This document shows positions 1 to 64,000 of a stretch of DNA of 64,000 nt, one piece after another. Position 1 is the first letter of the stretch; each line of letters begins with the position of its first letter. Location of the stretch: NCBI GenBank assembly GCA_038321865.1, contig JBBQFH010000004.1, positions 32,001-96,000 of the forward strand, read 5' to 3'. The position numbers and the translations under genes are program-made. This DNA comes from Gemmatimonadales bacterium. GTDB taxonomy: Bacteria > Gemmatimonadota > Gemmatimonadetes > Gemmatimonadales > GWC2-71-9. The notes under the pieces are model-generated. The model was not told the DNA's origin, searched no databases, and saw nothing but the letters and a program-made list of their open reading frames with translations.

Positions 1-254
1 TGTTCGCCCAGGATCGCGGGGCGCTGCTCGAGGCGGATCGCGCGCTGCGTCACGCGGCCGGCAACTACTACATCAACGACAAGCCGACCGGTGCGGTCGT
101 GGGGCAGCAGCCGTTCGGCGGCGCGCGCGCCAGCGGCACCAACGACAAGGCGGGGTCGATCCTGAACCTGCTGCGCTGGGTGTCGCCGCGGAGCATCAAG
201 GAAACGCTCGCTCCGGCGATGGACTATCGCTACCCGTTCATGGACGGGGAGTAG
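1..254 (+). CDS. pruA: 1-pyrroline-5-carboxylate dehydrogenase, 3' partial
   Basis: Frame from nt 3 reads FAQDR...AAGNYYINDKPTGAVVGQQPFGGARASGTNDKAGS...RYPFMDGE*, the typical P5CDH C-terminus. Not in the ORF track. Confidence 0.9.
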   Translation, partial: FAQDRGALLEADRALRHAAGNYYINDKPTGAVVGQQPFGGARASGTNDKAGSILNLLRWVSPRSIKETLAPAMDYRYPFMDGE

Positions 255-271
255 CGACGGAGCGGGGGGCC

Positions 272-1075
272 ATGCTGAGACAGGGGGCGCTGGCCCTGGC
301 GCTTGGTTCGCTCGGGTTCGGCAGGGCGGCAGCGCAGTCCGTCCCGGCCTACGACGCCAGCCGCCTCGCGTGCGTCCGGTTCACCGAACGGGTCGAGAGC
401 GAGATTCATGGCGAATCGGGTGGCCGTCCTCGCGACGACAGGGGGGCGCGGTTCGCGCGGTGGTCGGTCCGCGGTGCCGCCGCCGGTGACTCGGGGACCC
501 GCATCGAAGCCTGGTTCGACTCGTTGTCGCTCTCGCGCACGACCGGCGACGACGTGCGCTCACCGGATACCGACGGGATCGTGGGCGGGCGCTACCGCGG
601 AGTGCTCACTGCTGCCGGACTGTTCACCGCCCTGGCCACTCCATTTGTGCCGCCCGAGGTCGCTGAATTCGCCGATCTCCGCAACGCCTTCGCCGATCTC
701 CTTCCCCTGCTGCCGCCGCGCGCCTTGCGGCCGGGGGAGAGCTGGCGGGCGGGTGACATCGAGATCGAGCGTCTGGGAGACAGCGTCGGTGCCGGCGGTG
801 CGCTTCTGCGCTTTCGGCTTGAGCGCCGGGCCACCCGTCGGGACACGACCCTCACCGCGCCGGGTGACACGGTCGCGATTGCAGTGCGACAGTCCATCAG
901 CGAAACCGGAGAATTCACCTGGGATCCGGTGAAAGGACTCGTCCGGCGGTTTCGCCGGGTGACGGTCGAGACGGATGTGCCGGCGGGCAAGGGCCTCCGC
1001 TACCCGGTCCGGTCCCGCATCGTTCAGCGCATCACGCTCGAGCGGGAGCCCGACGCGGCCGCCGGCTGTTCGTAG
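272..1075 (+). CDS. Hypothetical secreted protein
   Basis: 267-aa ORF with signal-peptide-like N-terminus (GALALALGSLGFGRAAAQ). Its 3' end overlaps pqqE by 52 nt. Confidence 0.7.
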   Translation: MLRQGALALALGSLGFGRAAAQSVPAYDASRLACVRFTERVESEIHGESGGRPRDDRGARFARWSVRGAAAGDSGTRIEAWFDSLSLSRTTGDDVRSPDTDGIVGGRYRGVLTAAGLFTALATPFVPPEVAEFADLRNAFADLLPLLPPRALRPGESWRAGDIEIERLGDSVGAGGALLRFRLERRATRRDTTLTAPGDTVAIAVRQSISETGEFTWDPVKGLVRRFRRVTVETDVPAGKGLRYPVRSRIVQRITLEREPDAAAGCS

Positions 1076-2139
1076 CCGCGGTACCGGTACGCGGGCACCT
1101 CGGCGTCCTCGGCGAGGGCGGCATCGACGAGCGGGCGATCGGGGGCAAGCGCGCAAACCGGGTCGGTGCTGGACGCATCACCCGTCATGGTGAACGCCTG
1201 GCATCGGCAGCCGCCGAAGTCCACCGCCTTCCGCGCGCAGTCACGGCATGGCGGCCGCATCCAATCCTCCCCCCGATAGGCCCGGAACGCTGCCGCCTCG
1301 CGCCAGATCCACTCCAGCGAACGGGCGCGCACGTTGTCGAATTGCATCGTATCGATCGCCGTGGCTCCGTGGCACGGCAGTGCCGTTCCGTCAGGCGCAA
1401 CCACGATGTAGGAGCGCCCCCACCCGCCGTAACACGGCTTCGGGAAGATGCCGAAGTAATCCGGCAGCACGTAGGTGATCCGGATCCTGCCGCGATGCCG
1501 CGCCATGGCGTCCCGCACCACCGGCTCGGCCGCCAGCACCTGCGCGCGCGTCGGCATCAGCGCCGCGCGGTTGCGCAACCCCCAGCCGTAGTACTGAGTA
1601 TTGGCGAGCTCCAGGCGGTCGGCGCCGAGCTCGAGTGCCAGCTCGATGATCCCGCCGACCCGATCCAGGTTCCCACGGTGCAGCACCACGTTCAGTGACA
1701 GGGCGAACCCAAGCTCCCGCGCCAGTGCCGCCGCCGCGCGTTTCTGGCGCACCGAGCTTACGCCGGCGATGCGCTCGGCGTTCTCCGTATCCACATCCTG
1801 CACCGATATCTGGACGTGCTCGAGGCCGGACGCCCGGAGCTTTTCCGCCCGGGAGCGGGTGAAACCGAGGCCGGACGTGACCAGCGTGGTATAGAAGCCA
1901 AGTCCGCGGGCGTGCGTGGCGATGGCCTCGAGGTCGTGCCGCACCAGCGGCTCTCCGCCGGAGAGCCCCAGCTGCAGCACACCGAGCGCACGCGCTTCCG
2001 TGAGCACCCGAAGCCAGTCCTCGGTGCCCAGCTCCCGCTCCGCCCGGATGAGGTCGAGCGGGTTGGAGCAGTAGGGACAGTGCAGTGGACAGCGGTGGGT
2101 CAGCTCCGCCAGCAGTGTCGTCGGGAGCTTAGCGGACAT
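1024..2139 (-). CDS. pqqE: PqqA peptide cyclase, radical SAM/SPASM protein
   Basis: LLAELTHRCPLHCPYCSNP (CxxxCxxC); SPASM cysteines in PKPCYGGWG, LPCH, DFGGCRCQAF. Start re-set to ATG 2139 (MSAKLP). Confidence 0.96.
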   Translation of the reverse strand: MSAKLPTTLLAELTHRCPLHCPYCSNPLDLIRAERELGTEDWLRVLTEARALGVLQLGLSGGEPLVRHDLEAIATHARGLGFYTTLVTSGLGFTRSRAEKLRASGLEHVQISVQDVDTENAERIAGVSSVRQKRAAAALARELGFALSLNVVLHRGNLDRVGGIIELALELGADRLELANTQYYGWGLRNRAALMPTRAQVLAAEPVVRDAMARHRGRIRITYVLPDYFGIFPKPCYGGWGRSYIVVAPDGTALPCHGATAIDTMQFDNVRARSLEWIWREAAAFRAYRGEDWMRPPCRDCARKAVDFGGCRCQAFTMTGDASSTDPVCALAPDRPLVDAALAEDAEVPAYRYRGYEQPAAASGSRSSVMR

Positions 2140-2404
2140 CGATGAGCTCCCGCTCGGCCAGGCCGCCGAGATACGACGCGACGTCGGACCCGACGTCGGT
2201 TTCGTATCGGGCGCCGAGGATTCCGCTGATCTCGCCCAGCGTACGCTGCCCGTCGCACAATTCGAGGATGGCGGCACCGGTCTCGTTCAGAAACACCACG
2301 CCTTCCGGGTAGAGGAGGACGGGCCGGCCGCGAACCGCGTCGAAGTCCAGACGGGCGAGCCGCCAGAGCGAGGGCACGGCGCCGGCGTGTAGCGGCTCAG
2401 GCAT
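2129..2404 (-). CDS. pqqD: PqqA-binding chaperone (RRE)
   Basis: VLLYPEGVVFLNETGAAILELCDG motif; lies between pqqC and pqqE. Confidence 0.93.
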   Translation of the reverse strand: MPEPLHAGAVPSLWRLARLDFDAVRGRPVLLYPEGVVFLNETGAAILELCDGQRTLGEISGILGARYETDVGSDVASYLGGLAERELIDVR

Positions 2405-3134
2405 CGCGGTACGCGTGGTGGATCGTGTCGATCATGGCCCAGAGCATTTCGAGCTTGAACCGCAGGGCGTCGAACGCACGTCGCTGCAGCTCGACGGTGG
2501 TGCAGCGGGCCTGCACCAGCAGCAAGCCATGTTGGCTGTCGCGCGGGGCCTGGTCGAGGCGGGCCCGGAAGTATTCCAGCCCCGCACGGTCCACCCACGG
2601 GTAGTGCTCGACGAACGCGGCAATCCGCTGGCGCATGAGGCCGGGGGCGAAGAGCTCGGTGAGCGACGCGGCGACGGCGTCGATCCACGGCCGGGTCCGG
2701 CAGAAGGTCACGTATGATTCGGCGGCCAGCCGGACCCCTGGCAGCACGTGGCGCTCGTCCTCCATCTCCGGACGCGGCACGCCGAGCGCGACCCCGAGAC
2801 GGATCCACATCTCGATCCCGCCGCTGCCGGGGGTGGCGCCGTCGTGATCCACGATGCGCTGCAGCCACTCGCGTCGGACATCGGGGTCCGGGCAATTCGA
2901 GAGAATCGCGGCGTCCTTCCGCGGTATCGCGCGCTGGTAGGCAAGCCGGTTGGCGACCCAGCCCTGGAGCTGGCGCCGCGTGAGCCGGCCCTCATGCATG
3001 AGCTGGTGGAATGGGTGATGTGCGTAGTACGCGGTGCCAAACGCCCGCAGCGCGTCGGCGAGCGCGTCCGGGGCAAGTGGCCGATCGAGCACGGGTATGG
3101 GCGGTGGGGGTGGCGCCGCGAGGCCGGAGTTCAC
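2397..3134 (-). CDS. pqqC: Pyrroloquinoline-quinone synthase
   Basis: YYAHHPFH, WVANRLAYQRAIPRKDAAILSNCPD, RIVDHDG, SLTELFAP, RFKLEMLWAM. Confidence 0.96.
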   Translation of the reverse strand: MNSGLAAPPPPPIPVLDRPLAPDALADALRAFGTAYYAHHPFHQLMHEGRLTRRQLQGWVANRLAYQRAIPRKDAAILSNCPDPDVRREWLQRIVDHDGATPGSGGIEMWIRLGVALGVPRPEMEDERHVLPGVRLAAESYVTFCRTRPWIDAVAASLTELFAPGLMRQRIAAFVEHYPWVDRAGLEYFRARLDQAPRDSQHGLLLVQARCTTVELQRRAFDALRFKLEMLWAMIDTIHHAYRDA

Positions 3135-4033
3135 GTTCGAAGCTCCATCCCGTCGTATCCGATGGTGATCCCGGCCGCCTCAACGAGCGCCCGCTCCGAC
3201 GAGTGTTCGATCAGCACGGGATTGGTGTTGTTCAGATGGACGTACACGACTCTGCCGGGCAGTGACGCGAGCGGGCGAAGACTGCCCTCGTCACCGCTGA
3301 TCGGAAGATGTCCCATGGCACGCGCAGTTCTCGTGCCCACTCCGAGCGCGATCAGTTCGTCATCCTGCCAGAAGGTGCCGTCGAAGAGCACCACGGCCGC
3401 CTCACTCAGGCGGCCCATGAGCTGCTCATCGAGCGCGCCGCAACCAGGCAGGTACGCGCAGGATGTCCCCGCGCCGTCGCGGATCAGCACGCCGATACAC
3501 TGGCCGGGACCCGCCTCGCCCGCGAACCTCGGCGCGTGTCCCGCGACGGTGAACGCCTCCACCGTCAGCCCCGATTCCCCGCCATCACGGTCGGCCAGCG
3601 GTATGGCCACGCCAGGTTGCAGCCTGGTTACCCGCACGTCCGCGAACGCGCGGGTCAGCGGCAGCAGGCGTGAGGCACGCTCCAGAATATGCTCGATCTC
3701 GCTCGTGGCGTAGAGCTGGAGATGCCGGGCTTCCCGGAGGAGCGGGAGGCCAAGGGTGTGGTCCAGTTCGCCGTCGGTCAGTACGATCCCCTCGAACGGC
3801 ACGTGGCGCGTCACGCCCGGTTGATCGAGCGGGATCGCCGCCAGCTGTCTGCGGACGTCGGGGGAGGCGTTCAGCAGGAACCAGCGCACGCCATCGGAGC
3901 TGACCGCCACGGACGACTGGCTTCGGGGATGCGCCGTCGCGGGATCGCGACGGGACGAGACGCAGGGCGGACACCGGCAGTTCCATTGGGGGAAACCCCC
4001 GCCGGCCGCGGTTCCGAGCAGAATCAGCTTCAT
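3131..4033 (-). CDS. pqqB: PQQ biosynthesis protein B (MBL fold)
   Basis: LLGTAAGGGFPQWNC, RSQSSVAVS, LLNASPD, FDGTFW, MGHLP, HLNNTNP. Confidence 0.96.
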   Translation of the reverse strand: MKLILLGTAAGGGFPQWNCRCPPCVSSRRDPATAHPRSQSSVAVSSDGVRWFLLNASPDVRRQLAAIPLDQPGVTRHVPFEGIVLTDGELDHTLGLPLLREARHLQLYATSEIEHILERASRLLPLTRAFADVRVTRLQPGVAIPLADRDGGESGLTVEAFTVAGHAPRFAGEAGPGQCIGVLIRDGAGTSCAYLPGCGALDEQLMGRLSEAAVVLFDGTFWQDDELIALGVGTRTARAMGHLPISGDEGSLRPLASLPGRVVYVHLNNTNPVLIEHSSERALVEAAGITIGYDGMELRT

Positions 4034-4044
4034 GAAACGACGTA

Positions 4045-4066
4045 GGGCTCGCCGGATGGCGAGCCC
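4045..4066 (-). promoter_or_regulatory. Stem-loop between pqqA and pqqB
   Basis: Perfect 9-bp inverted repeat GGGCTCGCC-ggat-GGCGAGCCC. Confidence 0.65.
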
Positions 4067-4075
4067 CAGTTCGAT

Positions 4076-4150
4076 CTACAGAGTTGCGACGTATGCAGTG
4101 ACTTCCAGCGTCACCGCAACGATCTCCGCCTGCGGCTTGGTCCAGCGCAT
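4076..4150 (-). CDS. pqqA: PQQ precursor peptide, 24 aa (MRWTKPQAEIVAVTLEVTAYVATL)
   Basis: Manual translation. W-x-K-P start and ExxxY (EVTAY) motif; directly upstream of pqqB. Confidence 0.95.
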   Translation of the reverse strand: MRWTKPQAEIVAVTLEVTAYVATL

Positions 4151-4198
4151 CGCTTCACCCTTGGCAAGAGTACGCAGCGCCACTCGCACTGCTTTCGC

Positions 4199-4227
4199 AG
4201 TATAAAAGTCGCGACGGAGCGCCGCAA
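4199..4227 (-). promoter_or_regulatory. Putative sigma70 promoter of the pqq operon
   Basis: Minus strand TTGCGG-N17-TATACT, about 50 nt upstream of pqqA. Confidence 0.55.
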
Positions 4228-4237
4228 CCCGACGGTG

Positions 4238-5827
4238 CTAGTGCGCCATCCCGGCGCCGCCGAGGGGGCGGCCCTTCCGGAACATGAGCAGCAGCGGCAG
4301 GCCGCACACGAAGGTGACCCCCATCACCAGGAACACCTTCTCGAAGGCCACGACCGATGCCTGGCGCTGCACCGTCGCGTTCAGCAGGGCGTAGGCCTTG
4401 AGCTGCGCCGCTTCCAGCGAGCCGCCCTGGCGCATCAGGCCCCGGGTGACGTTGTCGAGCCAGAGCCGCGCCGCCGGGTCGGACGCCGTGACGTGCGGGA
4501 TGAGCGCTTCGCGCGCGGTGACCGTGAACCGGCTGAGCAGGGTCGCGGCGACGGCGATGCCGAAGCTGCCGCCCAGCTGGCGCGACAGATTGAAGAGGCC
4601 GGTGCCCTGCGCCAGCTGCGATGGGCGGAGATCGGCCACCGCCACCTGGGTCAGTGGAACGAAGATGCAGCCGAGCCCCACGCCGCGGAGAATCATCGGC
4701 CAGAGCAGATCGTGCATCCCGATGTCCAGCGTAAAGTGATAGTGCAGCCACATGGACCAGGCGAACAGCGCCACGCCCAGCGTGATGAGATAGCGGGCAT
4801 CGAACCGGCCGCTCAGCCGGCCCATCGCGGCCATCGTGACCGCGCTGGCGATGGCGCCCGGCAGGATCACCTTGCCGGTGTCCCAGGCGGTGTAGCCCAG
4901 GAGGTTCTGCAGGAAGACCGGCAGTGCGAACACGCTGGCGTACAGCGCGAAGCCGAGCATGAGCCCGAAAATCACGCCGCCGGCGAGCTGCCGGTTACCC
5001 AGGATCCTGAGATCCACGATCGGGTGCTCGGTGGTGAGTTCATGCCAGATGAAGCCGACGATGGCGATGGTGGCGATCACCGTCTCAGTGGTGATCTCGC
5101 GCGAATCGAACCAGCCCCGGGCCTCGCCCCGTTCCAGCAGGATCTGCAGCGTGCCGATCCCGATGATCAGGAGCGCGAGCCCGAGCCAATCGATGCCGCT
5201 GGACCTTTCGTTGGCCTGGGCCGGCTCCGGTACGTACCTCCAGGTCAGGAGTGCCGCGAGCGCGCCGAGCGGAATGTTGATGTAGAAGATCCACGGCCAG
5301 GAATAGTTGTCGGTAATCCAGCCGCCGAGGGTCGGTCCCAGCGTCGGACCAACCATGACGCCCATGCCGAAGATGGCCATCGCCTTGCCGCGCTCGTGCA
5401 GCGGAAAGACGTCGAACAGGATGGCCTGCGCCGTCGAAATCAGTGCGCCGCCACCGATGCCCTGGACCACCCGCGAGCCGACGAGCGCACCGAGGGTGTG
5501 GGCGTTGCCGCAGAAGAACGACGCAACCGTGAAGAGCACGATCGAGCCGGTGTAGTAATTGCGCCGGCCGAAGCGGTCGGAGAGCCAGCTGGTTAGCGGC
5601 AGGATGATGACATTGGCCACGATGTAGCCGGTACTCACCCACGCGATCTCGTCGAGCGTCGCGCCGAGGTTCCCCATCATGTGCGGGATGGCGACGTTCA
5701 CGATGCTCGTATCCACCAGCTCGAGCACGCTGGCCATCGTCACCGCGAAGGCGATCAGATAGCGGTACCGATGGACGTCGGCGCGGCTGAGCTGCGGCCG
5801 CACCTGCGGCAACGCGATAGCGGTCAC
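4238..5827 (-). CDS. DHA2 (EmrB/QacA) MFS efflux permease
   Basis: LELVDTSIVNVAIP, LSDRFGRR, GPTLGGWITDNYSWPWIFYINIP; multi-TM pattern. Confidence 0.93.
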   Translation of the reverse strand: MTAIALPQVRPQLSRADVHRYRYLIAFAVTMASVLELVDTSIVNVAIPHMMGNLGATLDEIAWVSTGYIVANVIILPLTSWLSDRFGRRNYYTGSIVLFTVASFFCGNAHTLGALVGSRVVQGIGGGALISTAQAILFDVFPLHERGKAMAIFGMGVMVGPTLGPTLGGWITDNYSWPWIFYINIPLGALAALLTWRYVPEPAQANERSSGIDWLGLALLIIGIGTLQILLERGEARGWFDSREITTETVIATIAIVGFIWHELTTEHPIVDLRILGNRQLAGGVIFGLMLGFALYASVFALPVFLQNLLGYTAWDTGKVILPGAIASAVTMAAMGRLSGRFDARYLITLGVALFAWSMWLHYHFTLDIGMHDLLWPMILRGVGLGCIFVPLTQVAVADLRPSQLAQGTGLFNLSRQLGGSFGIAVAATLLSRFTVTAREALIPHVTASDPAARLWLDNVTRGLMRQGGSLEAAQLKAYALLNATVQRQASVVAFEKVFLVMGVTFVCGLPLLLMFRKGRPLGGAGMAH

Positions 5828-5834
5828 GCCCGGC

Positions 5835-6950
5835 TCACTTCACCGCGATCGTCGCTTCGACCGACATTCCGGGCCGCAGCGGATGGGCCGGGTCCTGATT
5901 GCCGTCGACCCCGATGCGCACCGGAATCCGCTGGACGACCTTGGTGAAGTTGCCGGTCGCGTTGTCCGGCGGCAGCAGGGCAAAGCGCGCGCCCGTCGCC
6001 GGCGACACGCTCTCGACCCTGCCGTGGAACTTGATGCCGGTGTACGCATCCACCGTGAACTCGACCGCATCGCCGGGCCGCACCCGGGCCAGCTCGGTTT
6101 CCTTCAGGTTCGCCGTCACCCACACGTCTCTCGTCGGCACCACCGACATCAGGGCCTGCCCAACCTGGACCAGCTCGCCCGGCTCGACCTTCCGCCGGGC
6201 GATGATGCCGTCAGCCGGCGCCGTGATGACGGTATATCCGAGCTGGATCCGCGCATTGTCCACCGCCGTCTGCGCCGCCTGAAGCCGGGCTTCAGCCGAG
6301 CGGAGGCCGGCTGCCGCCACCGCCACATTGCTTCCGCTGGCCGAGGCCTGCCGGCGGACCGCCTCCAGGTTGGCGCGCGCCGCGTCGGCGGCCGCCTGAG
6401 CCGCATCGAGCTGCTGGGCCGCGATGATCTGCTTCGCGGCCAGTCCGCGGTAGCGTTCGAGATCCGCCGTGGCCTTGCGATACGCCGCCTCGGCCGCGCC
6501 GACCGACGCGTTCGCACCCGATGCGGTGGCCCGATTGGCCTGCACCTGCGCCTCCGCCATGCCGGCGGTGCGGCCGGTGCCGGCCGACGCCTGGGCATTG
6601 GCCAGGTCGGCCTGCGCCTGCGCGAGCTTCACCAGGAGGTCGCGGTCGTCGAGGACGACCAGCGTGTCGCCCGGCTTCACGTGCTGGTTGTCTTCGACGA
6701 GTACCCGGCTCACGAACGCCTGCACCTTCGGCGCGATGGGCGTGATGTGCCCATCCACCTGCGCGTTATCGCTCGTGACGTGATTCCGGCCGTGCAGATA
6801 CTTGTTGCCGCCCCAGAGTGCCGCGAGTAGCGCCAGCGCCCCGGCGATCATCAGCGGGCTGATCCGCCGCTTCGGCGCGGCCGCCTCGGCCGGGGCCGGG
6901 GCGATGCCTCGGGGCGCGGTCGCCGGCGTGTCGTGCAGTTCAGTCGCCAT
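5835..6950 (-). CDS. EmrA/HlyD membrane fusion protein
   Basis: SDNAQVDG, ANLKETEL, FALLPPDNATGNFTKVVQRIPVRI. Confidence 0.94.
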   Translation of the reverse strand: MATELHDTPATAPRGIAPAPAEAAAPKRRISPLMIAGALALLAALWGGNKYLHGRNHVTSDNAQVDGHITPIAPKVQAFVSRVLVEDNQHVKPGDTLVVLDDRDLLVKLAQAQADLANAQASAGTGRTAGMAEAQVQANRATASGANASVGAAEAAYRKATADLERYRGLAAKQIIAAQQLDAAQAAADAARANLEAVRRQASASGSNVAVAAAGLRSAEARLQAAQTAVDNARIQLGYTVITAPADGIIARRKVEPGELVQVGQALMSVVPTRDVWVTANLKETELARVRPGDAVEFTVDAYTGIKFHGRVESVSPATGARFALLPPDNATGNFTKVVQRIPVRIGVDGNQDPAHPLRPGMSVEATIAVK

Positions 6951-7009
6951 CGTCTTCAGATTCCTCGGTCCGTGGGGTTCAGTCGCTGGTTCGTCATCGT
7001 CAGTTGCCG

Positions 7010-8320
7010 CTAGCGCATGTCGGAGAGGACGCCCAGCGCGCGATAGGTCGCGACGCGCGCCGTGCCGTAAGCGACGTGGGCCTGAATCAGGGCGTCGCGC
7101 GCCGAGATCACCGACGTCTGCGCATTGGTGGTCTCCACCGTGCCGGCCACGCCGGCCTTGAAGCGCTCCCGCGCCTGCGAAAGCTCCTGCTCGGCCAGCC
7201 GCAGCCGGGTGCCGGCCAGCTCGACCTGCTGGCGGGCGGATGCGAGGTCGAGAATCGCCTGGCGCGCGTCGGTCTCGACCGCGTTACCGAGATCGCGCTC
7301 GCGGAGCGTCTGTGCCTGCAGCCGGTACTTCTGCTCCGCCGCACGGCTCTGCCGACGGAAGCCATCGAGAATCGGCACGTGCACACCAAGCTGGATCAGG
7401 TAGCTGCCGGCGAGCGTGCTCAGCTTGTTGCCGGTCTGTTCGTAATACCCGCTCACGGCCACGCTGGGGAGCGCCTCGAGCCTGATCGCGCGCAGCGTCC
7501 GCTCTGCCGCGCCGGTGCGTGCGTGCTCGGCCGCGAGCTCCGGCCGGTGCGACCGGGCGAACGCGACGGCCGCCGCGGGATCGGTCGGGAGATTTACTTC
7601 GCCGCCCACCAGCGAGTCGGCGAGCTGGATGGGAGCGTCGGCCGGCGCATCCAGCGCGCGCAGCAGATCGAGCCGGGCGCGCTCGCGGGCGTTGCGGGCC
7701 ACCTCGAGCTGGGCGCGCACGGCGGCGAAGCTGACCTCGCTGCGGGTGGCGTCGATCGCGGGACTCACGCCGGCCGAGACCAGCTGCCGCGCCTGTTCGA
7801 GCAGGCTGGCGGCCACCGCGCTGTCGGCGGTGCGGGCCGCAACCGTCTCGTCGGCGCTCAGGACGCGGAGGTAGACGAGGCCCGCGATCGCGCCGGCGGT
7901 TTCGCCGACGGCGCGAGAGTCGAGCGTGGCCGCGGTTGCCGTATCGCGCCCGGCCCGGAGACGGCTGAGCGCGGCGGCATCGAAGAGCGTCTGGGATCCG
8001 CGGAGCTGGAAGGCGAAGAGGGTGAACGGGTCCGTGACGCCGGTGACGCCGGGAAAGCCGAACTCGTCGAGGTTGATCGTCCGCCGGCTCACGTCCGCCG
8101 ATCCGGCGATCGTCGGAAGGAGATCGGCGCGGCGCTGGTTTGCCCGGGCGTTTGCCACCCGGACGTTCAGCTCGGCCAGGGCCGCCGTCACGCCGCGCTG
8201 GCGCCCGAGCCGGATGGCATCGAGCAGGGTGAGCCGGGCCGGAATCTGCTCCACCGTGTCCGGCGTCTGCGCCGCGAGCGGAGACGCCAGCACCATGAGC
8301 AGCACGAACGCATGACGCAT
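7010..8320 (-). CDS. TolC-family outer membrane efflux protein
   Basis: Signal peptide MRHAFVLLMVLASPLAAQ from ATG 8320; two OEP-like helical repeats; operon context. Confidence 0.88.
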   Translation of the reverse strand: MRHAFVLLMVLASPLAAQTPDTVEQIPARLTLLDAIRLGRQRGVTAALAELNVRVANARANQRRADLLPTIAGSADVSRRTINLDEFGFPGVTGVTDPFTLFAFQLRGSQTLFDAAALSRLRAGRDTATAATLDSRAVGETAGAIAGLVYLRVLSADETVAARTADSAVAASLLEQARQLVSAGVSPAIDATRSEVSFAAVRAQLEVARNARERARLDLLRALDAPADAPIQLADSLVGGEVNLPTDPAAAVAFARSHRPELAAEHARTGAAERTLRAIRLEALPSVAVSGYYEQTGNKLSTLAGSYLIQLGVHVPILDGFRRQSRAAEQKYRLQAQTLRERDLGNAVETDARQAILDLASARQQVELAGTRLRLAEQELSQARERFKAGVAGTVETTNAQTSVISARDALIQAHVAYGTARVATYRALGVLSDMR

Positions 8321-8325
8321 CGAAA

Positions 8326-8985
8326 TCAGTCCTCGGGTCGGGAAGCGGCCGGCGTCACCAGGACACCGTTCAGTACCACGTCGATCACGCCCTCCAGCAC
8401 CTGCTCGTCGGTAAGGGCATTGGGGTCGAGCGGGGCGAAGAAGCACTGGTGCTGGCCCGAGTGCACCAGCAGGGATGCGATGGCCCGGGTGGCGAACTGG
8501 TTCGGCGTGCGACGGAATTCGCCGCTCGCGATGCCGCGATCGAGCGCGGCCTGGAGGAGCCGGCGGGAACGCACGATGACTTCGTCGAAGTAGAAGCGCG
8601 CCAGCTCCGGAAAGTTGCCGAGCTCGGACTGCACCAGCCGCCCGATCCGGGCCGTCTCGGCCGTGCGGACCGTGTTCCACATCCGGCGGATGAGGGCTTC
8701 CAGCAGCTCGCGCGCGGTGCCGTCGAAGGTGCGAACCAGCTCCTCGCCCTGCTGGACCGCCGGCAGGATCTTGGCCCGCACCATTTCGCGGAACAGGGTT
8801 TCCTTCGAGTCGAAATAGAGATAGAGTGTGCCCTTGCTCACGCCCGCGCTCCGGGCCACGTCGTCGAGCTTGGTGCGCGCGAAGCCGTGTTCGCCGAAGG
8901 TCACGTAGGCGGCGTCGAGGATCTCCTCGGGACGAGCTTCGGGGCGACGCTGCCAGCGCGGCGCCGGGGGTCTGGTACGGGGCAC
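8326..8985 (-). CDS. TetR/AcrR family regulator
   Basis: HTH EEILDAAYVTFGEHGFARTKLDDVARSAGVSKGTLYLYFDSKETLF. Start GTG 8985 after a GGAG RBS. Confidence 0.93.
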   Translation of the reverse strand: MPRTRPPAPRWQRRPEARPEEILDAAYVTFGEHGFARTKLDDVARSAGVSKGTLYLYFDSKETLFREMVRAKILPAVQQGEELVRTFDGTARELLEALIRRMWNTVRTAETARIGRLVQSELGNFPELARFYFDEVIVRSRRLLQAALDRGIASGEFRRTPNQFATRAIASLLVHSGQHQCFFAPLDPNALTDEQVLEGVIDVVLNGVLVTPAASRPED

Positions 8986-9002
8986 TCGACACACTCCATT
9001 AA

Positions 9003-9020
9003 TAACTGACTGGTCAGTAA
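9003..9020. promoter_or_regulatory. Putative TetR operator
   Basis: Near-perfect palindrome TAACTGAC-TG-GTCAGTAA in an AT-rich patch just upstream of the TetR start. Confidence 0.7.
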
Positions 9021-9168
9021 GATATGGTGAACGGCGCACCTGTCAACCACCAGCCCCGCACGCACGTATGGCTCCCACGGCTCTCGGCCGGGCGGCGGGG
9101 CGACGTCTGCTTGCTCAGGATTCTCCGCGTTCGTACCTTGCGTCATCCTCACGCCGGAGGCCGCACCG

Positions 9169-10293
9169 ATGTCGGAAGCATTTCTCAGTTCCGACGACTT
9201 CGACGAACAAGCCCATCAACTCTATAACGAAGGCCGGTACGACGACGCGCTCGCGATCCTGCGAGAGGGCGTCACCCTTTATCCTCACTCCATCGAGCTC
9301 CACGTCGGGATGGCATACGCGTACCTCGCCCGGGAGGATTACGCCTGGGCCCGCCGCAGCTTTGAGCATGCCCTTGCCCTCGATCCCGATCACGAGGACG
9401 GCCTCGCGGGCGTCGGCGAAACCCGCCTCAAACTCGGCGATCAGGAAGGCGCCAAGCGGGCCTTCGAGCGCATCCTGCAGCTTGGCTTCGGGGATGACCA
9501 CGAACTCATGCTGCAGATCGGCCGGGCATTCTTTCGCGACGGGCTGCTCGCCGCCGCGCACCGGTTCTTCGACCTGGCCGCCCAGGCGCACCCCGATTCC
9601 CCCGATGCCGCGGCGTCCCTCGGCTACGCCTCTCACCGGATGGGCCACGACGCGGCGGCGCTCTACTGGCTCCGCCGCGCGCTCGAAATCGAGCCGGAGT
9701 ACAGCGAGGCGCGTATCTATCTCGCCAATCTGCTGTATGACCGTGGTGAAAACGACGCGGCGCGCCATCACCTCGAGCGCACCCAGCCCGAGGAGCACTT
9801 CGACGAGCTCGGCATCTGGCGGCACATCGAGCTCAAGAAGACCGTCTATCGGCTGCCCGACGAAGACCCTGAGCTCGCCCCCTGGATCCAGCGGCTCAAT
9901 GAGGTCGCCGGCGAACCCGATCCCGTGGACATGCTCCTCGCGGAAGTGGAAGCGCAGCAGGCGGACGGGCAGCTGCACGATCCCAACCAGCTCGAGCTCT
10001 TCGGCGTGTTGCTGACCGAGCTCCACGCGATGCAGCAGCGGCCCCGGCAGCAGGCCGAGGTGCAGCACCAGGTCGCGACGCTGTCGGGATTGACGCTGAA
10101 GGGTTCGTGGGAGGAGATCCTCCAGCAGATGAAGGCGGCCGAACAGGAATGGGCCAATGCCGCGCTGGCGGATTTCATGGCGAGCCTGGCCCGTCGCGGC
10201 GAGGCCGAGACCGGAGTTGTCATTCCGCTGACCGGTGCCGAAGCGTTTATCCGGGGCAGCGCCGAGGCGGGCGTAGTCCGGATCATTCAATAG
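9169..10293 (+). CDS. Tetratricopeptide repeat protein
   Basis: Several TPR-like repeats (ALALDPDHEDGLAGVG, ALEIEPEYSEARIYLANLLY). Confidence 0.88.
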   Translation: MSEAFLSSDDFDEQAHQLYNEGRYDDALAILREGVTLYPHSIELHVGMAYAYLAREDYAWARRSFEHALALDPDHEDGLAGVGETRLKLGDQEGAKRAFERILQLGFGDDHELMLQIGRAFFRDGLLAAAHRFFDLAAQAHPDSPDAAASLGYASHRMGHDAAALYWLRRALEIEPEYSEARIYLANLLYDRGENDAARHHLERTQPEEHFDELGIWRHIELKKTVYRLPDEDPELAPWIQRLNEVAGEPDPVDMLLAEVEAQQADGQLHDPNQLELFGVLLTELHAMQQRPRQQAEVQHQVATLSGLTLKGSWEEILQQMKAAEQEWANAALADFMASLARRGEAETGVVIPLTGAEAFIRGSAEAGVVRIIQ

Positions 10294-10318
10294 CCGGCGC
10301 CTTTCGTATCATTCCCCC

Positions 10319-12982
10319 ATGACCATCGCCGCACCTCCGCGCTGGACCGCCGGCGTACGCCGGGAGGTTCTGCCGAACGGCCTGACCGTGCTCGTCCAGC
10401 GCGATCCGTCCGCGCCGGCCGTGGCCGTCGTGACCCATGTCAGGGCCGGCTTCTTCGACGAGCCCGACCGGTGGCAGGGGATCTCCCATGTGCTCGAGCA
10501 CATGTTCTTCAAGGGCACCCCGAGGCGCGGCGTCGGTGCGATCGCTCGTGAAACCAAGGGCGCCGGCGGATATCTGAACGCCAGCACGAGCTACGACCGT
10601 ACGGAGTACTACGTCGTGCTGCCGGCCCGGAACCTGGCGCAGGCGCTCGACATCCAGTCCGATGCCCTGCGGAACTCGACGATCGATGCCGGCGAGCTCG
10701 CCCGCGAGCTTCAGGTGATCATCCAGGAGGCCGGACGAAAGCTCGACTCGTCCGGCGCGGTCGCGTATGAGACGCTGCATGAAGTGATGTTCGACGTCCA
10801 CCGCATCCGCCGCTGGCGCATCGGGTATGCGGATCAGCTCGCTCGGTTCACGCGCGAGGATGTGCTGGGCTACTATCGGTCGCGCTACGTCCCGTCGCGG
10901 ACCATCGTGGCGATCGTGGGTGACGTCGACCCTGACGCGGCGATCGATCTGGCGCGCGGAGTGTACGGCGAATGGCCTGCGGCCGGAGGCGCGCAGGACC
11001 CCTCCCCCGAAGAGCCGGCCAGGACCGGCGTCCGGGCCCGCACGCTCCGCGGCGACGTGGCGCAGGCGGATCTGGTCCTCGGGTGGCGCACTGTGCCGCC
11101 CCTGCATCCCGACTCAGGTGCGCTCGAGCTGGCCGCGACGATTCTTGGCGCCGGGCGGGGCAGCTGGCTCTACCGGCGGCTGCGTGAGCCCGGCATCGTG
11201 ACCGACATCGCGGCCCACAACTACGCGCCGACCGAGCTCGGGACGTTCACCATCACCGCCGAGCTGGAGCCGGAGCGCGTGGCGGACGCGGTCCGGGGAA
11301 TCGCCGAGTCGGTGACGCGGCTCGCGATGTCGGGCCCGGAGCCGGAAGACATGGCGCGGTCCCGGGCGCTGGTCCGCGCCCGGTGGGCGCGCCGGATGGA
11401 GCAGATGGAGGGGCGCGCATCGAGCCTGGCGATGGCGGAGGCGTTGGGCGGCGTGGACGTGCTCGAACGGGAATACGAGGCGGTGGAGACGACGACGGCC
11501 GATGAGGTGCGCGAGGCCGTGGCGCGCTGGCTCGTTCCCGGCGATGCCGCTGGCGTCGCCTATCTGCCCGAGGGCCGCGGCGTCGACCTCACCGACGCTG
11601 GGCTAGCTGAGGCGTTCGCCCTCACCGCGCTGCTGCCGGCACCGGCGGAATCGTTCGCCTTTCCGGTGCCGCCCGAGGCCCGGCATCACGCGGGAGCGCG
11701 GCGGCTGCACCCGCCGTCCGGTGTGCTCCACCTGCCGCTCGACGGCGTGGACCTTCTGGTGAGGAGAAAGGAAGGCGTCCCGCTCGCGACGCTGGCGCTC
11801 TACGCGCCGCGGGCGGAGCAGGATCCCCCGGCGCTGGGGGGGCTGGGCGCCCTTGCCACTCGGGCGGCGCTGCGGGGGGCTGGAGACCTCGACGCCGCCG
11901 CGCTGGCCTTTGCCTTCGAGCGGCTTGGCGGCACACTCTCCCCGTCGTCCGCGCGTGACTGGGCCGGGTTTGCGACCTCGGTGCTGGCCGACGGATTGCC
12001 CAGCGCCGCGGCGCTCTTGCGGCTGGTATTCGCGGAGCCCCGGCTCGACGACGCGGCGATCGAGATCGAGCGCGGCCTCCTGATCAGTGAAGCGCAGCAG
12101 GTGAGTGACGACATGCTCCGCTTCCCGTTCCAGCTGGCCTACGCCGCGGCGTTCGGCGATCGCGACTACGGCGTGCCACTTGGGGGCCAGCCGGGCACGC
12201 TGGCCGCGATTTCCGCCGCGGATGTGCGTGGCTGGCATCGCTCGGCGATGCTCGGGGTGCGGCCGGTGGTCGTGGCGGTGGGAGACTTCGACCCCGAGCT
12301 GGCGGCCGATCAGCTGGCCGCCGAGTTCGCCGCGCTGCCGGCGCGCCCGGCGCCGGGCCGCCTGGGGCCGTACCCGTGGGCTCCCGCGTCCGGGGGCCCG
12401 ATAGCGCGAATGGTCGAGCGCGACAAGGCGCAGAGCGCCATAGCCATGGTGTTTCCCGGGCCCGCTCGCCGCGCCGCCGACCGATCTGCGGCCGATGTGT
12501 GGGCCGCGGTGGCCAGCGGGCTGGGCGGCCGCCTGTTCGATGCGCTGCGCGAACGGCGGTCGCTGGCGTATACGGTCCTTGCTTCATCGTGGCAGCGCGG
12601 GCGGGCCGGCGCGCTCGTGACGTACATCGCGACCAGCCCCGAGCGCGAGGCGGAGGCCCGCGAGTCGATGCTGGCGGAGCTGGCTGTGTTCACGCGGGAG
12701 CCGCCCTCGTCTGACGAGCTGACCCAGGCGGTGGAATATCTTGCGGGGCAGGAGGAGGTACATCGGCAGAGCGGCGGGGCGGTCGCGGGCGAGATCCTCG
12801 AGGCCTGGGTGATCGGTGATGGCCTCGATGAGCTTGCGGATCCGGCGGGGCGGTTCCGCCGCGTCACGGCCGATTCGGTTCGTGGGGTGGCGGCGCGCTA
12901 TTTGGATCCCGAGCGCCGTGCCGAGGGGGTGGTTCGCGGTTGCCCGACGGGACGTCCATCGCCAACATTCACCCAGGGCTGA
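10319..12982 (+). CDS. M16 (pitrilysin-family) zinc peptidase, two-module
   Basis: HxxEH (SHVLEHMFFKGT) and LNASTS in the first half. The second M16 module lacks HxxEH but has RLFDALRERRSLAY. Confidence 0.92.
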   Translation: MTIAAPPRWTAGVRREVLPNGLTVLVQRDPSAPAVAVVTHVRAGFFDEPDRWQGISHVLEHMFFKGTPRRGVGAIARETKGAGGYLNASTSYDRTEYYVVLPARNLAQALDIQSDALRNSTIDAGELARELQVIIQEAGRKLDSSGAVAYETLHEVMFDVHRIRRWRIGYADQLARFTREDVLGYYRSRYVPSRTIVAIVGDVDPDAAIDLARGVYGEWPAAGGAQDPSPEEPARTGVRARTLRGDVAQADLVLGWRTVPPLHPDSGALELAATILGAGRGSWLYRRLREPGIVTDIAAHNYAPTELGTFTITAELEPERVADAVRGIAESVTRLAMSGPEPEDMARSRALVRARWARRMEQMEGRASSLAMAEALGGVDVLEREYEAVETTTADEVREAVARWLVPGDAAGVAYLPEGRGVDLTDAGLAEAFALTALLPAPAESFAFPVPPEARHHAGARRLHPPSGVLHLPLDGVDLLVRRKEGVPLATLALYAPRAEQDPPALGGLGALATRAALRGAGDLDAAALAFAFERLGGTLSPSSARDWAGFATSVLADGLPSAAALLRLVFAEPRLDDAAIEIERGLLISEAQQVSDDMLRFPFQLAYAAAFGDRDYGVPLGGQPGTLAAISAADVRGWHRSAMLGVRPVVVAVGDFDPELAADQLAAEFAALPARPAPGRLGPYPWAPASGGPIARMVERDKAQSAIAMVFPGPARRAADRSAADVWAAVASGLGGRLFDALRERRSLAYTVLASSWQRGRAGALVTYIATSPEREAEARESMLAELAVFTREPPSSDELTQAVEYLAGQEEVHRQSGGAVAGEILEAWVIGDGLDELADPAGRFRRVTADSVRGVAARYLDPERRAEGVVRGCPTGRPSPTFTQG

Positions 12983-13025
12983 GCGTCGGGACCGGCGCCC
13001 GGCATCGGGGCAACCAGGAGGCACG

Positions 13026-13199
13026 ATGAGTAAGCGGGAAGAGGAGCGGCTGGCCAAGCTCGCCCAGAAGAACGCGGCAAGGGTGATCAAGCCGCGCGAC
13101 GAGCGGGCCAAGCAGTACGACGATACGCTCAAACGCAAACCGGACGAAGACCCGGAGCTGAGCGAATTCTTCACCGACATGCGGAAGCGCGAGTTCTGA
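13026..13199 (+). CDS. Small charged hypothetical protein (57 aa)
   Basis: AGGAGG RBS, then MSKREEERLAKLAQKNAARVIK...FFTDMRKREF. Confidence 0.7.
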   Translation: MSKREEERLAKLAQKNAARVIKPRDERAKQYDDTLKRKPDEDPELSEFFTDMRKREF

Positions 13200-13414
13200 C
13201 GGCCGTCCAGCGCCACGTCGTCACGCTCGTTGCACTTGTGGTCGGGGTCGATGCGGTCGCGATCGGGGCGTATTACGCCACCGGGATGGCTCGCGCGGCA
13301 CCGGAGACCCGGATGATCTTCACGGCGGTCTGGATGCTCGCATCGCTGCTGGTCGTGCTGACGGGGCTGACGCGGATCCGGCGGGCGCGCCTCGCGGCGG
13401 CGGGGAAGGGCTGA
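13196..13414 (+). CDS. Small two-TM membrane protein
   Basis: Manual translation LTAVQRHVVTLVALVVGVDAVAIGAYY...MIFTAVWMLASLLVVLTGLTRIRRAR. Start uncertain (CTG 13196 or GTG 13238). Confidence 0.6.
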   Translation: MTAVQRHVVTLVALVVGVDAVAIGAYYATGMARAAPETRMIFTAVWMLASLLVVLTGLTRIRRARLAAAGKG

Positions 13415-13519
13415 CGCCGCCTCGCGGTGCACACTTTGGTGAGGGATGGCACCCGTGTATCGTTCCGCAGCCCTGCGGAACGGGGACCGCCACCGTACGA
13501 ACACTCTGGGGAGGGATTC

Positions 13520-13717
13520 ATGGCAACGAAACTCGACAAGGCGATCAAGCGAGAGCTCGAGATCGAAGGCAAGGCGTACACCATCATCATGTCGCCTGAG
13601 GGGATCAAGGTCACGCCGAAGGGCGGGCGCATCGGACGTGAGATCTCGTGGCGCACCATCATGGGCAACGACGGATCATCCGGTGGCCAGTCGTCGGGCG
13701 GCGGGATGAGCGCCTGA
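13520..13717 (+). CDS. Small hypothetical protein (65 aa)
   Basis: GGGAGGG RBS; MATKLDKAIKRELEIEGKAYTIIMSPEGIKVTPKG...ISW. Confidence 0.7.
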   Translation: MATKLDKAIKRELEIEGKAYTIIMSPEGIKVTPKGGRIGREISWRTIMGNDGSSGGQSSGGGMSA

Positions 13718-15183
13718 CACGCCACGCCCCACCTGATCTTCGCGCTGCCGCTCGGCAGGCGATGCTCGACAACGGATTCGTACCGGACCTCCCGGCCGAT
13801 GCGATCCGTGAGCTCGCCTCGCTCGACGGCACCGCGCAGACGCGGGATCCCGGACAAGACCTGCGCACCATTCGCTGGACTTCCATAGACAATGACGATT
13901 CGCGGGACCTCGACCAGGTCGAGGCTTCCGCCCGTCAGCCCGACGGCGGCATCCGTGTCCGGGTCGGCATTGCCGACGTGGATGCGCTGGTGCCGCGCGG
14001 TTCGGCGCTGGACCGCCAGGCCGGCGCCAATACAACATCGGTCTACACCGGCGTCGTGACGTTTCCGATGCTGCCCGAGCGGCTCTCCACGGACCTCACT
14101 TCGCTGAATCAGGATGTGGAGCGCGGGGCCATCGTCGTCGAATTCACCGTGGCGCCGGATGGCTCGCTCCACGACCCGGACGTCTACCATGCCGTGCTGG
14201 TGAATCACGCCCAGCTCGCCTACGACGCCGTGGGCCACTGGCTCGAGGGGGAAGGACCCCCGCCGGCGCGCCTCGCCGCCTCGGCGGAGCTGGCGGAGCA
14301 GGTGCGCATGCAGGACGAAGCGGCGGGCCGGCTCCGGCTGGTGCGCTACCGGAACGGCGCGCTGGATCTCGAGACGATCGAGGCCCGACCGGTGATGAAG
14401 GACGGCCAGGTGGTCGATCTCGACCTCACGCACAAGACGCGCGCGCGGGAGCTGATCGAGGATTTCATGATTGCCGCCAACATGACCATCGCCGGGTTCC
14501 TCGAACGGAAGAACGTGCCGTCGATTCGGCGCGTGGTACGGGAGCCAAAACGCTGGGACCGGATCGTCGAGCTTGCGGCCGGCCTGGGGGAGAAGCTGCC
14601 GGCCCTGCCGGACGCGAGGGCACTGGCCGACTTGCTCACCCGGCGGCGCGAGGCGGATCCGCTCCGCTTTCCCGATTTTTCGCTCGCGATCGTCAAGCTG
14701 CTCGGCCCGGGTGAATACGTCGTGGACCGTCCGGGCGAAGCCAGTTCCGGCCACTTCGGGCTCGCCGTCGAGGACTACACCCACTCCACCGCGCCCAATC
14801 GCCGTTACGCCGATCTCGTCACCCAGCGGCTGGTCAAGGCCGCGCTGGCCGGGCAGCCCTCGCCTTACAGCGCCGAGGAGCTCGACGTGATCGCCGCGCG
14901 CTGCACCGCCAAGGAGAACGACGCGCGCAAGGCCGAGCGGCTGGTACGGAAGATGGCGGCGGCGACGATGCTGGCCGATCACATCGGTGAGCGCTACGAC
15001 GCCATCGTCACCGGCGACACGGCCCATGGCGTGTACGTCCGCCTGCTCAAGCCCCCGGTGGAGGGGCGTGTCGTCCGCGGCGAGGGGGCGCTCGACGTCG
15101 GCGACCGCACCGCCGTGCGCCTGCTGTCGACCGACCCGGCCCGCGGCTTCATCGACTTCGAGCGCGTGGCCGGCGCCGCATGA
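13714..15183 (+). CDS. RNB-domain exoribonuclease (RNase II/R family)
   Basis: [56 protein letters not shown]-terminal S1-like domain. Start uncertain. Confidence 0.9.
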
Positions 15184-15656
15184 GACGCGGGCTCGCGATC
15201 GCGATCCTGCTGGCGGGATGCGGCGTGCATACCGCGCGGCCGGTCGGCACGGCCAGCACCGAGCCGGTGGATCGTGCCATCGACGCACCGCCGTTCGGCC
15301 GGGTCGAGCTGGGCGCCTTTTTCAGCGACAGCGCGCATGCGAACCGGCTCGCCGACACGCTGTATCAGCTGGTGCCGGATTCCTCGAGCGGGATCGGGAC
15401 GCTCACGCTTCATCTGGCCTCCGACCGGCGGATTTCCGTCATCGACGTGGCGTACAGCACGATTCGCCGCTACGCGGACGAGGTCGCCCGGACACGCGGG
15501 CGCCTGGGCAATCCGAGCCGCACCCGCACCGACGACGACGGCAGCCAGTACACCACCTGGCAGGACGCCCGCACCCGCTTCGAGCTGGTCGGCCGGGTGT
15601 TCAACAACAACTCGAGGGTCAGCGGCCGGCTTACCGACCTGCTCCTGGGGCAGTGA
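15180..15656 (+). CDS. Hypothetical lipoprotein
   Basis: [14 protein letters not shown] lipobox; ATGA overlap with the RNB gene. Confidence 0.7.
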
Positions 15657-16132
15657 GCGCCTCGGCGGCATCACCCGGCGCGCGGATGGCGCGGCTCTGG
15701 TCACGGCTCTCCCCGTTGCCCGGCGGCAGGTGGGCATTCAGCCGGATGCTCGGCCGCATCGTGCCCTACACCGGGTCCATCGGCGCCACGGTGCTCGAGC
15801 TCAGGCCCGGCTACGCACGGGTCGAGCTGCCGGATCACCGCGCGGTGCGCAATCACCTCAATTCGATCCACGCCATCGCGCTGGTCAACCTCGGCGAGGT
15901 GACGAGCGGCCTCGCGATGCTGGTCGGCCTGCCCGAGAGCGTGCGTGGCATCGTCACCGGCATCTCGACCGAGTTCCTCAAGAAGGCGCGGGGCACGCTG
16001 ACGGCGGAATGCACCGCGTCGATCCCGACCGTCACCGCGCCGATGGAGCTGCCGGTCGAGGCGGTCATCCGGGACGCCGCGGGTGACGTGGTGGCGCGGG
16101 TGATCGCCCGCTGGCGTCTCGGCCCCGTGTGA
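15653..16132 (+). CDS. PaaI/DUF4442 hotdog-fold thioesterase-like protein
   Basis: [42 protein letters not shown] overlap start. Confidence 0.85.
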
Positions 16133-17148
16133 ACGGCGGCTCGCTACTCGAGACACCGTTCAGCCGCGCCGTCGGCATCGAGGTGCCGCTGGTGTGCGGC
16201 GCGATGTATCCCTGCAGCAATCCCGAGCTGGTCGCCGCGGTGTCGGAGGCGGGCGGCATCGGAATCGTCCAGCCCATCTCGATGACCTACGTCTACGGGC
16301 ACGACTTTCGGGAGGGGCTCCGGCTCATTCGCCGTCTTACGTCCAAGCCGATCGGGATGAACGCGCTGATCGAGCAGTCCTCGCGCAGCTACCACGAACG
16401 GATGACGCGCTGGGTGGATGTCGCGCTGGAGGAGGGCGTGCGATTCTTCGTGACTTCGCTCGGAAACCCGCGATGGGTCGTGGAGCGGGTTCGGGGGCTC
16501 GGCGGCGTCGTGTATCACGACGTGACCGAGCGGAAGTGGGCCCAGAAGGGGCTGGACGGGGGAGTAGATGGCCTTGTTGCGGTGAACCGCCGTGCCGGCG
16601 GCCACGCGGGGGAGCGCGATGCGGAGGCACTGCTCGCCGAGCTCGGAGATCTGGGGGTTCCGGTGCTCTGTGCCGGCGGGATCGGGACCCCCGCGGAGTT
16701 CGCCGCCGCGCTGCGGATGGGCTATGCGGGCGCGCAGCTCGGCACCCGCTTCATCGCCACGACCGAGTGCAAGGCGAGCGACGCCTACAAGGCCGCCATT
16801 CTCCGCGCCCGGGAAGCGGACATCGTCCTGACCGAGCGCATCACCGGTGTGCCCGTCGCGGTGATCCGGACGCCATACATCGAGCGCATCGGGCTCAAGG
16901 CCGGGCCGCTCGCCCGGTGGATGCTTCGCGGTCGGAAAACCAAGCGCTGGATGCGCACGATCTACGCCCTCAAGTCCCTCTGGCAGCTCAAGCGGGCGTC
17001 GCTCGACGATACCGGCGAAAAGGACTACTGGCAGGCGGGGAAGAGTGTCGCCGGCATCGACACGATCGAGCCGGCAGGGCAGGTCGTTCGGGACTTCGCG
17101 GCGGCGGCGGCCCAACACAAACATTCCCCTTCCATGCCGCCGCCGTGA
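16129..17148 (+). CDS. Nitronate monooxygenase / FabK-like flavoprotein
   Basis: [42 protein letters not shown]. Confidence 0.9.
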
Positions 17149-17195
17149 GCGGCCACACCAATTTCCGGATTGTACGTCATTCAGCGAGGATCCCC

Positions 17196-17537
17196 ATGAC
17201 CGTACGACTCTCCGCCGCGCTTGCGCTCGTTGCCATTTTCGGTTGTGGCAGCGGACCATTCGAAGCGTACGCCGCACCCGATCATGCCATCTCCATCAAG
17301 GTGGGGCGGGAGCTGGACCTCACGATTCGGAGCGTCGGGCCGGGCGAATACGCAAGCCCGCCGACCATTTCCTCCGCCGCAATCCGGTTCATCGACGTAA
17401 CGTCCGTCACTCCGCCCGTGCCTGCGGGGGACACGCAGCTGTTCCGGTTCGAGGCGATGCAGCCAGGAGATGCGGTGATCACGTTCGTTCAGAGTTCCGG
17501 TGGCCTGACGGTGCAGGACACCGTTCACGTGGAGTGA
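17196..17537 (+). CDS. Small Ig-like lipoprotein (chagasin/I42-like)
   Basis: GAGGA RBS, lipobox IFGC; beta-rich, with PAGDTQLFRFEAMQPGDAVITF. Confidence 0.6.
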   Translation: MTVRLSAALALVAIFGCGSGPFEAYAAPDHAISIKVGRELDLTIRSVGPGEYASPPTISSAAIRFIDVTSVTPPVPAGDTQLFRFEAMQPGDAVITFVQSSGGLTVQDTVHVE

Positions 17538-17579
17538 TGCACGCCGGTTCCGGCGCCAGCCCCGTAGTTCGCTACCGCA

Positions 17580-18872
17580 TCACGCAATCCCGCCCTTGAT
17601 CGCCAGCAGCATCTTCTCGGCGAAGATGTCGATCTCGTCGAGCGTGGTATAGACGTTCGGCGTTACCCGGAGTCCGCTGAACTCCGCGTGCACGATCGGC
17701 GTGCTCACGATCTTGTGGCGGTCGAGCAGCCACCCGCCCAGCTTCGGCATGTCCATGCCGTCCACCGAAACCAGGCCGATCGCGCCGGAGTAGGGTGAAT
17801 CGAGCGGCGTGAGCATATGGACTCGGCCCTTGCCTTCGGCCACCAGCCGCTTGGCCCAGCGATCCCGCAGGAAGCGGAGCCGCGCGATCTTCCGGTCGGC
17901 GCCAATGCCGCGGTGGAAGGCGATGGCCGCCGAGATCGCGTTGTGATTGGCGGCGGGATGGGTGCCGATTTCCTCGTACTTCCGGATGTTCTCGTCCATC
18001 GAGGCCGGCGCCGCCATGAGAGGCCAGAGCGCCTTCTGCTTGCTCTTCCGCACGTAGAGGAATCCGGTGCCGACCGGCGCCAGCATCCACTTGTGAAGAC
18101 TGGTGCCGTAGTAGTCCACGCCGAGCTGGTCGCGGGTGAAGGGGAAATGGGCAAAGGCGTGCGCGCCGTCGATCAGCACCTCGATCCCCTTGGCGCGGGC
18201 GATGTCGGTGATCTCCTTCACCGGCAGGATGTGGCCGCTCAGGTTGGTGATGTGGGGGAGCTCGATGGCCCGGGTGCGGGGCGTGATCGCGGCGGCGAAC
18301 TGGTCGACCAGGTACTGCTGCGACGGGGGCGGCAGCCGGAAGCTCACCGCCTTCACGACGATGCCTTCGCGCCGGGCGCGCTGGTCCCAGGTGGTGAGCA
18401 TGCGGCCGTAGTTCTGGTTGCTGACCACGACCTCGTCACCCCGCTTGAGGTCCAGGCCAAATTGCACGATCTCGTTGGCCTCCGAGGCGTTCCGGACGAT
18501 CGCCATCTCCTCGACGTCGCAGCCGAACTCGCGTGCGAGGTCACGGCGGACGCTCTCGACGCGGGGTTCCAGCACCCGCCACATGTGATCGACCGGCAAC
18601 TCATTGGAGAACCGCAGGTCACGGATCATCGCCTCGAGCACGTGGGTCGGCGTTGGGCTGCAGCCGCCGTTGTTCAGGTTGATCATGGTGCGGTCGGAGT
18701 CGAAGGCCCGCTGGATTTCGCTCCAGTAAGCCTCGTCCTCGGCGACTGCGCCGGCGGTCCGGCCCGCCGCGACCTGAGTGGCCTGGCCCAGGTGCCGGAA
18801 GGCGCGCTCGGAAAACGCGGGGGCGACGGCAGCTCCCGCGAGAGAGGTCAGAAATGAACGGCGAGTCGCCAT
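17580..18872 (-). CDS. Class V PLP-dependent enzyme (isopenicillin N epimerase/cysteine lyase-like) with Tat signal
   Basis: MATRRSFLTSL Tat motif; INLNNGG, LIDGAHAF, GTSLHKWMLAP (PLP lysine). Confidence 0.88.
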   Translation of the reverse strand: MATRRSFLTSLAGAAVAPAFSERAFRHLGQATQVAAGRTAGAVAEDEAYWSEIQRAFDSDRTMINLNNGGCSPTPTHVLEAMIRDLRFSNELPVDHMWRVLEPRVESVRRDLAREFGCDVEEMAIVRNASEANEIVQFGLDLKRGDEVVVSNQNYGRMLTTWDQRARREGIVVKAVSFRLPPPSQQYLVDQFAAAITPRTRAIELPHITNLSGHILPVKEITDIARAKGIEVLIDGAHAFAHFPFTRDQLGVDYYGTSLHKWMLAPVGTGFLYVRKSKQKALWPLMAAPASMDENIRKYEEIGTHPAANHNAISAAIAFHRGIGADRKIARLRFLRDRWAKRLVAEGKGRVHMLTPLDSPYSGAIGLVSVDGMDMPKLGGWLLDRHKIVSTPIVHAEFSGLRVTPNVYTTLDEIDIFAEKMLLAIKGGIA

Positions 18873-19113
18873 GGGACGCTCCGGCCTGAAAAAGGGGATG
18901 CCCCCAATTTGCAGCGTCGCTCGCCGCAACGCTACACTTCGCCGCAACCGGGGAGGGGCTGGCCAATGGGAACACAACCGTGGGTGGCCATTCGGCTCGG
19001 GGTTCTGCTGGTCGGCGCCTTGATCGCTGGAGCACTTGCCTCGGCGTGGCGTGCGGTGGTGCTTCCCCCCGCCGTCCTGCTCGCCTCTACCGGAGAGTGA
19101 CGGAGCCCAGGCC

Positions 19114-19386
19114 ATGTCGAGAGCATTCGTGAACGAGGATGCGGGCGGCGAAATGCATCGCTACCCGCTCCCGCCCAGAGATGATCCGGCCTACGACGAC
19201 GCCGCGGCGCGGGCGCTGCTGCGCGGCGCCGATGCAGGTGACTCGGCCGGAGCGGAGGCCGCCACCGGCTACGTCTTTGGCGAGCCGGCGCTGCGGCCGC
19301 ACGTGCGCCGCATTCTCGAGCGGGCCCTTGAAACCGGTGACGAGCGCCTGGAACAGCTGGCGGAGCGATTCCTCCGGCGCGGATGA
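19114..19386 (+). CDS. Hypothetical protein (90 aa)
   Basis: GGAG RBS; MSRAFVNED...; ATGA overlap with the next gene. Confidence 0.65.
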   Translation: MSRAFVNEDAGGEMHRYPLPPRDDPAYDDAAARALLRGADAGDSAGAEAATGYVFGEPALRPHVRRILERALETGDERLEQLAERFLRRG

Positions 19387-20447
19387 TGACGAACCCTCGC
19401 GAACTGACACGGGCACGCGACCTGGTCCTCGCATACGGCTGGAACGCCACGGCGTATCAGATCGTGAACCCCGGCATTGCCCACTGGTTTGCGCTCGAGG
19501 GTGATGCGGTGGTGGGCTATGCGGAATGGCGCGGAGTCCGCGTCGTGGCCGGCGCCCCGGTCTGCCCCGCCGAGCGGCTCGCCGCGGTGACTGCCGAGTT
19601 CGAACGGCGGGCCGCCCAGGAGGGGAAGCGGGTGTGCTATTTCGGAGCGGAGGGGAGACTGGAGACGTTGTATCGCGATGACGCCGGTCACGCCCGCGTG
19701 CTGCTCGGCGCCCAGCCGGTGTGGGATCCGCGGAACTGGCCGGGCATCGTTCGGGGCAATGCCCCCATCCGCGCCCAGCTCAACCGCGCCCGCAACAAGG
19801 GTGTAACCGTTCTCGAGTGGCCCTCGCCGCGCGCCGAGCGGCACCCGGAGCTGCAGCGCTGCCTCGACGAATGGCTGGCCGGCCGTGGACTCCCGCCGCT
19901 GCATTTTCTCGTGGAGCCCGAGACGCTCGCACGCCTCGGCGACCGCCGGGTGTTCGTCGCGGAGCAGGCTGGACGGCCGATCGCCTTTCTGGTGGCCTCG
20001 CCGGTGCCTCAACGGCGTGGCTGGCTCGTCGAGAAGTTCGTTCGCGGCCGCCATGCACCGAACGGTACGTCGCAGCTCATGGTGGACGCGGCGCTGCGGG
20101 CGTTCGCGGCCGACGGGGCGGAGTACGCTACCCTGGGACTCGCGCCGCTGTCCCGGCGGGCGGGCATCGACGCACCGCGCGAACCGCTCTGGCTGCACGG
20201 TGTACTCGCCTGGGTGCGCGCGCACGGGCGCCGTTTCTACAACTTCGACGGGCTCGACGCCTTCAAGGCCAGGCTGCAGCCCGAGCGGTGGGAGCCTGTC
20301 TTCGCGATCGCGGCCGGCGGGTCGTTCTCGCCCCGATTTCTCTACGCCATCGCCGCCGCCTTCAGCGGCGGCTCTCCGCTCGCTACGCTGGCGGGCGGGC
20401 TGGTCCGTGCCGCGTCGGCGGAGCTCGGCTGGGCGGCGGACCGCTGA
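19383..20447 (+). CDS. DUF2156 / aminoacyl-phosphatidylglycerol synthase catalytic domain, stand-alone
   Basis: VVAGAPVC, APNGTSQLMV, ATLGLAPLS, RFYNFDGLDAFKARLQPERWEPVF. Confidence 0.82.
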   Translation: MMTNPRELTRARDLVLAYGWNATAYQIVNPGIAHWFALEGDAVVGYAEWRGVRVVAGAPVCPAERLAAVTAEFERRAAQEGKRVCYFGAEGRLETLYRDDAGHARVLLGAQPVWDPRNWPGIVRGNAPIRAQLNRARNKGVTVLEWPSPRAERHPELQRCLDEWLAGRGLPPLHFLVEPETLARLGDRRVFVAEQAGRPIAFLVASPVPQRRGWLVEKFVRGRHAPNGTSQLMVDAALRAFAADGAEYATLGLAPLSRRAGIDAPREPLWLHGVLAWVRAHGRRFYNFDGLDAFKARLQPERWEPVFAIAAGGSFSPRFLYAIAAAFSGGSPLATLAGGLVRAASAELGWAADR

Positions 20448-20929
20448 TGGCGTCCTCTCCCGATCCGCGCCGCGAGCTGGCGAATCTGTTCGAGCGCGAG
20501 ATCCCGCTTACGCGCGCCATGTCCGTGCGTGTGCTGGCCGCGGGATCCGAGGGTGTCACTCTCGCGGCGCCGCTGGCGCCCAACCTCAACTACACCGGCA
20601 CGGCATTCGGCGGGAGTCTGGGCGCGTTGCTCGTGCTCGCCGGCTGGGCCTATCTCTGGCTGCTGCTACAGCGGAAGGGGATCAGCGGGTGGGTGGTGGT
20701 GCAGGAGAGCCATAGCGTCTTCCTGCAGCCGGTCACGCGCGAGTTCGAGGCGTCGTGCCTCCCGCCGACGGCCGCGGCGCTCGCCCAGTTCGAGACGACG
20801 CTCCGCCGCTGGGGTCGCGCGCGTATCGTCGTCGATGTGGTGATCGGCTCGGCGGCTTCCCCCGCGGTTCGGTTTCGCGGGACGTATGTCGCGTTCACCG
20901 GCACCGAGACCAGTGTCGGCGGCGCCTGA
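20447..20929 (+). CDS. YiiD C-terminal-type thioesterase
   Basis: EIPLTRAM, APLAPNLNYTGTAFGGSL, LAGW, FRGTYVA. Confidence 0.85.
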   Translation: MASSPDPRRELANLFEREIPLTRAMSVRVLAAGSEGVTLAAPLAPNLNYTGTAFGGSLGALLVLAGWAYLWLLLQRKGISGWVVVQESHSVFLQPVTREFEASCLPPTAAALAQFETTLRRWGRARIVVDVVIGSAASPAVRFRGTYVAFTGTETSVGGA

Positions 20930-20931
20930 TC

Positions 20932-21510
20932 CTAGCGTGCCACCAGGGAGGGCAATGCACGCAGTGTCTCGAGCAGCTCGGGGCTCGCGCGCTCGATGGC
21001 CGCACGCGGATCGGTTCGCAGCGCACCCGGGTGGTACAGCACGCGGAACGCCTCCGCCCAGTATTCCGCTGGATTGGTGTTGCCGTAGGCCGTCACCGCG
21101 TGCCCGCACCGGTAGTGCCGCTGCACGTTCAGGCGAAGCCCGCTATACAGCAGGTAGTCGAGCGCGTGGCCGACCTCATGGATCACGGTTCGCTCCGGAT
21201 CGCTCGAGCGGGTAATCGCGATGACCTTGCTGGTGGGATCGTACCATCCCGCCGCCGCATCAAAGGAACGGATCCCGCCCCCGTAATCGAGCACGTCCTC
21301 CGCAAACGGATACCATCGGGCGATCGTCCGGCTCGGCGTCGACCGCCGGCCGAGTATGGCGAACTGCACTCCCTGCTTGCAAATGAAATCAACGAGCGCG
21401 GCGGGAATGCGGCCGAGCCCCAGCCGGACCTGGTAGGCGCGCTCGGCGTCGTTGCAGAAGACCAGCGAGAGCGGCCCCTCGTATTCCGAGGGCAACGCGG
21501 CGTGTGACAT
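20932..21510 (-). CDS. Zinc metallopeptidase, lethal-factor/Pro-Pro endopeptidase-like
   Basis: HEVGHALD (HExxH) plus YGNTNPAEYWAEAF. Confidence 0.72.
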   Translation of the reverse strand: MSHAALPSEYEGPLSLVFCNDAERAYQVRLGLGRIPAALVDFICKQGVQFAILGRRSTPSRTIARWYPFAEDVLDYGGGIRSFDAAAGWYDPTSKVIAITRSSDPERTVIHEVGHALDYLLYSGLRLNVQRHYRCGHAVTAYGNTNPAEYWAEAFRVLYHPGALRTDPRAAIERASPELLETLRALPSLVAR

Positions 21511-21586
21511 GGCGTGGAATGCTCCGAGCGGGTTCCGGCAACGAGCGCTGCCGGGCCCCTTCCACGACACATTTCATGCCAACCGG

Positions 21587-21892
21587 TCAGAGCTGCAGTC
21601 GCCGGGTGATCACGTCCAGCCCCTTGGCCGCGGATGCCGGCGTGCGTACCACGATGTCCACGAGGCAGGTGCCGGTGTGCGGACTCGCGTGCAGCACGAT
21701 ATGGCCATCGAGACAGAGCATCGCCACCGAGTATCCGAGCGGACCCCGGCGAACGACCGGTGGCCCGGGGGCCGCGATGCCGATCGCACTGGCGGCGGCC
21801 ACGACGAGCGCTGCCAGGCCGTCCGGGTCGGCCAGGCGCGCCGCCGGCACATCGGCCAGCTCCGCGACCTGGTGGTCGAATGCCCCGCTCAC
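21587..21892 (-). CDS. S-adenosylmethionine decarboxylase-fold protein, degenerate
   Basis: GYSVAMLCLDGHIVLHASPHTGTCLVDI resembles SpeD GxSxxxxLAESHISIHTWPE...VD. Confidence 0.55.
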   Translation of the reverse strand: MSGAFDHQVAELADVPAARLADPDGLAALVVAAASAIGIAAPGPPVVRRGPLGYSVAMLCLDGHIVLHASPHTGTCLVDIVVRTPASAAKGLDVITRRLQL

Positions 21893-21939
21893 CGGAAGCG
21901 CCGCTCGATCAAGGGTATGTTTGGGGGCGGAGGATGCAC

Positions 21940-22533
21940 ATGGAGAGTTCCGAAGGTCTTGCGAAGCGTGCGGTGCCCCAAGCTAGTCCTCGCCCGCAGG
22001 GCGAGCAAGGCCGCGGTACGCCGACCGTCGCCGATGCGCTCACCGCGCTCCGGATCCCGATGGCGGTCGCGTTCATCCTGGTGCACGACGAATGGTGGCG
22101 GCTGGCGATCGTCGCCACGGCAGCCGCCACCGATCTGCTCGACGGGCGGATCGCGCGGCGCTATGGCGGCTCGCGCTTCGGCGCGGTGCTCGATCCGGTC
22201 GCCGACAAGCTCTTCATGGCCTGCGCGTTCGGGGTGGTTGCCTTCTCCGGGCGGCTCGAATGGTACGAGATCGTCGGCGTGCTCATTCGCGATATCATCG
22301 CCAGCGTCGCCTATTTCTCCACCGCCGTGTTCGGCCGCGCGATCGCCGTGCCGGCTCGCCTCGGCGGCAAGGCGGTCACGGTGGCGCAGCTGCTGACGCT
22401 GGTCGCGTTCCTGATCGACTCGCCGCGGCTCCGGCCGATGGCGTGGGCGACGGCGGCGATCGGCCTGTACGCGATCTGGGACTATCAGCGCGCCGCAGCG
22501 CGCGCCGGCACACCGCACACTGACCGGGAGTGA
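21940..22533 (+). CDS. CDP-alcohol phosphatidyltransferase (PgsA-like)
   Basis: LTALRI, ATDLLDGRIARRYGGSRFGAVLDPVADK. Start approximate. Confidence 0.9.
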   Translation: MESSEGLAKRAVPQASPRPQGEQGRGTPTVADALTALRIPMAVAFILVHDEWWRLAIVATAAATDLLDGRIARRYGGSRFGAVLDPVADKLFMACAFGVVAFSGRLEWYEIVGVLIRDIIASVAYFSTAVFGRAIAVPARLGGKAVTVAQLLTLVAFLIDSPRLRPMAWATAAIGLYAIWDYQRAAARAGTPHTDRE

Positions 22534-22535
22534 AC

Positions 22536-22946
22536 ATGGCTGGTGAGACCAAGCACGCCACCGTCGCGTGGCGCCGCGGGATGGAGTTCGAGGGCGGGCC
22601 GCCGGGGGGGCCCATGACGCTGGTGGATGGCCACGCGGCCGCGGCGCCGAGCCCGGTCGTGATGCTGCTCATCGCCGTCGCCGGGTGTACCGGGAGCGAC
22701 GTCGTGTCGATCCTGGAAAAGATGCGGGTGACGCTGGAATCATTCCGGATCGAGATCGCGGGTGTGCGGCGGGAGCACGAGCCGAAGCGGTATGTCTCGA
22801 TCCACCTGGTCTATCATATCCGTGCACAGGGGCTCGACGAGGCGAAGGCCCGGCGCGCCATCGGGTTGTCGCTCGAGAAGTATTGCTCCGTCACTCAGTC
22901 GCTCGCCCCGGACATCGCCGTCACGTATGACGTGGCGCTGGACTAG
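22536..22946 (+). CDS. OsmC family protein
   Basis: PSPVVMLLIAVAGCTGSDVVSIL...SLEKYCSV. Confidence 0.9.
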   Translation: MAGETKHATVAWRRGMEFEGGPPGGPMTLVDGHAAAAPSPVVMLLIAVAGCTGSDVVSILEKMRVTLESFRIEIAGVRREHEPKRYVSIHLVYHIRAQGLDEAKARRAIGLSLEKYCSVTQSLAPDIAVTYDVALD

Positions 22947-23373
22947 CGCCTGCGCCGTGCTGCTCGCCATCGGCTCGTCCGCCGCGGCACAGCAGGCACG
23001 CGAGCTCGGCGTTCAGGCCACGGTACTGGCCTCCAGCCCGGCCGTCGCGGTGGCCGGGCTCTACGGCGCGCTCCGCACCACGGCACGCACCCGGCTCGCC
23101 GTGACGGCAGGCGTTGGCGCCACCGATGGGCGGTTTGCCTGGCGGAGTGAGCTGCTGGCCCACTTCCTCCTGAACCCACGCAGTACGACCCGGCCTGGGA
23201 TCTACGGCGGCGGCGGCGTGGCCGCCACCGGGGCCGGTGGTCAGGCAAAGGGCTATGTGGTGGTCCTGCTGGGGATCGAGGCTCGGCCGGGCGGCTCCAG
23301 CGGCTGGGCGGTCGAGGCGGGGCTGGGTGGCGGCTTGCGGGCGGCGGTCGGCTGGCGTTGGCGCCGGCGTTGA
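22927..23373 (+). CDS. Hypothetical small outer-membrane beta-barrel-like protein
   Basis: Signal peptide ending AAAQ; alternating beta-strand pattern; aromatic C-terminus VGWRW. Confidence 0.55.
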   Translation: MTWRWTSACAVLLAIGSSAAAQQARELGVQATVLASSPAVAVAGLYGALRTTARTRLAVTAGVGATDGRFAWRSELLAHFLLNPRSTTRPGIYGGGGVAATGAGGQAKGYVVVLLGIEARPGGSSGWAVEAGLGGGLRAAVGWRWRRR

Positions 23374-23381
23374 CGGACACT

Positions 23382-23414
23382 AAAACGCCCCCGGGAAGCG
23401 ATTCCTGGGGGCGT
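23382..23414 (-). terminator. Intrinsic terminator between convergent genes
   Basis: 13-bp stem ACGCCCCCGGGAA-gcga-TTCCTGGGGGCGT (one wobble), with a U-run on the minus strand. Confidence 0.7.
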
Positions 23415-23434
23415 CAGCGTGTCCGGCAGTCAGT

Positions 23435-23704
23435 TCAGGCGCTGACCGGTTCCGCGCGTCGCTGCACCGGCTGACAGTAGCGTTCGCCGAGGGTGCGAAG
23501 CTGGGCCAGCTGCTCACCGCTCAGATCGTCATAGCGATCGGCGACGTACTGCATCGTGTCGTCGAACCATTCCTTCTGGTGCTCGGGCATCGCTTCGATC
23601 ACGCCGCAGCGCAGAATGTGGCTGAACATCTCGTCGCGGGCCTGGTCGAACGTCGAAGGCGCCGAGCTCGTCGTGGTGGTACGCCGGGTCTTTTGCTTAC
23701 TCAT
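23435..23704 (-). CDS. Hypothetical protein (89 aa)
   Basis: AAGGA RBS; FDQARDEMFSHILRCGVIEA...LRTLGERYC; has its own promoter and terminator. Confidence 0.75.
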   Translation of the reverse strand: MSKQKTRRTTTTSSAPSTFDQARDEMFSHILRCGVIEAMPEHQKEWFDDTMQYVADRYDDLSGEQLAQLRTLGERYCQPVQRRAEPVSA

Positions 23705-23739
23705 GCACCGTCCTTGTGTGGTGTCGAGGGTAACACCTT

Positions 23740-23769
23740 AATATAGATGGGTTGCACCAATTGGTGCAA
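23740..23769 (-). promoter_or_regulatory. Putative promoter overlapped by a perfect 18-bp palindrome
   Basis: TTGCACCAATTGGTGCAA at 23752-23769. The minus strand reads TTGCAC-N18-TATATT. Confidence 0.6.
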
Positions 23770-23891
23770 ACGCCACTTTCCCTCCATGCCGTACGCGTTT
23801 CCGTGTACATTTGCTGGCGTTTCAACAACGGGACGGTGCCCCGTGGGGTTCCCCCGCCGCTTCCACCACGATTTTCGGAGGATGACGATCC

Positions 23892-24611
23892 ATGGCCGGT
23901 TCGCCCAGCCCCACCAGAGGCTTCTACGTCGCGCTCGCCGCCATCGCCGGTATCGGCGTGATCGCCATCCTCTACCTGCTGCTGAAGCCATCCACGGTCG
24001 CGATCCCGATCAACGTCGCGATTCAGCCCAGCGATACGATGGGCTTCCAGGGGTACGTGCTGGGCTCGCCGACCGCGCCGGTCGAGATCACGGAATTCGC
24101 CGATTACGAGTGCCCGTTCTGTCAGACCTTCGCCACCATGCAGATGCCGACGATCCAGGACCGGCTCATCAAGACCGGCCGGCTCCGCTTCCGCTATCGC
24201 GACTTCCCGCTCAACATCCACTCCCACTCGCGGCTCGCGGCCCACGCGGCGGCCTGCGCCAGTGACCAGGGCCCGGAGAAGTACTGGGCCATGCACGACC
24301 GGATCTACGAAGGCCAGGGCGACTGGTCTCCGGCGGGCGATGCCGGCGGGTACTTTCAGACGTACGCCAAGGCGGTCGGGCTGGACATGTCGGCCTACGA
24401 CAACTGCATGAAGACGACCAAGTACGCCGGCCGGATCCAGGCCAGCTACGACCTCGGCGTTCGCTACGGCGTGCCATCCACTCCGACGATCATGGTCGGG
24501 AGTACGTTGTGGACCGGCCGGCTCGACTCGGACGCGATCCTCCACCTGGTGGATTCTCTGTCGCCGCCCGCGCCCGTTCCCCCCGCCGATTCCGCCACGG
24601 CGCGCCCGTGA
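23892..24611 (+). CDS. DsbA family thiol-disulfide oxidoreductase
   Basis: N-terminal TM; EFADYECPFC; RDFPL; GVPSTPT. Confidence 0.92.
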   Translation: MAGSPSPTRGFYVALAAIAGIGVIAILYLLLKPSTVAIPINVAIQPSDTMGFQGYVLGSPTAPVEITEFADYECPFCQTFATMQMPTIQDRLIKTGRLRFRYRDFPLNIHSHSRLAAHAAACASDQGPEKYWAMHDRIYEGQGDWSPAGDAGGYFQTYAKAVGLDMSAYDNCMKTTKYAGRIQASYDLGVRYGVPSTPTIMVGSTLWTGRLDSDAILHLVDSLSPPAPVPPADSATARP

Positions 24612-25033
24612 AGTACCGGATGGCGGCGGCCCTCCTCAGTCTCGTGGGGGTCTTCGTCGCGCTGTACCTCTTTCTGTACAAGATCGGGAAGATCGGCGCG
24701 CTGGTCTGCGGGACGGGCTCGTGCGAGGCCGTGCAGCAGAGCCGCTGGGCGCGGTTCGCCGGCGTGGACGTCTCGCTCATCGGGCTGATCGGCTATCTGA
24801 CCCTCCTCGCGCTCGCCGTCGCGTCGCTCCAGCCGGGGCGGCGGTCGCTGGCATCCGCGCTGACCGTCCTCAGCGGCCTCGGGGTGCTCTTCAGTGCCTA
24901 CCTCACGTACATCGAGCTCTTCGTGCTTCACGCCATCTGCCGGTGGTGTGTGGGCTCGGCGCTGATCGTCACCTCCGTCTTTCTCGCGGCGCTCCTCGAC
25001 CACCGCCATTCGCGCGCGCGGGCAGGCAGCTGA
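24608..25033 (+). CDS. Vitamin K epoxide reductase family protein
   Basis: LVCGTGSCEAVQQSRWA, YLTYIELFVLHAICRWC; GTGA overlap with dsbA. Confidence 0.92.
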   Translation: MKYRMAAALLSLVGVFVALYLFLYKIGKIGALVCGTGSCEAVQQSRWARFAGVDVSLIGLIGYLTLLALAVASLQPGRRSLASALTVLSGLGVLFSAYLTYIELFVLHAICRWCVGSALIVTSVFLAALLDHRHSRARAGS

Positions 25034-25036
25034 CCG

Positions 25037-27007
25037 ATGCACAACACCGGATACGCGGAGCGGGTCCCGCCGCGCGGCCGCGCGCTGGCGGCACTATCGC
25101 TCGGTGCGCTCGGCGTCGTGTACGGTGACATCGGCACCAGCCCGCTCTACGCGCTCCGGGAGTGCTTCAAGGGCGTCCACAGCGTTCCGCCGACGCCGGC
25201 GAACATCCTGGGCGTGCTCTCGCTCGTCTTCTGGGCGATCAACTTCGTCGTGTCGTTCAAGTACATCAGCTTCGTCATGCGGGCCGACAACCGCGGTGAG
25301 GGCGGCATCCTGGCACTGCTGGCACTGGTGCGCCCGCGCGGCGGGATCACCGGCCGCCACTGGGGCATCATCGGACTCGGGCTCTTCGGGGCGGCCCTGC
25401 TGTATGGTGACGGGATCATCACGCCTGCCGTATCGGTGCTGGGCGCGCTCGAGGGCATCAGCGTCGCCACGCCGGCGTTCGAGCGGTATGTGCCCTACAT
25501 CGCGGCCGTGATTCTCGCGGCGCTGTTCTGGGTGCAGCGCCGGGGAACCGCCGGGATCGGCCGGGTCTTCGGCCCGATCATGGTGATCTGGTTTCTCTGT
25601 ATCGCCGCGCTCGGCGTTCGCGGCATCGCGCTCAATCCATCGGTGCTCAAGGCGGCCAATCCGTGGTACGCGATGGAATTCTTCATGCATGACGGGCTCG
25701 CCGGGTTCCTCATTCTTGGCTCGGTCGTGCTTGTAATCACCGGCGCGGAGGCTTTGTACGCCGACATGGGGCACTTCGGCAAGCGGCCGATCCGGCTGGC
25801 CTGGTTCTGTTTCGCACTGCCGGCGCTGTTGCTCAACTATTTCGGCCAGTCGGCGCTGCTGCTTACCGATCCGCTGGCGGCCGACAATCCGTTCTATTCC
25901 CTGGTGCCGCCGTGGGCGCTCTATCCCATGGTCGGGATCGCCACGCTGGCGGCGATCGTCGCCTCGCAGGCCCTCATTTCGGGCGCGTTCTCGCTGACGC
26001 GCCAGGCCGTGCAACTCGGCTACAGCCCCCGGGTGACGGTGGTCCATACCTCACGCACCGAAATGGGCCAGATCTACATCCCCGAAGTGAACGGCGCGAT
26101 CGGCATCGCCTGCATCATTCTGGTGCTCACGTTCCAGCGCTCGACCAATCTCGCGGCCGCGTACGGCATCGCCGTCACCGGCACGATGATCATCACCACC
26201 ATCCTGTTTCATCGCGTCGCCCGGCGGCACTGGGGATGGGGCAGGCTCCCGGCGGGGCTCCTCACCGGCCTGTTCCTCGTGGTGGACGTCGCCTTCTTCG
26301 CTGCGAACATGGTGAAGGTGAAGGAAGGCGGATGGTTCCCGCTGGCGGTTGCCGCAGTGGTCTTCACGCTCATGACCACCTGGAAGCGCGGCCGGGACAT
26401 GCTGTCACGAACCGTGAAGGAGAACAGCCTCCCGATCGATCTCTTCCTCGCGAGCGTGGCACGGGACAAGCCGCACCGCGTGTCGGGGACGGCAGTGTTC
26501 CTGACCTCCGTGATGGACGGGGCGCCGCCGGTGCTGCTCCATCATCTCAAGCACAACAAGGTCCTGCACGAGATCGTCATCCTGCTCTCGATCGTGACCG
26601 AGGAGATCCCGCAGGTGTCCGACGCGGACCGGGTCGACTGCAAGGAGCTGGGGGAGGGGTTCTACCAGGTGATCGGCCACTACGGCTTCATGGAGTCACC
26701 CGATGTGCCTGCCATGCTGTCCGCGGCCGGGCTCGCGACGAACGCCGAGGGCCGGTCCATGATGGCGGGCAAGATCAACGTCATGCAGATGACGTTCTAT
26801 CTGGGCCGGGAGACGCTGATCGCGACGCGGCGGCCGCCCGGGATGGTGCTGGCCGCCCCGGCTGACGCGGGCGAGGGCCCACTGACGATGTCGCACTGGC
26901 GCAAGAAGATCTTCATTCTCATGACGCGCAATGCCCGCTCGGCGACCGCGTTCTTCAATCTGCCGCCGAACCGCGTCGTCGAGCTGGGCGCGCAGATCCA
27001 GATCTGA
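25037..27007 (+). CDS. kup: Potassium uptake permease
   Basis: LGVVYGDIGTSPLY, ADNRGEGG, GAEALYADMGHF, GQIYIP, RVVELG. Confidence 0.97.
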   Translation: MHNTGYAERVPPRGRALAALSLGALGVVYGDIGTSPLYALRECFKGVHSVPPTPANILGVLSLVFWAINFVVSFKYISFVMRADNRGEGGILALLALVRPRGGITGRHWGIIGLGLFGAALLYGDGIITPAVSVLGALEGISVATPAFERYVPYIAAVILAALFWVQRRGTAGIGRVFGPIMVIWFLCIAALGVRGIALNPSVLKAANPWYAMEFFMHDGLAGFLILGSVVLVITGAEALYADMGHFGKRPIRLAWFCFALPALLLNYFGQSALLLTDPLAADNPFYSLVPPWALYPMVGIATLAAIVASQALISGAFSLTRQAVQLGYSPRVTVVHTSRTEMGQIYIPEVNGAIGIACIILVLTFQRSTNLAAAYGIAVTGTMIITTILFHRVARRHWGWGRLPAGLLTGLFLVVDVAFFAANMVKVKEGGWFPLAVAAVVFTLMTTWKRGRDMLSRTVKENSLPIDLFLASVARDKPHRVSGTAVFLTSVMDGAPPVLLHHLKHNKVLHEIVILLSIVTEEIPQVSDADRVDCKELGEGFYQVIGHYGFMESPDVPAMLSAAGLATNAEGRSMMAGKINVMQMTFYLGRETLIATRRPPGMVLAAPADAGEGPLTMSHWRKKIFILMTRNARSATAFFNLPPNRVVELGAQIQI

Positions 27008-27008
27008 C

Positions 27009-28964
<1,956 letters not shown>

Positions 28965-29147
28965 TGCGCCCACGGGTGAGGGGGGGTCAGGCAGCATCGT
29001 GCAGGACGTGCAGTCGAAGGTATGTCGGCGAGTGCAAAGTGTGAATTGCAGTTGTCCCGCCGCTGTCGCGGAGTGCGGTGTGGCGGGGGTCGGGGACCGA
29101 TTTGGGCTGACCGGTTAAATTGCTTTGGTTTATCGGGTTACCACGCG

Positions 29148-29162
29148 TGGCACCGGTCTCGC
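29148..29162 (+). promoter_or_regulatory. Putative sigma54 (-24/-12) promoter
   Basis: TGGCAC-CGGTC-TCGC, with GG-N10-GC spacing intact; about 45 nt upstream of the riboswitch. Confidence 0.45.
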
Positions 29163-29205
29163 CTTGTGCCATGCCGCGACCGCAAGGTTCGCAGCGGATA
29201 CCCAT

Positions 29206-29310
29206 TCCGCCCGATAAGAGCACACCCGGAGCGATCCGGGGCCGCAAAACTAGAGGTCTCACGCGCGGGCACATCGGCCGGCAGTGAGATAGCTCGGTGC
29301 CGAAGGTGGA
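29206..29310 (+). ncRNA. GEMM-I (c-di-GMP-I family) riboswitch, A20 variant (putative 3',3'-cGAMP sensor)
   Basis: P1 TCCGCC-CG / CG-AA-GGTGGA; G-ATAAG-A-GC-ACA; P2 CCCGGA-GCGA-TCCGGG; CCGCAAAA core; P3 GTCTCAC...GTGAGAT; TGCCGAA 3' motif. Confidence 0.82.
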
Positions 29311-29369
29311 GAGGTAGTGGAGCGGCTCTCGCGCTCCGCTCCCGGCTTATCGGGTGTTCGGAGGACGCA

Positions 29370-29684
29370 GTGAAGGCCACACACTCACCGGGGCGCGAGC
29401 TAGCTGCACCGGAAAACCTCGGACTGGAAACGCGGGTCGAGTTTCGCAAGGCGGCCATCGCGCTGCTCGATGCGCTGCCGGAGGGATCCGGCTCGCTGCT
29501 GGTGGACCTGACCCGAACTCGCACCGTGGACTCGGCGGGACTCGGCGCCCTGATGCTGGTTCAGCGCCGGGCGGCTGAGCGGCGCCAGACCGTCGTGCTC
29601 CGCAACGCGAACGAGGAGCTCCGCTTTCTCCTGGCCCTGACGCGGCTGGATGATCTCTTTCGCATCGAGTCGTCATTCGACTGA
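29370..29684 (+). CDS. STAS-domain anti-sigma factor antagonist
   Basis: GGAGG RBS and GTG start; LLVDLTRTRTVDSAGLGAL (phospho-Ser motif), LTRLDDLF. Confidence 0.88.
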   Translation: MKATHSPGRELAAPENLGLETRVEFRKAAIALLDALPEGSGSLLVDLTRTRTVDSAGLGALMLVQRRAAERRQTVVLRNANEELRFLLALTRLDDLFRIESSFD

Positions 29685-29810
29685 GCCTGCCGCCGGCGCC
29701 TTCGGCCCGGATTCGGGTAGACGCCTCATCCCCGATCGATTAACGTACTCGCCGCTGGCCTGCACCAGCCTTTCGCCGTCAATGGCGGACGCTGCGGTTT
29801 TCCGGGACCA

Positions 29811-30182
29811 ATGATGACTGAACTGAAGCCCCGTCGTCGCGTTCTCATCGTCGAGGACGAGCCGGCGCTTCGTCTGAATTACGAACGATTTTTTGCCCCC
29901 CGCTACGACCTCGTTTTCGCCGCCACCGGCGCGGAAGCGATGGCGCGGCTCGAAGAAATGACACCCGATGTGGCCGTGCTGGACATGCGGCTTCCCGACA
30001 CGGACGGTGTCGCGCTGCTCCGGCGCATTCGTACCAACCAGCCGACCCTGCCGGTGATCATCACGACGGCCTACATGAGCATCGAGCCGCAGCTGCAGTT
30101 CCTCGACCTTCCCTACTCCGACTACATCGTAAAGCCGTTCCGTCTCGACGAGCTCGGCGCACGGATCGATGCAGCCGTATGA
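29811..30182 (+). CDS. Single-domain response regulator
   Basis: VLIVEDE, PDVAVLDMRLPD, IITTAY, YIVKPF. Confidence 0.92.
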   Translation: MMTELKPRRRVLIVEDEPALRLNYERFFAPRYDLVFAATGAEAMARLEEMTPDVAVLDMRLPDTDGVALLRRIRTNQPTLPVIITTAYMSIEPQLQFLDLPYSDYIVKPFRLDELGARIDAAV

Positions 30183-30885
30183 CGCGCCGCTTTTAGCCGC
30201 TGCCGCCCTGGCCCGCTCGTACGGGCCGCTCAAGGTGCTGCGGGGAGTGGACCTGTCGCTCCACGCCGGAGAGACGCTCGTCGTGGCCGGACCGAACGGT
30301 GCGGGGAAGACGACGCTGCTCCGCCTCCTCGCCGGCCTCATGCGTCCGACCGCTGGTGAGGTCCGCGTCATGGGCCGCCGGCTCACCCGCTCCGATGCCG
30401 ATGCCCGCCGTCCGCTCGGCCTCGTCTCCCATCACTCCCTGCTCTACGACGATCTCACGCTGCTGGAGAATCTCACGTTCGCCGCCCGGCTGTACGACAT
30501 GCCGGCGCCGCGCGATGCCGCGCGCGCCGCGCTGGCCGATGTGGGCCTGGGCGATCGGGAGGCATCGGTGCCGCGCCAGCTCAGCCGCGGGATGCTGCAG
30601 CGCGCCGCGATCGCCCGCGCGCTGATTCACCAGCCTGCGGTCCTGCTGCTCGACGAGCCGTTCACCGGGCTCGACGCGCGCGCCTCGGATCGGTTCCGCG
30701 CGCTGCTCGCCGAACGAAGCGCGGGCGGGCGCGCGGTGCTCATCGTGACCCATCAGCTGGCCGAGGCGTGGGATCTGGCCACGCGCGTCGCGGTGCTGGT
30801 CGGTGGACGCTGGGCGCTGGAAGAGCCGCGTGCTGGAGACGTGGCGTCGTTTCTCCCGCAATACCACGCGCTGACCGGTGCGTAG
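30169..30885 (+). CDS. ccmA: Heme exporter ATP-binding subunit
   Basis: GPNGAGKTT, LSRGMLQR, LLLDEPFTGLD; precedes ccmB and ccmC. Confidence 0.88.
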   Translation: MQPYDAPLLAAAALARSYGPLKVLRGVDLSLHAGETLVVAGPNGAGKTTLLRLLAGLMRPTAGEVRVMGRRLTRSDADARRPLGLVSHHSLLYDDLTLLENLTFAARLYDMPAPRDAARAALADVGLGDREASVPRQLSRGMLQRAAIARALIHQPAVLLLDEPFTGLDARASDRFRALLAERSAGGRAVLIVTHQLAEAWDLATRVAVLVGGRWALEEPRAGDVASFLPQYHALTGA

Positions 30886-31558
30886 CGCGCTCCGCCTCGC
30901 GCTCGTGGTTGCCGGCAAGGACATCCGCGCCGAGCTGCGGAGCCGCACGGCCATTCTGTCGGCGCTGGTCTTCGCCGCGCTGGTCCTGGTGGTGTTCAAC
31001 TTCGCCCGCGACCCCACCGCCCTCTCGGCCGCCGACCTCGCGCCGAGCGCGTTGTGGGTCACCTTCGCGTTCGGCGCGATCGTGGCGTTGAACCGCGCGT
31101 TCGCGATGGAGCGCGAGCATGCCGCGCTGGACGGCCTGCTGCTCGCGCCCCTGCCGCGGGAGTCGCTCTATCTCGGGAAGCTGCTCGCCAATCTGGCCTT
31201 CGTCGGCGTGGTGGAGGCGGTGACGCTTCCGCTGTTCGTGCTCTTCTTCGACGTGGATCTGGGCCACGCGCTGGGGGGGCTGATCGCCGTCATCGTCCTC
31301 GCCACGGTCGGCTTCGTCGCCGTCGGTACGGTGTTCAGCGCGATGGCGGTCCGGACGCGGTTCGCCGAGCTCCTCCTGCCGGTGCTGCTGCTGCCGTTCA
31401 TGGTCCCGCCGCTCATCGGGGCGGCGGCGCTGACGGCGCGCCTGCTGGCGGGACGGCCTTTCAGCGAAATGGCCGGCCTGCTAAGGTTACTTGCCGTCTA
31501 CGATATCGTCTTCGTGACGCTCTGCACCCTCCTCTTTCCAGCGGTGGTGGACGAATGA
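30878..31558 (+). CDS. ccmB: Heme exporter membrane subunit
   Basis: KDIRAELRS, LYLGKLLANL, LLLPVLLLP. Confidence 0.9.
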   Translation: MRSALRLALVVAGKDIRAELRSRTAILSALVFAALVLVVFNFARDPTALSAADLAPSALWVTFAFGAIVALNRAFAMEREHAALDGLLLAPLPRESLYLGKLLANLAFVGVVEAVTLPLFVLFFDVDLGHALGGLIAVIVLATVGFVAVGTVFSAMAVRTRFAELLLPVLLLPFMVPPLIGAAALTARLLAGRPFSEMAGLLRLLAVYDIVFVTLCTLLFPAVVDE

Positions 31559-32262
31559 CAGCCTCGCTCGCCGCGGCTCGAGCCACCATGCGCCGGGGGC
31601 GCGCCATCACCCTGGTCGCGCTGCTGGGACTCGCCGGCGTCTTCCTGCTGGCGCTACGCTACGCGCCGGTCGAGATCCACCAGGGGCTGGCCCAGAAGAT
31701 CTTTTACGTGCACGTGCCGGCGGCGTGGACGGCCCTGCTCGTCTTCTCGATCGTCGGGATCGTCAGCATCCTGTATCTCTGGCTGCAGGATCCGCGGCTC
31801 GACCAGTTCGCGGAGTCCTCGGCCGAGGTGGGGCTGGTCTTCAGCAGCATCATGCTGACGACCGGACCGATCTGGGCCAAGCCGATCTGGGGCACGTGGT
31901 GGACCTGGGATGCCCGGCTGACCCTGACGCTGTTCCTCTTCTTTCTCTACGTCGGCTATCTCGCGCTTCGCGCGGCCATCCATGATCCAGCCGAGCGCGG
32001 CCGCTTCAGCGCGGTCGTCGCAATCCTCGGGCTGATCCTGGTGCCGTTCATCCATCTCAGCGTCTACCTCTTCCGCACGCTGCATCCGAGGCCGATCGTG
32101 CTCAAGCCGAGTGCGCCGTCACTGCCGCCCGAGATGCTGCGCACGCTGCTCAGCTCGTTTGCGGTCTGCCTCCTGCTCTATGTCGGGCTGGTCACGATGC
32201 GTTATGGACTCGGCCTGGCCGAGCGGATCCGCGAGGCAGGGGAGGCCACCGATGCCGGCTGA
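31555..32262 (+). CDS. ccmC: Heme chaperone-loading protein
   Basis: IFYVHVPAAW, GPIWAKPIWGTWWTWDARLT (WWD motif), RTLHP. Confidence 0.95.
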   Translation: MTASLAAARATMRRGRAITLVALLGLAGVFLLALRYAPVEIHQGLAQKIFYVHVPAAWTALLVFSIVGIVSILYLWLQDPRLDQFAESSAEVGLVFSSIMLTTGPIWAKPIWGTWWTWDARLTLTLFLFFLYVGYLALRAAIHDPAERGRFSAVVAILGLILVPFIHLSVYLFRTLHPRPIVLKPSAPSLPPEMLRTLLSSFAVCLLLYVGLVTMRYGLGLAERIREAGEATDAG

Positions 32263-32374
32263 GACACCGCTCAACGGCGGCTACATGACCGCGGCCTACA
32301 TCGTGGCGGCGGCGATCTACGCCGGTTACACCCTTCGGCTCTGGCTGAGAACGGCGCGCGCCCTCCGCGACTGA
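32252..32374 (+). CDS. CcmD-like small membrane protein (40 aa)
   Basis: MPAETPLNGGYMTAAYIVAAAIYAGYTLRLW; GGAGG RBS; directly after ccmC. Confidence 0.65.
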   Translation: MPAETPLNGGYMTAAYIVAAAIYAGYTLRLWLRTARALRD

Positions 32375-32397
32375 CGCCAGTGCGGCGCCGCGCCACG

Positions 32398-32429
32398 AAA
32401 AAACGCCCACCCGAACCGGGTGGGCGTTT
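32398..32429. terminator. Bidirectional intrinsic terminator
   Basis: AAACGCCCACCCG-aac-CGGGTGGGCGTTT flanked by A/T runs, between convergent genes. Confidence 0.8.
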
Positions 32430-32450
32430 GGTTGTCCTGCCGCCGAACCG

Positions 32451-33152
32451 TCAGCTCGCCGGCGGCGTGTCCCGCGGCGGCATCAGTACCCGGTCCCAGA
32501 GTACCGCCGCCAGGGCGGCGCCGAGGATTGGACCGATCCAGTAGGCGGCGTGGCCGGTCCAGACGCCGCCGACGAGGGCCGGACCGAACGCGCGGGCGGG
32601 ATTGATCGCAGGGCCGGTGAGCGGTGCCGCCACCATGATGCACACGAACACCGTCAGCCCGATGGCAAATCCGCCGACTCGCGGTGCCGAGGCCGACACC
32701 GCGGTCCCGAACACCGCGGACATCAGGAAAAAGGTAAGCAGCGCTTCGATGCCGATGGCCTGCTGCATGGTGACCGTCGCGGATATCAGCGGGGTGCCGA
32801 GCGAGACCAGCCGGGCGATGCCGCTGGGGAAGACCAGCTGTACCGCGAGCGCGGCAAGCACCGCGCCGACCAGCTGGGCGGCGATGTACGCTCCGGCCGA
32901 CCGGGCGTCGAGCCGCCGCGCGACCACCATGCCGATCGTGAGGGCCGGATTCAGCAGGCCACCCGAGATCGCCATCGTGGCGGTGACCATGATCGCGAGC
33001 GCGACGCCGTGGACCAGTGCGATGCCCTGGATGCCCAGCAGGCCGCCGCCGCTGCCCGGATATGCATTGACGACGACCGACGCGCACCCGAGAAACACGA
33101 AGGCAAACGTCCCGAACAGTTCGGCGACCACGCGGCGCGAAAGAGAGGGCAT
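32451..33152 (-). CDS. MIP/aquaporin family channel
   Basis: AELFGTF; two NPA motifs (SGGLLNPAL, AINPARAFGP); YWIGP. Confidence 0.93.
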   Translation of the reverse strand: MPSLSRRVVAELFGTFAFVFLGCASVVVNAYPGSGGGLLGIQGIALVHGVALAIMVTATMAISGGLLNPALTIGMVVARRLDARSAGAYIAAQLVGAVLAALAVQLVFPSGIARLVSLGTPLISATVTMQQAIGIEALLTFFLMSAVFGTAVSASAPRVGGFAIGLTVFVCIMVAAPLTGPAINPARAFGPALVGGVWTGHAAYWIGPILGAALAAVLWDRVLMPPRDTPPAS

Positions 33153-33221
33153 CCCGTATCCTCGATGTGTTGGGGGTTGGGAGGCGAATCTACGCGCGCC
33201 ACGGAGGCCGGACAAGCCGCG

Positions 33222-34466
33222 CTAATGGCTCCGCCGGAAGAGGAGGGCGGCGTTGATGCCGCCGAAGCCGAAGGAGTTGCTCATGAGGTAGTCGGGCGAC
33301 GCATCGCGCCCCTCACCGGTGAGGTAGGGGAGATCACACGCCGGGTCGGCATGCTCGAGGTTGACCGTCGGCGGCAGCCAGCCGCGGTGGCTGGCCAGCG
33401 AGCAGATCGCGGCTTCGATGGCGCCGCTCGCGCCGAGCGCGTGTCCGTAATAGCCCTTGGTGCCGCTGATGTCCATCCGGTCGGCGTGGGCGCCGAAGAC
33501 CTGGCGGATCGACCCGGTCTCGGTGGGATCGTTGAGCGGCGTGGACGAGCCGTGGGCATTGACGTATCCCACCTCGCCGGGATTGACCGACTGATCGGCG
33601 AGCGCGTTCCGCATCGCGCGGGCCGCCTGGGTCCCGTCGGGACGAGGCGCGGTCATGTGATGCGCGTCGTTGGTGAGCCCGTAGCCGCAGATCTCGGCGT
33701 AGATCTTCGCTCCCCGCGCCAGTGCGCGCTGCCGCTCCTCCAGCACCAGCACCGCCGCTCCCTCGGCCATGACGAAGCCATCGCGGTCCTCGTCGAACGG
33801 CCGGCTGGCGCGGGCCGGATCATCGTTCCGGGTGGACATGGCGCGGATGATGGAGAACGCGCCGTAGCAGAGCGGCGACAGCGGGGCTTCCGAGCCGCCG
33901 GCCATCATCACGTCGGCCTCGCCGCGCGCGATCACCCGATAGGCATCGCCGATGGCGATGGTGCCCGAGGCGCAGCTCATGCCGTTGGTCGAGTTGGGAC
34001 CGGAGAAGCCGAACTCGATCGCGATGTTGCAGCTCCCCGCGCCGGCGAACACCGACAGCGCCAGCGACGGGTCCACCGCGCGGATCCCGCCTTCGACGAA
34101 ATGACGGTACTCGGCTTCGCCGCGCGAGACGCCGCCGAGCGCCGTCCCCATCATCGCGCCCACGCGTTCCCCGTCCTCCCGTGCCGGATCGATCTCCGCA
34201 TCGGCCAGCGCCAGCCGGGTCGCCGCGATGCTGAACTGGGAGAAGCGGTCCAGCCGGCGGACCTTGCGCTCCTCGAGGTGATCGGTGGCGTGGAAATCCG
34301 TCACCTCCGCCGCCATCCGGGAACGGAACATGGACGGGTCGAAGCGCGTGATGCACCCGACCGCCGATGTCCGCCGGCGGAGCCCGTTCCAGAGGGCCTC
34401 GACGCCGGTTCCGATCGGCGTGATCGCGCCGATGCCGGTGACGACCACGCGGCGCGGCTCAGCCAT
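33222..34466 (-). CDS. Beta-ketoacyl synthase (FabF/type II KS-like)
   Basis: RRVVVTGIG; catalytic Cys-His-His in MSCASG, NAHGSST, GHALGA; SNSFGFGG. Confidence 0.93.
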   Translation of the reverse strand: MAEPRRVVVTGIGAITPIGTGVEALWNGLRRRTSAVGCITRFDPSMFRSRMAAEVTDFHATDHLEERKVRRLDRFSQFSIAATRLALADAEIDPAREDGERVGAMMGTALGGVSRGEAEYRHFVEGGIRAVDPSLALSVFAGAGSCNIAIEFGFSGPNSTNGMSCASGTIAIGDAYRVIARGEADVMMAGGSEAPLSPLCYGAFSIIRAMSTRNDDPARASRPFDEDRDGFVMAEGAAVLVLEERQRALARGAKIYAEICGYGLTNDAHHMTAPRPDGTQAARAMRNALADQSVNPGEVGYVNAHGSSTPLNDPTETGSIRQVFGAHADRMDISGTKGYYGHALGASGAIEAAICSLASHRGWLPPTVNLEHADPACDLPYLTGEGRDASPDYLMSNSFGFGGINAALLFRRSH

Positions 34467-34926
34467 GAGATGCCTCCACGGCCGACTTGAGTCCCGCGAG
34501 CGTGCGTGAAGCAATGCCATGTATGAATATCGGACCGATCACCCACTCCGCCGCGGGGCGGCGGATGAGGGGCCAGTCTGGCCCGGTCCACTGATGTACG
34601 ATCGTCACGTCCGTCCCTTCCTTGGTTGAGAACAGCTTCCACTCCACGTCCATTCCTGCCGTGATACCCCGGACATGCCGATACCGCACCGTCGAAGCGG
34701 CCGGGTCCACCCACATCTCCGACACCCACCAGGTCGGGTAGCGGACGGCGCCGAACGGCCGCCACGCCGCCATCTCCACCAGCGTGCCCCCAGTCGGACC
34801 GCCCGGGAGCAGGCGGACCCAGCGGTAATGCGCGAGCAGCGCCGGCCATTGTTCGACGTCCGATGCGGCCGCAAACGCACGTTCGAGCGGGGCGTGCATG
34901 ACGATATGGTCCACGGTGTGCATCAT
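34459..34926 (-). CDS. SRPBCC/START-fold polyketide cyclase-like protein
   Basis: AASDVEQWPALLAHYRWV, WVSEM, YRHVRGITAGMDVEW. Confidence 0.82.
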   Translation of the reverse strand: MMHTVDHIVMHAPLERAFAAASDVEQWPALLAHYRWVRLLPGGPTGGTLVEMAAWRPFGAVRYPTWWVSEMWVDPAASTVRYRHVRGITAGMDVEWKLFSTKEGTDVTIVHQWTGPDWPLIRRPAAEWVIGPIFIHGIASRTLAGLKSAVEASHG

Positions 34927-35624
34927 CGGCCGGGCCGCCAGGTGGCCAGCAGGCGCCAGCCGGGCCGTCGTTCGACCCGGGCGGCCAGCCCGGCGCCGCT
35001 CAGAATGGCGCGCAGCTCGGCCGTGGTGAAGCCGCGGCGGATCGAGGTGATGCCATCGAGCCGCGTGACGCGATCGAAGCCGAGCAGCCGGGCACCGATC
35101 CAGAAGCCGGCGGCGGCAATGGCGGACCGGTGCAGGTCGGCGATCACCACGCCGCGGCGGGCGAGCCCGTCACACGTTCGGGCCAGGCGTGCCACGGATT
35201 CGGGCGCGAAGTGATGCGCCACCTGACTCACGAGGACGACATCCACCGAGCGCGGGCGGACCGGCGGCGCGGCGGCGTCAGCCAAAATCGTGGGCACCCC
35301 GCCCGCGCTCGCCAGCATCGCCGCGACAGGGCTCCGCTCGAGCCCGAGCGGAACGATCTCGAGTCCTCTGGTCCGGCCCCAGCGGACCGCGGCCGCCGGG
35401 AGGTCCCCCCGCCCGGTGCCGATGTCGAGCAGCGTAATGCGGGAGCCGCGTGGTACGTCGGCCAGCACGCGCCCAAGGCCGAACAGGGCTGCCGCGGTAC
35501 CGCCGAACCAGCGGTTGGCGACCGCGATGTTCCGGAGCGATTCCGCGACGACACCGGCGTCGGCCGACGGATCGTCGAGCAGTTCGCCCCCCACCGGACT
35601 GATCAGCAGATCCGGGGCGCTCAT
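34923..35624 (-). CDS. SAM-dependent methyltransferase
   Basis: ELLDDP, NRWFGG, LLDIGTGRGD, QVAHHF, IADLHR, DGITSIRRGFT. Confidence 0.88.
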   Translation of the reverse strand: MSAPDLLISPVGGELLDDPSADAGVVAESLRNIAVANRWFGGTAAALFGLGRVLADVPRGSRITLLDIGTGRGDLPAAAVRWGRTRGLEIVPLGLERSPVAAMLASAGGVPTILADAAAPPVRPRSVDVVLVSQVAHHFAPESVARLARTCDGLARRGVVIADLHRSAIAAAGFWIGARLLGFDRVTRLDGITSIRRGFTTAELRAILSGAGLAARVERRPGWRLLATWRPGR

Positions 35625-36103
35625 CCGAACACCGTGTAGCCGCCGCGGTAGTAGAGCAGCGGCCGCCCATCACCGGGGGCGCCGCCGATCACGCGTCCGA
35701 TCACGATGGTGTGATCGCCGGCTTCGACGAGGGCGTGCCGCTCACACTCGATGTGGGCGTGGGCACCGTCGAGCAACACGAGCCCGCTTTCGCTGAGCCG
35801 ATAGCCGATCCCATCGAACCGGCCGGCGTTCTCCGCGGCGAATCGGCGGGATACCGCCTCCTGCGAGTCACAGAGGATGTTGACCATGAACGTCGGAGCG
35901 GCGACGAGCGCCCCATGGATCGTGGCGGCGTGGTCGATCGCCAGCGAGAGGAGGGGCGGGTCGAGCGAGATGGAGGCGAGGCTGTTGGCGGTCATGCCGA
36001 CCGCGCGCCCGTCGGCCTCGCGCGTGGTCAGGACCGCCACGCCGGTGGCGAACCGCCCCAGCAGCTGGCGAAACCGCGCCGCGTCGATGTCGGGGGCGCT
36101 CAT
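35621..36103 (-). CDS. Flavin reductase-like protein
   Basis: FRQLLGRFATGV, GMTANS..SISLDPPL, AGDH, PLLYYRGGY. Confidence 0.93.
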   Translation of the reverse strand: MSAPDIDAARFRQLLGRFATGVAVLTTREADGRAVGMTANSLASISLDPPLLSLAIDHAATIHGALVAAPTFMVNILCDSQEAVSRRFAAENAGRFDGIGYRLSESGLVLLDGAHAHIECERHALVEAGDHTIVIGRVIGGAPGDGRPLLYYRGGYTVFG

Positions 36104-37305
36104 AGCACCATCTTCGCGAGGAAGAGCGGGTTGAGCACCTCACGGGCGGGGACGAAGTCGCCGGTGACGCCAATCAGGGTGTCGGCGAGGCCCCGCCGCT
36201 CGAGCCGGCCGACGGCGCGGTCGAACAGGCGGGGAAACCACATCCCGTATCCGATGAGGCGCTCGACCGCCCATTTGCCGGCGAACGCGCGCCGCCGGGC
36301 CGCCAGGTACGGCGCCAGCCGGCGGGCCCGCACCGTTCCCGGTGCCTCCAGCGCAAGCGGAATGGCGGCGGCCGCCAGCTCCGCGCCGCGGAGCGCGCTG
36401 CAGATGCCCTCGCCGGTGAACGGATCGAAGAAGTCCGCGGCATCGCCAAGCAGGAGGGCGCCGTCGGCGACGACCCGCGATGCGCGCGCGGCGAATGGGC
36501 CGGTGACCATGATCGGACGGATCATCCGGTCCCGTGCGACCCGGCCACGGACGCCCGCAAACGTGTCGAGCGCCTCGAAAAAGAACTCGTCGAGGCGTCC
36601 GCGCGCCTCGCGCGCGCGCGCCGCAGGGACGACGAGCGCGACATTGGTGACGCCGCTCCCGATCGGATTGAGCCCCACGTAGCCGTCCGTCCCCACGTAC
36701 ATCTCGGCCGAGCGTCCCAGTCCGGGCACGTCCGTCACATGGGCGACGAACGCGACCCGGCGCGGCCGTCCGTACCGCTGCTGTCCCAGCCGGCGTGCGA
36801 CGACGGAGCGCAGTCCATCGGCGCCGATCGTCAGCCGGGCGTGAATCACCCTGCGGTCCCCATTGGCGCCGCGCACCACGGCGCCGGCGACCGCGCCGGC
36901 GTCGTACACCAGATCCTCCACCGTGGTGCGCTCCAGCACCGTGGCGCCCGCCGCGCGGGCGCCGGCCAGGAGCCGGGCATCGAGCACCCGCCGCGAGATC
37001 GAGAGCCCGGTTGCACGGAAGGGCGGGTGACTGGCCCGGGCAAAGGCGCCGGCGAGCCGGGCCCCATGGGCGGCGGTGACGATCGTGCCTTCGAGGGCGG
37101 TTCCGCCCGCCGCATCGAGATCGGCGAGCGCGCCCAGCCGGTCGAGCACGCGAGCCGCCTCGGGGCTCATGTATTCGGAACAGGGCTTGTCCCGGGGGAA
37201 TGCCGCCCGGTCCACCACCGTCACCGCGACACCGGCCGCGGCGAGCAGCGTGGCGGCGGCACTCCCGCCGGGCCCGCCGCCGACGATCAGGACGTCAGCC
37301 GACAC
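36100..37305 (-). CDS. FAD-dependent oxidoreductase (geranylgeranyl reductase/halogenase-like)
   Basis: DVLIVGGGPGG, FPRDKPC, IGADGLRS, GDAADFFDPFTGEGI. Start GTG 37305. Confidence 0.88.
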   Translation of the reverse strand: MSADVLIVGGGPGGSAAATLLAAAGVAVTVVDRAAFPRDKPCSEYMSPEAARVLDRLGALADLDAAGGTALEGTIVTAAHGARLAGAFARASHPPFRATGLSISRRVLDARLLAGARAAGATVLERTTVEDLVYDAGAVAGAVVRGANGDRRVIHARLTIGADGLRSVVARRLGQQRYGRPRRVAFVAHVTDVPGLGRSAEMYVGTDGYVGLNPIGSGVTNVALVVPAARAREARGRLDEFFFEALDTFAGVRGRVARDRMIRPIMVTGPFAARASRVVADGALLLGDAADFFDPFTGEGICSALRGAELAAAAIPLALEAPGTVRARRLAPYLAARRRAFAGKWAVERLIGYGMWFPRLFDRAVGRLERRGLADTLIGVTGDFVPAREVLNPLFLAKMVL

Positions 37306-37723
37306 GCCGGTACTCGAGTCCGTCCAGCACCAGCCGGTCGCGCGAGAAGGCGGCAAAGGCGACGGAGAAGGTGGCGGGAAGCGTGCCGGGCACGCTGACG
37401 GTCACGGTGCCGGGGTTTTCAGCGTACGTGCAGTCGCGCGCCGTGGTGCGGGGAATGCCTTCAGAGACGAGCAGCGTGGTGACGGACTGGCGGCAGGAGC
37501 CATCTGCGGCAAAGCGCCAGGCCACCGTCGTGGTCTGGAGATCGGCGGAGATCAGGATGATGGTTTCCACCGTCCAGTCGCCGATGAGGGCGCTGGCCGA
37601 GGTCTGTCCGCCGATCGCCGGTGGGGTGATCGTGCCGAGTGTGCCGCCGCTCGAGCTGGGGCCGGTCTGCTCCGGGGCGCAGCCGCTCAGGGCCAGCGCG
37701 ACAGCCAGCCCCACGCCGCCCAT
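37295..37723 (-). CDS. Hypothetical lipoprotein (lipocalin-like)
   Basis: Lipobox LALSGC; LIGDW motif; beta-rich. Start uncertain. Confidence 0.6.
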   Translation of the reverse strand: MGGVGLAVALALSGCAPEQTGPSSSGGTLGTITPPAIGGQTSASALIGDWTVETIILISADLQTTTVAWRFAADGSCRQSVTTLLVSEGIPRTTARDCTYAENPGTVTVSVPGTLPATFSVAFAAFSRDRLVLDGLEYRRVG

Positions 37724-38466
37724 CCGGCCAGCGCGGCGGCGCTGGTGGCGGCCGCGTTCACTCCATCGTTCGTCAGCCAGCGCCAGCCTCTTTCATGTCG
37801 CGTCAGGGTGCCGCATGCGTGCCGGGGCGATTCGCACGGCGTGCCGCACATCGGGCAGCGGAACCGAGCCTGGAATCTCGCGCCAAGGACCGAATCGACC
37901 AGCATGCCGCCGACACCTATGATAGCGCCGACGGGCAGCAGGACGGTGTGACCGGTGAACGCCGCTGGAAGTGATATAAGTAGCGCGCCGACCGCGGCGC
38001 CCAGCGTTCCTGCCCAGGTGATGCCGCCGCTGGTGCCGGCGGGCACCGGAATCCCGGTGAGCACGTCGCGAGGGAGGCCAGGGCTGAACGCCCCGACCGA
38101 GGTGGCCCAGGTATCGGCACCGGCCGCGGCCATGGCGGCGGTGGCGATCCAGAGGGCGAGCCGGGGATCGGCCGATGCGGCCAGCGCGCCGGCCGCGGCC
38201 GCACCTCCGTTGGCGTATACCTGGCGGAGGTCTCTGCGGTTCCCGCGGTGGTCCTGAGGAGGGGCCCGAAGATCCGCCAGGCGGGAGATGGCGGTACTGG
38301 AGAGGAAGAAGACGAGGACGACCGCCCCACCGGGCCAGCCCGCGGCGACGAGGATCGCAGTGCCGACAGTGGCAGCGGCGGCGGCACCGTCACCCGTGAG
38401 TGCGTGGGCCCGCCAGCCGGCGATCGCAACCGAGCCCGCCACCGCCGCCGCGAGCGCCGGCCCCAC
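37687..38466 (-). CDS. DUF92/TMEM19 family membrane protein
   Basis: FFLSST, RRDLRQVYANGG, AGADTWAT, GTSGGITWAG, DSVLGARFQ, LTNDGVN. Confidence 0.9.
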   Translation of the reverse strand: MGPALAAAVAGSVAIAGWRAHALTGDGAAAAATVGTAILVAAGWPGGAVVLVFFLSSTAISRLADLRAPPQDHRGNRRDLRQVYANGGAAAAGALAASADPRLALWIATAAMAAAGADTWATSVGAFSPGLPRDVLTGIPVPAGTSGGITWAGTLGAAVGALLISLPAAFTGHTVLLPVGAIIGVGGMLVDSVLGARFQARFRCPMCGTPCESPRHACGTLTRHERGWRWLTNDGVNAAATSAAALAGWAAWGWLSRWP

Positions 38467-38468
38467 GC

Positions 38469-38747
38469 TCAGCGGCCGGCGGCCTCACCGCGGAGCGCGT
38501 CGGCGATCCGCGCCCGGAGTGAATCGGGGCAGCGCACCCCGCCGGCCGGTGTCCGCACGAGATCGAGAAAGCGCTCGCCATACCGCAGCTCACCGAAGCA
38601 GTGGTGGCACCGCTCGAGGTGGGCCTTCACTTTCCGTTCGAGCTCGGGTGTCAGCTCCCGCTTCAAGTAGTCCTGCAGCTGCTGGATTGCCGCATCGCAG
38701 TCCAGCTCGTCCGCCGCACCGACCTGCCCGTCGTGCTCGATATTCAC
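38469..38747 (-). CDS. Zinc-finger (zf-HC2) anti-sigma factor
   Basis: LDC...LQDYL..EL...HLERCHHC (HxxxCxxC). Confidence 0.88.
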
Positions 38748-39309
38748 GGAGTGCCTCGCGCCTTGATGTAACCCATTTCCACCGCATGCTCGTACAGCGC
38801 CTTCTGGAGCAGCCGCCGCGCGCGAAAGAGCCGCGACTTCACCGTGCCGATCGGCACTTCCAGCGACTGGCGACCTCGGCGTAACTGAGTCCTTCCATAT
38901 CGCTCAGCACCAGGGCCTCGCGAAATTCAGGGGGCAGCGCGTCGACGGCGGCGAGCACCCGGGCGTCCACGATCTTGCTGAAGAAGGCGCCCTCGGGGTC
39001 CGCGTCGGGCCCCTCGCGCCGGGCCACGTAGGGCTCGACAAGATCGATGTCCACCGGAATCGGCTCCCGGCGCTGCTTGCGGTACTCGTTGATGAACGTG
39101 TTCCGCAAAATGGTAAGCAGCCAGGCGCGAGCGTTGGTTCCCGGGCGGAACTGGGCCCAGGCGCGGAATGCCTTCAGCATCGTGTCCTGCACCAGATCCT
39201 CGGCGCGGCTCTCGTCGCCCCCCAGTCTGAGCGCCACGCGGTAGAGCGTGTCGAGGTGGGGCAGCGCTTCGCGCTCGAATGAGGTCGGGTCCCGGGCGAC
39301 GTCCGTCAT
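38744..39309 (-). pseudogene. ECF sigma factor (SigH/SigR-like) with a 1-nt frameshift (real or sequencing error)
   Basis: [25 protein letters not shown]; region 4.2 [21 protein letters not shown] continues in another frame from about 38869. Confidence 0.8.
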
Positions 39310-39429
39310 GGGGCGGAATGTCCGCGAGGCCGACAGCGCGCGCAAGTCGCCACTGGCTCGCGCGCGCGGCGCCCGCTATGTTCCGCGCCGTTCCGCCGAG
39401 GCCACCAACGCGTGTGAACGCCCAACGCC

Positions 39430-40050
39430 GTGACCGCCGTCGACATTCCCGCTTTCATTCCGCTGAGCCTGCTCGAAGCGATCCGCAATCTGGATACGCC
39501 GATCGAGGACGGGCTCGACGAACTATCACCCGAGATCGTCACCAAGCGGCTCGGGCTCAGCTCGACCGTGGCGGCGCAGATCGAGCGGTATCGCGGCAGC
39601 ACGGAACGCGATCTCTCGGTTTCCGCCGACGAGGCGGTCTCCGTCTTCCGGCTGGTCGGCCGGCGTCCCGACGCCGCGCTGGTGTTCGCGGATGCCGGGC
39701 GCCGGGCGGCCCGGTATGCCCTCAGGGGGGTGGCCACGCATACCCTGCTGAAGGTCGCGCCCAGTGGGGTGGGTCGCCGCCTGGTCAACCGCTCGGCCAG
39801 CCGCGTCGCCCGCGATGCGTTCGGCGCCGAGATGCGGCATCCGGCGGGCGGCGCCGAGGCGACCCTCGACGCACCGCTGTCCATTTCGGCCTGGCCGGCC
39901 GGCGAGGCGTGCGGGTTCTACAGCGCGGCGTTCACCGAACTGCTGCGGACGCTGACCGGACTGGAGGGCACGGTACGCCACGCCTCCTGCCGCGGGCGGG
40001 GTGACGCCGACTGCATCTGGCGCGCGGTGCGCGCGGAGGTCTATCAATGA
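39430..40050 (+). CDS. Hypothetical protein with C-terminal V4R-like domain
   Basis: ACGFYSAAFTELL...HASCRGRGDADCIW cysteine pattern. Confidence 0.65.
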   Translation: MTAVDIPAFIPLSLLEAIRNLDTPIEDGLDELSPEIVTKRLGLSSTVAAQIERYRGSTERDLSVSADEAVSVFRLVGRRPDAALVFADAGRRAARYALRGVATHTLLKVAPSGVGRRLVNRSASRVARDAFGAEMRHPAGGAEATLDAPLSISAWPAGEACGFYSAAFTELLRTLTGLEGTVRHASCRGRGDADCIWRAVRAEVYQ

Positions 40051-41222
40051 AGCCGCTCGAGGGAATGGACCGCGAGGCCCTGCGGCAGGGTCTGGACGCC
40101 GCCGGTGCCGACGCCTGGCTCCTCTTCGACTTTCACGGCCTCAACCCGGTCGCGGGACGGGTGCTCGGACTTGGCGGCATGGGGTCGCGCCGGATCTTCG
40201 TACTGCTCCCCCGGGACGGGGAGCCGGTGGCGGTCGCCCACAAGATCGAGCTGCAGCCGCTCGACGAGTTCCCGGGACGGGTCATTCCCTATGCGCGCTG
40301 GGAGGAGCTGCACGCGGCGCTGGGACCGCTCGTGGCCGGCCGGACACTGGCGATGGAGATCTCGCCGGACGACGCCGTGCCCTATCTCGATCGCGTCCCC
40401 TACGGGGTGGTGCAGCTGCTGACCCGGCTGGGCGCGACGGTGGTGCCGTCCGCCGCGCTGGTCACCGGTTTCGCGGCGCGGTGGAGCGAGGCCGAACGGG
40501 CGGACCACGTGTGGGCGGCAGAAGCCGTGGCGGCGGTGGCGCGGGCGGCGCTTGAGACGGCGGTCACCGAAGGCGGCAGCGGCCTCACCGAGACCGCGCT
40601 GCAGCGCCGGGTGGTCGCCGCGCTGGAATCGCGCGGCCTGGTGCTGGATACGCCGCCGATCGTCGGTTTCGGCGCCAACGCGGCCAACCCGCATTACGAG
40701 CCGAAGGCCGGCCGGGACGCGGTGCTGGCTCCGGACCAGGTCGTGCTGCTGGATCTGTGGGCCGGCCGCTCGCGGCAGACGGTGTTCGCCGATCAGACCT
40801 GGATGGGGTTCAGCGGCGCCCACCCGCCCAGCCGCGTGGCGGAGGTCTGGCGCGTGGTCCGGGACGCTCGGGACGCCGCCGTCTCCGCGATACGGAGCGC
40901 GGTGGAGGCCGGGCGGCCGATCGCCGGCTACGAGGGCGATCGCGCAGCCCGCGCGGTGATCGAGGGGGCCGGGTATGGTGATTACTTCGTGCACCGGACG
41001 GGACACTCGATCGATCGCGACCTGCACGGCTCCGGTCCCCATCTCGACGACTATGAAACGCACGACGATCGCCGGCTGGTGCCCGGCGTCGGCTTCTCGA
41101 TCGAGCCCGGCGTGTACCTTCCCGGGGAGTTCGGCGTGCGGAGCGAGGTGAACATGTACTGGGGGCCGGCCGGCCCCGTCGTGACGCCGGCCGAGCCGCA
41201 GCGCGAGCTGATTCTGCCGTGA
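40047..41222 (+). CDS. M24 Xaa-Pro aminopeptidase family protein
   Basis: NPHY, LLDLW, FADQT, HRTGHSI, FSIEPGVY, GVRSE. Confidence 0.92.
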   Translation: MKPLEGMDREALRQGLDAAGADAWLLFDFHGLNPVAGRVLGLGGMGSRRIFVLLPRDGEPVAVAHKIELQPLDEFPGRVIPYARWEELHAALGPLVAGRTLAMEISPDDAVPYLDRVPYGVVQLLTRLGATVVPSAALVTGFAARWSEAERADHVWAAEAVAAVARAALETAVTEGGSGLTETALQRRVVAALESRGLVLDTPPIVGFGANAANPHYEPKAGRDAVLAPDQVVLLDLWAGRSRQTVFADQTWMGFSGAHPPSRVAEVWRVVRDARDAAVSAIRSAVEAGRPIAGYEGDRAARAVIEGAGYGDYFVHRTGHSIDRDLHGSGPHLDDYETHDDRRLVPGVGFSIEPGVYLPGEFGVRSEVNMYWGPAGPVVTPAEPQRELILP

Positions 41223-41407
41223 CCCCTTTGCAAACCGCCGAATCGGCTTTAGTATATCGGCTCCGGACTCTACTCACAGTCCATATTCTTGCCGTCACGC
41301 ATTCATTCGATCATTGCCGGACCCGCCGTGCGGCCGGATTGCGTTCCATCGGGCAACTTTCAAGGTTTCAGGGAGTTACAGCACGAGAGCGGATTCAAGT
41401 CGGTTCC

Positions 41408-41436
41408 TTGACACCGGTTTTTGCGCGCCACATATT
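41408..41436 (+). promoter_or_regulatory. Putative sigma70 promoter for the receptor operon
   Basis: TTGACA-N17-CATATT. A second candidate, TTGCAA-N16-TAGTAT, lies at 41228-41255. Confidence 0.5.
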
Positions 41437-41633
41437 ACGCGCGTCAACCGGGCCGCGGTCGACTCCCGTGCTACTCGAGCGTTGCATCACCAGTTCGGTT
41501 TTTCCTTCATCATGCAACAGAGACTCCGCGCAGTCGCATCCCGTAGCAGGGTGTTGTAACCCCGGGGAGGCGTGTGCTCCCCCCGCTCCAAGCTGGCAGT
41601 ACTGGTAGTTTCACGCCTTTGGAGGACGTTTCC

Positions 41634-44600
41634 ATGAAGCAAAGCTGTGTCAGCGCCTTCGCTCGCGTGGCGCGCTTTTGCGCGCTCGTGGCAGTCGCGC
41701 TGGGCCTCGGAGCGGGTTCGCTCCTCGCCCAAGCATCGACTGGTAAGATCGAGGGCAGGGTCCGCGACCAGAATGGCGCGCCCATCAACAACGCTCAAGT
41801 TTCGCTCAGCGGCACCGCGTTCAGCGCGCTTTCGAACGCACAGGGCTACTACTTCATGAACAACGTGCCGGCCGGCACGGTGACGGTCCATGCGGCCTTC
41901 ATCGGGTACCGGGCGGTCAACGTGACCGGCGTGAAGGTCCTGGGCGGTCAGACCATCACGACCGACGTCACGATGGAAGCGACGACGGTCGTCCTCGAGG
42001 CGATCAACGTCGTCTCCACCCAGCCGTTGGTTCCCCGCGACGAAGTCACGACCAAGCAGCGGGTGGACGGTGACTTCACCAGCAAGCTCCCGGTCGACCG
42101 GATCGCCAACGTCCTGGCGCTGCAGCCGGGCGTGGTCGCCAATTCGGCGGGTGGCGGCCTTTCGATCCGCGGTGGCCGTACCGACGAGAACGTGACCTAC
42201 GTCGACGGCGTGCCGGTTCAGGCCGGAAACCGCGGCACGGCCGTGAGCGGTGGTAATGAGATCGGCATCGCTACGAACGCGTTCGAGGAAGCCTCGGTCA
42301 CCACCGGCGCGAGCTCAGCCGAGTTCGGCAACGCGCAGTCGGGCGTCATCTCGATCTCGACCAGGGCCGGCAACTCCCAGCGCTGGGCCGGTAATTTGGG
42401 TTACGAGTCTGACGCCATGATGCCGGCGTCGTCGAGCCTCGGCCTGACCCGGGTGCAGGCGTCCATCGGCGGCCCCCTGATGCGGGGACTGACGTTCTTC
42501 GTCTCCGGCGGACTCCAGGGGCAGAAGTCGCCCGCCTTCGGTGTCGGGGCCAACAAGTACCCGAACTTCGTTCCGGTGGGGATCGACACGACCGTCAAGG
42601 TGCCGTCCGCGCCGAACAGCCCAACCTCGGACACGACGCTGGTCGATGTGCTCAAGTACGCGGAGTTCCGCGGCAACTGCGATCAGTTTGCCAGCAGCGC
42701 GAACGCCGGCATCGCCAGCAACTACGGCGTCAGCTGCCAGGGCAGTCGCACAGCATGGCAGCCGGCCTCCGACTACACGCTGCAGAGCAAGCTGCAGTAC
42801 ACGTATGGCACCGGTTCGCGCTTCTCGCTCAGCGCGCTGGGAAGCCAGGCCCAGAATCGCGGCGCCAACTTCCAGAATCCGATCAACACCTTCGGGACGC
42901 GGAGCTGGAACCGGGCGTACATCATGAACTGGACGCAGAACCTGTCCAAGTCGGCTGAGCGCGCGCTTGCGCTCGACGTGTACGGGTCCCTGCAGCGCGA
43001 CCGGTCGATGACCTCGCCGCTGACGCAGGCCAGCGAGCTCAGCACCCGTGATCCGTTCGGCGGGTTCCTGATCAAGCCGCTGAAGTTCCTGTTCGACTTC
43101 CAGTCGTTCCCGCTGGATTCGCAGCTCATCGCGAACTACCGGGACAATACGCCGGGCTCGCGGCGGTCGCCGTACGACCTCGAGAACACGACGCAATACC
43201 AGACCAACTCGCAGTACCGCAGCAACGCCTTCGGACTGACCGGCACGCAGGAGAGCGGCGGCCCGACCGGCGGGCTGAACATGAACCGGGAAAACCGGGC
43301 GATCGGCAAGGCCAATCTCGACTGGCAGTTCGACCGCTACAACCGGCTCAAGATCGGCGGCGAATACACCAAGTATTCGATCGACAACTACAGTCACGGC
43401 CTGACCAGCCAGGCCTTCTCGTCGATCTTCAGCGAGAAGCCGGTCCGCTGGGACGGCTTCATGGAAGATCGTCTCGACCTCGGTGACGTGGTCGTCGTCG
43501 GCGGCCTCCGCTACGACTACTACGACACCCGTGCGAGCCGCCCGTACTCGCTCGACACCGTCGCGGCGAGCCCGACGTTCAACACCTACCAGCCGTTCCC
43601 GCGCATCTCGAGCTATGCCGGGACGTTCAACGGACAGCCACTGGTGTCGTTCATCCGGGACCAGCACCACACCTACGTGAGCCCGCACATCCAGGTCTCG
43701 TTCCCGGTCACCGACCGGACGAACTTCCGGCTGTCGTACGCGCACCAGGTGCAGGCGCCTGACTTCGGCCTGCTGCTCGGCGGCATCAACACCGACCTGT
43801 CGATCACGAACACCAACAACACGTATGGGACCGACATCGGGTTTGGCAAGACGATCACCTTCGAGTTCGGCATCCGGCACGCGTTCAGCGACGACATGGT
43901 GCTGGACGTCGCGGCGTACAACAAGGACAAGCTGGCCGACGCCGCCGACCGCCTGATCTCGCTGCAGGATCCGACCCGCCACAACAGCCGCGTGGATATT
44001 CGCGAGCTGACGACGGCGGACTTCGGCAACACCCGCGGCGTGGACGTCCGGCTCGATCGCCGCTTCGGCAACATCTTCAACGGCACCCTGGCCTACACCT
44101 ACCAGCAGGCCAAGAACACGGGTTCCGATCCGTTCACCTACATCAACTTCGGCTCGCGCGTCATCAACCAGCTCTCCGGCGGCAATCAGGCGCCGCCGCA
44201 GGCGATCGCGCCGACGGCAAACAGCCGTCCGCACAACCTCGCGGCGGCGGCCTCGCTCGCGTTCCCGCGCGACTGGAAGCAGGGCTCGATGCTCGGGTCA
44301 CTGCTGCGCAACGTCGGCATCTTCGCGACGTTCCGCTACGCCAGCGGCACGGCGTACACCAGCTGCGAGACGCTGGGCAACGAGACGGTCATCTCGGGTG
44401 CCGTCTGCGCCAAGGGTCAGCTCATCAACGGCCTCAACGACGCGCGGCTGCCGAACTTCAAGCAGTTCGACCTGCGGGCGTCCAAGGGTCTCCGGCTCGG
44501 CGGGCTGGATCTCTCGGCCTACGTTGACGCCCGGAACGTGCTCAATTTCCGCAACGTGCTCGCCGTCTTCGTCACCTCCGGTGACATCGTGAGCCCGCTG

Positions 44601-44936
44601 GAGCACACGACGCGGTTCGCCGGCGACAGCTCAGTGTACGCCCAGGAAGCGAAGGCGAACAGTATCTACAACGCAAATACCGGCGATATCAACCTCACGT
44701 TCGGCGGCGCCGGCAACTCCGGCTGCGCCAACTACGTGACGGCGGGTGGTGCGGGCGCGCAGCCGAGCTGCATTCAGCTCATCCGGGCGGAACAGCGCTT
44801 CGGGAACGGCGACGGCGTCTTCAGCCTCGCTGAGCAGCATAAGGCGTCGGACGCCAGCTACTACGGCGGCCGTGGCGACTTCGCCTTCCTCGGCGCCGGC
44901 CGTCGCGTTCGCCTCGGACTCGAGCTCAACTTCTAG
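41634..44936 (+). CDS. TonB-dependent receptor with N-terminal carboxypeptidase-regulatory-like domain
   Basis: Signal peptide, TGKIEGRVRD, plug LSIRGGR..YVDG, SAEFGNAQSGVI; barrel SPHIQVSFPV; C-terminal RLGLELNF. Confidence 0.92.
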   Translation: MKQSCVSAFARVARFCALVAVALGLGAGSLLAQASTGKIEGRVRDQNGAPINNAQVSLSGTAFSALSNAQGYYFMNNVPAGTVTVHAAFIGYRAVNVTGVKVLGGQTITTDVTMEATTVVLEAINVVSTQPLVPRDEVTTKQRVDGDFTSKLPVDRIANVLALQPGVVANSAGGGLSIRGGRTDENVTYVDGVPVQAGNRGTAVSGGNEIGIATNAFEEASVTTGASSAEFGNAQSGVISISTRAGNSQRWAGNLGYESDAMMPASSSLGLTRVQASIGGPLMRGLTFFVSGGLQGQKSPAFGVGANKYPNFVPVGIDTTVKVPSAPNSPTSDTTLVDVLKYAEFRGNCDQFASSANAGIASNYGVSCQGSRTAWQPASDYTLQSKLQYTYGTGSRFSLSALGSQAQNRGANFQNPINTFGTRSWNRAYIMNWTQNLSKSAERALALDVYGSLQRDRSMTSPLTQASELSTRDPFGGFLIKPLKFLFDFQSFPLDSQLIANYRDNTPGSRRSPYDLENTTQYQTNSQYRSNAFGLTGTQESGGPTGGLNMNRENRAIGKANLDWQFDRYNRLKIGGEYTKYSIDNYSHGLTSQAFSSIFSEKPVRWDGFMEDRLDLGDVVVVGGLRYDYYDTRASRPYSLDTVAASPTFNTYQPFPRISSYAGTFNGQPLVSFIRDQHHTYVSPHIQVSFPVTDRTNFRLSYAHQVQAPDFGLLLGGINTDLSITNTNNTYGTDIGFGKTITFEFGIRHAFSDDMVLDVAAYNKDKLADAADRLISLQDPTRHNSRVDIRELTTADFGNTRGVDVRLDRRFGNIFNGTLAYTYQQAKNTGSDPFTYINFGSRVINQLSGGNQAPPQAIAPTANSRPHNLAAAASLAFPRDWKQGSMLGSLLRNVGIFATFRYASGTAYTSCETLGNETVISGAVCAKGQLINGLNDARLPNFKQFDLRASKGLRLGGLDLSAYVDARNVLNFRNVLAVFVTSGDIVSPLEHTTRFAGDSSVYAQEAKANSIYNANTGDINLTFGGAGNSGCANYVTAGGAGAQPSCIQLIRAEQRFGNGDGVFSLAEQHKASDASYYGGRGDFAFLGAGRRVRLGLELNF

Positions 44937-45020
44937 TGTCACCGGTGCGCCTGCGGGTGCCGCGGCAGGATCGCGACACCCGTCGGGCTCGCCACCGTTA
45001 TTCCATCTGGAGAGGACGCA

Positions 45021-48000
45021 ATGCACTCACTTTTTGGTAAGAGAGGCGTAATGCTGGCGGGCCTCCTTGCCGTGGCACTGGCGGCGATGACGCCGACGGC
45101 CGCCTCGGCAAAGCCCGAGCCGGGCGCGCGCGGGCGGGGTTTCCGCCTGTTCGCCCGCAGTCTCGGCGCCCTCACCGTCAACCGCGTCTATTGCGGCCTG
45201 GCGACGACGGGCGAGGTCTGCGTCGATTCGTCGAACTCGTCAACCATCGGCGGCGGGTATTGGCCCAAGGGCACCGCTGACCAGTACATCTTCAATTCCG
45301 GCCTGCAGCTGGCCGGCGTCATCGGCGGCACCAAGCCGAGCAACCCGTGGGGCGGCGACACCACGGGCGCGTTCTTCTTCGACCCGAAGGGCACCACGCA
45401 GCACGGTCAGGAAGTGCAGCCGATCTACAACTCACAGAATCCGGACGACGTCGCCAACTGGCCCGCCGCGGCGTTCGTGCCGCAGGGCGATGCCACCGGC
45501 GCGCTGTTCGATCCCCTGCTGCAGGGGCGGGTCAATGCCTCGCAGGGCGACGTCTGGTTCCTGAGCTGGGAAGGCAACCCGACCCAGAACGCCGGCCGTC
45601 TGCACCCGCTCGGCGTCATGGTCGAGACTCGCGGCATGGGCTGGAACTTCCCGACTGGCAACCAGGACATCATCTACTTCGTCTACACCTTCTATAACAT
45701 CACGTCGACGAGTGCGGCGGACTACGCGGCCGCCCGTCCCGCGATCCAGCCGATCCTCCTGCAGCAGGCCCAGGCATTCCAGGCCCAGAACAACGCGGCT
45801 TTCGGGATCACGCTGCCGGCCGGCGGCTACACCATCAACAACCTGTTCGCGGCCTTTGCGCGTGACGACGATGTCGGCAACGCCGGCACCAACTTCTCGT
45901 CGGTGAATCTGCCGTTCGCGCTCGGGTATACCTACGACCAGGACTTCGGCCGGCCGGCCGGCTGGACCTTCGATCCGGCGATCTTCTCCTCGCCGTTCTT
46001 CGCGGGCGTCGGCTTTACCGCGGCCAAGTACCTCAAGAGCCCGTCCGGCCCCGGCCAGATTCAGCTCTTTTCGAACACCGTCAACGGTACGCCGTTCGCC
46101 GGCGCGCTGAACGACTCCCGCGACACCAAGCAGCTGTTCCGCTACCTCTCCGGCACGCTCTCGCCGGCGTCGGGCGACCAGCAGTGCAACGTGAGCGGCA
46201 GCCCGGCCATCACCCGTGTCTGCTTCGTCAACAACACGTCGGCGGCGGACATGCGGTTCTTCGAGTCATCCACGCCGCTGACGCTCGCTCCGGGTCAGTT
46301 CAGCTCGATCGTCGTGGCGTACATCTTCGCGGCGCCGGTCATTACGGCCAGTGTCACGCCGAGCAGCTCGCTCCACCTGCAGCCGGGCAACCCGCTGGTG
46401 CTCGATCCGAAGACGCCGGCGGCCGCCACCGCGCTGGCCACCACCGGCGCCAACAAGGTCGACTCGCTGATGGGCTTCCGCGGCTGGACCGACATCAGCG
46501 GTGATTGCGCCACGGTCGTGGCGACGTCGCCGGTCGGCTGCGCCCAGCAGAACGAGTTCCGGGTGGTTCCGGGCTCGATGCTCGGCAAGGCCAACGTCGC
46601 TCAGGCGGTGTTCAACAACAAGTTCCTGCTCCCGTTCGCCCCCGACAGCCCGGACTTCTTCCTGGTGCCGGGCGACAACCAGGTCACCGTCCTCTGGCGC
46701 CCGTCGGCCAGCGAGGCCTCGGGCGATCCGTTCTTTGCCGTGGCCAAGCAGGCCACCGTGATCGACCCGGTGACCAGCACCGTGGTGGCGAACCCGCTCT
46801 ACGACCCGAACTATCGCCAGTTCGACGTCGAGGGCTACCGCATCTATCGCGGGCGGGTGGACGCGCCGAATGCGCTGACGCTGATCGCCCAGTTTGACTA
46901 TGCCGGCACCAGCATCAAGGACTTCGCCGGGCAGATCAATCCGGTCATCAACTGCGCGCCGGAACTCAATATCTTCGGCCCGCCGGCGTCAGCATGTCCG
47001 TTCGACAATCCGTTCCCCACCCCGGGCACGCTCACGCAGACGCGCATCAAAAACGTCTCGATTCCGCTCACCGGCGGCATCGTACAGGTTGCCCTGGGCC
47101 AGCGTTCCGCGCTCGCCACGTCGCCGCAGACGGCGATCGTGCTCGCGGCGGATACGGCGGTTACGGGTGGCGGTGCCAACGGCCCCTGCGCTCCGAGCCT
47201 CTGCCCGGAGCTCCGCGACAACGGCGTGCCGTTCGTCTACGTCGACAACACCGTGCGGAACAATTTCCGCTACTTCTATTCGGTGACGGCGTTCGACATC
47301 AACTCGTTCCAGTCAGGCCCGACCAGCCTCGAGTCGCCGCGGCTCACCAAGTCGGTGACGCCGAGCGCGCTGGCGGCCAATTTCCAGAACACGGCCAGCA
47401 CGTCGAACGCCATTTTCGGCCGTAACGTCGCGTTGACCGACAATGCGGTGCCGGCGCTTGATCCGACGACCGGCATCTTCAGCAAGCCGTTCCCGCCGGC
47501 CGACGGCTGGTCCCTTTCGCTCGCGGCCTTCGTGAAGGAGCTGATCGCAGCTCCGGGCGCGGTTGCCGTGCGGCTTGACAGCCTGCAGCTCGGCTCGGCC
47601 TACGACAACGCGGTCAACAAGTATTTCGTCACGATCAACCCGGGTGCATCGCAGAGCAACGCGGTTCTGTCGCTGCTTCAGGCGCAGACGACCGGGATTA
47701 CGACGTCGAGCGTCGGATTCACCGGCGTGAACGTGGATCAGTCACTCGCCGCCCGGTTCGGCGGCAGCAGCGCCTTCTCGATTCCGGCGTCGCTGACGGC
47801 GAAGATCGACGGCAACTACTACACGAACTCGTTCGGCCGCGGCTGTATCAACAGCGCCACCGGGTTCGGGAGCAACACGGCAAAGTGCGACTATAACGGT
47901 GCCCGCTGGTTCATGGGCCCGTCGCCGGCCAACAACGAGACCAAAGCCAACCCGACCGCCCCGGGCAACCAGGCGAATAGCGGTGGGCCGACGGTTCCGA

Positions 48001-49028
48001 CCAACTTCAACAACGCCGGCCAGCTCACCGGTGTGACGACGATTTACGAGGGCCGGTCGTACCAGACGCTTGAGAACACGTACCGTAACGTCGAGGGCGC
48101 GCTGGGTGGCGCCGTACGCGCCGCGGACTTCAACGTGTACTGGGGCGCTGCGGGCAAGGTCGACTCGGTCATCGACGTGACGCACAATGTGGTGGTGCCG
48201 TTCTATGGCGATCACATCGCCGGCGGCTGGGGCATCCTGAACCAGTCGGCCACCACGGCCGTGGGCTCGGCGGACACCCGCCCCACCGTGCTCACCATCG
48301 GCGACTGGGGCTGCGTGCCTCCGCTCAAGACCTACACCGCAGTGCAGAGTAAGCTGCCGTGCTCCGCTGGCACCACGTACGCGCTGAGCAACACGGCGGT
48401 CCCGGGCAACATCGCCCTCGTCGGTGGATCGACGAGTGTGGGCACGGCGACGATGATCAACGCGCCGGTGGCGGGGCAGGGCTTCATGATGTACCTGCCC
48501 GGTCACATCTTCTCCTTCGTTCTCGCGGCGGGCGTGCCCGCTTCGGGCACGGTCTGGTCGATGCGCAGCTACACGGGCGCGATCCAGGGCGGTCAGGGTG
48601 GCCCAGGCGGGAACGAGGGTCCGTACGTCTTCACCCCGACGATCCGGACATTCTCGGCGCTGAATGCGGAGCTTCGGTTCAGCTTCGACGTCGTGAATCA
48701 GCTGGTCTCGACGAGCAGTGCTGATCTCAGCAAAGTGCACACCGTGCCGGACCCGTACTACGTCACCAGTGAGTTCGAGCAGACGACGGATACCAAGATC
48801 GTCAAGTTCGTCAACCTGCCGAACGACGCTGTCATCCGGATCTACTCCTCAAGCGGGGTGCTGGTCGACCTCCTCGAGCACCACTCCACCCAGTTCGGGG
48901 GGGCGGAAGACTGGAACGTGCGGAACCGGAACAATCAGGTGGTGGCGAGCGGTGTGTACTTCTATCACATCGAGTCCGGCGATGCACGACGGGTCGGACG
49001 CTTCACGATCGTGAATTTCGCCCAGTAG
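45021..49028 (+). CDS. Large secreted protein with T9SS-like (FlgD/Ig) C-terminal sorting domain
   Basis: Signal peptide; FN3-like GDNQVTVLW...EGYRIYR...YFYSVTAFD; CTD VPDPY...IRIYSSSGVLV...WNVRN..VASGVYFYHI...GRFTIV. Confidence 0.82.
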   Translation: MHSLFGKRGVMLAGLLAVALAAMTPTAASAKPEPGARGRGFRLFARSLGALTVNRVYCGLATTGEVCVDSSNSSTIGGGYWPKGTADQYIFNSGLQLAGVIGGTKPSNPWGGDTTGAFFFDPKGTTQHGQEVQPIYNSQNPDDVANWPAAAFVPQGDATGALFDPLLQGRVNASQGDVWFLSWEGNPTQNAGRLHPLGVMVETRGMGWNFPTGNQDIIYFVYTFYNITSTSAADYAAARPAIQPILLQQAQAFQAQNNAAFGITLPAGGYTINNLFAAFARDDDVGNAGTNFSSVNLPFALGYTYDQDFGRPAGWTFDPAIFSSPFFAGVGFTAAKYLKSPSGPGQIQLFSNTVNGTPFAGALNDSRDTKQLFRYLSGTLSPASGDQQCNVSGSPAITRVCFVNNTSAADMRFFESSTPLTLAPGQFSSIVVAYIFAAPVITASVTPSSSLHLQPGNPLVLDPKTPAAATALATTGANKVDSLMGFRGWTDISGDCATVVATSPVGCAQQNEFRVVPGSMLGKANVAQAVFNNKFLLPFAPDSPDFFLVPGDNQVTVLWRPSASEASGDPFFAVAKQATVIDPVTSTVVANPLYDPNYRQFDVEGYRIYRGRVDAPNALTLIAQFDYAGTSIKDFAGQINPVINCAPELNIFGPPASACPFDNPFPTPGTLTQTRIKNVSIPLTGGIVQVALGQRSALATSPQTAIVLAADTAVTGGGANGPCAPSLCPELRDNGVPFVYVDNTVRNNFRYFYSVTAFDINSFQSGPTSLESPRLTKSVTPSALAANFQNTASTSNAIFGRNVALTDNAVPALDPTTGIFSKPFPPADGWSLSLAAFVKELIAAPGAVAVRLDSLQLGSAYDNAVNKYFVTINPGASQSNAVLSLLQAQTTGITTSSVGFTGVNVDQSLAARFGGSSAFSIPASLTAKIDGNYYTNSFGRGCINSATGFGSNTAKCDYNGARWFMGPSPANNETKANPTAPGNQANSGGPTVPTNFNNAGQLTGVTTIYEGRSYQTLENTYRNVEGALGGAVRAADFNVYWGAAGKVDSVIDVTHNVVVPFYGDHIAGGWGILNQSATTAVGSADTRPTVLTIGDWGCVPPLKTYTAVQSKLPCSAGTTYALSNTAVPGNIALVGGSTSVGTATMINAPVAGQGFMMYLPGHIFSFVLAAGVPASGTVWSMRSYTGAIQGGQGGPGGNEGPYVFTPTIRTFSALNAELRFSFDVVNQLVSTSSADLSKVHTVPDPYYVTSEFEQTTDTKIVKFVNLPNDAVIRIYSSSGVLVDLLEHHSTQFGGAEDWNVRNRNNQVVASGVYFYHIESGDARRVGRFTIVNFAQ

Positions 49029-49086
49029 CCCACAGCAGGGGGACCGGGGGGAACAACCCCCGGCCCTCTCATCCAGGAGAGCGGAA

Positions 49087-50208
49087 ATGAGTCAGTTCAC
49101 TGCACGACGGTTTGCCCTGGTAGCGGCGCTGCTGAGCGGAGTTCCCGCCGGGTTGGCGGCGCAGAGCACGACCCAGGACAATACCGGCTACGGCACCACA
49201 TCGGCGGAGTTCCTGCTGCTGGGTGCCGGCGCGCGCGGTGCCGCCCTTGGCGGCGCCTTTGCCTCCATCGCGAGCGACGTCAGCGCGCTCTACTACAACC
49301 CGGCAGGCACGGCGCTGATGGCCCGCCCCGGCGCGATGCTCAGCAGCTATCGCTACGTCGCCGGCACCAAGTACAGCTGGGGTGGCTTCGCCATTCCGAC
49401 CTCGGGTGGGTCCCGGGCCTTCGGAGTGCAGATCGGCACCTTCGGCTTCAGTAACCAGCCGGTCTACACCGCCGATCAGCCCGACGGCACCGGCGCGAAC
49501 TACTCGGTCAACGAGACGTTCGTCGGCCTCACCATGGCGCAGAACTTCTCGGATCGCTTCTCGGCCGGCATCACGCCGAAGTTCATTTTCGACAACCTCG
49601 GTGACGCCAGCGGCACCGCGTTCGCCGTGGACTTCGGCACGAACTTCCACGCCATGCTCAGCGGCCATCCGATCAAGTTCTCGTTCGTGCTGGCCAACCT
49701 CGGCAGCAACATCAAGTACGGCGGCACGGCCCTCAACAGCTCCACGCCGCGCGAGCCGCTTCCGGGTGAAGACCCGGTCCCGGGCCTCAATCAGCCGTCG
49801 CAGCTCCGTACGAAGGACTTCCCACTCCCGACGCTGTTCCGCGTCGGCCTGGCGTACGATCTCATGGGCGGCGAGTCCAGCCACCTCACGCTGTTGTCCG
49901 ACTTCAATCAGTCGACCAGCAACAAGGCCGGCTTCTCCGTCGGCAGCGAGTTTGCGTCCACCCGGCTCGGCGGCAGCGGCTTCGGCTTCGCGCTCCGCGG
50001 CAGCTACAGCTATCAGCCCGCGAACAACCTGAAGGTCGTCGATCCGGTGAGCACCGCGCTCACCGATGAGGAGAACCTGCAGGGGCTCGCTGTAGGCGGC
50101 GGTCTCAACTACGCCAGCGGGAATTTCAATCTCGGCTTCGACTACGCGTATCGGTACCAGGGCATTCTCGGCGGCACCAACTTCTTTACCTTCAGCGTTG
50201 GTTGGTAG
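49087..50208 (+). CDS. PorV/PorQ-family outer-membrane beta-barrel
   Basis: AEFLLLGAGARGAALGGA...DVSALYYNPAG, FAVDFG, LPTLFRVG, FDYAY; C-terminal SVGW. Confidence 0.88.
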   Translation: MSQFTARRFALVAALLSGVPAGLAAQSTTQDNTGYGTTSAEFLLLGAGARGAALGGAFASIASDVSALYYNPAGTALMARPGAMLSSYRYVAGTKYSWGGFAIPTSGGSRAFGVQIGTFGFSNQPVYTADQPDGTGANYSVNETFVGLTMAQNFSDRFSAGITPKFIFDNLGDASGTAFAVDFGTNFHAMLSGHPIKFSFVLANLGSNIKYGGTALNSSTPREPLPGEDPVPGLNQPSQLRTKDFPLPTLFRVGLAYDLMGGESSHLTLLSDFNQSTSNKAGFSVGSEFASTRLGGSGFGFALRGSYSYQPANNLKVVDPVSTALTDEENLQGLAVGGGLNYASGNFNLGFDYAYRYQGILGGTNFFTFSVGW

Positions 50209-50360
50209 CACCGGGTGAGGCTCGACAGGCCGCTGTGGTCATGAAGGACCACGGCGACCTGCGGGGCCTGTCCAACGAAGGACGGGTTGGGCGTCTCTAG
50301 GGATGCCGGCGCTGGATGCCGGCCCCAGGCCATTGTTTCTTCCCATCCCGAGGCAGGCGC

Positions 50361-51800
50361 ATGTCGCGTTCATATTTGCTGTTGCTGGCTGCTGCAGTCT
50401 GGGCGGGTCCCGTACTAGCCGCTCAGGCGACCGATCCTCTGACGGTTCGCGCCGTGCGTTTCTACCGCGCGGACGGGCAAAAGACGACGGTCAAGGCGTT
50501 CGTCGAGGTCCCCGCCGCGCTGGGCGAGCCGATGGCCGCCGGCCGGACCGATTCGGTCCGCTATCAGGTGCAGCTCAAGGTGATCGATGCGGCCGGCGTC
50601 ACGCTCCACAGCGAGACCTGGGGCAAGAATCTGCTCAACGAGCCGGGTGCCGCCGGTGTCGACATCGTTGAGTTCATCGTTTCGCCGGGCAAGTACCGCC
50701 TGGATGCCGCTGTGCTGAACGCGGCCGGACAGCGAAAGGCGGAAAGCAGCGTCAGTATCGAGGGGTACGCCACGCCTCCTCAGGCGTCGGATCTGCTCCT
50801 TGCGCCGATGATGCGGATCGCCGACAACGCCAGCGACACGGTTCCGAAGGGCGGCGAAATGCGCCGCGGCAATACGCTGATCGCCGCGACGGCAACATTG
50901 CACCTGACACCGCTCCGGTCGCGGGCGTTCTACCTGCTCGAGGCCTACAACCCGGGCGAGCTGGACCAGACGGGCAGCATGCAGGTGTCGGTGCTGGACA
51001 CGGCAGGACGGACGCTGACGCAGACACCCCCGGTCGCGGTGCGCATCGGCCCGGGTGGCGGGCTCCTCAAGGGGCAGATCGACCTCGAGGGTCTTCCGGA
51101 GGGCCGCTACAGCATGAAGGTGGCGGTTGACCTCGGCGGCAGGACGGTGGAGCGGACGGCCGATCTGACCATGGCCCCCCTGGCGACCACCGTAGCGAAG
51201 AACGCCGCGCTGACCCGGGTCGCGCTGACGACGGACGAGGGGTTCTTCGCGGCAATGACGGACGCCCAGCTGGACACGGCCGCGGCGCCGCTGATGTACC
51301 TCGCCAATGGCAGTGAGCGGTCGCTCCTGAGATCGTTCGACAAGCTGTCTCCGCTGGCCAAGCGGAGGATGCTGACCGAATTCTGGCAGAAGCGGGCGCC
51401 GGACAAGACGCTGCAGCAGAACGCGGCGCGCGAGCGGTTCTACGAGGCGATCGAATTCGCCAACCGGGCGTTCACCGAGGGAACCCGCCGGGCACAGGCG
51501 GGCTGGCGTACCGATCGGGGCCGCATTTATGCCAAGAACGGCGCCCCTGACGACGTGCTGAGACGGCCGAGCGGCGGGACGGTGCCGTACGAGGTGTGGC
51601 GTTACACGCGGGGCCGTAATCGTTATTATGTATTTGCCGACCGGACCGGGATCGGGGCATACAATCTCCTGCAGAGCAACGACCTGCAGGAGGCGACCTT
51701 CCCCGGCTGGCGCGAGATCTTGAAGGAAGACGCGGTGATCGACATCGGCCGCTACGTCGGGGTCGACTTCTACAGCGGCAACCAGCAGAGCGGAAACTGA
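50361..51800 (+). CDS. GWxTD domain-containing secreted protein
   Basis: Signal peptide; EFWQKR, AGWRTDRGRIYAKNGAPD, PYEVWRY, YYVFAD. Confidence 0.9.
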   Translation: MSRSYLLLLAAAVWAGPVLAAQATDPLTVRAVRFYRADGQKTTVKAFVEVPAALGEPMAAGRTDSVRYQVQLKVIDAAGVTLHSETWGKNLLNEPGAAGVDIVEFIVSPGKYRLDAAVLNAAGQRKAESSVSIEGYATPPQASDLLLAPMMRIADNASDTVPKGGEMRRGNTLIAATATLHLTPLRSRAFYLLEAYNPGELDQTGSMQVSVLDTAGRTLTQTPPVAVRIGPGGGLLKGQIDLEGLPEGRYSMKVAVDLGGRTVERTADLTMAPLATTVAKNAALTRVALTTDEGFFAAMTDAQLDTAAAPLMYLANGSERSLLRSFDKLSPLAKRRMLTEFWQKRAPDKTLQQNAARERFYEAIEFANRAFTEGTRRAQAGWRTDRGRIYAKNGAPDDVLRRPSGGTVPYEVWRYTRGRNRYYVFADRTGIGAYNLLQSNDLQEATFPGWREILKEDAVIDIGRYVGVDFYSGNQQSGN

Positions 51801-51950
51801 ACGTGACCGCCCGGCCGGAGCGCCCTGGAGACGCCGTCATCGCATGAGAGCGCGGCACAATTCAGGTGCCGACACAGGGCGGCTTCGGCCGTGCGGGTAT
51901 CACTGGGGATTCCGGTCCCTCGTTTCCAGTCCCAACTCGAGGTGCTCGTT

Positions 51951-53342
51951 ATGAAGCAATGGCTACGTCCTATTATGCTGCTCGCGATCCCGATTGCCGC
52001 CTGGGGATGCAAGAGCGATCCGACCGTCACCAACGACATCGGTACCCCGTCGAAACTGGTCGCCAGCCCATCGACGGTCTTTGTGGCGCAAGGCGCCTCG
52101 GAGGCCACGTCAGTCACGCTGGTAGATGCCAACGGCAACCCGGTCCCCGGCACGTTCACCCTGACCCCGCCGAGCGACGCCAATTTTACGGTGGTGCAGG
52201 ACACGAGCCAGCTGCTGATTTATGACGCGGCAGGCAACTCGGTGCAGCGGAGCAGCCAGTCTTCGGCCCGGTACACCATCACGGCGAACGGGTTCGGAGC
52301 GACGTCGTTCCAGGTGACGTCGGGCAGTCTCACCACCACGATCAACGTGTCTTCGTACCCGGCAACGCTGCCGGCGACGTTCAACACGGGTACGCCAGCC
52401 GTCGGGCAGACGGTGACCGTCACTGCTCCGGCCGGCACGTTCTTCCGGCCCACGTCGACGATTGCGTTTGCCGGCGTTGCCGACGCGAGGATCATATCGC
52501 GTGCGGCCGACAGCTCGTCGATCACGTTCCTCGTACAGCCGGGCACGAACGGCGTCGCCACCATCTCGAATGTAGGAGTTCGGTCCAGCCCGACGCTCTC
52601 ATTCACGGTCCCGACCATTGCCACCGTCAAGCTGCCGGCGCCGACGACGTTCATCGGCACGATCAACACGACGACTCCCGCCGCCGGACAGACCGTTATC
52701 CTGACCGGCACGGGCTTCAAGGTTTCGCCGGCCGCGACAGTCACCGTCGGGGGTACCCCGGCCATTTCCATTACTACGGCGGCGGACAGCTCGACTCTGA
52801 GCTTCATCCCGGCGCCCGGAAGCTCGGGAATCATCAATGTGACCGGTGCGGCGGCGAACGGTTTCGCGCTCGGCCTGCTGCCGACCACGTTGTCGCTCAC
52901 GGCTGGCTCGGGTGCCGTCACCAAGATCGCCGGAACCGATGCGCTGGGCACGGCCCCGACGCTTAATGTTGCGGCGGGTCGCGCCACGGGCTTCATCGAC
53001 GCGCCGCCGTTCGGCTACCTCGGGACCGGCTGCACCACGTCGCTGGGCGATCCCTGCAATGTGTACAAGATCGTCACCACAACGGCGAACCAGAAGTTTA
53101 CGGTGACGCTCGACTGGAATAACACCTCCGATCTGGGCCTGTACGTGCTCAACTCCGCCGGCGCGCTGGTTGCTGGCGCGGGCAACGCTGACGCAGGCGG
53201 CACCGGAGCCAGCGGACACCCGGAAAATGCTACGCTCACCTTCGCTACTCCGGGGACGTACTATCTCGCGGTCCTGCGCTTTACCTACGCGGGCTCCACG
53301 GTCGATCCGACATACTACACCGTCCAGATTACGGGCCTGTAG
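51951..53342 (+). CDS. Thr/Ser-rich lipoprotein with tandem Ig/IPT-like repeats and a C-terminal PPC-like domain
   Basis: Lipobox AAWGC; two repeats GQTV..T...AADSS(S/T)(I/L); C-terminal SDLGLYVLN...E.....PGTYYL. Confidence 0.75.
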   Translation: MKQWLRPIMLLAIPIAAWGCKSDPTVTNDIGTPSKLVASPSTVFVAQGASEATSVTLVDANGNPVPGTFTLTPPSDANFTVVQDTSQLLIYDAAGNSVQRSSQSSARYTITANGFGATSFQVTSGSLTTTINVSSYPATLPATFNTGTPAVGQTVTVTAPAGTFFRPTSTIAFAGVADARIISRAADSSSITFLVQPGTNGVATISNVGVRSSPTLSFTVPTIATVKLPAPTTFIGTINTTTPAAGQTVILTGTGFKVSPAATVTVGGTPAISITTAADSSTLSFIPAPGSSGIINVTGAAANGFALGLLPTTLSLTAGSGAVTKIAGTDALGTAPTLNVAAGRATGFIDAPPFGYLGTGCTTSLGDPCNVYKIVTTTANQKFTVTLDWNNTSDLGLYVLNSAGALVAGAGNADAGGTGASGHPENATLTFATPGTYYLAVLRFTYAGSTVDPTYYTVQITGL

Positions 53343-53366
53343 TCGGTAGTTGCTCAGCAGTACGCG

Positions 53367-53402
53367 GAAGCCCCCGGCAGGTTGCCGGGGGCTTCTGTTT
53401 TT
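53367..53402 (+). terminator. Intrinsic terminator
   Basis: GAAGCCCCCGGCA-ggt-TGCCGGGGGCTTC followed by TGTTTTT. Confidence 0.85.
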
Positions 53403-53413
53403 CCTGCCCGGCT

Positions 53414-55224
53414 TCAGGGCGCGATCGTTGGACCGCCGGTCTCGTCATTGCGGAACTGCGTCTGGTACAGCCGCGCGTACAGCCCGCCGCGTTCCAGCAG
53501 CTCCCCGTGGGTTCCTTCCTCCACGATCCGCCCGCGGTCCACCACCAGCAACCGGTCCGCCCGGCGGACGGTGCTGAGCCGGTGGGCTATGATCAGCGTC
53601 GTGCGGCCCACCAGAAGCTTTCCCAGCGCATCCTCGATCAGCCGCTCGCTCTCGGTGTCGAGGCTGCTGGTGGCCTCGTCCAGGATCAGCACGGCGGGGT
53701 CCTTGAGGATGGCGCGGGCGATGGCGATCCGTTGCCGCTGCCCGCCGGAGAGCTTGACGCCCCGCTCGCCGACCAGCGTCTCGTACCCTTGCGGCAGCTG
53801 TTGCACGAACTCATGCGCGTGCGCCGCCCGGGCCGCCACCTCGATGTCGGCCCGCGTGGCCGAGGGGCGGGCGTAGGAGATGTTGTCCGCCACCGAGCCG
53901 CTGAAGAGGGCGGGCTCCTGCGGCACGATGCCGACCGCGCCACGCAGGTCCGCTAGCCGGAGTGAGCGGATATCCACGCCGTCGAGAAGGATGCGGCCCT
54001 CGTCCACGTCCCAGAAGCGGGGCAGCAGCGAGACCAGCGTCGTCTTGCCGCCTCCCGAGGGGCCGACGAGCGCGACGACCTCGCCGGGGCGGGCCGTCAG
54101 CGCGATGTTCCGCAGCGTCCACGGGGCGTCGGCATCGTGCAGGTAGCGGAACGACACGTTATCGTACGTGACCTCGCCGCGGACCCGCGCCGCGAGCGGG
54201 CGCGCGTCGGGGGCATCGGCGATGGCGGGGGTGGTCTCGATGATTTCGAATACCCGGTGTACCGCGCCCACCGCCTCCTGGTAGGCGCTGTAGAATGAGG
54301 CCAGGCCCCCGATGGACGCCGCGATGAAGATCGTGTAGAGCAGAAACTCGACCAGCGAGCCGGGGGTGAGCCGCCCATCGAGCACCAGGCGTCCCCCCTG
54401 CCAGAGCACCACCACGATCCCGCTGAAGCTGGCGAAGGTGATGATGCCCACGAACACACCGCGGAGCTGCGCCCGCCGAAGCGCCTGCACCACACCCTCC
54501 CGGACCCGCTCCCCGTACCGGGCCCGCTCGGCGCCTTCCTGCACGAAGCTCTGGACCGTCCGGATCTGGCTCAGCGCCTCCTCGGCCACCGCGTTGGCGT
54601 CCGCCACCCGGTCCTGGACGCCGGTGGTGATCCGGCGGAGCTTCCGGCCAAAGTAGAAGATCGACAGCACCACGAGCGGAGCGACGCTCAGCGCCGTGAA
54701 CGTCAGGCGGGGCTGCCGGAGTGTGAGCAGAATGATGGCGCCCACCAGCTGAATCACCTGGCGGGAAAACTCGGCCAGCTGATGGCTCATGACTCCCTGC
54801 ACCAGGGCCACGTCGGCCGTGAGGCGGCTGGTGAGCTCGCCGGTCCGGCGCTCGGCGAAGAACCCTGGCGGCATGTCGAGCAGCCGCGAGAACAGCTCGC
54901 GGCGGAGACCCGCAACCGCCCGCTCACCGGTCGCGCTCAGCAGGTAGGCCTGGGCATAGTTGAGCACGGCCTGAATAACGAAAAGTATGATCAGGCCGAG
55001 CGCGATCCGGTCGAGCAGCCGCCGGTCGCGGTGCACGAAGGCCGAGTCGAGCAGGTAGCGCACGACGCCGGGGAAGGCGAGACCGATGGCGCTGCTGAGC
55101 AGGAGGGTGACGACGGCCAGGCCGAGCGCGCCCCGGTAGGGACGGACTCGCGGCCACAGCCGGTTCAGTTCACGCGGAGACGGGAGCCGGCGCTTGGGCA
55201 GCGCGCCGGGCACTGGCGCGGCGG

Positions 55225-55228
<4 letters not shown>
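53414..55228 (-). CDS. ABC exporter, fused TMD-NBD (MsbA-like)
   Basis: TM domain; GPSGGGKTT, LSGGQRQR, ILDEATSSLD, IAHRLST. Confidence 0.93.
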
Positions 55229-57117
<1,889 letters not shown>

Positions 57118-57216
57118 TAGTATCAATCCCGGGCAGATGATCGTCGGCCGCGCGGCGGCGGCGAAACGAGCGGAAAGAACGGCCTCCCTCGCCCCCTTGT
57201 CAAGGAAATTGCCCTC

Positions 57217-58587
57217 ATGTCAGAACCCCGCGATGCCTGGGGCGAACGGCTCCCGCGCCACCTCGGCTTGTGGAGCGCGGTCGCCGTGCTGGTGGGGTCG
57301 ACCATCGGCAGCGGCATCTTCCGGGTACCGGCCGGAGTGGCGGCCACCCTGGGCCAGCCGGGACCCGTCATCCTGGCCTGGGTGCTGGGCGGGGCGATCG
57401 CGCTCTTCGGGGCGCTGACCTACGCCGAGCTGGCGGCGGCGCTGCCGCGCTCCGGCGGAGTCTTCGCGTACATCCTCGAGGCGTTCGGGCCGTTGCCCGC
57501 CTTTCTGTTCGGCTGGTCGGAGCTGGCGGTCATCCGCGCCTCCGCGCTCGGTGCCATCGCGACGATCTTCGCCGAGTACCTCGGGTTCTTCATCCGGCTG
57601 TCGCCGATGGAAGTGCGCTGGGTGGCCGCCGGCGCCGTGATCCTGGTGGGGATCTTCAACTACGTCGGCGTGAGCCTCGCCGCTGTCGTGATGAACCTGA
57701 CGACGGTCGGCAAGTACGGCGCCCTGACCGCGCTCTGCCTGCTCGCCTTTGCCGCGGGGGACGGCAGCGCCACCCACTTCACACCGGCCTGGAGTGCCGG
57801 CCTCAATCTCTCGCTTTTGGCCACCGCGCTCATTCCGATCATGTGGACGTACGACGGCTGGGCCGACCTCGCCTTCATGGGCGGGGAGGTGAAGGATCCG
57901 CAGCGCACCCTCCCCCTCGCGCTCATCATCGGCACGGCGGCGATCGTGGTCGTGTACCTGGTGCTCAACCTGGCTTACATCTACCTGCTGCCGCTGCCCG
58001 AGATGGCGGGTGCCAAGCTGATCGCCTCGACGGCGGCCGAGCGGATTCCGCTGCTCGGAAGCCGCGGGGCGGCGGTGATCGCCGGCGTGGTCATGCTTTC
58101 GTGCTTCGGCTCGCTGAACGGATCGATGATGACCGGGCCACGGATCTTCTTCGCGATGGCCGACCGCGGGCTGTTCTTCAAGGGAATCGCCCGGGTCTCG
58201 CCCCGATTCAAGAGCCCTTCGGTGGCCATCCTGCTGGCCACGACGCTCGGCGTCGTCTACGTCCTGCTGAACGATTTCGCGCAGCTGGCGGACAAGTTCA
58301 TTCTCGGGATCTGGCCCTTCTATGCCCTCGCCGTCGGGGCGGTCTTCGTGTTCCGGCGTACCCGGCCCGACCTCGTTCGCCCCTACCGGACGTGGGGCTA
58401 TCCGGTGGTGCCGATCCTGTTCCTGGTGGCGTCCGTCGGCATGGTGGTGAACGCGCTGGTCACCGACCCGCGCAACACCGGGATCACCTTCGCCATTATC
58501 CTGGCCGGCGTGCCTGCTTACTATGCGTGGCGGGCCTGGTCCGGGCGGGCCCGGACCGATTCCGTCGCGGGCGGCGACACTGCTTGA
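57217..58587 (+). CDS. APC family amino acid permease
   Basis: GSTIGSGIF, YAELAAALPRSGG, WTYDGW, GEVKDPQR, RPYRTWGYP. Confidence 0.93.
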   Translation: MSEPRDAWGERLPRHLGLWSAVAVLVGSTIGSGIFRVPAGVAATLGQPGPVILAWVLGGAIALFGALTYAELAAALPRSGGVFAYILEAFGPLPAFLFGWSELAVIRASALGAIATIFAEYLGFFIRLSPMEVRWVAAGAVILVGIFNYVGVSLAAVVMNLTTVGKYGALTALCLLAFAAGDGSATHFTPAWSAGLNLSLLATALIPIMWTYDGWADLAFMGGEVKDPQRTLPLALIIGTAAIVVVYLVLNLAYIYLLPLPEMAGAKLIASTAAERIPLLGSRGAAVIAGVVMLSCFGSLNGSMMTGPRIFFAMADRGLFFKGIARVSPRFKSPSVAILLATTLGVVYVLLNDFAQLADKFILGIWPFYALAVGAVFVFRRTRPDLVRPYRTWGYPVVPILFLVASVGMVVNALVTDPRNTGITFAIILAGVPAYYAWRAWSGRARTDSVAGGDTA

Positions 58588-58611
58588 CCTCGCCCGACCG
58601 CGGCGTATACT
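58584..58611 (+). promoter_or_regulatory. Putative sigma70 promoter
   Basis: TTGACC-N16-TATACT upstream of the second receptor. Confidence 0.55.
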
Positions 58612-58744
58612 TCCCGCCGAAGGTCAGGCCCATCACCTAATCGCCGCAGTGCAAATCTCCCGCGTCTCCAGCCGCAGCTGGCCACGCCGGGGCATGTTTT
58701 CGGAGCGCAGCTCTCCACCTCTCGCTGGTGAGGACATCGGGACT

Positions 58745-61700
58745 ATGCCGTCATGGATCCGTAAGGTCGGGCTCGGAATCGCGGCTCTCGTGCTTGCGGC
58801 CGTCACCGGCCAGCGCGCCGAGGCTCAGGGCACCACGTTCTCGGCGGTCCAGGGGACGATCACTCAGGCCGGTGCCGCTGCCCGGCCGCTGGAAGGCGCG
58901 ACCGTCAACGTGACCAACGGCTCCACCGGCCAGCGGTACTCCGCGACGTCGCGCTCAAGCGGGCGGTACAGCGTCGAGAACGTGGCGGTCGGCGGACCCT
59001 ACACGATCGAGGTTCGCGCCATCGGCTACCAGCCGGTGCGCCAGGCGGGTGTCACCCTGATCCTCGGCCAGCGCCTCGAGGCGAGTTTTGCACTGACCCC
59101 GGCCGTCGTGCAGCTGAGCGACGTCGTCGTGGCGAGTCAGGCCAATCCACTCATCAACGCCAACAAGACGGGCGCGGAGCAGAGCATCAGCTCCGACGTC
59201 ATCGCCAGCCTGCCCCTCCTCGGCCGCAACTTCACCGACCTGGTGCGCACCAGCCCGCAGGTCGTCGGCACCTCGGTGAGTGGCCAGAACAACCGGTTCA
59301 ACAACATCCAGATCGATGGCGGCGTGAACAACGACCTGTTCGGCCTCGGCAGCTCCGGCGCGCCGGGCGGACAGGTGGGCGCGTCGGCGATCTCGGTGGA
59401 AGCGATCAAGGAGTTCCAGATCCTGATCGCGCCGTTCGACGTGCGCCAGGGCGGATTTACCGGCGGCCTCATCAATGCCATCACCAAGTCGGGTACCAAC
59501 GAGTTCCACGGCTCGGCGTTCGGCTACCTGCAGAGCCAGCAGCTGGTGGGTCACGATACCGCAGGCGTGGTGTCGGGCAAGTTCAACACCAAGCAGTACG
59601 GCTTCACCGTCAGCGGCCCGGTCATCCGTGACCGGATGCACTTCTTCGTAGCGGCGGACCTGCAGGCCAAGACGACGCCGTGGGCCGGCCAGCAGATCGG
59701 ACTCGACGCGGCGGGCGGCGCCGACTCCGTGGGCATCGGCATCACCCAGGCGACAGCCGAGCGGGTGCAGACCTACCTCCAGGGGCTGGGCTTCGATCCG
59801 GGTGACTGGCGCGCACCCAACCTGCGGACGCCGGACAACAACGTGTTCGCCAAGCTCGACTTCCAGCTCGGCACCAACAGCACGCTCGAGGTCACCAACA
59901 ATTATGTGAAGGCCTCGGACGACAAGCTCACCCGCAATTCGACGCAGACCGGCAACCGCGACGGCTACCAGCTGTCGCTCAGCGGCTATGCCCAGAAAAA
60001 CAAGACCAACACTACCCGTGCCAAGTGGGCCGCGGTGTTCGGTCAGCGCTTCAGCAACGAGCTGCTCCTCAGCCGCTCCACGATTCGGGATATCCGCGGG
60101 CTGCTCAACCGCATCCCGCTGCTGCTCATCGGCGGCGATCGTCCGGGCGGTGCCACCAACATCGCCGCCGGTGCCGACCGCTTCTCGCAGGGCAATCAGC
60201 TGGACCAGGATATCTACGAGATCACCGACAACATGACCTTCGACATGGGCGCCCACCGGCTCACCTTCGGCACCCACAACGAGTTCTTCAAGTTTTACAA
60301 CGTCTTCACCGCGGGCTCGTACGGCATCTACAGCTTCACCAACGTCGATTCGCTCATCGCACAGCACCCGAACCGGTACGAGATTCTCTACGGCACCACC
60401 GCGCGTCCCGAAGGCGCCGTCGCGAATTTCCATGTGAAGCAGTATGGATTCTACGCGCAGGATGCGTGGACGCCGAACGACCGTTTCACCCTGACGCTCG
60501 GCCTCCGCGCCGACCTGCCCCACGTCGACAAACCGAACACCAACCCCGGGCTGCTCGACACGCTCGCCATCAACACCGCCATCACGCCCAGCGGCAAGCT
60601 CTGGTCGCCGCGACTCGGCTTCAACTGGGATGCCACCGGCAAGGGCGAGATGATCGTCCGCGGCGGCGTCGGCGTCTTCAGCGGGCGGCCGCCCTACGTG
60701 TGGGTCTCCAACGCCTTCGTGAATACCGGCCTCGAACAGCTTGACCTGGTCTGCAGCGGCGCACAGGTGCCCGCGTTCACGCTCGATACCGCGCTCACGC
60801 CGCGTGCCTGCGCCTCGGGCACCGGCGCATCACCGGCGGCGTCGACGATCAACTATTTCGATCCCAACTTCAAGTACCCACAGACCCTCAAGGTCGCGAT
60901 GGGCGTGGACCGCGAGCTGCCGTGGAACGTCGTGGCCACGGTAGACTTCCTGCACACCCGCTCGCTCAACCAGTTCTTCCTGCAGGACGTGAACCTGATC
61001 GAGCGCGGCGTCAACAACGAAGGCCGGAAGCTGTACGGGGCGATCACGCCCGCCGGCACGGTGACGCCGGCCCGCTTCTCCAGCAACTACCGCCAGGTAA
61101 TCCGCCACACCAACGAGAGCGGCGATTTCTCGACCTCGATCACCGGCCAGCTGCAGAAGCGCTTCAGCAATGGCATCGCCTTCAACATCGGCTACACCTA
61201 CTCGCGCACCCGCGACCTGATGTCGCTGACTTCCAGCATCGCCAGCTCGAATCTCAACTTCGCGCCGCTCGCCGGCGACATGGATCAGCGCCTGCGCCGG
61301 ATCTCGGCGTTCGACCGCCCACACAAGGTCGCGATCAGCGGCTCGATCGCGGCGCCGTTCCAGACCCGCTTCGCCCTGTTCTACACCGGGACGTCCGGCT
61401 CTCCGTACACCTACGTGGTGTCCGGCGACGCCAACGCCGACGGCATCGCGTCCAACGATATCGCCTATATCCCGCGGAACGCGAGCGACATCACGATGAC
61501 CGGCACCACGCCCGACGATCGCGCCGGACGCTATGCGACGCTGGACGCCTATATCAACGGCGAGGCCTGTCTCCGGAGCAATCGCGGCCGCATCATGGAA
61601 CGCAACACCTGCCGCAACCCGTGGGAGAGCTTCGTGGACGCCCGGCTGGGGAAAGTCATTCCGACGGTCTCCGGCCAGGCGCTCGAGCTGACGCTCGACG

Positions 61701-61906
61701 TCTTCAACCTCATGAGCCTGCTGGGCAGCGATTGGGGCACCTTTCGATCCACCAGCGGCTTCGAGACGACGAACCTGCTGCGGCTCTCAGGGTACGACGC
61801 CGCCAACAACCGCGGCATCTACGACCTGTCGCTGCCGCAGCGGAACCGCGCATCGACCAACGCGTCCCGCTGGAAGATGCAACTGGGGGCCAAGTACACG
61901 TTCTGA
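58745..61906 (+). CDS. TonB-dependent receptor (Oar-like)
   Basis: Signal peptide; NNIQIDG, DVRQGGFTGG.INAITKSGTNEFHGS, SPRLGFNWD; C-terminal QLGAKYTF. Confidence 0.93.
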   Translation: MPSWIRKVGLGIAALVLAAVTGQRAEAQGTTFSAVQGTITQAGAAARPLEGATVNVTNGSTGQRYSATSRSSGRYSVENVAVGGPYTIEVRAIGYQPVRQAGVTLILGQRLEASFALTPAVVQLSDVVVASQANPLINANKTGAEQSISSDVIASLPLLGRNFTDLVRTSPQVVGTSVSGQNNRFNNIQIDGGVNNDLFGLGSSGAPGGQVGASAISVEAIKEFQILIAPFDVRQGGFTGGLINAITKSGTNEFHGSAFGYLQSQQLVGHDTAGVVSGKFNTKQYGFTVSGPVIRDRMHFFVAADLQAKTTPWAGQQIGLDAAGGADSVGIGITQATAERVQTYLQGLGFDPGDWRAPNLRTPDNNVFAKLDFQLGTNSTLEVTNNYVKASDDKLTRNSTQTGNRDGYQLSLSGYAQKNKTNTTRAKWAAVFGQRFSNELLLSRSTIRDIRGLLNRIPLLLIGGDRPGGATNIAAGADRFSQGNQLDQDIYEITDNMTFDMGAHRLTFGTHNEFFKFYNVFTAGSYGIYSFTNVDSLIAQHPNRYEILYGTTARPEGAVANFHVKQYGFYAQDAWTPNDRFTLTLGLRADLPHVDKPNTNPGLLDTLAINTAITPSGKLWSPRLGFNWDATGKGEMIVRGGVGVFSGRPPYVWVSNAFVNTGLEQLDLVCSGAQVPAFTLDTALTPRACASGTGASPAASTINYFDPNFKYPQTLKVAMGVDRELPWNVVATVDFLHTRSLNQFFLQDVNLIERGVNNEGRKLYGAITPAGTVTPARFSSNYRQVIRHTNESGDFSTSITGQLQKRFSNGIAFNIGYTYSRTRDLMSLTSSIASSNLNFAPLAGDMDQRLRRISAFDRPHKVAISGSIAAPFQTRFALFYTGTSGSPYTYVVSGDANADGIASNDIAYIPRNASDITMTGTTPDDRAGRYATLDAYINGEACLRSNRGRIMERNTCRNPWESFVDARLGKVIPTVSGQALELTLDVFNLMSLLGSDWGTFRSTSGFETTNLLRLSGYDAANNRGIYDLSLPQRNRASTNASRWKMQLGAKYTF

Positions 61907-61941
61907 TGGGCGTCGGTCGTAGAGGCAGGCATTACATGCAG

Positions 61942-61971
61942 GCGGCCCTCCGGTAGTGACCGGAGGGCCGC
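61942..61971. terminator. Strong hairpin between convergent genes
   Basis: Perfect 13-bp stem GCGGCCCTCCGGT-agtg-ACCGGAGGGCCGC; weak U-tail. Confidence 0.6.
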
Positions 61972-61998
61972 TCTGCGCTCGGGCGCGCGGCGCGGGCG

Positions 61999-63090
61999 CT
62001 AGGTCCGCACCCGGTCGAGCAGAATCAGCGCGGCCAGCAGGAACAGCGCGTTGGGCAGCCAGGCCGCGACGACGGGGCTCACCACCCCGCCGGCCCCGAC
62101 CGCCTTGGCGATCTGGGTGAGCAGGAGAAAGACGATGGTCGTCGCCAGGCTGAGGGCGATGCCGGCGGCCGGGCCGGACCGGGGGCTGGTGACGGCCAGC
62201 GGCGCGCCGAACAGCGCCACGATGAAGCAGGTGACCGGAATCGCGAGCTTGAGCGCCCGCTCGACCTGCAGCTTGTTGGTGTCGTTGCCGGAGCGCCGAA
62301 GGGCTTCGATGTAGTGCCCCAGCTCGGCGTACCGCATCTCGTCCGGCGCCTTGGGCGGCGCCAGCAGCTCGGCCGGGCTCTGCGTCAGTGCCCGGAGCCG
62401 CATCGAGCGGTAGCGGAACGTCGCCTGGTGCTCGCCATCGGTCACGATGCGGCTGGCGCCGTTCCAGAGCTGCCAGGAGTCCAGGCTGTCCACGTAGCCG
62501 GCGCTATCGGCGGTGACGACGAGCGTGGGATACTGGGCCCCCTGGCCGGCCCGCTCCAGGATCACGTCCTTCAGCTGGTTGCGGGTGACGTCGAGCGCCC
62601 GGATGGCGTAGACCCATCCCGCGTCGCCCCGGTAGACGAAGTTGAAGCGGCCCGCGGTCGGATTCGACTCGCGGTCCCGCTGCAGCACCTTCTGCCGCGC
62701 GGTGGCCGTGACGGCGAGCTCCCCGATCAGCAGCGCCAGCACCGAGGCGACGGCACCGGCCCAGAAGAGCGGCTGCACCAGCCGGTGAAAGCTGCGTCCG
62801 CTCGCCTTTGCCGCCGTGAGCTCGGAATGGCGGCCCATCCCCCCGACGGTGAACACGGTCGCCACCAGCACGGCCGCCGGCATGACCTGTGAGATGTTTT
62901 CCGGCAGCGCGTACATGTAGCTGACCGCGATCTGCTTCACCGTCAGGCCGCGGTCGAGCAGCTTGTTCAGGTCGTCGATCATGGCGATCAGCACGGCAAC
63001 GAACGGAAAGCCCAGCGCCGTCAGCGCGAACAGCCGCAGCCAGGTGCCGAGCACGTAGCGGTCGAGAATCCGTGCGCCGGGCAGTCTCAC
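61999..63090 (-). CDS. lptG: LPS export permease (LptF/LptG family)
   Basis: ILDRYV, RHSELTAAKASG.S, KLAIP, AAWLPN; follows an LptF-like gene. Confidence 0.85.
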   Translation of the reverse strand: MRLPGARILDRYVLGTWLRLFALTALGFPFVAVLIAMIDDLNKLLDRGLTVKQIAVSYMYALPENISQVMPAAVLVATVFTVGGMGRHSELTAAKASGRSFHRLVQPLFWAGAVASVLALLIGELAVTATARQKVLQRDRESNPTAGRFNFVYRGDAGWVYAIRALDVTRNQLKDVILERAGQGAQYPTLVVTADSAGYVDSLDSWQLWNGASRIVTDGEHQATFRYRSMRLRALTQSPAELLAPPKAPDEMRYAELGHYIEALRRSGNDTNKLQVERALKLAIPVTCFIVALFGAPLAVTSPRSGPAAGIALSLATTIVFLLLTQIAKAVGAGGVVSPVVAAWLPNALFLLAALILLDRVRT

Positions 63091-64000
63091 CGGGAGTGCC
63101 GGAGCCGCCGGAGCCGGCCGCGCACCTGCTCGACGACCTCCTGCCAGTCACCGCCGCGGGTCGAACCCGTCTCCCGGTTGACCAGGATCAGGCCGACCAC
63201 GCCGGCAATGGTGAACAGGACGTTCGGTCCCCACATGGACAGCGCCGGCGACACGATTCCGCGGTCGGACAGCGCCTCGCCCGCCGTGAGGAAGACGTAG
63301 AACACGGCGAACACCCCGAACCCCCCGCCGACGACCAGGCCCATGCCGCCGCGCGGGAAGCGGAGGGCGAGCGTCACGCCCATCAGCACGAACGTGATGC
63401 AGGCGACGCTGATCGACCACTTCTTGTGGACCTCCACCAGATATCGGTCCGACCGCCGGTCGGCCTCCACCCGCCGGTCGCCCGCCGAGCTGATTTCCGA
63501 CCAGCTGGCGAGGGCGGCCGGGGTGGGCTGCACGACCGGCCTCTGGGGTCCCGGAGGTCCGGGAACCGCCTGCCGGGCACCGGGCGCCTGCGGCTGTGCT
63601 CCGGCCGGGTTGCCCACCGTCCCCCTTGCGCTGTCCCGGCGCATCAGCGGCAGCGTACAGTACCGGGGCAGCGGCTGCAGCAGGGCCGCCGGCGGCACGC
63701 TGGCGGGCGGCAGGCGGAGCAGGCTCCGGAGATCGCGGTTGAGCATCGTGGCGGCGTCGAGCTCGGCCTGCGCACGGTCACGGTCGGCGGTGCGGACCAC
63801 GCCGTACATCTCGCAGGTGCTCATCTCGCGGTCGCCGCGCGTGGCATTGGCGCTGTTGCGCTCGAGCTGGTCGAAGACGTTCTTGACGCGAATGCTGTTG
63901 GTCTGGAAATAGGTGAGCCGGAACTCCGCCGGGTCGGTGGACTTGAGCTCGTGCACCGCGCCATGGTAGAGCACCAGGCTCAGATCGGTTTGCCCGGGGG
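63087..64000 (-). CDS. lptF: LPS export permease (LptF/LptG family), 5' partial
   Basis: VEVHKKWSISVAC, GEALSDRG, MWGPN; the frame is open to the window end. Confidence 0.82.
   Translation of the reverse strand, partial: PGQTDLSLVLYHGAVHELKSTDPAEFRLTYFQTNSIRVKNVFDQLERNSANATRGDREMSTCEMYGVVRTADRDRAQAELDAATMLNRDLRSLLRLPPASVPPAALLQPLPRYCTLPLMRRDSARGTVGNPAGAQPQAPGARQAVPGPPGPQRPVVQPTPAALASWSEISSAGDRRVEADRRSDRYLVEVHKKWSISVACITFVLMGVTLALRFPRGGMGLVVGGGFGVFAVFYVFLTAGEALSDRGIVSPALSMWGPNVLFTIAGVVGLILVNRETGSTRGGDWQEVVEQVRGRLRRLRHSR

Follow-up and report, generated by a model that had tools for sequence, protein, structure and literature searches.

A conserved triplet of TonB-dependent transporter, CTD-tagged cargo and PorV-family barrel in a Gemmatimonadales genome, with a possible role in substrate capture

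In a 64-kb window of a Gemmatimonadales genome (the whole stretch of DNA analyzed, 64,000 nucleotides), we found an operon of five genes, of which three, encoding a TonB-dependent transporter, a CTD-tagged cargo protein, and a PorV-family barrel, are the conserved unit. With slightly more confidence than doubt, we propose that the cargo leaves via SprA, is then retained by its own barrel, and serves the transporter by capturing substrate. The triplet likely takes the place of the SusC/SusD pair with which gut bacteria capture food. We found no published description of the triplet in a literature search that was thin on subscription journals.

The operon and its conserved unit

The host is a soil-type bacterium and, as a sequence-only reading had thought probable, not a member of the Bacteroidota. 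Cultured Gemmatimonadota exist. The same reading had described five co-oriented genes closed by a single terminator, and the open reading frames, all on the + strand, and the hairpin agree with this. Upstream of the operon lies a sigma-70-like promoter match on the + strand (TTGACA-17-CATATT, 41408..41436; 10 of 12 positions, a consensus match only). The intrinsic terminator-like hairpin (53364..53406, +; 16 pairs and a T-tail, placed at 53364-53398 by the terminator scan) starts 22 nt past the stop codon of the last gene and has by far the longest stem among the sites scanned, while the number of terminator-like sites is not above chance (8 observed versus 7.7 in shuffles).

The first gene (41634..44936) encodes a transporter of 1100 aa with a signal peptide, a CarboxypepD_reg domain, a plug, and a large barrel with a terminal F. 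The Plug profile matched with 33.9 bits (cut-off, 23.9), CarboxypepD_reg also matched, and one transporter homolog (locus L093) passed the cut-off of the Pfam TBDR barrel. It does not belong to the SusC/RagA family (TIGR04056, 27.9 bits against a cut-off of 368.25). A paralog with 44% identity on contig C7 is adjoined by neither a cargo nor a barrel gene. The transporter is followed by the genes for the secreted cargo (1335 aa, 45021..49028) and the barrel (373 aa, 49087..50208).

We found 1621 cargo homologs. Distant ones, with named members in KSB1, WOR-3, Ignavibacteriales, and Calditrichaeota, are homologous to the cargo over its full length (hhalign, 100%, 872 columns). Gene order, which the sequence-only reading had proposed to compare across FCB phyla, is conserved for the triplet in many genomes of the FCB group, in near relatives as well as in distant loci. 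The order transporter-cargo-barrel was seen in 47 of the 74 distant metagenome loci; another 23 were cut by contig ends, 3 were rearranged, and 1 had no barrel gene. In locus L194, the barrel gene lies between the other two. Where upstream DNA was available, the transporter gene was immediately upstream of the cargo gene in 58 of 59 distant loci, the exception being L170. The three genes have multiplied together in a one-to-one ratio, and one genome holds 11 copies; triplets account for 11 of the 13 PorV loci in genome G005 and for 6 of the 7 examined in G008. Orphan or extra cargo copies occur at loci L238, L221, and L246.

The last two genes, encoding a GWxTD protein (479 aa, 50361..51800, with an alternative longer start at 50316; TIGR04514, 77.1 bits, cut-off 28) and an Ig-repeat lipoprotein (463 aa, 51951..53342), are lineage-specific extras. 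They trail the triplet in 35 of the 40 near-relative loci. GWxTD was found in none of the 74 distant metagenome loci and is absent after the f10 triplets, which rules it out as a core component, yet it is present after the barrel gene in loci L111 and L120. Four more GWxTD-type matches stand elsewhere in the host genome, beside polA and other unrelated genes, and together with the distant loci they do not support a core role for the protein in the module. The GWxTD protein is modeled (pLDDT, 93.1) with a signal peptide, two Ig-like sandwiches, and a helical plus alpha/beta GWxTD domain; a fold search matched just generic Ig sandwiches, for residues 5 to 254, and scarcely covered the GWxTD domain. 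Our literature search found no paper on GWxTD. The Ig lipoprotein is fast-diverging, with a WGC lipobox at residue 20 and a C-terminal PPC domain, and the Atlas clusters nearest to it carry Big_2.

The cargo protein and its barrel

A Pfam profile search gave no family assignment for the cargo, and its sequence matched solved structures in the tail only. TIGR04183 scored 21.2 bits on the full-length protein, below the cut-off of 23, and 26.2 bits on the isolated last 120 residues, a marginal match above it; 53 of 97 homologous tails matched this profile at E<=0.001. The type B profile TIGR04131 was absent among the families matched by the 97 tails, and the CHU_C profile scored 20.4 bits on the cargo against a cut-off of 27. 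The top two matches of the cargo-tail profile to solved structures were the CTDs of PorU and PorZ. By these profile comparisons, the tail (48738..49025, +) is a genuine but divergent type A CTD, nearest to those that PorU and PorZ retain, and the proposal of a T9SS-type CTD on this protein was right.

In the PorU-PorV and PorZ-PorQ pairs, the CTD is retained on the PorV-family barrel. The cargo resembles these members of the Porphyromonas gingivalis attachment complex in its tail, which the CTD profile matches best with PorU and PorZ, but its body is unrelated (12 and 26 bits against cut-offs of 420 and 260, and a model with neither propeller nor C25 domain), and no sortase was found in the host's class. 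PorZ and PorQ orthologs are not present at the locus (NF052228, 26.4 versus 260, tail only; NF033711, 72.9 versus 220).

The N-terminal part of the cargo (about residues 44 to 540, 45150..46640, +) was modeled with a pLDDT of 89.6 and is predicted to be a beta-supersandwich resembling the non-catalytic domain of GH15/GH94 enzymes. Its VIA comparison with 9ju0 gave a Z score of 19.0 and an rmsd of 3.3 over 255 residues, and its Foldseek matches were to GH94/GH116. The supersandwich also matched YidC (Z, 12.2), so the fold does not prove sugar binding. The fold search was effective only up to about residue 580.

The barrel belongs to the PorV/PorQ family (NF033709, 134.8 bits, cut-off 90) but is below the PorV equivalog cut-off (45.9 versus 250 bits); its family profile matched PorV of Flavobacterium johnsoniae (6h3i) with an E value of 4.5e-31. 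In the tree, the triplet barrels form a clade separate from the porU/era-linked PorV, which agrees with the earlier idea that the cargo has a dedicated PorV paralog. The triplet barrel was the only PorV found in the host assembly, where canonical porV may have been missed, since contig C69 ends at its usual site, upstream of prfB, and no era gene was found. Canonical PorV was also not found in whole genera with long contigs (g4, 0 of 11 genomes; g7, 0 of 5; g11, 0 of 6; g16, 0 of 5). Apparent PorV fusions of 1250 aa at loci L204 and L211 look like long off-frame ORFs and were rejected.

A shuttle gene directly downstream of the cargo gene is also known from the type B CTD proteins with SprF/PorP of F. 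johnsoniae and P. gingivalis (PMC12618676, PMC9143113). According to PMC12618676, type B proteins stay on the cognate shuttle encoded directly downstream. Stable surface tethering, which the cargo here would share, is a second likeness. The triplet differs in its type A-like tail, its PorV/PorQ-family barrel, and the inclusion of a TonB-dependent transporter in the unit.

Export machinery in the genomes

SprA is encoded 11 kb downstream of the operon, in a 2057-codon open frame (C4:96562-102735) with a summed TIGR04189 score of 479.5 bits (cut-off, 200). SprA was present in 77 of the 78 cargo-bearing genomes, and 28 of the 31 SprA-negative genomes had neither cargo nor canonical PorV. The operon is therefore not the self-contained minimal secretion module that had been suggested. 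GldL, GldM, and GldN were each over the cut-off in 0 of the 151 genomes of the phylum, and GldK was not found in the host genome, in searches that had no positive-control genome and that divergent homologs could escape. PorU was found in 0 of the 136 genomes of the host's class, with just a tail match in the host genome, and in all 15 phylum genomes outside the class. The PorP/SprF-family profile TIGR03519 matched neither the host genome nor any control.

The set resembles the Bacteroidota T9SS (SprA-PorV-GldKLMN) in an above-cut-off SprA, a PorV-family barrel, and a type A CTD and differs from it in that GldK/L/M/N, PorU, and PorP were not found. PMC11705866 gives a similar partial T9SS set, PorV, SprA, and Plug only, for Ignavibacterium and Melioribacter.

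Substrate capture and its alternatives

In the proposed mechanism, by analogy with work on F. johnsoniae and P. gingivalis, a barrel-bound SprA would let the cargo through the outer membrane, and the uncut CTD of the cargo would then hold it on the adjoining PorV-like barrel, because no sortase would remove the tail. The supersandwich would bind substrate, and the cargo would present it, possibly by direct contact, to the neighboring transporter, a SusD-like job; substrate binding and direct contact are the weakest steps. The TonB-ExbB-ExbD operon on contig C27 of the same genome would power the transporter. The orphan transporter and cargo copies speak against this mechanism, as does the lack of a match to the Gld motor, on which substrate release depends in F. 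johnsoniae (PMC10994853). Independence from SusD, as in the sequence-only reading, is consistent with the gene after the transporter encoding a CTD protein without a SusD match and with the search for SusD (PF07980), which had no match in the 89.85% complete host genome and matched the Bacteroides thetaiotaomicron control.

The triplet is like the SusC/SusD polysaccharide utilization loci of Bacteroidota in that a transporter gene is followed by the gene of a large surface partner, in its many paralogous copies per genome, and in the glycoside hydrolases (GHs) and regulators beside its distant copies. It is unlike them in a transporter far below the SusC cut-off, in a partner that is a CTD protein of 1000 to 1400 aa with a supersandwich rather than a lipoprotein, and in a third gene that would give a protein anchor in place of a lipid anchor.

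Among 11 paralogs, the N-domain of the cargo was the most variable part (median identity, 33%), compared with 71% for the CTD, 64% for the barrel, and 56% for the transporter. In partial Mantel tests, the transporter followed the N-domain (0.49, p 0.002) rather than the CTD (0.07), and the barrel followed the CTD (0.54, p 0.001) rather than the N-domain (0.16); gene order by itself would also predict this crossed pattern, as the N-domain adjoins the transporter gene and the CTD the barrel gene. The pattern was weaker in 34 metagenome triplets (transporter with N-domain, 0.32; with CTD, 0.27).

GH or carbohydrate-binding (CBM) genes made up 24 of the 74 ORFs adjoining distant triplets, at 20 of 52 loci. 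At E<=1e-12, they were 15 of the 74 versus 6 of 90 control ORFs taken from other genomes (p 0.017). They were not enriched in G005 and G008 (4 of 37 versus 6 of 90, p 0.48), and the 64-kb window of the host copy contains no CAZyme genes. Enzymes beside cargo-family members are for starch, beta-glucans, and peptidoglycan, and the substrate of the distant, multi-copy relatives is probably a glycan.

Once exported and tethered to the barrel, the cargo could instead act as a surface scaffold or adhesin that only shares a transcript with the transporter and makes no contact with it, which we consider unlikely. The cargo model is Ig/FN3-rich and mostly beta, with no recognized catalytic domain, type B adhesins that stay anchored to their shuttles have been described (PMC12618676), the near-relative family has the triplet in a single-copy, housekeeping-like context, and orphan transporter and cargo copies exist. 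However, the near-invariable upstream position of the transporter in distant loci, the tracking of the transporter by the N-domain among paralogs, and the multiplication of whole triplets next to sigma-54/ROK regulators (11 of 37 neighbors versus 1 of 90 control ORFs) argue against it.

Less probable still is a surface enzyme, a lyase, mutarotase-like, or glycan-processing, cutting substrate beside the transporter. In aldose epimerases and some lyases, catalysis takes place in the supersandwich itself (matches to 3mwx, 5xq3, and 9k1g), and two invariant acidic residues of the cargo model, D252 and D380, sit in this domain and align with conserved aspartates of distant members. Yet the best fold matches are the N-domains of GH15/GH94/GH116, which are not catalytic, and the model lacks the helical barrel that is the catalytic part of these enzymes; no enzyme family of Pfam or NCBIfam matched among 17 members scanned; and one cargo family beside enzymes for such different polymers is expected of a generic binder.

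That the transporter-like barrel imports no nutrient and couples TonB energy to ejecting PorV-cargo from SprA, replacing the Gld motor, is very improbable: no GldL/M/N/K was found, release from SprA is an energy-requiring step that needs the Gld motor in F. johnsoniae (PMC10994853), and 38 SprA-positive genomes have the cargo with no canonical PorV found, but 43 of 120 SprA-positive genomes gave no cargo match, and PorV loci from eight of these had no triplet, so the transporter is not a general motor, and uptake better explains why 11 diverged copies have different catabolic genes as neighbors.

If substrate capture by the triplet is correct, it would mark nutrient-utilization loci that SusC/SusD-based PUL predictors miss in lineages abundant in soil, sediment, and the sea and would give a name to a large unannotated protein family. 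It would also bear on how SprA releases substrate without the Gld energy chain, which PMC10994853 describes as required in F. johnsoniae, and on whether T9SS arose from gliding, as has been proposed (PMC12635249). More tentatively, and with considerable doubt, the triplet may be a third architecture for substrate capture throughout the uncultured FCB phyla, a SusC/SusD counterpart served by a Gld-free SprA, with the carrier-anchored display of partners for transporters, not gliding, as the older job of the translocon. The simplest test system would be lineages in which SprA seems to have a single cargo on a single barrel to serve; in the host genome, the cargo was the only CTD-bearing ORF detected.

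Parts of the operon

When ORF and terminator scans were run on the window, the five co-oriented genes described by the sequence-only reading were found at positions 41634-53342 of the forward strand, with the closing hairpin after them. Family profile searches showed that gene 1 encodes a TonB-dependent transporter, distant from SusC, with a CarboxypepD_reg domain at its N terminus besides the plug; genes 3 and 4 exceed the PorV/PorQ family and GWxTD cut-offs, respectively, and gene 5 combines a lipobox with repeats of Ig type. Gene 2, the 1335-aa cargo, does carry the suspected type A C-terminal domain (CTD) of the T9SS, though a divergent one, scoring 21.2 bits with TIGR04183 for the whole protein and 26.2 bits for the isolated tail (cut-off, 23). 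Homologous cargo tails matched TIGR04183 in 53/97 cases and the PorZ tail in 83/97, type B TIGR04131 was not among the family matches listed for these 97, and the top solved-structure matches of the cargo tail profile were PorU and PorZ. From its named homologs and related contigs, the host (assembly completeness, 89.85%) can be assigned to Gemmatimonadales, outside Bacteroidota as presumed. We regard the operon as real and as a new variation made from known parts.

Strong GC-rich hairpins lacking U-tails lie between operon genes (44937-45020, 49029-49086, and 50209-50360) and, judged from sequence, are possibly a cause of unequal mRNA levels across the operon. A V4R-domain gene and an M24 peptidase (39430-41222) precede the operon in most near relatives as well. 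Between operon and sprA, a second, Oar-like TonB-dependent transporter (OMP_b-brl_4; 58523-61906) is also kept near the operon at loci L012, L021, L022, and L023. Other features of the window are a pqqB/pqqC/pqqE-like cluster (lactamase B, TENA/PQQC, and radical SAM-SPASM; 1027-4033), a small cluster of ketosynthase, polyketide cyclase, methyltransferase, flavin reductase, and FAD oxidoreductase (33225-37356), and a CtaA (COX15)-CtaB/CyoE (UbiA) fusion for haem A/O synthesis (55228-57126).

A transporter-cargo-barrel triplet

Cargo adjoins barrel in all 13 loci of near relatives, with GWxTD next in 12, and among 40 further loci picked as cargo matches, 35 keep the full five-gene order and 37 that of genes 1-4. 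In two multi-copy genomes elsewhere in the phylum, G005 (all 13 listed PorV loci examined) and G008 (7 of 12), triplets without GWxTD occupy 11 of 13 and 6 of 7 loci. We then scanned metagenomes with a distant cargo alignment, which is homologous to the host cargo over 872 columns and whose members carry names from KSB1, WOR-3, Ignavibacteriales, and Calditrichaeota. Of the 74 loci obtained (GC, 29-69%), 47 hold the complete triplet, contig ends truncate 23, 3 are rearranged, and the barrel is missing from 1; none has GWxTD. Conservation of gene order holds far out for the first three genes but not for GWxTD, and the conserved unit shrinks to three genes with distance from the host. Because GWxTD follows the barrel only in several Gemmatimonadota families, we consider it an adjunct. 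Its model (pLDDT, 93.1) combines a pair of Ig sandwiches with a helical and alpha/beta domain and gave generic Ig matches only in structure search; the literature searched makes no mention of it, and the suggested periplasmic helper role is possible.

Locus L018, titled Bacillota, contains the entire operon at 73-88% identity; it is probably a Gemmatimonadales contig that was given the wrong label or bin. On contig C7 of the host genome, two more triplet-family transporters (30952-33738 and 44866-47670) stand without cargo or barrel, the latter preceded by two lipoproteins with TolB-like repeats, as read from the sequence.

Secretion machinery

The sequence-only reading had named sprA, the Gld parts, and PorU as machinery to be sought. 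The translocon gene is present (TIGR04189 over cut-off), starting 11.3 kb past the operon, just beyond the window end. GldM and GldN were found in 0/151 phylum genomes and GldL over cut-off also in 0/151, with three weak matches, in searches lacking a positive-control genome. The sortase PorU occurs in 15/15 genomes of families f10-f12, outside the host's class, and in 0/136 genomes of that class. SprA was found in 120 of the 151 genomes, PorV-family genes in 137, and the cargo family in 78. Cross-tabulation of the typed genome lists placed SprA in 77 of the 78 cargo-positive genomes (the single exception is a weak match), no cargo match in 43 SprA-positive genomes, and neither cargo nor canonical PorV in 28 of 31 SprA-negative genomes; since kin genomes are not independent, these counts are an association and not a test. 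In the host, the cargo is the sole CTD-bearing ORF found by CTD profile search, and the assembly has one PorV-family gene. TonB-ExbB-ExbD-like genes are found on its contig C27, and contig C14 carries a Tol-like set. The usual site of canonical porV falls at a contig end, and several long-contig genera also lack it. A quick midpoint-rooted tree of 60 barrels, including 41 of 97 triplet barrels, put era- and porU-linked PorV on one side and the triplet plus M6-linked barrels on the other (SH-aLRT, 99), the triplet group by itself being unsupported.

Partial T9SS sets outside Bacteroidia are already known in outline. According to published work, T9SS is possibly present in Gemmatimonadetes (PMC11285876), Ignavibacterium and Melioribacter have PorV, SprA, and Plug alone (PMC11705866), and a complete T9SS is confined to Bacteroidetes in one survey (PMC4793230; see also PMC11205867 and PMC9143113); PorV2/PorU2 models already exist in NCBIfam. 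No description of the triplet was found in the main texts of the literature searched. T9SS has been inferred to have arisen from gliding (PMC12635249). An SprA without Gld would call this origin into question, provided that the Gld genes are truly missing and that the root is placed accordingly.

In the region 96679-108620 of contig C4, sprA is divergent from lptF/lptG; by reading of the sequences, the genes after it encode a probable M28-type peptidase lipoprotein and pilB/pilT/pilC-like type IV pilus components; in many same-family genomes, triplet barrel and sprA are 13-22 kb apart. A second single-copy PorV-family gene of other Gemmatimonadota (L201-L210 and L109-L117), usually between era and prfB-lysS, clusters with porU-linked PorV (SH-aLRT, 99) and occurs in 83/151 genomes, 80 of them SprA positive and many without triplet and PorU. 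Loci L085, L098, L119, and L123 have another cargo-barrel pair, in which a short PorV paralog comes after an M6-like metalloprotease (FG-GAP propeller plus CTD); the paralog is below the NF052323 cut-off and falls with the triplet clade.

Putative role of the cargo

By analogy with known systems, we lean slightly toward a barrel-anchored cargo with a putative SusD-like capture role. Binding of a CTD to its carrier inside SprA is described as energy free, and pulling the pair out as costing energy (PMC10994853). As the sortase is absent, the cargo would keep its tail and remain on the barrel; a dedicated shuttle directly downstream of its cargo is described as giving matched amounts and possible anchoring (PMC12618676). 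Because the cargo is amplified one to one with the transporter in a PUL-like setting, it may capture substrate for it, as in the pedal-bin model of SusD (PMC13543919, whose available text mentions neither T9SS nor Gemmatimonadota); the host genome has zero SusD_RagB matches. Partial Mantel tests on 11 G005 paralogs, in which the N-domain is the most variable portion of the cargo, showed that the N-domain tracks the transporter and the CTD tracks the barrel. The pattern is weaker in 34 metagenome triplets, and gene order alone could produce it. Some copies lack their partners: a 44% identical transporter on C7 is an orphan, and the cargo also occurs in orphan or extra copies, all of which counts against an obligate partnership. 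A tethered adhesin that makes no transporter contact is a less likely alternative.

The cargo model (residues 31-1230, 61 sequences; pLDDT, 89.6; pTM, 0.75) is predicted to be mostly beta. In structure search, its first 500 residues resemble the N-terminal beta-supersandwich, together with the linker helix, of GH15, GH94, and GH116 enzymes (best match: Z 19.0, rmsd 3.3, 255 aligned), a fold that is no proof of sugar binding because the YidC periplasmic domain also matches at Z 12.2. The following domain, FN3-like as we infer from motifs, has the highest residue conservation. A surface enzyme is less probable still, the catalytic helical barrel of those glycoside hydrolases being missing from the model. 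Least credible is a TonB-driven substitute motor.

GH or CBM domains (GH9, GH13, GH16, GH94, GH144-type, CBM9, and CBM20) were found in 24 of 74 ORFs adjoining distant triplets, spread over 20/52 loci, besides sugar-type binding proteins, LacI regulators, and peptidoglycan amidases. At a matched threshold, the count was 15/74 versus 6/90 control ORFs (p 0.017), the controls coming from G005/G008 and thus being unmatched to metagenome loci. Beside G005/G008 triplets, GH/CBM domains are not enriched (4/37, p 0.48) and sigma-54 and ROK regulators are (11/37 versus 1/90); within the window, 38 other ORFs scanned and those of the first domain scan include no CAZyme. At six distant triplets (L128, L129, L130, L133, L160, and L136), a peptidoglycan amidase or SpoIID gene comes next, which hints at uptake of cell-wall fragments.
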